From: Candidatus Heimdallarchaeota archaeon
GTDB lineage: Archaea > Asgardarchaeota > Heimdallarchaeia > JABLTI01
Assembly (NCBI GenBank): GCA_019058275.1
Contig: JAHLVW010000075.1
Location: 1 to 19,901 of the forward strand
Length of the DNA: 19,901 bases
Reading direction: 5' to 3'
Part shown: positions 1 through 19,901 of the stretch, piece after piece
Numbering within the stretch: the first letter of the stretch is position 1
Layout: the number at the start of each line of letters is the position of its first letter
Notes under the pieces: generated by a model
Told to the model about the DNA's origin: nothing
Databases searched by the model: none
Seen by the model: the letters and a program-made list of their open reading frames with translations, nothing else
Position numbers and translations under genes: made by a program

Positions 1-372
1 AAGATATACAAGATAACTGAGAAAGGTAGTGAACGATTAAAAAATCTCAGAGAAGAGTGGACAAACAAAATAGCTTTTCTTATAGATATTGTCCCACCAG
101 AAAGAGGATATCATCCAATTAGGGGAAAGAAACACGAACCAAGGATTATTAGAGATCTAAGAGAGTTAAAGACAAAAGAGGAAGTTATAGATTATTTAGA
201 GCAGATAAAAAAATACTATATTGGAAGGAAGGATCGTCTGGCAAAAAGAATGGAAAACTTGGATCAAACAGTTAAGGAAGTAGATGAAGTCATTGTCAAT
301 GTAAACAAACAAGAACCATTCAGTAAGGAAGAAACAGAGAAGACTATTAGAGAAATATTAGTGAAAAAATGA
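1..372 (+). CDS. PadR-family transcriptional regulator, 5'-truncated by the window edge
   Basis: Not in the ORF track. Frame 1 is open from base 1 to TGA 370-372 and reads KIYKITEKGSERLKNLREEW, matching the PadR wing/C-terminal helix pattern (K-x-Y-x-I/L-T-x-K-G...L...W), followed by a coiled-coil-like tail. Confidence 0.7.
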   Translation, partial: KIYKITEKGSERLKNLREEWTNKIAFLIDIVPPERGYHPIRGKKHEPRIIRDLRELKTKEEVIDYLEQIKKYYIGRKDRLAKRMENLDQTVKEVDEVIVNVNKQEPFSKEETEKTIREILVKK

Positions 373-485
373 GTAAATTTCTTATTATAGTTTATTAATA
401 AGAAAAGTGTTCCAATAAGAAGACCTATTGTTATTAGACGAGGTCCATCAAGAAGAAGAAGAAGATAAAAAAGAAGGTTAAGAAA

Positions 486-1316
486 ATGGTAGATACAGGC
501 TCATATACTCTCAAACCCTTTCCCAAGTTTCGAGAGATAGTAAAGGAATCAGTTGAAGCTGGCAAAAGGATGAATCATGTTATCGGAATGACTGAGTATG
601 ATGTAACAAAAGCTCGAGAGATTATTCGTAAGCATAAGGAAAAAACCAAGGAAACCCTATCCTTTACAGCGTTCATTATAAAATGCCTTAGTCAAGCAGT
701 AAATGAAAATAAACAGATTCATGCGCTAAGGAAGGGTAGACGAAAGGTTATCATTTTCGATGATGTCAATATTCGATTGAACATTGAAAGAGAATTAGAT
801 GGTGTAAAAACTGCTACAATACATGTAGTTCGAAAAGCTAATGAGAAAAGCTATCGAGAAATACATGATGAAATTCGCAGAGCACAAGGAGCAAAGGGTT
901 ATTCCACAATGGAAGTTTCTGCAAGACAACAAAGAAGATATCGGAACAGGCAGAAACGGTTAATTGCTATGCCAAAAATTGCAAGAAGAGTAGTTTGGTG
1001 GAGACTGAAACATGACCCATTCTTTATTCAGAAGAATATGGGAACTGTTGGAGTAACTACTCTAGGAACGATGTTCAGGGATAGAACAGGATATGCAATT
1101 ACTAGCAGTCCTCAGACATTAAGTGTAGCTTTAGGAGCCATTGTAGAAAAACCTGGAGTAGTTAATAAGAAAATCGAAATCCGGGAATACCTTTGCACAA
1201 CAGTGATGTTCAATCATGATGTTGTAGATGGTGCTCCAGCAGCAAGATTCATGACCAGATTTGGAGATTTAATAGGAGAAGGATTTGGTTTAACTAATCT
1301 TGATTCTAAAAAGTGA
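486..1316 (+). CDS. 2-oxoacid dehydrogenase E2-like acyltransferase (catalytic domain only, no lipoyl domain)
   Basis: C-terminal FNHDVVDGAPAARF corresponds to the DHRxxDG catalytic motif. Also LSFTAFIIKCLSQA and MGTVGVTTLG segments. The 276 aa leave no room for lipoyl or E3-binding domains. Confidence 0.85.
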   Translation: MVDTGSYTLKPFPKFREIVKESVEAGKRMNHVIGMTEYDVTKAREIIRKHKEKTKETLSFTAFIIKCLSQAVNENKQIHALRKGRRKVIIFDDVNIRLNIERELDGVKTATIHVVRKANEKSYREIHDEIRRAQGAKGYSTMEVSARQQRRYRNRQKRLIAMPKIARRVVWWRLKHDPFFIQKNMGTVGVTTLGTMFRDRTGYAITSSPQTLSVALGAIVEKPGVVNKKIEIREYLCTTVMFNHDVVDGAPAARFMTRFGDLIGEGFGLTNLDSKK

Positions 1317-1346
1317 TGGGAATACCCCATACACTCTTTTTTCTTT
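1316..1346 (+). terminator. Short hairpin plus T-tract terminator after the E2-like gene
   Basis: ATGGG(1316-1320)/CCCAT(1326-1330) followed by TTTTTTCTTT, between convergent genes. Confidence 0.4.
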
Positions 1347-1368
1347 AGTAGCTCATTTTAAGGACTAA

Positions 1369-1731
1369 TTACTCTAATTGTAGGTGAAGGATGTCGTTTT
1401 CAACAAAGTGGATTATTTGTTGAAGAATTTCATCGTAAGAGAGAGTTTTCAACTCCTTGAAAGAACGATTAATTAGCTGATGAATATCTAAAGTTGTTTC
1501 GTCTCCATAATTCTCGATATAGTCTTCAAGAACAGAAACTAAGTGAACATCAGCTAAATCTGGATCAGCTAACTTTCGCTTGTTAATGAGCATAGGATAC
1601 AAGTAGTGGGTATGCAAGTGCTCCTCCATCAATGGTATAGCTGAATTGAATTGCTCAACGAAACCAGTGAATTCGTCTAGTTGTCTTTCAAAGACAGTTT
1701 CAAATCTTTTGAGTAAGTCCCAATTAGGCAT
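1369..1731 (-). CDS. Hypothetical acidic, helical protein (120 aa)
   Basis: ATG-initiated ORF with protein-like composition, filling the gap between neighbours; no recognisable motif. Confidence 0.65.
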   Translation of the reverse strand: MPNWDLLKRFETVFERQLDEFTGFVEQFNSAIPLMEEHLHTHYLYPMLINKRKLADPDLADVHLVSVLEDYIENYGDETTLDIHQLINRSFKELKTLSYDEILQQIIHFVENDILHLQLE

Positions 1732-1828
1732 TTTGTTGAAATTGGAAATATATAGAACAATAAAATAGTAAAATTACAAATCCCGGCAATAGTAACATTT
1801 TCAATTGATCAGTTTTAAGAAATGTCAA
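1724..1828 (-). CDS. Possible small membrane peptide (34 aa, TTG start)
   Basis: AAGGAGGA (1841-1834) lies 5 nt before TTG at 1828. Reads MTFLKTDQLKMLLLPGFVILLFYCSIYFQFQQNA*, and its end overlaps the start of 1369..1731. Confidence 0.3.
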   Translation of the reverse strand: MTFLKTDQLKMLLLPGFVILLFYCSIYFQFQQNA

Positions 1829-2183
1829 AGTAATCCTCCTTTAGACAACTCATTAAGTTAACTTGGAATATTAAACATGTAGGATTAAAGGAAATAAAGC
1901 TAATTAATATTTTTATTTAGCTTGCTCATGCCTAATAAAATTGTTTAGTTAGAGCATTTAATAATCATACATCCAATACCAACAAATAAAATTTAACTGA
2001 ATCGTTTATTGAATTTTTTTAATTAAAGAAATAGTTTTTTAAGGGGTTTTGATTTTTGTCGGTAAGTCAATAAGGTTTATAATCTGATGAAAAGATTCTC
2101 AATCTAAGAAATGAGGTGATATTAGTTTCAGTTTTAAATGATTACTACATATTCAGAGAACATGCTAAAAGGAGGAATGTATA

Positions 2184-2990
2184 ATTAATCTTAAAAGTGT
2201 TATTATACTATGTGCAGGATTTGGGAAAAGATTTAAACCAACAACAAATTTTTGCCCTAAACCGTTAATTCCTATAAATGAGAGACCGATTATTTGTTAT
2301 CTCATTGAAAATTATTTATGGAATGATTTCAAAGATTTTGTTTTTGTTATTGGGCATAAAAATAATATAATGCGAAAAAATCTTGAATCTTTGCAAAAGA
2401 AATATCAGAAGAAATATCCTGATAAAACTATCAACTTTCATTTTGCGTTAAATAACTACGTGTCTCGAGGAAATGGTTATAGTGGGTTCTTAGGATTGAA
2501 AAAAATCTACCAGGAAATGATTGATGATCGAATAGTGCTCTCCATGGGCGATCATCTCTATTCATATCGACTAATTGACCGTTTATGCAATCAAGAACCA
2601 ATTGATTCAGACATCATAATTGCTACTGATCCAGATCTGAATAATAGTTATCTCGATATAGCTGGAGCTACAAAAATAATGGGAGATAAAAATGGGTTTG
2701 TAGTTGATATTGGGAAAGAGATTAACAAATTTAATAGAATTGATATGGGAGTGTTTATCCTCAAAACAGAAATATTGTCACTAATCAATGAGATTGAAAA
2801 AGAACAGGAAATTTTTGGTTGGACAGATGTTGTTAGAAGAGCACTAACAGATGGATTGTCAGTAAATTACTTTGATACATTAGAACAAGAATGGATAGAC
2901 ATTGACAATTATTATGATTATAAAATTGCTACAGGATTAATTGATACTATAACCCAAAATTACACTAGCGAATATGAATTTATGGAATAA
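2184..2990 (+). CDS. NTP-transferase family cytidylyltransferase, inositol-1-phosphate cytidylyltransferase (IPCT)-like
   Basis: The frame is open upstream of the tracked ATG 2370 back to TAA 2166 and contains the essential N-terminal motif VIILCAGFGKRF...PKPL. Internal motifs LSMGDH, ATKI..D, IDMGVF and WIDID are IPCT-like. The start is inferred at ATA 2181 or ATT 2184, after SD AAGGAGGA 2169-2176. Confidence 0.8.
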   Translation: MNLKSVIILCAGFGKRFKPTTNFCPKPLIPINERPIICYLIENYLWNDFKDFVFVIGHKNNIMRKNLESLQKKYQKKYPDKTINFHFALNNYVSRGNGYSGFLGLKKIYQEMIDDRIVLSMGDHLYSYRLIDRLCNQEPIDSDIIIATDPDLNNSYLDIAGATKIMGDKNGFVVDIGKEINKFNRIDMGVFILKTEILSLINEIEKEQEIFGWTDVVRRALTDGLSVNYFDTLEQEWIDIDNYYDYKIATGLIDTITQNYTSEYEFME

Positions 2991-3089
2991 TTAATGCGAA
3001 ATCAAATTCATATTTGATATTCTCTTAACTTATATCTATTCTTATCTTCGGTTGAAAATGCATTAAAGAAAAAGCCATGAGTGAAATAA

Positions 3090-4580
3090 ATGAGTGAAAA
3101 CGTTATTGAAGAACAGGAAAGAATTGATTATAGAAAACGAGTGTTGATTTGGTTTACCAAAAGAACAGCAATTCAAACAAAGAAAAAACATCAACCTATC
3201 TATCTTCAAAAAAAACTTGCTAGACAATCACTCATGGATCGTCAATTAAAAATACTCGAGGATAATGGATTCCTAGAGGTGGCATTTATCTCCAATGAGG
3301 TAGAGCTATTAGAATCACTTAAGGAAGAATTAAAAGCAAATCAATGGGAAAAGGAAGGTTTTACATTTGAGTTCACGAGTCAAAATGATCTTGCTAATTA
3401 CCTAAACGGTTCGGAAAAACAAAAAACCAATGAAATAATTCTAAATTTATCAGATGAATGGTTATTTGATGAGAGAATAATTAGAAATTTGTCTGAAAAA
3501 ATGCTCAAAGAAATGAAAAATGAAAACAATAAACAAGTAGAATTTATTTTTATTCAGGAAGATAGGAAGGAAATCCAAAGGGAAAAACAGCATGATTTAG
3601 TGTCTGAGGAATTTCTGCCATTAGTTGGAATTGTAACAGGAAGCCAAAATACCATTAGTAAGCAATTAATAAGAGAAGGAAATCAAGAAGAGGTAAATAA
3701 GCCACTTGAAAAGATAATTACTTTTGGTTTAAAGAAATCTCATAAAATAATAACAATGACAGAAATGCCAACATATATGACGTCAATGAGAAGGAAATTA
3801 CCAATCCAATATTACCTAGTAAGAGAGAGAAAGGATTTAGCAAAAGTAAAATGGGCTTTAACAAAACAAACACAGAAAGGAACATTAGACTTCATAGCTT
3901 GGTACTTTAACAGACCATTAGAAAATCTAGTAGTTTATGTAATAGCAAATTTACCAGTAACACCAAACCAAATAACCATATTAGTAAATATTATTGCATT
4001 CCTAGTTGCAGGATGCTTTATAACCTCTCCCTATTTGCTGGAGAATTATGAATTAACCTCGAGAGTTCTTCCTTGGATAGGGTTCATTGGATTAATAGTT
4101 GTTAACATCCTTGATGGAGTGGATGGAAAGCTAGCTCGAATAAGAGGACGCTTAACATTGCTAGGGTACATAGAGCACAGTTTCGATCAATTATATGAGC
4201 AAACTGTGTATTTTGCTGCATGTTGGTATTGTTTAACAATAACAAGTCAACCACTTATTCCATGGTTATTACTAATTGTGGCTTTTCTAATAATTGACAC
4301 ATTCAATAGGCATGTGTCAATGCAATACTATAACGTAATGAGGATCTCATTGGCAGACAGTGGTAAAATAGATAGAGCATTTCGAAGAATAGATGGAAGA
4401 AGAAATACCTACACAATCCACATACTGATTTTCTTTCTTCTACCTTGGAAACAATTTCTTGTAATATCAATGTTAACTCATGCGACTATTACAGGAATAG
4501 TATATGCAACCAGAGCAATACAACATCTAAGAAAAGCTGACAAAGGGATTTTTCCTGAAATGAAAAAACAGGAAATATGA
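3090..4580 (+). CDS. CDP-alcohol phosphotransferase family protein with a degenerate N-terminal NTP-transferase-like domain
   Basis: YFNRP...VTPNQIT and LDGVDGKLAR-x8-GYIEHSFD signature with several TM helices in the C-terminal half. The soluble N-terminal ~260 aa lack an intact GxGxR motif. Confidence 0.85.
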   Translation: MSENVIEEQERIDYRKRVLIWFTKRTAIQTKKKHQPIYLQKKLARQSLMDRQLKILEDNGFLEVAFISNEVELLESLKEELKANQWEKEGFTFEFTSQNDLANYLNGSEKQKTNEIILNLSDEWLFDERIIRNLSEKMLKEMKNENNKQVEFIFIQEDRKEIQREKQHDLVSEEFLPLVGIVTGSQNTISKQLIREGNQEEVNKPLEKIITFGLKKSHKIITMTEMPTYMTSMRRKLPIQYYLVRERKDLAKVKWALTKQTQKGTLDFIAWYFNRPLENLVVYVIANLPVTPNQITILVNIIAFLVAGCFITSPYLLENYELTSRVLPWIGFIGLIVVNILDGVDGKLARIRGRLTLLGYIEHSFDQLYEQTVYFAACWYCLTITSQPLIPWLLLIVAFLIIDTFNRHVSMQYYNVMRISLADSGKIDRAFRRIDGRRNTYTIHILIFFLLPWKQFLVISMLTHATITGIVYATRAIQHLRKADKGIFPEMKKQEI

Positions 4581-4608
4581 TTTCAAAAATGAGATTATTG
4601 GATGATTT

Positions 4609-4628
4609 TGAGGATATTCTTATCCTCA
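4609..4628. terminator. Perfect 8-bp inverted repeat between convergent genes (possible bidirectional terminator)
   Basis: TGAGGATA-TTCT-TATCCTCA. Confidence 0.4.
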
Positions 4629-4635
4629 TAGGATA

Positions 4636-4860
4636 TCGGATGATGGTCTATCTTGGTTAACGCTCTCTAAAAGAGCTTGTGTTAACTTTTGATTCTCTGC
4701 GAGTCCGCCCAACTCCATTGCTGGAGGAACTTTCGTTTGATGGTTGACTGTGTGTCGCTAAAAAACTTCTCTCGAAACTCTTTCAGGAGTCGTTGCCTGA
4801 CCACAAGGCGTTTCTTTTGTGATACCGCTAGTAAAGCGAAGAATCTTTGCAGCAGAGTTG
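4636..4860 (-). ncRNA. Putative TnpB omegaRNA (scaffold overlapping tnpB 3' end, plus guide)
   Basis: Locally GC-richer segment with sense-strand hairpins TCAGG/CCTGA (4800-4783), CTCCA-GCAA-TGGAG (GNRA loop, 4726-4713) and GTTAAC..GCTCT/AGAGC-GTTAAC (4686-4656). This is the canonical location of TnpB omegaRNAs. Boundaries are approximate. Confidence 0.6.
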
Positions 4861-6214
4861 CTGCACTACTAGTATCTCTGTTTATTACTAACCCACAATC
4901 ACAACTAATAGTTCGTTCGGAGAGCAATTTGTTCTCCTTATTCATACAGTAGCTGCATCGTTTGGTTGTTCTTCGTTCACTGATCCTTATTACTTTCTTA
5001 CCTACTTTTTCTGCTTTGTAGGTTAAGAATCGAGCGAAGCGACCAATCGAACCACTGTTCTGCATACTTCTATGAAGACTTTTCTTGTTCTTCTTATCGT
5101 TCTTCTTGCTCTTACTCATTGCTTTAACATTCAAGTCACCAATGATTATAGTGTTTGCTTTGGTGTTCTCGACTATTTGTTTACTTATTTTGTGTTGGAA
5201 GTCTTTTCTTTGGTTTGCTTGTTTTGCAATCATTTTACTAAGTTTGTTATTATACCAGTGCCAGCGATTAGAATATTTTATGCAATGATCCCTTTTTTTT
5301 TGCACTTCCTCTATTTTTGGTTGCCAGTACTTGTCCACTCGCTTATTTTTGATGATTATTGTTTTTCCTTCGTGACTGTTCACAGCTGCAACCAAGTTGT
5401 TTATTCCCAGATCTATTGCCTGGTAAATATCATTGTTGTAGTACTCAGGGGTAGTTTGTTCGTATATGATCGATAGGAAGAATTCTTTGGTTTTATGTAC
5501 TTGGTAAATGGTTACTTGCTTCACTTTTTTGTTTGCGAAGGTGAATTTTCCTTGCATCTCGAAAGTGAGATTTACTTTTTTCGTTTCTTTTGTAGGATAA
5601 AAATGAGTAAAGGTTATCTTGTTTCCTTGAATTTTGAATCCGCTTTGATTATAGTGTATAGTGGTAAAGTATTTCTTCCCTTTGAATCCAGGTGGTCGTG
5701 CATCTTCATCTCCGTTATCTCTTAGAGTGTAAAACGAACGGTAATCCGCTTCTAATTGCTTTAGGGTGTCTTGCAGTGTTTTCGAGTAATTTTGTTGGTA
5801 TCGAGGATAGATTTCTTTTAGTTTTGGTAATTCTGCTGATTGCTTGTTATAGGTTGGTTTACTTTCTTTGTCTTGCTTCTTTTTTGGCAGGTGTTTATTT
5901 TTGTCCCACCATTCTTTTCTTTCTTTATTAGCGAAATAATGTATTAATCGACAGTTTTCTGCTAGTGCCCAGAGGATTTCTTTTTGTTCTATTGTTGGAT
6001 GGATTTTTACTTTAGCGGTTAATTGTAGTGGTTTCTTCTTTGTAGGTTTGGTTATTTGTTGTACTTGCTGTAGTGCTTTTTCTAATTCGTCCTTCGGAAG
6101 ATCAGCTATGAGTGTTTTGTAAGCTCTCTTTGTTAGTCTGTGATCTTTTGCGAACATTTTCTTCAATATTCTCTTTGTATGGTTAACTATATATTAAATT
6201 TATAAGGAGTTCAC
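4656..6214 (-). mobile_element. TnpB-only (IS1341-like, no tnpA) element; ends approximate
   Basis: tnpB with no Y1 or serine transposase in the window. A right-end-like hairpin ends at GTTAAC 4656. The left end is uncertain (GTGAAC motif at 6214-6209 on the minus strand). Confidence 0.5.
4682..6166 (-). CDS. tnpB: RNA-guided endonuclease TnpB (IS200/IS605/IS607 OrfB)
   Basis: N-terminal KVKIHPTIEQ...L, PPGFKG, RuvC-I AIDLGINNL, RuvC-II region IIIGDL, zinc finger CSYC...CDCG and RuvC-III NRD. Start is TTG 6166 or ATG 6157. Confidence 0.93.
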   Translation of the reverse strand: MKKMFAKDHRLTKRAYKTLIADLPKDELEKALQQVQQITKPTKKKPLQLTAKVKIHPTIEQKEILWALAENCRLIHYFANKERKEWWDKNKHLPKKKQDKESKPTYNKQSAELPKLKEIYPRYQQNYSKTLQDTLKQLEADYRSFYTLRDNGDEDARPPGFKGKKYFTTIHYNQSGFKIQGNKITFTHFYPTKETKKVNLTFEMQGKFTFANKKVKQVTIYQVHKTKEFFLSIIYEQTTPEYYNNDIYQAIDLGINNLVAAVNSHEGKTIIIKNKRVDKYWQPKIEEVQKKRDHCIKYSNRWHWYNNKLSKMIAKQANQRKDFQHKISKQIVENTKANTIIIGDLNVKAMSKSKKNDKKNKKSLHRSMQNSGSIGRFARFLTYKAEKVGKKVIRISERRTTKRCSYCMNKENKLLSERTISCDCGLVINRDTSSAATLLQRFFALLAVSQKKRLVVRQRLLKEFREKFFSDTQSTIKRKFLQQWSWADSQRIKS

Positions 6215-6319
6215 TGAAAGTAATAACATTTTAATTAAAAGAACAGTTAAACAATTAATTTTTCGTACAGCTTAACAAAGGGGTATTTAAGAAGAAATAC
6301 CTACTACTATTACAGGAGC

Positions 6320-7948
6320 ATGATGATGTCTGACTTTCTCAATTGGCGAATGGATCCTTTTCTTCTCGATCCTGTGCCAACAGCGAAAAATGAATGGTTA
6401 ACAGCAAATAAGCTGATAGAACAGCAAAAGCAATCAAAGATATTTCTTAAATCAAATAACCTCAACCTTTATTCCATTATGGTTCGCAAACATGATTTTC
6501 TTGCAGGGGAAAGACTCCTTCAGCGGTTTCCTTATGTTTCTTTACCTTCTGAGCTAGCATTAAATGTTCGTAAACAGTCACTTAGCTTAGCTGAGAGGTG
6601 CCATCATTACTTTATAGAAACTGCCATTAATTATTCTATTAAGAAGTGGCAAGCAAAACTTATTGATTATCTAGAAAACCAGAAACGTTTACCTTTCCCT
6701 TTGTTCCGGATGAGTGATCATTGGCACGAGTTTCTTAAGCAAGAACGTGTGCAATTCCAATCATCGCGTGGTGAACACTTCCATCTACCAACTCTATTGA
6801 CAGGTGATCTAGCTTATTTTTTAGGGGTAGTCATTGGCGATGGGCACTTGAATTATCACAATATAGAATTAGTTGATTTTTCACAAGAACATATGCTCAT
6901 GCTTCAAGCACTAGCAAAAAGATTATTTGGTATTGAAGGAACGATTTCTGGAGAGAAAAAGATTTGGCTTCTGCATTTGAACAACAAATGGCTTGTGCGA
7001 CTGGTTAATTTCCTAACAAACCAACCAATAACAGGGAAGAAGTACCATACATTACGGGAACCACTCATTTTTGTTCTTACAGAGAACTTACGGTGGGAGT
7101 TCTGGAGTGGAGTATTAGATGCCGATGGCTGTTATAAATCGCAGATCGATCTTTGTTCTTCATCTAAACAATTTATAGAAGAATTTGGTGAAGTTCTTGA
7201 TTCTTACAATATCAAATATAAAATACGAGAAATTCGATCACAATCAAGTCTAGGGTTTTCATTGGGTGTTAAAGCTAAATATAAGAATAATCTTAGTCAC
7301 TACTTACATCCAAGACACCCAATTAAACAAAAAGACTTTTCACATTATTTACACCAGAAGAAAGCACCATTATCTAATATTCAACCATTTGAGCGCTTGT
7401 ATATCTACCAAATTAATCCACAGACACTTGTTAATATAAATGATACTACATTCTTTAATTTTGAACTTCTTCCTATGCTCAATGTCACAAATTGCTCAAA
7501 TTATTTACGAATAGTTCGTAACACAAACCATTGGACTCAACAAGATTTAGCAGATTATTTAGAAATACCAAAAGGACGATTAGCATCATATGAATATCGA
7601 TCAAACCTTCCAATTAATTCTCTTAGAAAACTTCTTCCACTACTTCCAGATTCCCCTCCTCACTTAATGTTTTTTCTTAAGCATTATAATCATCAATACT
7701 TTCGCTCTCGGAAAACGTTAGCTCGACTCGATTTAGAACCAGATTCTAGTTTGCTTTCTATCCTAAAATCATTAATAATTTGTCGAGATTACATCATAGT
7801 ACAATGTGAAGAAGAGGAAAAGAAAAGGATTTATACTGAGCTTAGAAATCGTTTTAAATTAGCAATTGTTAAAACAAATACTATTCAAAATTCAGTCTTG
7901 TATCAATATATTAACACTTTCTTTTTGTTGACTACGGAACAAAAGTGA
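6320..7948 (+). CDS. Free-standing LAGLIDADG endonuclease-like protein with XRE-type HTH domain(s)
   Basis: Two LAGLIDADG helices, LAYFLGVVIGDG and FWSGVLDADG, and an HTH YLRIVRNTNHWTQQDLADYLEIPKGRLASYE. No intein N-terminal Cys or C-terminal His-Asn motif is visible. Confidence 0.8.
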   Translation: MMMSDFLNWRMDPFLLDPVPTAKNEWLTANKLIEQQKQSKIFLKSNNLNLYSIMVRKHDFLAGERLLQRFPYVSLPSELALNVRKQSLSLAERCHHYFIETAINYSIKKWQAKLIDYLENQKRLPFPLFRMSDHWHEFLKQERVQFQSSRGEHFHLPTLLTGDLAYFLGVVIGDGHLNYHNIELVDFSQEHMLMLQALAKRLFGIEGTISGEKKIWLLHLNNKWLVRLVNFLTNQPITGKKYHTLREPLIFVLTENLRWEFWSGVLDADGCYKSQIDLCSSSKQFIEEFGEVLDSYNIKYKIREIRSQSSLGFSLGVKAKYKNNLSHYLHPRHPIKQKDFSHYLHQKKAPLSNIQPFERLYIYQINPQTLVNINDTTFFNFELLPMLNVTNCSNYLRIVRNTNHWTQQDLADYLEIPKGRLASYEYRSNLPINSLRKLLPLLPDSPPHLMFFLKHYNHQYFRSRKTLARLDLEPDSSLLSILKSLIICRDYIIVQCEEEEKKRIYTELRNRFKLAIVKTNTIQNSVLYQYINTFFLLTTEQK

Positions 7949-7981
7949 TATTTAGAACCCTTTAAGATTTCTTCTGCTATT

Positions 7982-8183
7982 TTGAATAGAGAAGTTTTTT
8001 GGAGAACAGTCTCACAGAACAGAAGCAAGAGTGAATCACCTTGAATAAAAACTTCTATCGCTGAACGCTCCCCTCGTGCGACCTCATTCCTCCACTTCGT
8101 GGAGACCTCCTTTTATGATCGTCTTCGACACGAGAATCTGAGAAGATACAAAGAAGATGATTTTGCTGTGAAAATCTATTCAA
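7982..8183. ncRNA. Putative structured non-coding element (RNA or ssDNA), function unknown
   Basis: Nested stems: TTGAATAGA(7982-7990)/TCTATTCAA(8175-8183), GAAGTTTTT(7991-7999)/AAAAACTTC(8047-8055), CTCGTG(8073-8078)/CACGAG(8129-8134), CTCCAC-TTC-GTGGAG(8090-8104) and ATCT-GAGA-AGAT(8136-8147). GC-rich core in AT-rich non-coding DNA. Confidence 0.45.
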
Positions 8184-8311
8184 GAAAATCATAAAATACA
8201 TAAAAAAAGCAAAAAAAATGATTTTAGTATATTCTAAAGGGACATTATGGAATCTTCTTTTAGCAAAAAGAAGCCTTCTCCTACCTCCTTTTTTGTGCGA
8301 TTTTTCGAGCC

Positions 8312-8415
8312 TTTCTGTTTTTTTGCGAATTCTAGATGTTTTATAAATTCTAGTTTCCGTTTTTTGGCGATTTTAAATCTCATTCATTGTTTTGGTTTCT
8401 GTTTTCTGACGAATT
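8312..8415. repeat. Three degenerate 20-bp direct repeats at an exact 42-bp period
   Basis: 8312 TTTCTGTTTTTTTGCGAATT, 8354 TTTCCGTTTTTTGGCGATTT, 8396 TTTCTGTTTTCTGACGAATT, separated by 22-nt unrelated spacers. Confidence 0.6.
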
Positions 8416-8602
8416 TAGTGTTTTTTAAACAAAATCTGACAGAATTAAAATGAAGATAATATACAAATCAATAACTGGTATGAGATACTACAAGATTACC
8501 AACAAGTATTCCGTAATAAAACTAAACGGTTAACGAATAGAACCCATAAAATCAAACTCTCTTCAATAAGAAAAAAGGGAAAAGTGCTGTTGAATACAGT
8601 TA

Positions 8603-9079
8603 TTATCCACAATCACAGTCGCAACCACCAAGATCACAATCACCACAGTCACAGTCTCCGCAATCGCAATCTCCACAATCACAGCCGTTGCTACCACAAC
8701 CAGTTAAGTCGCAACCAGAAGTATCACATGTACTATAAGAACGTCGACGACGACCACTGCTATCATAGGAGCAGCAACAACAACAAGAACCAAAACAGAA
8801 CGATAATATTTCAAAAATGATGAAAAGTGGAAAAGTAAAACAATAGTACCATCTAAATTTTCGCATAGGTTCCCCTGGTTTAATCTGATAACTGCAATTA
8901 GCACATATTGTTGCGTTTACTGGATTTTGACGACTACAACTAGGACAGTAAATCACATTGGGTTTGGGGACAGCTTGTTGAGGAGGAGGTGTAGTAGCAG
9001 GAAGTTGTGAGCCACAATGTCTGCAATAAATATAATTAGAAGCATTCTCATTCCCACAATTTGGGCAAATTTTGCTCAT
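8603..9079 (-). CDS. Double zinc-ribbon membrane protein with Cys/Asp/Gly-rich C-terminal tail
   Basis: CPNC..CRHC and CPSC..CANC ribbons, a Pro/Gln linker, a hydrophobic helix WYYCFTFPLFIIFEILSFCFG, then CCCCC and (GDCDC)n. Confidence 0.8.
   Translation of the reverse strand: MSKICPNCGNENASNYIYCRHCGSQLPATTPPPQQAVPKPNVIYCPSCSRQNPVNATICANCSYQIKPGEPMRKFRWYYCFTFPLFIIFEILSFCFGSCCCCCSYDSSGRRRRSYSTCDTSGCDLTGCGSNGCDCGDCDCGDCDCGDCDLGGCDCDCG
8606..8686 (-). repeat. Coding tandem repeat (15-nt unit, CDCGD) in the Cys-rich tail
   Basis: Protein reads GCDCGDCDCGDCDCGDCDLGGCDCDCG; synonymous codons differ between units. Confidence 0.7.
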
Positions 9080-9183
9080 AGCTAAAGCTCACATACCAAC
9101 CCAAATATTATATTTAAAAGATTTAATCTTCTTTTAGCTTTTGGTTAGTAGATAATGAAATTAGGCTATAGATTTACAGTCAC

Positions 9184-10074
9184 TTAAACTTTCATTTTTA
9201 AAAGCCATTTTTTATTGTATTCACCTATATACATGAAGCCAATAGCCTTCTCTCCAACATGGGTGCCAACAAGTGAACCAGCTTCTTGAACGATAATCCT
9301 TTTGTTCTGTGTGTTATGAGTTTCCATAAGTTCTAGAAGTTCCTGAGCAGTTCCTGGATTTCTCACGTGCCAAATAAAAATAATGTCAGTAATTGCTTTT
9401 TCAAGAATAATGGGAGCAATAAATTTAAGTCGTTTTACAACTTCTTTTCTTCCTATAAGAGTACCACCTGAAACAATAGAGCCATCATTGAAATAAACAA
9501 CAGGTTTTATTCTAAGTGAGGAAACTAAGAATTTTTTTGCCCAACCAACCCTTCCACTACGATATACAGCATCAACACTATTTAAAACAACTACCAAACG
9601 TGCTTGAGGAATTAGCTCATCTAAACGCTTAAGAATTTCTTCTTTTGTTGCTCCATTCTTAGCCATTTTAGCTGCTTCGATAACAAGTACCCCCAAAGTT
9701 GAAGTAGCTACTCTTGAATCAACAATTGTAATGTCATCTCCTTTAAATGTACTACTAATTCTTAATGCATTTTGATACAATCCTGAGAAATTTTTTGACA
9801 AAACAATACATATAACTGTATCTGATTCAGCAAGAGCTTTTTGAAAGGTTTTTACAAAATCAATATTTGGAGGAATAGCAGAAGTAGGAGGTTCTACTGA
9901 AGTTTGAAGTTTAACATAAAATTCTTCTTTGGTAATTGTTCCCCAATCACCATAGGTTTTATAGACTTCTTCACCAAAAATCACTTGAAAGGGAATTACA
10001 TGAATACTATATTCTTCAATCAACTTTTTAGGGATATCACAACTACCATCTGTTACAATTGCTATTTTTTTCAT
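9184..10074 (-). CDS. degV: DegV/FakB family fatty-acid-binding protein (intact)
   Basis: IVTDGSCDIP, PTSAIP, LSKNFSG, VDSR, SGRV, IKPV and VGTHVG motifs; SD AAGGAGGA at 10089-10082. Confidence 0.92.
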   Translation of the reverse strand: MKKIAIVTDGSCDIPKKLIEEYSIHVIPFQVIFGEEVYKTYGDWGTITKEEFYVKLQTSVEPPTSAIPPNIDFVKTFQKALAESDTVICIVLSKNFSGLYQNALRISSTFKGDDITIVDSRVATSTLGVLVIEAAKMAKNGATKEEILKRLDELIPQARLVVVLNSVDAVYRSGRVGWAKKFLVSSLRIKPVVYFNDGSIVSGGTLIGRKEVVKRLKFIAPIILEKAITDIIFIWHVRNPGTAQELLELMETHNTQNKRIIVQEAGSLVGTHVGEKAIGFMYIGEYNKKWLLKMKV

Positions 10075-10128
10075 CAGGATTTCCTCCTTGAAGAAATAAT
10101 CAGTAAAATCTTGCTTTTATTGGGATTA

Positions 10129-10401
10129 TTATGCTTTTTGCGTCTGTTTACAAAATAAATAACAGTCACTCTCTCTTACTAAATCATTTAAAATTACAAT
10201 AAATACAAAAGCATCTTTTGGAGAATTAGCTAACCTTTTGAGAAATTCTTCTCGAGGGATAGTTGTTTCATCATTATTACAAACTTGATAAATATCGTCA
10301 ACAAAAATTACACGATATGGAACTATAGAAATATCATATTTCTCAATTAAGTTCTTAGGAAGATCATTAATTCCATCTGTAACAATTGTTACTTTTTTCA
10401 T
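10129..10401 (-). pseudogene. degV: Truncated DegV paralog (N-terminal ~65 aa only)
   Basis: MKKVTIVTDG..DLP..LIEKYDISIVPYRVIF aligns with the other two DegVs up to LANSPKDAF (~10207), then becomes unrelated and stops. GAGGTG SD precedes ATG 10401. Confidence 0.75.
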
Positions 10402-10583
10402 TGAACACACCTCAATCAGTAAAACTATGGAACAACAAAGGAATATTCTTCAAATCATATTTGTTTTAATTTATTTAAAATTGCTCTGATTTTACAGTCA
10501 TAAGAAATTAAAGCTAACAAAATACTTTAGTGATGAAAAATCATGGTATAATAACAATAATTATTTCCATCTATGTGATAGCT

Positions 10584-11291
10584 ATGACAGCAATAAAAAT
10601 AATGATAGTTAGTTTAACGTGTATTGGATCATATCTTTTAGGATCAATACCTTTCTCTGTTTGGGGAGGACAACTAATAAAAGGAACAGACCTTCGGACG
10701 CAACATACCCATAACCCCGGAGGATTCAACGCCATAAGGACTTTTGGACCAGGAATTGGATTAATAATAATGTTCCTTGATTTACTTAAAGGAGTGCTAA
10801 CAATAGCTCTTATAGATCATATATACTCGATACCATATTTTGTGACAGAAGATGCTTCAAATAACTATTACACCATAATGTGCATTCTAGGACCAGCTTT
10901 GTGTGTAATGGGGCACAACTATTCCATTTGGTTAAAATTCAGAGGAGGACAAGGATTAGGAGTTTTAATGGGTGTTTTAATGTACTTTAATCCATTAGTC
11001 TTAATGTTTTATCTCTTAGCATTTATGGTGTTTGTAGGGATTTTCAAAGCAATACCTCGAGTTGCAGGATTTGTTATAGTACTCCTATGCGTACCTGTTG
11101 CGCTCTTTATGCCAATCGGACCACCATGGAGTAACATACTGGTAAATTTGGTCGTTGGAGCAAATGGTTTAGTGCACTTAACAGCAGGATTAATCATCAC
11201 AGGAATGAATTTAGCATTACTAATAAAATTAGTAGGAAATCTATTTACAGGTTCATCAATAGGAAAAAGAAAAATAATAGAAACTAGTTGA
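10584..11291 (+). CDS. plsY: PlsY-family glycerol-3-phosphate acyltransferase, divergent
   Basis: SYLLGSIPF, DLR....NPGGFNAIR, DLLKG and GHNYSIWLKFRGGQG motifs with multiple TM helices. ATG 10584 (after GTGAT) is preferred over the tracked 10530 start. Confidence 0.85.
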   Translation: MTAIKIMIVSLTCIGSYLLGSIPFSVWGGQLIKGTDLRTQHTHNPGGFNAIRTFGPGIGLIIMFLDLLKGVLTIALIDHIYSIPYFVTEDASNNYYTIMCILGPALCVMGHNYSIWLKFRGGQGLGVLMGVLMYFNPLVLMFYLLAFMVFVGIFKAIPRVAGFVIVLLCVPVALFMPIGPPWSNILVNLVVGANGLVHLTAGLIITGMNLALLIKLVGNLFTGSSIGKRKIIETS

Positions 11292-11332
11292 AATAATGAC
11301 TAGTTTCTCATTTTTTTAGTAATCATTGTTGG

Positions 11333-12565
11333 TTATTTTTTACGCTTCTTTTTAGTAGTTTTCTTTCCTTTATTCCTAGTTGCTAAAAGAACGACTACTG
11401 TTAGGAGATATAATGCACCCATACCAACAATTATCCATAGTCCCCATTGAGCAAGGAAAGGAATTTCTCCTATACCTCCATTTCCATTTGGCAGTGTAGA
11501 TGCAATTGTTATATTAAGATCTAAACAATAGAGAGTATTTTCTGGATGACCAACTGGCACTATTATCTCATATTCACTATCACTGTCAAGATTAACAACA
11601 TTGGGTTTTCCATAGATATCACCGTCGAACGTGTAATTCCATAAGTGATTACCTTGATAGTCTACACAATAGAGGTGGTTATCATTAGCACCTACAAGAA
11701 TCTCCTTGTAGTTATCACCATCTAAGTCAACTGTGGTAGACTTGCCAATACTATCACCAAAGTAAGTACTCCAGAGTAAACCTCCTGTACCATTAAAACA
11801 AAAGAGAAAACCATTGTGAGATGAGACAACTATCTCGAGATTAGAATCAGAGTCTAAATCAGAAATAATAGGATCTCTTAATGAACCTCCAGGAAAGAAT
11901 AACCATTCTCGTATCCCAGGATCTCTATAGGCAGATAACATTCCACCGTTAGAAGGAACTACTACTTCTACAGTATTATCATTATCAATATCAGCAGCAA
12001 CAGCATTAGTGCTAATACCAGCACCGATAGGATAACTCCAATCAAAAGAACCAGTATTGTCTAAACAGTAGAAATACTCGTCAGCTGAACCAAAAAGAAT
12101 CTCTTCAACACCATCATCAGTAATATCAACTGCTAGAGGAGTAGGATACACACTGCCACCAGTAGAGTAATTCCATTCTTTAGTTCCAGTGTCTGAAATA
12201 CAATAAACGTTATTGTCTAAACAACCAAACAAAACTTCCAAAGTACCATCATCATCAAGGTCAGATGCAGAGGGACTGCTTGTGATAGCTGTACCAGTAT
12301 CATAATTCCAAAGATGGTTACCGTCATAAGAAATACAATAAGCATTATGATCTAAAGAAGTAAAAACGACTTCTTGGAAGCCATCATCATCAAGATCAGA
12401 GACTTGTGGATTACAATAAATCCCTGCTCCAACAGCATAACTCCATTTTTCTGTGATAGCCATTTCTGCGCTAACTGTGGGCAGAGGATTGAAATTGACT
12501 AGTACCAGAACGTTAGCAAACAAAAAGAGGATAATAAGATTAGTAGTGTAAAATTTTTTTCTCAT
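11333..12565 (-). CDS. Membrane-anchored FG-GAP/VCBS/PQQ-like beta-propeller surface protein
   Basis: Signal peptide, seven ~45-aa repeats (W.Y...P...DLDxDGxxE....D...YC....G), a C-terminal TM helix and a Lys-rich tail. Confidence 0.85.
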   Translation of the reverse strand: MRKKFYTTNLIILFLFANVLVLVNFNPLPTVSAEMAITEKWSYAVGAGIYCNPQVSDLDDDGFQEVVFTSLDHNAYCISYDGNHLWNYDTGTAITSSPSASDLDDDGTLEVLFGCLDNNVYCISDTGTKEWNYSTGGSVYPTPLAVDITDDGVEEILFGSADEYFYCLDNTGSFDWSYPIGAGISTNAVAADIDNDNTVEVVVPSNGGMLSAYRDPGIREWLFFPGGSLRDPIISDLDSDSNLEIVVSSHNGFLFCFNGTGGLLWSTYFGDSIGKSTTVDLDGDNYKEILVGANDNHLYCVDYQGNHLWNYTFDGDIYGKPNVVNLDSDSEYEIIVPVGHPENTLYCLDLNITIASTLPNGNGGIGEIPFLAQWGLWIIVGMGALYLLTVVVLLATRNKGKKTTKKKRKK

Positions 12566-12710
12566 TTAAAATAACCTCTATGAAAAGATTTAATCTATAA
12601 TGATATTTAGCACCAGTTAATTAATAAGAATTTCACTCAACGGTTTGCTGAAGGTCAATCGAAAGTTTAGAAAAATGAATTAGAACTTCAATTAGAGTAA
12701 AAAAAAAGCA

Positions 12711-13394
12711 CTAAAAATGACTATAATTTTGTTCTTTCTTAGGGTGAATTTCCCAAGTATATTGATAATCACTATCAAATTTACTGGGACCCAACTCCTC
12801 ACTGGGAGCAAAAGCAATGCTATCAACTATTTGATCAACGAAAGCAGTAACAATTTTTTCTTCAGCTTCTACTCGAAAAGCAAAACGGAATTTGGGAATA
12901 TATCTGATTTGCAATCTATGATGTTTTCCTTCAACGGAGGTTACTTTAACAGCAAAAGATCTAGCTCGTCCTTTGTTTCTCTTATCTCCAACAGCTTTAC
13001 TTCTGTAAGTAAGAGTGAAGGATTGAATTTCGCTCCACTTGAAATTAGTGCTACCTTTTAGAGTAGTGAATTTAATACCGGAAGAGCTGATGACAATCAT
13101 GTTCCAATTAATGGGCAAACCAATTAACAACAAAAGAGCAAGTACAACAAAAATTATGAGAACAATGAATATGTTCGGTATTTGTGCATCTACCTTTTGA
13201 TTAAAGATAATAACTCCGAAAATAACAGTAAAGAAAAGGGAAACTCCTAGAGAGGTAGAAATGACATGATACCGTTGGGTTATACGAATCTTTCTGTCAT
13301 GTGTGAAAATCTGTTCCATAGTAAACACTCTGATTTCCTTTTGTAAGTTTGAAACAACCATTGACCTTAGTTCATCTTTAATTAAATTTATCAT
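12711..13394 (-). CDS. Two-TM membrane protein with probable bacterial PH-like domain
   Basis: Two hydrophobic helices followed by IVISSSGIKF...FKWSEIQS, a bPH-like pattern. The true start may be a downstream Met (e.g. MEQIF). Confidence 0.6.
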   Translation of the reverse strand: MINLIKDELRSMVVSNLQKEIRVFTMEQIFTHDRKIRITQRYHVISTSLGVSLFFTVIFGVIIFNQKVDAQIPNIFIVLIIFVVLALLLLIGLPINWNMIVISSSGIKFTTLKGSTNFKWSEIQSFTLTYRSKAVGDKRNKGRARSFAVKVTSVEGKHHRLQIRYIPKFRFAFRVEAEEKIVTAFVDQIVDSIAFAPSEELGPSKFDSDYQYTWEIHPKKEQNYSHF

Positions 13395-13441
13395 CAGGTG
13401 ATAGGATTGAGTTTGAAGAAAAAAATGAAGGATGAATCAGT

Positions 13442-14503
13442 CTATGAAGATTCAGATTCTTGATAGATTAATTCAGTAGTGTCGTCATGAGAATTTAGAA
13501 TAATAACTTTTTCCACTTTACCATCACTCGAAAGTATGAACCTTACAGCTTTTAGATACTCACCTTCAAATTCTGTTTCATTGTAAGGAGTAAAGGGTTC
13601 TTCGTAATCGCCAATTTTAGCAAATAGCTGATCCTCTTTGAAAATGATTTCAACCACAGATTTATCCTTTGTATAGGTACCTACTAGCTTAGATAGATCT
13701 TCGGATTTAACTTTAGCTTGAGGGTTCTTGAAAAATTCAGTTACTTTCTTCTCTTTAGGATACTTGCCTACAGGATGAACAAGAACGACGAACTCATCTT
13801 TAGTATCAAGCTCAAGTAGCTTGTCGACTTTATTCTGTTCGTAATAACCAATAGCACAAGTTCCTAGTTTTATTGCTTCGCAAGCCATGTAGAGACTTTG
13901 ACAAAGCAATCCGAGATCAATAGCAATGAATTTGTGAGCAAGTACGGTATAACGCCACTCAGTTCTATAAGGAACAGCAGTCCAATAAAAAATAACAGGT
14001 GCTTTTCCAACAAATTTCTGATTATAGGATAACTCACCAATAGTTTTCTCTACATCTTTTATTTCTTTGATGAAGAGTAACTTATGACTGAAAGAGATGT
14101 AGCGATATAAACCCGGATCAAGACCTTTAACTCGGTTAATCACAAGATACGTTTCAAAAGGACTTTTAGCACCAGAAGAAGGAACAGTTCTTCTAACACC
14201 AAGACCAGATTTTAATTCCTTTTTCAAGCCTTGTGTGCACCAAAGCAAGAAGGAAAGTTCTTCAAGAGTAAGGAGGTCATCGGTGTATTTTCTTCTACTT
14301 TTCCGGTTATTAACAATATTCAATAAAGGAGTTTTCCCTATCTTGAAATCCTCAGGAGAGACTAAATCAATGAGAATAGCATCTTTGGGATAAGGTCTTT
14401 CAAAAGGTGGAGGAGGAATCTTCTTTTGTTCATCAGATTCTGGAACTTCTTTCTCATAATCTTCGTTATCGAAGAATTGCAAAAATTTTCTATTTTCTTT
14501 CAT
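13442..14503 (-). CDS. SagB/ThcOx-family FMN nitroreductase-like dehydrogenase with extra C-terminal domain
   Basis: RKSRRKY, LSFLLW..QG, RTVPSSGA, GLDPGLYRY, RTEWRY, DLG..CQSLY and LGTCAIG motifs; ~100-aa C-terminal extension starting LSKLVGTY. Confidence 0.88.
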   Translation of the reverse strand: MKENRKFLQFFDNEDYEKEVPESDEQKKIPPPPFERPYPKDAILIDLVSPEDFKIGKTPLLNIVNNRKSRRKYTDDLLTLEELSFLLWCTQGLKKELKSGLGVRRTVPSSGAKSPFETYLVINRVKGLDPGLYRYISFSHKLLFIKEIKDVEKTIGELSYNQKFVGKAPVIFYWTAVPYRTEWRYTVLAHKFIAIDLGLLCQSLYMACEAIKLGTCAIGYYEQNKVDKLLELDTKDEFVVLVHPVGKYPKEKKVTEFFKNPQAKVKSEDLSKLVGTYTKDKSVVEIIFKEDQLFAKIGDYEEPFTPYNETEFEGEYLKAVRFILSSDGKVEKVIILNSHDDTTELIYQESESS

Positions 14504-14625
14504 AATAGCTTAACAACAAACAATCACTATTAATTTTCTTAGAAATCTAGAAGATAAGAGGTAAAAAAGAAGGAAATAAATATTCTGTTGATAAAAATAT
14601 AACTAGCAAAAAGGCTAATTTATTG

Positions 14626-15363
14626 TCAGTATTTTGATGGATTATTGTATTCTATAGTTTCAATGGGAAATTTCGCATAACTAAAATCACCTGATTTAAG
14701 GTTCCACTCCACTTCCATATAGAAAGGTATCTTCATACCATTAATTTCTCTATAATCTTTATAGTAGCCTGTCCAATCTTCTAAAGTATCATCTTTGTAT
14801 CTTCTTGCCTTGAAATGAGTAATTTGTCCCAATTCATTGAAGTAGTAAGTTCCACTAATTGTTTGATTATAATCTGTGAAAATAATCTTAGCTGAATTTT
14901 CATCTATAGGTTCCCATCTTAGTTTATCTGAAGGTAATAGTGCTGTTGGAAAGATTGGTGTTTCAGCTAACCAACGTAGTAGTTCACCTTGATCAATTTC
15001 CTTGCCTTTAGCATCAACGACCTTAAACAATGATAGTAATTTAATCACAAGATTTCCTTTACCTTTAATGTACATATCTTTCGCTGAAATAAAAGGAACT
15101 TTTGCATGCCAGTAAAAACCAGGTTGTTCAGTGGTAAAATACTCTTTTCCTTTGATAGGCATCCATTTTTCAGTTGGTCTAAATTGACCTCTGTGTTTTA
15201 ATCTAATATAACTAATGTATGACTGGTTCTCTTGCAGTGTGTAACTGAAATATCTCTTCACAGGATTGGGTAGATCCTTAATCTGCTCAGAAGAGTAGGT
15301 CTTATCCGAGATATTTTTTGATGCTGAAAATAAGTCTTTAATCTGTTTTTTTGGTTTTGCCAT
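14626..15363 (-). CDS. Conserved hypothetical protein, DUF6544-like
   Basis: LPNPVKRYF, H.GQFR, GELLRWLAE..FPTALLPS, WEPID and F.A.RY patterns. The family assignment is from memory and not verified by search. Confidence 0.7.
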   Translation of the reverse strand: MAKPKKQIKDLFSASKNISDKTYSSEQIKDLPNPVKRYFSYTLQENQSYISYIRLKHRGQFRPTEKWMPIKGKEYFTTEQPGFYWHAKVPFISAKDMYIKGKGNLVIKLLSLFKVVDAKGKEIDQGELLRWLAETPIFPTALLPSDKLRWEPIDENSAKIIFTDYNQTISGTYYFNELGQITHFKARRYKDDTLEDWTGYYKDYREINGMKIPFYMEVEWNLKSGDFSYAKFPIETIEYNNPSKY

Positions 15364-15555
15364 AATTGTATCAAGAAATTATAAGGTTCAAATCATCAAT
15401 AAAATCATTGCTATGTATTTCATTATTAATTGTAATAAAAATTCTAATCCTTTTCTTATTTCTAAAAATAGACCTTTTCAAAAATGTCGCAAATAGATGT
15501 TAATAAAGGATATGTGTTCAATGAAGTTACGTTGAAAAAAGTATACGTATGAATA

Positions 15556-17829
15556 CTATATTGTTTCAAACGCATTCCTTAATCTTTCAGCGATATTTCG
15601 TTTTAATATTAAAGTAGTAGTTACTAAAACTGTAAGCAGAGATGCTCCTAGCACTATAAATGATCTTGAAAGCATAGTGTCTGGAACTGGAATAGTATTT
15701 AGGGGAGAAATTAAATTCCTGAAAGTGAATGCAAACAAGTCAGAAAGTTGAATGGCTATAGGTATACTAAGAGAAATACCAAGCGATGAAAATAAAAGAA
15801 TTTTCAGAAATTCATTCAAAAGAATAGTCCAATTAGAGAATCCTAATGTTTTCAAAATTACGAACTCCCATTCTCGTTCCATTGTTGATAGTAAAACAAT
15901 AATTCCTACAAGCATTATAGTTAATATTATTGTCAAGAAATCCATGGGATAAGTCATTGCAGTATATTCAGTCATTAGTTGTAGCCAACCTTCACGATAA
16001 TCATTTTTTAAGACCCAAGACTTGACAAATGGCATGTTTTTGAGGGACTCTTCTATTTGTAGGATTTGATCAGTATCTACTTTCAAGTATAGACCTGTGA
16101 AGTTTACAAGATTAGTAAGAATATACCCTTCAGAGGAACTAAATTCATGTAAGATAGCTGAGATGTTGATTTCCCTTCTCCCAGAAGGAGTTGCTAGTGA
16201 AACAGTGTCATTGATAGAAAGACCTAAGCGATAGACAACATCACCTGAAAGAATCACATTATCAGTTATAACAGCTCCTTCGGTAGATGAAAATTTACGC
16301 ATTGTTGTGTTTTCTATTAGTTGATTTAACTGTATAACTATGCTCTTGTTTTCATAGCTAATCTCAGCACCACTTCCTAAGTATGGTTCAGCACTAAGAA
16401 TATGAGGAGTTCCTGTAAAAACAGGAATAATAGAATTATTCTGTAGAGTATTAAAACTAACTTTAATATCCCACATTTCATACTCATCGAATCGCTGGTT
16501 TATTCCTTCATTAAAAGTGTTCATAGATAATGCAAAAGACATTCCAAGAGATAACAGCATAGCAATAGCAATAACTGTGCTGATACTTCTAGCTTTATGA
16601 CCAAAAATATCCCTAAGAAAAAGCTTTCTGGTAACTGAAATAGAGGATTTGTTTAATATCCGAGCACTTTTTTTAGAGGTAATATAAGATTTCATTGCAA
16701 TAACTGGTGTTAATGAGGATGCATGAAAGGCAGGGAAAAAAGCTCCAATAATTGTGAAAACCACTGCGAAAATAACTCCATAACCAAAATAGGCAAAATG
16801 TAGGTTATAGGTTATGAATTGGCTTGGAATACCAAGGATATTATTACCCCAGTAGTTCATAATAAGTGAGAGAAATCCATAAGCTAGTGGAATTGACAAA
16901 AGAATGCCAATAGAAGAAGCAATACTAGCGAAGAGGAGATAATAGAAGAAAATAGATCGTTTTGTGAAACCCATTGCTCTAAGGATACCAATTTCTTGGC
17001 GCTTCTTTTCAACTAGTCTTGCTAAAACTACAAAGATGATAAAGGCAGAGATAGCAAGAAGGATAATAGTAAAAATATTAGCTAAGGAACTAACTGCTTT
17101 CAAGTCTTCTCTAAAAGCAAGATAAATGAAGGATTGATTGACTTGCTTAACTACAGCGCTTATTCCTTGAGCAGTGAAAAATGATTCGAGATCAGAAACA
17201 ACAGCACTAATTTTACTCATGTCTGATACTTTGCAGTAGAAGGTATTTACAAAAGGAATAATGGTTTCTTCGCAAACAAAAAAAATCCCAAAATCTAATT
17301 CAACTGATCCTTCAGGAGAAATTAAGTAAATATATTCTGGGGAAAAACAAATACCACTTACATTAAAAGTGGTAGCATTACCAAAAATGTAAAGAGCAAG
17401 CTCTTGACCGATTTCTATGTTATGCTGGCTAGCATAATGATGCTCAACAACAATAGCATTAGTTGCATTAAGATCATCTCCTGAAAGAATTTCATAGTTA
17501 TTAACTCGAACACCAATAGGAACACTAGTAACTACCCCTCTAATTCTTGTTGCATTATCATAGGAATAACATTCAGTCATAAAACCTGCAGAAACCTCGG
17601 AAATGCCTGGGAAAAGCTCAAGATCAGATGAATAATCAATAGTTGGCATTGTTGAGATAATAATATCTGCTGAGTTAAGATCATCATTAGCAGATTCAAG
17701 GACCGTTAAACCGGAATCATAAACACTCCGGAAAGAAGAATAAAATGCTGTACTGAGAGCAATAAGAATGACAATGGCAATTACCCAACCAAGATGAGAC
17801 TTTAGATCACGGAGTAATCGCTTAATCAA
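15556..17829 (-). CDS. ABC transporter permease, FtsX/MacB-like (duplicated)
   Basis: Two repeats of TM, extracytoplasmic domain and 3 TM, with RQEIGILRAMGF and REWEFVILKTLGF motifs. Overlaps the ATPase stop by 4 nt. Confidence 0.9.
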   Translation of the reverse strand: MIKRLLRDLKSHLGWVIAIVILIALSTAFYSSFRSVYDSGLTVLESANDDLNSADIIISTMPTIDYSSDLELFPGISEVSAGFMTECYSYDNATRIRGVVTSVPIGVRVNNYEILSGDDLNATNAIVVEHHYASQHNIEIGQELALYIFGNATTFNVSGICFSPEYIYLISPEGSVELDFGIFFVCEETIIPFVNTFYCKVSDMSKISAVVSDLESFFTAQGISAVVKQVNQSFIYLAFREDLKAVSSLANIFTIILLAISAFIIFVVLARLVEKKRQEIGILRAMGFTKRSIFFYYLLFASIASSIGILLSIPLAYGFLSLIMNYWGNNILGIPSQFITYNLHFAYFGYGVIFAVVFTIIGAFFPAFHASSLTPVIAMKSYITSKKSARILNKSSISVTRKLFLRDIFGHKARSISTVIAIAMLLSLGMSFALSMNTFNEGINQRFDEYEMWDIKVSFNTLQNNSIIPVFTGTPHILSAEPYLGSGAEISYENKSIVIQLNQLIENTTMRKFSSTEGAVITDNVILSGDVVYRLGLSINDTVSLATPSGRREINISAILHEFSSSEGYILTNLVNFTGLYLKVDTDQILQIEESLKNMPFVKSWVLKNDYREGWLQLMTEYTAMTYPMDFLTIILTIMLVGIIVLLSTMEREWEFVILKTLGFSNWTILLNEFLKILLFSSLGISLSIPIAIQLSDLFAFTFRNLISPLNTIPVPDTMLSRSFIVLGASLLTVLVTTTLILKRNIAERLRNAFETI

Positions 17830-18536
17830 CCAATCTCCCCCGCAAGAGATGATTCAGTTGTGTTTTTAGTGTCGTCAATAATTTCACCATCTCTCAAAGT
17901 AATAACTCGTTCAGCCATCTTCATAAATGTTAAATCATGAGTAACAAAGATAGTTGTCATATCAAGTTTTTTCGCAGCACTATATAAAACAGAAATGACT
18001 TTTTCACCACTTTTTGTATCGAGGTTACCAGTTGGTTCATCGGCTAATAAAATAGAAGGATTTTTAGCTAAAGCGCGAGCAATCGCTACTCGTTGCTGTT
18101 CGCCACCAGATAATTCAGAAGGAAAACGATTCTTTAATTCTACAAGAGAGACTAAATCAAGGAAACGAGCAGCTTCCTCTCGAGCAGTTTCACCAGTTAT
18201 TTTACGAAATTTTAAAGAAAGTTCAACATTTTCAGAAGCAGTGAGAGTGGAAATAAGATTGAAGAATTGGAAGACAAAACCCACATTATATCTTCGAAAC
18301 ATGGTGAGTGATCTGTCATTGAAAGCAGAAAGATCCTTTCCACCAACTATAACTTTCCCTTTTGTTGGAACATCTATCCCACCAATAAGATTTAATAAAG
18401 TACTCTTACCACAACCAGAAGGACCAACAACAACAACAAACTCACCTTTAGCAATTACAAGATTAAGGTCTTTTAATCCGTAAACTTCTTCCTCACCAGA
18501 TTTGTATATTTTAGTTAATCCTCTTAGATCAATCAT
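17826..18536 (-). CDS. ABC transporter ATP-binding protein, LolD/MacB-like
   Basis: Walker A GPSGCGKST, GFVFQFFNL, LSGGEQQRVAIARAL, ADEPTGNLD and VTHD. ATG 18536 is preferred over TTG 18545. Confidence 0.95.
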   Translation of the reverse strand: MIDLRGLTKIYKSGEEEVYGLKDLNLVIAKGEFVVVVGPSGCGKSTLLNLIGGIDVPTKGKVIVGGKDLSAFNDRSLTMFRRYNVGFVFQFFNLISTLTASENVELSLKFRKITGETAREEAARFLDLVSLVELKNRFPSELSGGEQQRVAIARALAKNPSILLADEPTGNLDTKSGEKVISVLYSAAKKLDMTTIFVTHDLTFMKMAERVITLRDGEIIDDTKNTTESSLAGEIG

Positions 18537-18906
18537 AAATATCAATTTCTTAGTTTTTAAGCCTTAAAATATAATATTCGAAGTTTAATAAATATAGTTT
18601 GGAATTGAAGAAAGAAGGTTATACAACAAAGTACAGAGCAGTTCAACAATTCTTACTCTTTCGCAAGGTATTGAGCAATGACAGCAAAAAATATGATTCA
18701 CAAAGTGATAATAAAAGCAATACGAAATAATTGATTATTAAATTTCGCTGCTCTTTTTTATGAAAAAATAGTGAGATTAAGATTTAAAGGAGAGATATTT
18801 AAAATTTATTTATCGGGATAAGATTTATTGGTTAATGTGTGTACTAAAACCAAGTGTTGCAAAGCAACAAAATTACTAGCTATGGAAACTATATGGTGTA
18901 AATTCT

Positions 18907-19794
18907 ATGTCTAAAGTAACTATCGTTACAGATGGTCTTTCCGAGTTGACTAAGGACCAAGTTGAAGAATATAATGTGGTGACTATCCCTTACAGGATTA
19001 TTTTTGGAGATGAAGTATATTATATCAAGAATAATACTGAAGGGGAATTAACAACACAGGAATTCTGTGAAAAATTAAAAACAGTAAATAAAGAAACTTT
19101 TCCAAGAACGTCTGTTCCATCACCGGGTGATTTAGTAAAAGCGTATGATGAAGCGTTTAAGAAATTAGATAGTGTGATTGCCTTCACTATCACCTCCGGC
19201 ATGTCTGGGACATATCAAGCAGCGAAGGGAGTAGTAGCTAATGGCTACCAAGATAAAGATATCACAGTCTTTGATTCCTTACATACCATGACTGGAATTG
19301 GGAGTCAAGCAATTGAAGCAGCTAAAATGGCTTACAAAGGGGAAAGTAAAGAACAAATCCTCAAAAGGCTTGAAGCAATCAGACCAAAAACAAGATACAT
19401 ACTCGCAATGAGAGATTTGGATTTCCTGGAAAAGCAAGGGCGACTTGGACCAATTGAAAAAATCTGAGATAAAAATCCAGAGGTCATTCCAGTGATTCAT
19501 GAAGTAGATGGTATCTTGCAACCACTATCAATGTTCAACAATGAACAAAACCTCATTGATAGAATGAGTGCTTTTGCGAAGAAGATATGTGAAGTAACTG
19601 AAACAGATGATATCTTTCTAAGTCATATAAATAACCAGAAAGCAGGCGATGTCATATACAAAGTATTAATGGAAAATAAAAAAGAGAGCACAGAAATACA
19701 CTATCATGAAGCATGTCCAATTCTAGGAGCTTATTCTGGACCTGATAGTATTTCTCTTAGTTATGTTGGAGGTTTTGAAAAAGATTGGTTATGA
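18907..19794 (+). pseudogene. degV: Full-length DegV/FakB paralog interrupted by one in-frame TGA (19465-19467)
   Basis: ORFs 18907..19467 and 19492..19794 share a frame. Read through, they give a 295-codon DegV (VTDG, PRTSVP, SGMSGTY, DS, QGRL, IPVI, ILGAYSGP) colinear with 9184..10074. Confidence 0.8.
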
Positions 19795-19801
19795 GTGAAT
19801 C

Positions 19802-19860
19802 AATAACCATTATTACCAAAAGAAGAGAAAGGAAATCTCTTCTAGGTTATTTTTTCTTTT
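19802..19860 (+). terminator. Hairpin plus T-tract terminator
   Basis: AGAAGAGA(19821-19828)/TCTCTTCT(19836-19843), outer AATAACC/GGTTATT, followed by a T-rich run. Confidence 0.65.
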
Positions 19861-19901
19861 GCAAAATACTGAGCTATTACAGCAAGTAAAGCTAAACTTG
19901 G

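Follow-up and report, generated by a model that had tools for sequence, protein, structure and literature searches.

Within the window, by which we mean the whole stretch of 19,901 nucleotides analysed here (contig JAHLVW010000075.1, positions 1 to 19,901, of assembly GCA_019058275.1 from a Candidatus Heimdallarchaeota archaeon), the gene for a LAGLIDADG protein stands head-to-head with a TnpB-type gene and is followed by about 650 bp of non-coding DNA that contains a folded element, a conserved 12-mer, a terminator-like stretch and a set of phased repeats. The features, with the evidence that places them, are as follows.

4682..6166, minus strand: TnpB-type gene, 494 aa, head-to-head with the LAGLIDADG gene (Pfam matches)
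6274..6319, plus strand: putative promoter and ribosome-binding site of the LAGLIDADG gene, with AACAAAGGGGTATTTAAGAAG at 6274-6294 and AGGAG at 6314-6318
6320..7948, plus strand: free-standing gene for a predicted LAGLIDADG endonuclease, 542 aa (Pfam, homologue alignment, AlphaFold model, Foldseek)
8012..8171, no strand assigned: folded element in its extended form (alignment A4, 14 copies)
8012-8017 with 8166-8171: outer stem of the folded element, TCACAG with CTGTGA (alignment A4)
8052-8056 with 8141-8145: second stem of the folded element, CTTCT with AGAAG (alignment A4)
8051..8155, no strand assigned: core of the folded element (covariance model R1)
8058-8071: invariant loop in the core, TCGCTGAACGCTCC
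8073-8078 with 8129-8134: core stem P1
8079-8083 with 8117-8121: core stem P2
8090-8095 with 8099-8104: core tip hairpin
8232..8243, no strand assigned: 12-mer TTCTAAAGGGAC (alignment)
8265..8294, no strand assigned: A-run at 8265-8269, GAAGCC...CCTCC, T-run at 8289-8294 (alignment)
8312..8437, plus strand: three 42-bp units at 8312-8353, 8354-8395 and 8396-8437 (box matches, shuffles, alignment)
8450..8533, plus strand: 27-codon stub, a remnant of F13, the first gene (about 200 aa) of a downstream operon (alignment with the copies C52, C33 and L012)

Consistent with the first-pass annotation, which had reported a 542-aa ORF with both acidic LAGLIDADG residues intact and outside any intein, rRNA intron or tRNA intron, we found the reading frame, the residues and the setting as described. 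The Pfam family LAGLIDADG_3 covers two stretches of the protein (E 2.7e-9), the motifs end in ..VIGDG (D174, within G173-D174-G175) and ..LDADG (D267-A-D269-G270), and G173-D174-G175, D267, D269 and G270 are invariant across 42 homologues with identity down to 31%. An N-terminal domain without recognised identity (about aa 1-150) precedes the double LAGLIDADG core (about 150-345), which is followed by an XRE-type helix-turn-helix (HTH; about 393-441) and then by a C-terminal domain. The AlphaFold model (pLDDT 92) has, as judged with Foldseek, the pseudo-dimeric alpha-beta-beta-alpha-beta-beta-alpha fold; Foldseek matches it to I-DmoI (TM 0.70-0.74 of target) and I-Tsp061I (0.66), with a probability of 1.00 for all, and also pairs it with the archaeal intein endonucleases PI-PfuI and TliVMA, the overall TM being 0.66-0.74 of target. 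Sequence and model together identify the product as a predicted double-motif LAGLIDADG endonuclease of I-DmoI fold fused to an XRE-type HTH, and the gene is intact and probably encodes an active DNA nuclease.

The gene is free-standing and lies inside neither an intron nor an intein: Pfam finds no intein splicing or Hint domain in the protein, no tRNA, rRNA, intron or other Rfam family is present in the window at gathering thresholds, and the gene starts on its own, behind an AGGAG ribosome-binding site and a conserved motif farther upstream. This motif, ACAAAGAGGTATTTAAGAA, is kept together with AGGAG upstream of many LAGLIDADG paralogues and is presumably the promoter of the gene. There are 66 homologues of the protein, many with precomputed matches to HTH_3 or HTH_31, and those whose source is named come almost all from Heimdallarchaeota; its own genome gives 23 matches, corresponding to about 23 diverged paralogues.

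The protein resembles I-DmoI, I-Tsp061I, PI-PfuI and TliVMA in having two motifs in one chain, conserved acidic residues and a common fold. Unlike the I-DmoI-type endonucleases, it is encoded outside an intron or intein, it carries an additional N-terminal domain of about 150 aa and a C-terminal region of about 190 aa that includes the XRE HTH, and its family numbers about 23 diverged copies per genome, placed in multi-gene cassettes. A second point of comparison is WhiA, a domesticated LAGLIDADG and HTH regulator of Gram-positive bacteria in which the catalytic acidic residues have been lost. The order of domains, a LAGLIDADG core and then a C-terminal HTH, is the same in both; however, the present protein retains the catalytic aspartates, its HTH is of the XRE type, and its gene is multi-copy and linked to mobile elements. 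The LAGLIDADG_WhiA model scores 18.2 bits on it, below the cut-off of 23.2, and Pfam finds no match to HTH_WhiA or WhiA_N in it, so that, with models below threshold or absent and the aspartates invariant, an identity as WhiA was rejected.

Downstream of the gene, no credible ORF lies in 7949-8602, in agreement with the roughly 650 bp of otherwise non-coding DNA claimed at the outset; an ORF of 68 aa over the repeats (8247-8453) was rejected as coding because conservation does not extend to its start and the indels between paralogues are not multiples of three. This intergenic DNA is shared with relatives. Among the closest paralogues, its 650 bp have 74-76% nucleotide identity as compared to 68-70% for the gene; the regions behind the paralogues C52 and C33 are 77% and 70% identical to the non-coding stretch of the window, and a matching region stands behind all relatives with at least 56% protein identity.

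The folded element is Y-shaped, with nested, multiple stems. An element of about 200 nt starting 34 nt after the stop codon had been described at this place; such an element exists, but its conserved part begins about 61 nt after the stop. The fold of 7975-8200 taken as a single sequence beats shuffled versions only mildly (z -1.98); the real support for the element is comparative. In alignment A4, 80.4% of cells are paired, versus 36-47% when the partners are slid, and four of five measures, the paired share and the covariation score among them, were reached by 0 of 500 shuffles, the fifth, a count of 12 pairs changed on both sides, being reached by 1 of 500. The core has 94% of its cells paired, its tip hairpin occurs in five sequence versions with pairing kept in all, and its covariance model R1 gives 110 bits on the window and found 16 copies; the outer helix alone is weaker (64% paired). 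The alignment indicates that the stems are kept by compensatory changes, which a folded single-stranded DNA site would fit equally well. Rfam gave 0 matches at gathering thresholds across the window, the weak matches (E 4-10, to unrelated miRNA or snoRNA models) being dismissed, and pattern scans of public collections returned mostly chance matches in high-GC bacteria, only Heimdall contigs passing the covariance model. One further hit of the invariant loop sequence, at C45, falls within a stretch that codes for a chaperonin-like protein and was set aside as chance. Among known systems, the element is best compared with orphan structured RNA motifs that adjoin mobile or defence genes.

A second, wider type of element with a matching architecture is represented by 26 copies, spread over 9 of 12 genomes and placed behind LAGLIDADG genes of other subfamilies; 93.6% of its cells are paired, 17 pairs have changed on both sides, and all 12 of its strong matches lie immediately behind a LAGLIDADG gene. 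The two types agree in architecture (closing stem, small 5' hairpin, long three-tier hairpin) and in their place at the head of the cassette operon, and on these grounds only we tentatively infer that they are homologous; nhmmer and the covariance models R1 and R2 give no cross-matches between them. As read from the alignments, the evidence on strand is contradictory between the two. For the type found in the window, changes on one side of a pair leave G-U pairs mainly when read on the minus strand (33 cells versus 12), and alifold likewise prefers minus (-14 versus -10 kcal/mol), whereas for the second type G-U pairs favour plus (46 versus 17) and a T-run follows the closing stem on the plus strand.

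Beyond the folded element, the 12-mer TTCTAAAGGGAC is unchanged in nearly all window-type copies, one base differing in C33, and related AAAGGRAC motifs occupy the equivalent position in other subfamilies; as a word alone it is not rarer than chance in the window, so its weight lies in positional conservation, and it may be a promoter or operator element. At the equivalent of 8265-8294, relatives have a clean, terminator-like hairpin, GAAGGC/GCCTTC, flanked by an A-run and a T-run; in the window the stem of this hairpin is degraded. The 42-bp periodicity noted earlier proved real. Within each unit, a TATA-like stretch comes after a 19-nt box, TTTCTGTTTTnnGRCGAAT. The boxes at 8312, 8354 and 8396 each have 0-1 mismatch to TTTCTGTTTTNNGRCGAWT, and a fourth, weaker one stands at 8286-8304, offset by 28 nt; as many as four box matches in the window were seen in 0 of 200 shuffles. 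The spacing of 42 bp corresponds to four helical turns. The array escaped Tandem Repeats Finder because the units have diverged in their second halves.

In this genome, box clusters occur only at the loci C70, C52 and C33, each with three units; L012 has two, and elsewhere there is one or the units are diverged or unrecognisable. Since three units are found only in the three copies of this genome, the array represents a lineage-specific duplication of a promoter-proximal box rather than a fixed component. The last unit carries TTTTTTAAAC at 8421-8430, 20-29 nt before an ATG at 8450; in the alignment, its TTTTTAAAC stands 20-30 nt ahead of the first ATG of F13 in all copies, and a homologous ..TAGYKCTTTTTAAAG.. 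precedes the operon in other subfamilies. This arrangement suggests that the 19-nt box and the TATA-like segment belong to the promoter of the downstream operon.

That operon is present in full copies of the cassette, in which the LAGLIDADG gene and the non-coding stretch are followed by five genes, F13-F14-F2-F19-helicase; Pfam recognises only the last gene, as a DEAD/DEAH helicase, plus weak HTH matches. The 650-bp stretch is the control region of the cassette and separates the LAGLIDADG gene from the operon. In the window, ATGAGAATAATG, which by alignment opens the real F13 gene in C52, C33 and L012, leads into the 27-codon stub, and homology to the full cassettes stops near 8462, similarity beyond this point being no better than that of shuffled sequence; 8463-8602, past the deletion junction, has no match above shuffle level in the full cassettes or the rest of the genome. 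The operon was deleted a few codons past its start, so the presumed promoter array now reads into the stub, and the window copy is a decayed derivative of the cassette. This layout is not a misassembly, because contigs from three DNA runs (one of a slightly different strain) bridge 5300-10219. Joints between read contigs that might have passed for repeat-number variants of the window locus stem from paralogue contigs and were rejected as such, and a loose end at 8444 was traced to contigs of the C52 paralogue. Among relatives, orthologues of the DegV gene that flanks this locus (about 70% nucleotide identity) do not keep the gene order of the window.

On the other side of the nuclease gene, the TnpB-type gene matches OrfB_IS605 (1.2e-15), the Cas12f1-like TNB (1.1e-14) and HTH_OrfB_IS605 in Pfam. 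Neighbour-family maps show its head-to-head arrangement with the LAGLIDADG gene at about 9 of about 21 paralogue loci, and in the maps of 21 loci TnpB is one among several interchangeable partner modules of the LAGLIDADG family; these modules vary even among close paralogues. As a rule the LAGLIDADG gene faces one such nuclease module and leads, on its other side, into a downstream operon. An identity of the folded element as a TnpB omega-RNA was rejected, the 3' end of tnpB lying at 4682 and the element at 8012-8171, beyond the other gene. We consider it rather probable that the window holds a truncated copy of a mobile gene cassette, multi-copy within one genus of Heimdallarchaeota, which has kept the nuclease gene and the internal control region and lost the downstream operon.

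Asgard loci of related make-up have been described. Altae-Tran et al. 2023 (PMC10691335) reported aCas1-TnpB loci and TnpB transposons with 'WhiA/meganuclease-like' cargo; as in the window, a TnpB gene stands there beside a meganuclease-like gene in Asgard mobile loci, and a helicase operon of the kind carried by the full cassette copies is sketched. The terms 'LAGLIDADG' and 'homing endonuclease' are absent from the main text of that paper, and its sole remark on Asgard non-coding DNA concerns a hypervariable region downstream of tnpB, which is the other side of the locus from the folded element. HeimM2 of Ca. Heimdallarchaeum (Wu et al. 2022, PMC8813620) is likewise a mobile element of the Heimdall group with a free-standing homing-endonuclease homologue, in that case proposed to be co-opted for site-specific integration; unlike the window cassette, it is 8 kb long and adjoins the 16S rRNA gene, and neither a multi-copy family nor a folded element is reported for it.

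If the cassette works as its parts suggest, the nuclease would cut a specific DNA site and so aid the spread or retention of the cassette, as homing endonucleases do. The 19-nt boxes would be candidate binding sites of an HTH protein encoded by the cassette, either the nuclease through its own HTH or the HTH-like F13 or F19 proteins, and such a protein, bound along a single helix face, would control how the operon is transcribed. One could further envision the folded element as a small structured RNA at the head of the downstream module, either a small RNA in its own right or the structured 3' end of the mRNA for the nuclease; it might mark the boundary of a transcript or serve cassette proteins as a cofactor.

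The first-pass annotation had instead proposed that nuclease, structured element and repeats may be one unit. In an autonomous, self-contained unit of this kind the protein might, for example, bind the downstream RNA as a maturase binds its intron and the phased repeats in the manner of WhiA. Within the closest subfamily the three parts are indeed co-inherited, the LAGLIDADG gene standing directly upstream in 10 of the 14 window-type copies with readable flanks, the non-coding DNA is conserved as well as the gene, and the HTH that the protein has besides its nucleic-acid-binding LAGLIDADG core would suit such a role, as would the position of all strong matches to the second element type. Homologues do keep the downstream structure and repeats among the closest relatives, but there may be 1, 2 or 3 repeats, of which the last is the presumed operon promoter. 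The element also occurs in part independently of the gene, which the annotation had named as evidence against its proposal: there is a solo window-type copy at C61, and 14 weaker relatives of the element adjoin cassette genes of other kinds and lack a LAGLIDADG gene in the surrounding 1.5 kb. Furthermore, in L088 and L042 an extra gene lies between the nuclease gene and the folded element with the break at the 5' edge of the element, showing that the element travels with the downstream side, and the catalytic residues are retained, unlike those of WhiA. With the stretch serving as the control region of an operon, we regard a self-contained unit as unlikely, and the truncated cassette remains the reading we prefer.

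Within that cassette, the Y-shaped element might be a functional part, of a new kind, in mobile or defence cassettes of Asgard archaea, either a guide or scaffold RNA for cassette proteins (the LAGLIDADG nuclease, the helicase) or a folded-DNA junction site for swapping nuclease modules around a LAGLIDADG 'hub', an archaeal counterpart of attC; this is speculative, and we think it quite unlikely to hold. Taken by itself, the DNA version states that the element acts as a single-strand recombination or junction site at cassette borders, like the attC of integrons, and is used by a cassette enzyme such as the nuclease to exchange modules. The structure of the element is conserved while its tip is free in sequence, it stands where modules meet (in L088 the insertion point coincides exactly with its 5' edge), related copies flank TnpB-, RAMP- and F5-type modules, and the modules around the nuclease gene differ between close paralogues. 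However, the long invariant loops and the T-run past the closing stem fit a terminator-bearing RNA at least as well, neither recombination junctions nor duplicated half-sites nor empty sites came to light, and there is neither a tyrosine recombinase nor one of the IntI type, so that we judge a DNA site to be decidedly improbable.

It is very unlikely that the A/T-rich stretch, phased boxes and hairpins are an origin of replication, with the boxes as its iterons, left by a plasmid-like element that integrated here. Three boxes at four-turn spacing do lie beside an A-rich tract (8175-8230), and full copies have a helicase-encoding operon alongside, but in most relatives there is just one box, a TATA-like sequence and start codon directly adjoin the last box, Pfam recognises no replication initiator or primase among the operon genes, and the cassette is present in about 20 chromosomal copies. 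A degenerate CRISPR-like mini-array, with which the regular spacing would agree, can be dismissed, since the conserved part is a T-rich box of just 19 nt where repeats of 23-50 nt with unique spacers would be expected, the intervening 23 nt are by alignment homologous between paralogues and units and decay from a TATA-containing prototype, and among the 1-3 copies the last 'spacer' holds the presumed promoter of F13 together with its start.

Of all known prokaryotes, Asgard archaea are those most closely related to eukaryotes, and little of their mobile DNA has been charted. The large, diverged and apparently active family of stand-alone LAGLIDADG proteins described here is the constant gene of modular cassettes with TnpB, RAMP-type or other nucleases, which is an unusual role for a homing endonuclease. 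At the internal junction of the cassette lies a structured, RNA-like element that is well supported by covariation and absent from Rfam, and the natural truncation in the window, which has parted nuclease and control region from the operon, reveals the parts that stay together. Should the folded element be a cofactor RNA or a recombination site, it would offer a handle on how such cassettes move and exchange their modules, and the LAGLIDADG nuclease family could supply new meganuclease specificities.

We found that a larger mobile cassette is present in the window as a decayed copy. In full, the cassette comprises a partner module, a LAGLIDADG nuclease gene (F0), a non-coding control region and an operon of five genes; here the nuclease gene, its TnpB partner and the control region survive. 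When ORFs around 21 paralogue loci were clustered into neighbour families, F0 was faced at almost all of these loci by a divergent partner (a TnpB-type gene, F1; a ~720-aa protein, F5; or the pair F6 and F7), and a co-directional operon usually lay 3' of it. The parts in the window, and the operon genes behind this genome's two closest full-length paralogues (C52 and C33), are as follows.

4682-6166 (-): intact TnpB-type gene F1, 494 aa, head-to-head with F0
6320-7948 (+): nuclease gene F0
8012-8171: folded element with its outer stem (core 8051-8155)
8232-8243: 12-mer TTCTAAAGGGAC, identical in almost every copy (C33 reads TTTTAAAGGGAC)
8265-8294: hairpin between an A-run and a T-run (GAAGGC/GCCTTC in relatives)
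8286: weaker fourth repeat box
8312, 8354 and 8396: repeat boxes
Operon gene 1 (C52, C33): F13, 200 aa, weak HTH
Operon gene 2 (C52, C33): F14, ~700 aa
Operon gene 3 (C52, C33): F2, ~530 aa
Operon gene 4 (C52, C33): F19, 183 aa, weak TrmB-type wHTH
Operon gene 5 (C52, C33): F3, 799 aa, DEAD/DEAH helicase

Homology of the window to full cassettes ends near 8462, a few codons past the F13 ATG, beyond which alignment scores are at the level of shuffled sequence; an unrelated zinc-ribbon gene and then DegV come next, both on the other strand. The window's genome bin spans 4.1 Mb in 118 contigs (93% complete, ~33% G+C). Positions 5300-10219 are bridged by contigs from three DNA runs, one of which, with 44 differing positions (~99% identity), must therefore come from another strain; this shows that the truncation is real and stable. 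The zinc-ribbon protein (DZR, DUF7577; 8603-9079, -) ends in a Cys/Asp-rich run (CDCDCGDCDCG...) encoded by 4.7 copies of a 15-nt tandem repeat at 8614-8683. DegV (fatty-acid binding; 9184-10074, -) occurs together with PlsY (glycerol-3-phosphate acyltransferase; 10530-11291, +) and a long CDP-alcohol phosphatidyltransferase (3090-4580, +), bacterial-type lipid genes within an Asgard genome. A second DegV gene, split into two ORFs (18907-19467 and 19492-19794, +; profile positions 1-176 and 193-278), is probably frameshifted or interrupted.

The tnpB stop lies only ~100 nt from the phosphatidyltransferase gene, and the upstream region that F1 and F0 share (6167-6273) carries the motifs ..ATATATAGC..TAAGGAGTT..CCGAAAGTA..TTAAAAGAATAGTTAA.., conserved at many paralogue loci and perhaps forming the TnpB element's left end or its promoter. 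The non-coding feature noted by Altae-Tran et al. (PMC10691335) is downstream of tnpB, and Wu et al. 2022 (PMC8813620) reported that the Heimdallarchaeum element HeimM2 carries a free-standing homologue of homing endonucleases; in the literature on LAGLIDADG proteins in Asgard and Heimdall archaea we found nothing about the F0 family or the folded element.

The 542-aa ORF of the first-pass annotation is present and matches LAGLIDADG_3 in two stretches (E 2.7e-9), with a weak HTH_3 at aa 396-438; many homologues, nearly all of those with names being 'Candidatus Heimdallarchaeota archaeon', have precomputed HTH_3, HTH_31 or HTH_19 matches. The family is abundant, with 23 matches in the same genome (29-61% identity) and 1-18 candidates in each related genome of the genus. 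Across 42 aligned members, with identity as low as 31%, the residues G173-D174-G175, D267, D269 and G270 are invariant. The AlphaFold model made from this alignment (mean pLDDT 92) superposes in its central part on I-DmoI (TM 0.70-0.74 of target), on I-Tsp061I (0.66 of target) and, among inteins, on the endonuclease domains of TliVMA, PI-PfuI and PI-SceI. Alignment and model thus point to a bona fide double-motif LAGLIDADG nuclease with its predicted active site under purifying selection. In WhiA, by contrast, the active-site acidic residues are lost, and F0 does not reach WhiA-specific models. Pfam detected no intein domain in F0, and the window contained no tRNA and no Rfam family. The gene is free-standing: an AGGAG of ribosome-binding type stands 2-6 nt before its ATG and a motif common to many paralogues, ACAAAG(A/G)GGTATTTAAGAA, lies 26-46 nt upstream. 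Its NCBIfam matches are to intein regions (V-ATPase A, RNR, IF-2), as would fit an origin from endonucleases of archaeal inteins or introns.

Behind every relative in other genomes with at least 56% protein identity lies a homologous non-coding region, and among the closest paralogues nucleotide identity is 74-76% in this intergenic DNA vs 68-70% in the gene. Window positions 8058-8460 are 77% identical to the DNA behind C52 and 70% to that behind C33. The alignment gives the following order: a variable stretch after the F0 stop (its first 100 nt the least conserved), the folded element (its core block the most conserved), an A-rich variable tract, the 12-mer, the hairpin, the 42-bp units and the F13 ATG. 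A 13-nt direct repeat, TAGAACCCTTTAA (7953-7965) and TAGAACCCATAAA (8538-8550), flanks the entire conserved stretch and may well be due to chance.

The reported 42-bp periodicity holds exactly for the three main boxes, and the four box matches were equalled in 0 of 200 shuffles. The first 19 nt, TTTCTGTTTTnnGRCGAAT, are conserved in all units; the other 23 are best kept in the last, which reads ..TTAGTGCTTTTTAAACAAAA.. at 20-30 nt upstream of the start codon of F13. In archaea this is the expected position of BRE/TATA for a short-leader or leaderless transcript, so that ..TTAGTGCTTTTTAAACAAAA.. is a putative F13 promoter; a related ..TAGYKCTTTTTAAAG.. precedes the operon in other subfamilies. 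Units 1 and 2 have decayed TATA-like stretches (TTTTATAAA and TTTTAAAT). Homologous units align across the window locus (C70), C52 and C33, and the triplication is therefore older than their divergence. Box clusters in this genome occur only at these three loci, and three units only in these copies, with two in L012 and one or none recognizable elsewhere. The array therefore arose within this lineage, when an upstream box and its putative promoter were duplicated in tandem; it is not CRISPR-like. Its four-turn spacing would suit cooperative binding on one face of the helix by an HTH protein. Downstream of genes from other LAGLIDADG subfamilies in this genome (G000 C48:28748-30328 and C19:15488-16405) stand repeated boxes of their own, three copies of ~AAGTCCGAT(A/T)AAATATCT, which suggests subfamily-specific operator sets.

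The nested-stem element, put at ~200 nt, proved roughly right: with the outer helices proposed here (8052-8056 with 8141-8145; 8012-8017 with 8166-8171) it reaches ~160 nt. As a single sequence, 7975-8200 exceeds shuffles in fold stability only by a modest margin (z -1.98 plus, -1.40 minus), so the case for structure is drawn from comparison between copies. R1, a covariance model built on the core, found 11 places among 12 genomes of the order, and 16 distinct copies once scans of public collections were added. P1 (CTCGTG/CACGAG) and P2 (CGACC/GGTCG) are almost invariant, and pairing is maintained in all five versions of the tip hairpin (CTCCAC/GTGGAG, CTCCAT/ATGGAG, CCCCAC/GTGGGG, AAAAG-CCAC/GTGG-CTTTT and AAAAG-CCCG/CGG-CTTTT). 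In the 16-copy core alignment 94% of cells are paired and 5 pairs changed on both sides; over the whole structure 80% are paired, vs 36-47% with partners slid, the outermost helix alone being weak (64%). For core and whole structure alike, none of 500 shuffles came up to the paired share or the covariation score observed. At the same downstream place, other LAGLIDADG subfamilies have a different, GC-rich sequence of the same architecture (closing stem, small 5' hairpin, long three-tier hairpin), a second and wider type; its model, R2, has 26 copies in 9 of the 12 genomes, with 93.6% of cells paired and 17 pairs changed on both sides.

As to strand, single-sided stem changes in the window type are almost all C-A on plus, that is, G-U on minus (33 G-U cells on minus vs 12 on plus over all helices; 5 vs 0 in P1 and P2), and RNAalifold gives minus -14.0 vs plus -10.0 kcal/mol. 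A G-to-A mutational bias on plus could mimic such a signal in this small, closely related set, and the T-runs that follow the core on minus in 12 of 15 copies weigh little because T-runs are very common on that strand here. The second type has 46 G-U pairs on plus vs 17 on minus, a slight plus preference in alifold (-20.3 vs -18.9) and, in 8 of 9 copies, a T5-T9 run on plus behind the closing stem. Overall, we lean only slightly towards the plus strand for the element.

The proposal that nuclease, element and repeats form one self-contained module holds only in part: the three components are real and conserved, but the repeats, at 1-3 units varying between relatives, are rejected as a fixed component, and the element goes with what follows it. 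Of the R2 matches, the 12 strong ones are all directly 3' of a LAGLIDADG gene; the remaining 14 are weaker, lie beside F22 (a 70-aa gene) with F5 or beside TnpB or F6/F7 modules, and have no such nuclease gene within 1.5 kb. At seven loci (L213, L214, L217, L218, L223, L208 and L209) diverged second-type elements abut the F22 3' end convergently, with F5- or TnpB-type neighbours where the LAGLIDADG gene is expected; these may be variants that have lost it. A solo window-type copy (G000 C61:271887-271994, equal to L026:2388-2495; 89 bits) keeps ~190 nt of flanking control region, with no LAGLIDADG or cassette gene within 2.5 kb. At L088 (G009:C1), L042 and also L149, an opposite-orientation 325-aa gene, homologous to one right behind paralogue C84, sits between the F0 stop and the element, and in L088 and L042 homology returns at the outer stem, ~70 nt ahead of the core. 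Because of the solo copy and these intervening genes, the folded element, covariation-supported, outside Rfam and the most interesting part of the region, belongs with the downstream module, at its head, and not with the nuclease gene.

Follow-up and report, generated by a model that had tools for sequence, protein, structure and literature searches.

On balance, and with modest confidence, we read the window, the whole 19,901-nucleotide stretch of Candidatus Heimdallarchaeota contig JAHLVW010000075.1 analyzed here, as holding one copy of a Heimdallarchaeial cassette, rearranged, decayed in part, and variable between strains; the cassette combines a DegV carrier with a PlsY-like acyltransferase and would act in a four-step acyl-phosphate scheme. 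Most PlsY-family genes of the Heimdallarchaeia, the window's included, belong to a class of their own, confined to archaea, whose acceptor is probably not glycerol-3-phosphate (G3P). The class lacks most of the phosphate clamp of bacterial PlsY, and we refer to its members as clamp-less. The window copy is peripheral; it provides mainly one further family member, together with evidence of cassette turnover between strains.

Why eukaryotes have bacterial-type fatty-acyl G3P lipids despite their archaeal host lineage is a long-standing question, and an archaeon closely related to eukaryotes could construct fatty-acyl lipids with the help of the cassette family described here. PlsY homologues are known in Loki-, Thor-, and Heimdallarchaeota (Coleman 2019, PMC6431249; Manoharan 2019, PMC6737245), and Villanueva 2017 is cited on Asgard PlsY/PlsC homologues by Coleman 2019 (PMC6431249). 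Both papers note the missing PlsX and doubt a lipid role (PMC6431249, PMC6737245), and with no acyl-phosphate source (PlsX) known from these genomes, the homologues have so far been set aside (PMC6431249). The Heimdallarchaeia do, however, possess a putative one, a conserved FakA-DegV-PlsY operon. The literature we searched held no paper on an Asgard DegV/FakA link, on a split between canonical and clamp-less PlsY, or on the copy-number expansion; the presence of PlsY in Asgard archaea is already known, and the DegV/FakA link and the clamp-less clade are apparently new.

The initial annotation, made from the window alone, had named a degV, a degV fragment, a plsY-family gene, a third degV, an E2-type acyltransferase, and a CDP-alcohol transferase on the contig, and Pfam matches were obtained for all of them. 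The features are as follows.

486-1316, plus strand: stand-alone E2/CAT-fold acyltransferase, 276 aa (PF00198, 2-oxoacid_dh catalytic domain, 78.5 bits)
3090-4580, plus strand: 496-aa protein with a C-terminal CDP-alcohol phosphatidyltransferase domain (PF01066, CDP-OH_P_transf, a weak 28.8 bits, residues 291-452)
9184-10074, minus strand: intact, putative DegV/FakB-type fatty-acid-binding protein, 296 aa (Pfam DegV, 235 bits, profile positions 1-278 of 280)
10129-10410, minus strand: DegV N-terminal stub, 93-aa ORF (Pfam DegV, 29.8 bits, profile positions 1-54 only)
10220-11324, no strand: strain-variable cassette comprising the degV 5' stub, the intergenic region, and the PlsY-like gene (from contigs of other sediment runs)
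10411-10583, no strand: AT-rich spacer separating the degV stub from the PlsY-like gene (read from the sequence)
10584-11291, plus strand: PlsY-like membrane protein, 235 aa, start ATG 10584 (PF02660, 108 bits, profile positions 2-142 of 164)
18907-19794, plus strand: third DegV, of a type with Tyr for the His of HxGP ("Tyr-type"; Pfam matches on both halves)

The host belongs to the archaea (Heimdallarchaeia, Asgard). Contig C115 of the genome carries both an SSU rRNA of archaeal type and a PlsY paralogue, the closest relatives of the window's proteins come from Heimdallarchaeota/Asgard MAGs, and the composition of the window contig (GC, 33.5%; tetranucleotide correlation, 0.986 versus a genome median of 0.995) fits the genome. 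The initial annotation would have fallen with a bacterial contig; the host is archaeal, so that refutation fails. That the window contig is a bacterial contaminant of the bin is extremely unlikely, even though DegV and PlsY are families typical of bacteria and the bin (92.8% complete) has an estimated contamination of 6.8%. The PlsY-like clade of the window was seen in archaeal MAGs only. The subfamily of the intact DegV comprises ∼78 clusters, and those named by source are mostly labelled Heimdall, Thor, or Asgard, save three labelled Zixibacteria or Bathyarchaeia. Identity to bacterial proteins does not exceed 40% for either protein, and for the DegV it is only 27 to 34% to bacterial DegV. 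Moreover, PlsY-like/DegV paralogues lie on at least 10 contigs, the rRNA contig among them, and are also present in 11 of 11 relatives of the host's family.

The intact DegV scored 245 bits against TIGR00762, above the cut-off of 99.7, and 143 bits against the FakB1 equivalog model, under its cut-off of 350; it aligns end to end with the DegV/FakB structures 3FYS, 7W7H_E, and 6NM1. It is of the "His-type," with the motifs PTS, FSG, SGR, and THVG all in place, so that the Thr/Ser/Arg/His carboxylate-binding network is kept, including the Arg required for phosphotransfer. The stub is DegV-like over residues 6 to 63 only, is nearest to the C8/C98 "Tyr-type" DegV subgroup, which pairs with clade-A PlsY-like genes, and probably represents what is left of the degV first paired with the window's PlsY-like gene. 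The third degV, which scored 193 bits across one in-frame TGA (19465-19467), is probably a pseudogene; its product is 46 to 47% identical to the C8 DegVs that are paired with PlsY-like genes, and in both the His is replaced by Tyr. Selenocysteine at the TGA was considered and rejected, because the codon aligns with Leu, not Cys.

The PlsY-like ORF as called mechanically begins at GTG 10530 (10530-11291); ATG 10584, favored as in the homologues, is the likely start. An AF2 model of the protein (pLDDT, 86.7) gave PlsY structures 5XJ5 to 5XJ8 as its sole significant Foldseek matches (TM, 0.60 to 0.76; probability, 1.0). Residues were numbered and compared by alignment to PlsY from Aquifex aeolicus (aaPlsY, 5XJ5). 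N37, R45, and H92 are kept, but the protein carries S35T, T41F, and K104Q (GG-Q-G for GG-K-G) and has no alignable S142, H177, or N180; motif 3 is lost, and the Pfam match stops at position 142 of 164. In PlsY, S35, R45, K104, and N180 make up the phosphate clamp of the G3P pocket, to which S142 and H177 also belong; S35T alone leaves aaPlsY with 17% activity, and T41A, K104A, and changes at H177 or N180 are severe (PMC5700162). As judged by this alignment, the window protein retains most of its predicted acyl-phosphate site, T41 being changed, and most of its G3P phosphate clamp is gone. Its TIGR00023 score, 85 bits, falls under the equivalog cut-off of 137.2. Because most G3P-binding residues are absent and the score is below that cut-off, acyl transfer to G3P, the activity that the initial annotation attached to the gene, is unlikely for the window copy.

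In 39 clade clusters with ∼50% mean identity, H92, N37, N42, and the GGxG loop (G102-G103-x-G105) are invariant, which argues for selection, and position 41 of the acyl-phosphate site is Phe or Met; in all, 22 columns are invariant. The clade-specific K155 and R159, invariant or nearly so, could rebuild a phosphate site for a phosphorylated acceptor, even glycerol phosphate. In a tree, all clamp-less copies fall on one archaea-only side, the window copy in clade A, and the canonical copies linked to fakA are placed among bacterial PlsY; the split has moderate support for a short protein (SH-aLRT, 85). Scores drop from 164 bits within the window's clade to 74 bits for any bacterial protein, and a genome-contig scan with the window protein as sole query returned distant bacterial PlsY only.

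Canonical PlsY is found elsewhere in the genome, on C69, in the order fakA(N+L), degV, plsY. The initial annotation saw no fakA in the window and proposed a genome-wide search; such a search located this operon and with it a putative source of acyl-phosphate. The FakA-like kinase (C69:78075-79016; Dak2, 145 bits; FakA-like_M, 77 bits) is the genome's single copy, matches N-terminal positions 1-299 of the 530-position TIGR03599, and has no C domain; its motifs DGDTGxNM, CTE, and HxH align with those of FakA from S. suis (7W7H). For S. aureus FakA, the N and L domains are enough for kinase activity (PMC9136124). The PlsY of the operon (160 bits; TIGR00023, 155.7 bits, above the cut-off) is the only canonical one in the genome, and the degV between them has a TAA in the present assembly. 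The operon is intact in 6/6 complete related loci and is also found in other Heimdall families; the FakA_M domain occurs in 20 of 28 Heimdallarchaeia versus 0 of 123 other Asgard genomes sampled. Within the same genomes, canonical PlsY is kept in addition to PlsY-like copies.

The genome holds ∼19 DegV and ∼11 PlsY-family genes, which are often neighbors: a DegV gene lies within 1 kb at 5 of 12 PlsY-family loci, against a mean of 0.23 expected, and none of 5,000 random placements reached 5. Convergent DegV/PlsY-like pairs were found in 3 species-representative genomes and 8 metagenome contigs. In L220, orthologues of the window DegV, the PlsY-like gene, the Tyr-type DegV, and the E2-like gene lie within 4.6 kb, and the window's intact DegV shares 69% identity with the DegV encoded upstream of the PlsY-like gene there. 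When the window was compared over its whole length with congeneric contigs (G001, G004, G008, and G009) and with L104/L105, the PlsY-like gene alone matched, at 45 to 58% identity. Synteny of degV and plsY, which the initial annotation had wished to see across relatives, thus recurs as adjacency in the genome and its relatives, but the exact divergent layout of the window was not found in the relatives examined. Its description of the layout as a degV/plsY divergon holds for the stub, which is divergent from the PlsY-like gene across a presumed divergent promoter in 10411-10583, but not for the intact degV, since the stub sits between.

The same segment differs between strains. The DegV homology of the stub stops at 10219, where contigs of other sediment runs diverge from the window. 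In a contig from run X5, both flanks are preserved (23 mismatches over the 1,220 letters of 9000-10219 and 7 over the 70 of 11325-11394), but 4,125 other letters replace 10220-11324. In run X3, one contig matches through 9000-10219 before diverging, and a second record, of lower likeness, reaches 11325-11394; run X1, which is source-like, shows the loose end at 10219 too. Given the truncated partner degV, the variable cassette, the TGA in the third degV, and the TAA in the operon degV on C69, the window copy could be in the course of being lost.

The lipid genes of the host family (f1) set the context for these copies. Several enzymes that the initial annotation had listed for checking were not found: PlsX (PF02504) had no match in the host genome, PlsC-type PF01553 was seen in none of 12 f1 and none of 10 f2 genomes, and GpsA in none of 41 Heimdall genomes. 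Glycerol-1-phosphate (G1P) dehydrogenase (G1PDH) was likewise found in 0 of 12 f1 genomes versus 29 of 29 genomes of other families. PF01553 is present in 14/14 f3 and 3/3 f4 genomes, and the PlsY-like/DegV expansions occur in f1 and f2, an anti-correlation that amounts to only about two independent lineages. The expansion thus coincides with PlsC-type enzymes not being found in f1 and f2 and G1PDH not being found in f1. For CdsA there was nothing but a cross-hit on CarS. Neither PcrB nor TIGR01768 matched in f1 for GGGPS, and tblastn with GGGPS-like proteins of relatives was also empty; the models are equally silent in closed f2 genomes that have G1PDH, so they are too insensitive, and we do not claim absence in f1. 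The f1 genomes retain CarS and so probably continue to make archaeal-type lipids. The host genome has routes to G3P in the form of a GlpA/GlpD-type dehydrogenase, two GDPD, and a GlpK-like kinase, the last answering a further check in the initial annotation. That annotation also suggested uptake of fatty acids; the genome encodes acetyl-CoA carboxylase (ACC) and a type-I-FAS-like megasynthase, so uptake is not required.

Given these genes, we infer a scheme in which each biochemical step is putative, the acceptor above all. DegV proteins would bind free fatty acid, either made by the cell's own ACC and megasynthase or scavenged; the short FakA, with its N and L domains and no C domain, would phosphorylate the bound acid to acyl-phosphate; the canonical PlsY on C69 would acylate glycerol phosphate; and the clamp-less paralogues, the window's included, would acylate something other than G3P. 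We propose the last step because the "phosphate hole" for acyl-phosphate appears to be kept and the acceptor pocket rebuilt. The clamp-less copies possibly cover the steps of the PlsC-type enzymes, which were not found in the host family. That this family, with neither G1PDH nor PlsC found, channels self-made fatty acids through the short FakA, the many DegVs, one canonical PlsY, and clamp-less, non-G3P acyltransferases into fatty-acyl ester or mixed lipids is a speculative extension that we regard as rather unlikely; if true, it would place a natural archaeal lineage near the eukaryotic stem part-way over the lipid divide. The sole lipid analysis of a cultured Asgard archaeon, a Lokiarchaeon, as cited in PMC13400652, gave archaeal lipids only, which counts against the scheme. 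Coupled FakA/FakB-PlsY assays exist (PMC13400652).

Three other accounts of the PlsY-like genes were weighed. The window protein might still be a glycerol-phosphate (G3P or G1P) acyltransferase, an isozyme with a rebuilt pocket, as the initial annotation assumed. The PlsY fold, the largely intact acyl-phosphate site, and the retained R45 are consistent with this, K155 and R159 could stand in for K104, bacterial PlsY takes both G3P and G1P (PMC13400652), and the genome has sources of G3P. We nevertheless consider it rather improbable: S35T, T41F, and K104Q occur together with the loss of motif 3, when single changes are already costly in aaPlsY (PMC5700162), the score is under the equivalog cut-off, a canonical PlsY is maintained in the same genomes, and no G1PDH was found in the 12 f1 genomes. 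Alternatively, the expanded genes may serve fatty-acid handling outside the membrane, such as catabolic scavenging, detoxification, or the acylation of storage lipids, glycolipids, or non-lipid acceptors. The relatives were recovered from metagenomes of sediments, a setting in which lipids serve as substrates, and Gerdarchaeota have been proposed as lipid degraders (bioRxiv 10.1101/858530); ABC exporters or FtsX-type permeases and nitroreductases are repeatedly found beside PlsY-like genes (in the window, C54, and C8), and cassettes differ between strains, as accessory functions typically do. This account overlaps ours, which likewise posits a non-G3P acceptor, but neither PlsX nor another known route from acyl-phosphate to β-oxidation was found, and the canonical operon on C69 points to LPA synthesis; we hold it to be distinctly unlikely.

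The window copies could, finally, be dead relics of a birth-and-death family, or the PlsY-like protein may be catalytically lost. Such decay would fit the stub of degV, the TGA that interrupts the third copy, the stops in family copies on C34, C52, and C69, the TnpB and LAGLIDADG genes on the window contig, and the existence of sibling strains that do without the segment. Yet the PlsY-like ORF and the intact DegV are both uninterrupted, the DegV retains all ligand-binding residues, the fold is confidently predicted, and the invariant columns persist over diverged members, all of which makes this account very unlikely.

Two other genes share the contig. The translated E2-like acyltransferase has the catalytic HxxxDG motif as NHDVVDG, and in L219 and L220 an orthologue with 67% identity directly adjoins DegV/PlsY-like/DegV genes. 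We rejected the gene as a dedicated member of the module, because L219 and L220 apparently represent the same organism, hence one independent relative only, and the family is widespread (2,792 relatives in many archaea and some bacteria); its paralogues in the host genome are unlinked. Membership in the module is thus possible at most. The 3090-4580 product gave weak NCBIfam matches under cut-off to an archaetidylinositol-phosphate synthase model and to a Thermococcales bifunctional myo-inositol-1-phosphate cytidylyltransferase/CDP-inositol transferase model, and is possibly a head-group enzyme.

Compared with bacterial PlsY (5XJ5 to 5XJ8), the window protein is alike in fold, H92, N37, N42, the D-x-x-KG motif, and the GGxG loop, and differs at the phosphate clamp and 2-OH ligands (S35T, K104Q, no alignable S142/H177/N180) and by T41F; its clade adds conserved K/R and PPW motifs and an extra C-terminal segment, is confined to archaea, and often has members paired with their own DegV. 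In gene content, f1 resembles the Heimdall-related Gerdarchaeota, which are without G1PDH and have a GlpA-type G3P dehydrogenase (bioRxiv 10.1101/858530). The Firmicute route from FakA/FakB to PlsY (S. aureus, S. suis, and B. subtilis; 7W7H, 7RM7, 6NM1, and 3FYS) shares with the archaeal genes the FakB ligand residues of DegV, the catalytic motifs of the FakA N and L domains, and, in the archaeal operon, the tie to PlsY. The archaeal FakA-like protein, however, has 313 aa versus ∼550 and is without the FakB-binding C domain, some of the numerous archaeal DegV paralogues have Tyr for the carboxylate-binding His, and PlsX was not found. Similar in arrangement are bacterial FakA(N+L)-DegV fusions followed by plsY (Spirochaetota and an uncultured bacterium; L083, L092, L100, and L047), which have the same three parts in the same order and also lack the FakA C domain; FakA(N+L)-DegV fusions occur in Maridesulfovibrio as well. 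The bacterial fusions are one polypeptide of 600 to 650 aa, whereas the Heimdallarchaeia have separate genes, and the likeness noted here is one of parts and order.

Pfam matched every gene that the initial annotation had named in the window; these genes and two others are as follows.

486-1316: lone 2-oxoacid_dh/E2-type catalytic domain (Pfam)
3090-4580: CDP-alcohol phosphatidyltransferase domain (Pfam, weak)
4682-6166, minus strand: TnpB/IS605 OrfB-type gene (OrfB_IS605 plus Cas12f-like TNB domain)
6320-7948, plus strand: LAGLIDADG and HTH protein, 542 aa
9184-10074, minus strand: intact DegV, here DegV1 (Pfam, 235 bits)
10129-10410, minus strand: DegV N-terminal stub (Pfam profile positions 1-54 only)
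10530-11291, plus strand: ORF of the PlsY-family gene (Pfam, 108 bits, profile positions 2-142 of 164 only)
18907-19794, plus strand: third DegV (Pfam), split by one in-frame TGA

The 3090-4580 protein has 496 aa, with the CDP-alcohol phosphatidyltransferase domain confined to its C-terminal third and no assigned domain over the first 270 residues, and shows a faint full-length likeness (38 bits) to the model for the Thermococcales bifunctional myo-inositol-1-phosphate cytidylyltransferase/CDP-inositol transferase. A protein identical to the E2-like acyltransferase is encoded on a public 2.26-Mb contig, so a far more contiguous assembly of the same or a near-identical organism exists.

The window is the entire contig C70 (19,901 b) of a 4.12-Mb MAG (118 contigs; completeness, 92.8%; contamination, 6.8%). 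Its archaeal origin, which the initial annotation had treated as provisional, was borne out. Contig C115 of the same genome carries a full-length archaeal SSU rRNA (1326 bits) together with a PlsY paralogue, the nearest relatives of the FakA-like, PlsY-like, and DegV proteins come from MAGs labelled Heimdallarchaeota, Asgard, or Promethearchaeati, and the GC content and tetranucleotide usage of C70 are consistent with the genome; Ca. Heimdallarchaeum aukensis belongs to the same class. The rRNA, relatedness, and composition thus argue that the contig is not bacterial, and it is scarcely credible that C70 is bacterial contamination of the bin.

For the PlsY-like protein, ATG 10584 is the most probable start codon, giving 235 aa and matching the start of its homologues. 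Aligned with Aquifex PlsY (5XJ5) and bacterial PlsYs, the protein retains H92, N37, N42, and the GGxG loop, the "phosphate hole" for acyl-phosphate, but differs at the residues that hold G3P (PMC5700162): S35, T41, and K104 are substituted (S35T, T41F, K104Q), and S142, H177, and N180 have no counterpart. It scored 85 bits against the NCBI PlsY equivalog model, below the cutoff of 137.2; structure matches to its AlphaFold model (pLDDT 86.7) were to PlsY only. The subfamily takes in 39 clusters (41-58% identity), Asgard wherever named, with 22 invariant columns and the signature [HN][TV]xNPGG[FM]N, GGQG, PPW; a fall in score from 164 to 74 bits separates it from every bacterial protein. A tree built from 107 sequences places all copies lacking the G3P clamp, from this and related genomes, on a single archaea-only side (SH-aLRT, 85), within which clade A, containing the window protein, has a support of 100. 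The retained acyl-phosphate residues and the PlsY-only structure matches would suit an enzyme that remains a glycerol-phosphate acyltransferase; with most of the clamp residues altered or absent, we consider this unlikely.

The genome contains 13 PlsY-family matches (∼11 genes) and 24 DegV matches (∼19 genes). Comparison of its family, f1 (G000-G011), with relatives in other Heimdall families (G012-G040) gave 4 to 13 PlsY-family genes per f1 genome versus 0 to 3 elsewhere, and 4 to 19 DegV genes in f1, 8 to 12 in f2, and 0 to 2 in f3 and f4. G1PDH was found in 0/12 f1 genomes and in 29/29 others; PlsC-type acyltransferases were found in 0/12 f1, 0/10 f2, 14/14 f3, and 3/3 f4 genomes. GpsA was found in none of 41 genomes searched and PlsX was not found in the genome itself; GGGPS models gave weak or no matches, closed f2 genomes included. 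Present are CarS, a GlpA/GlpD-type G3P dehydrogenase, two GDPD, a GlpK-like kinase, ACC, and a 3,581-aa ER-KS-AT-ACP-KR-DH-PPT megasynthase. The last is a single chain with an NMO-type ER (G000:C22:42255-53000; L299:4256-15001), whose flanking genes encode the carboxyltransferase of acetyl-CoA carboxylase and a biotin carboxylase; KS-containing ORFs of similar size occur in 12/12 f1, 5/5 f2, 3/3 f4, and 0/7 f3 genomes. Several DegV/PlsY-family copies carry single in-frame stops (C69:79138-79980, C34:5608-6180, C52:56289-57853, C11:34924-35600, and C80:37021-37869), which could reflect birth-and-death turnover or assembly errors.

A DegV gene lies within 1 kb at 5 of 12 PlsY-family loci, versus 0.23 expected by random placement, and none of 5,000 random placements reached five pairs. 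Clade A genes have a convergent DegV 30 to 50 bp downstream in three species-representative genomes and eight metagenome contigs, and congeners show many further pairs. A nitroreductase and a large FtsX-type permease lie close to PlsY-like genes in the window (13442-18545, with an ABC ATPase) and on C54 (L017, 6262-9762), and two ABC exporter half-transporters lie upstream of the C8 DegV/PlsY-like pairs (L015, 2178-5773); such neighbors may connect these cassettes with transport of lipids or fatty acids.

The window's own layout is rearranged. DegV1 belongs to the His-type subgroup, which keeps the carboxylate-binding His and whose other members in the genome (C36, C61, and C98) adjoin no PlsY gene. 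Both the stub and the broken third DegV are of the Tyr type, the subgroup that pairs with clade A genes. A contig from sediment run X5 keeps the flanks (9000-10219 and 11325-11394) but has 4,125 other letters in place of 10220-11324, and one from run X3 matches the window over 9000-10219 before departing from it. This breakpoint, 10219, coincides exactly with the end of DegV homology in the stub, so the stub and PlsY-like gene form a strain-variable cassette whose probable partner degV was truncated by rearrangement. Within 4.6 kb of locus L220, a relative carries orthologues of DegV1 (69%), the PlsY-like protein (57%), the window's Tyr-type DegV, and its E2-like acyltransferase (67%); parts scattered over the window are thus one compact module elsewhere. 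The TnpB and LAGLIDADG genes lie between the E2-like and DegV/PlsY-like genes, and these mobile elements may account for the scattering. The truncated and broken degV copies would fit a relic, and the intact DegV1 and the conserved subfamily signature would not; we hold it improbable that the window copies are a relic.

The genome's only PlsY canonical in all three motifs, which passes the equivalog cutoff, is on contig C69, in an operon ordered fakA-like, degV, plsY and flanked by RPA and folliculin-like genes. Six related loci keep the operon whole, and it also turns up in other Heimdall families; its degV (C69:79138-79980) has an in-frame TAA here and is intact in six relatives. Among sampled genomes, the FakA_M domain was found in 20/28 Heimdallarchaeia versus 0/123 other Asgard genomes. 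On these sequence comparisons we lean, by a modest degree, toward a pathway in which fatty acid bound to DegV would be phosphorylated by the single short FakA, canonical PlsY would make LPA, and the clamp-less enzymes would hand the acyl group to an acceptor other than G3P, possibly standing in for the missing PlsC-type enzymes. Fatty-acid handling unconnected with membrane synthesis would suit the strain variability of the cassettes; given the canonical operon, it appears rather improbable, marginally less so than a relic. PlsY in Asgard archaea (PMC6431249, PMC6737245) and a Gerdarchaeota group without G1PDH (10.1101/858530) have been reported; our literature search found no paper connecting DegV or FakA to Asgard archaea and no description of the clamp-less clade.

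The C69 FakA-like protein has 313 aa, comprising Dak2 and FakA-like_M domains, with catalytic motifs conserved relative to 7W7H. Work on Staphylococcus aureus FakA shows that its N and L domains are enough for kinase activity and that FakB is bound by the C domain (PMC9136124). FakA N+L fused to a full DegV (600 to 650 aa) was seen at loci L047, L048, L054, L059, L065, L072, and L093 (Maridesulfovibrio), and also at L083, L092, and L100, an architecture without the usual C domain. At the last three loci plsY directly follows the fusion, so that in some bacteria FakA(N+L)-DegV and then plsY parallel the fakA-degV-plsY order on C69.
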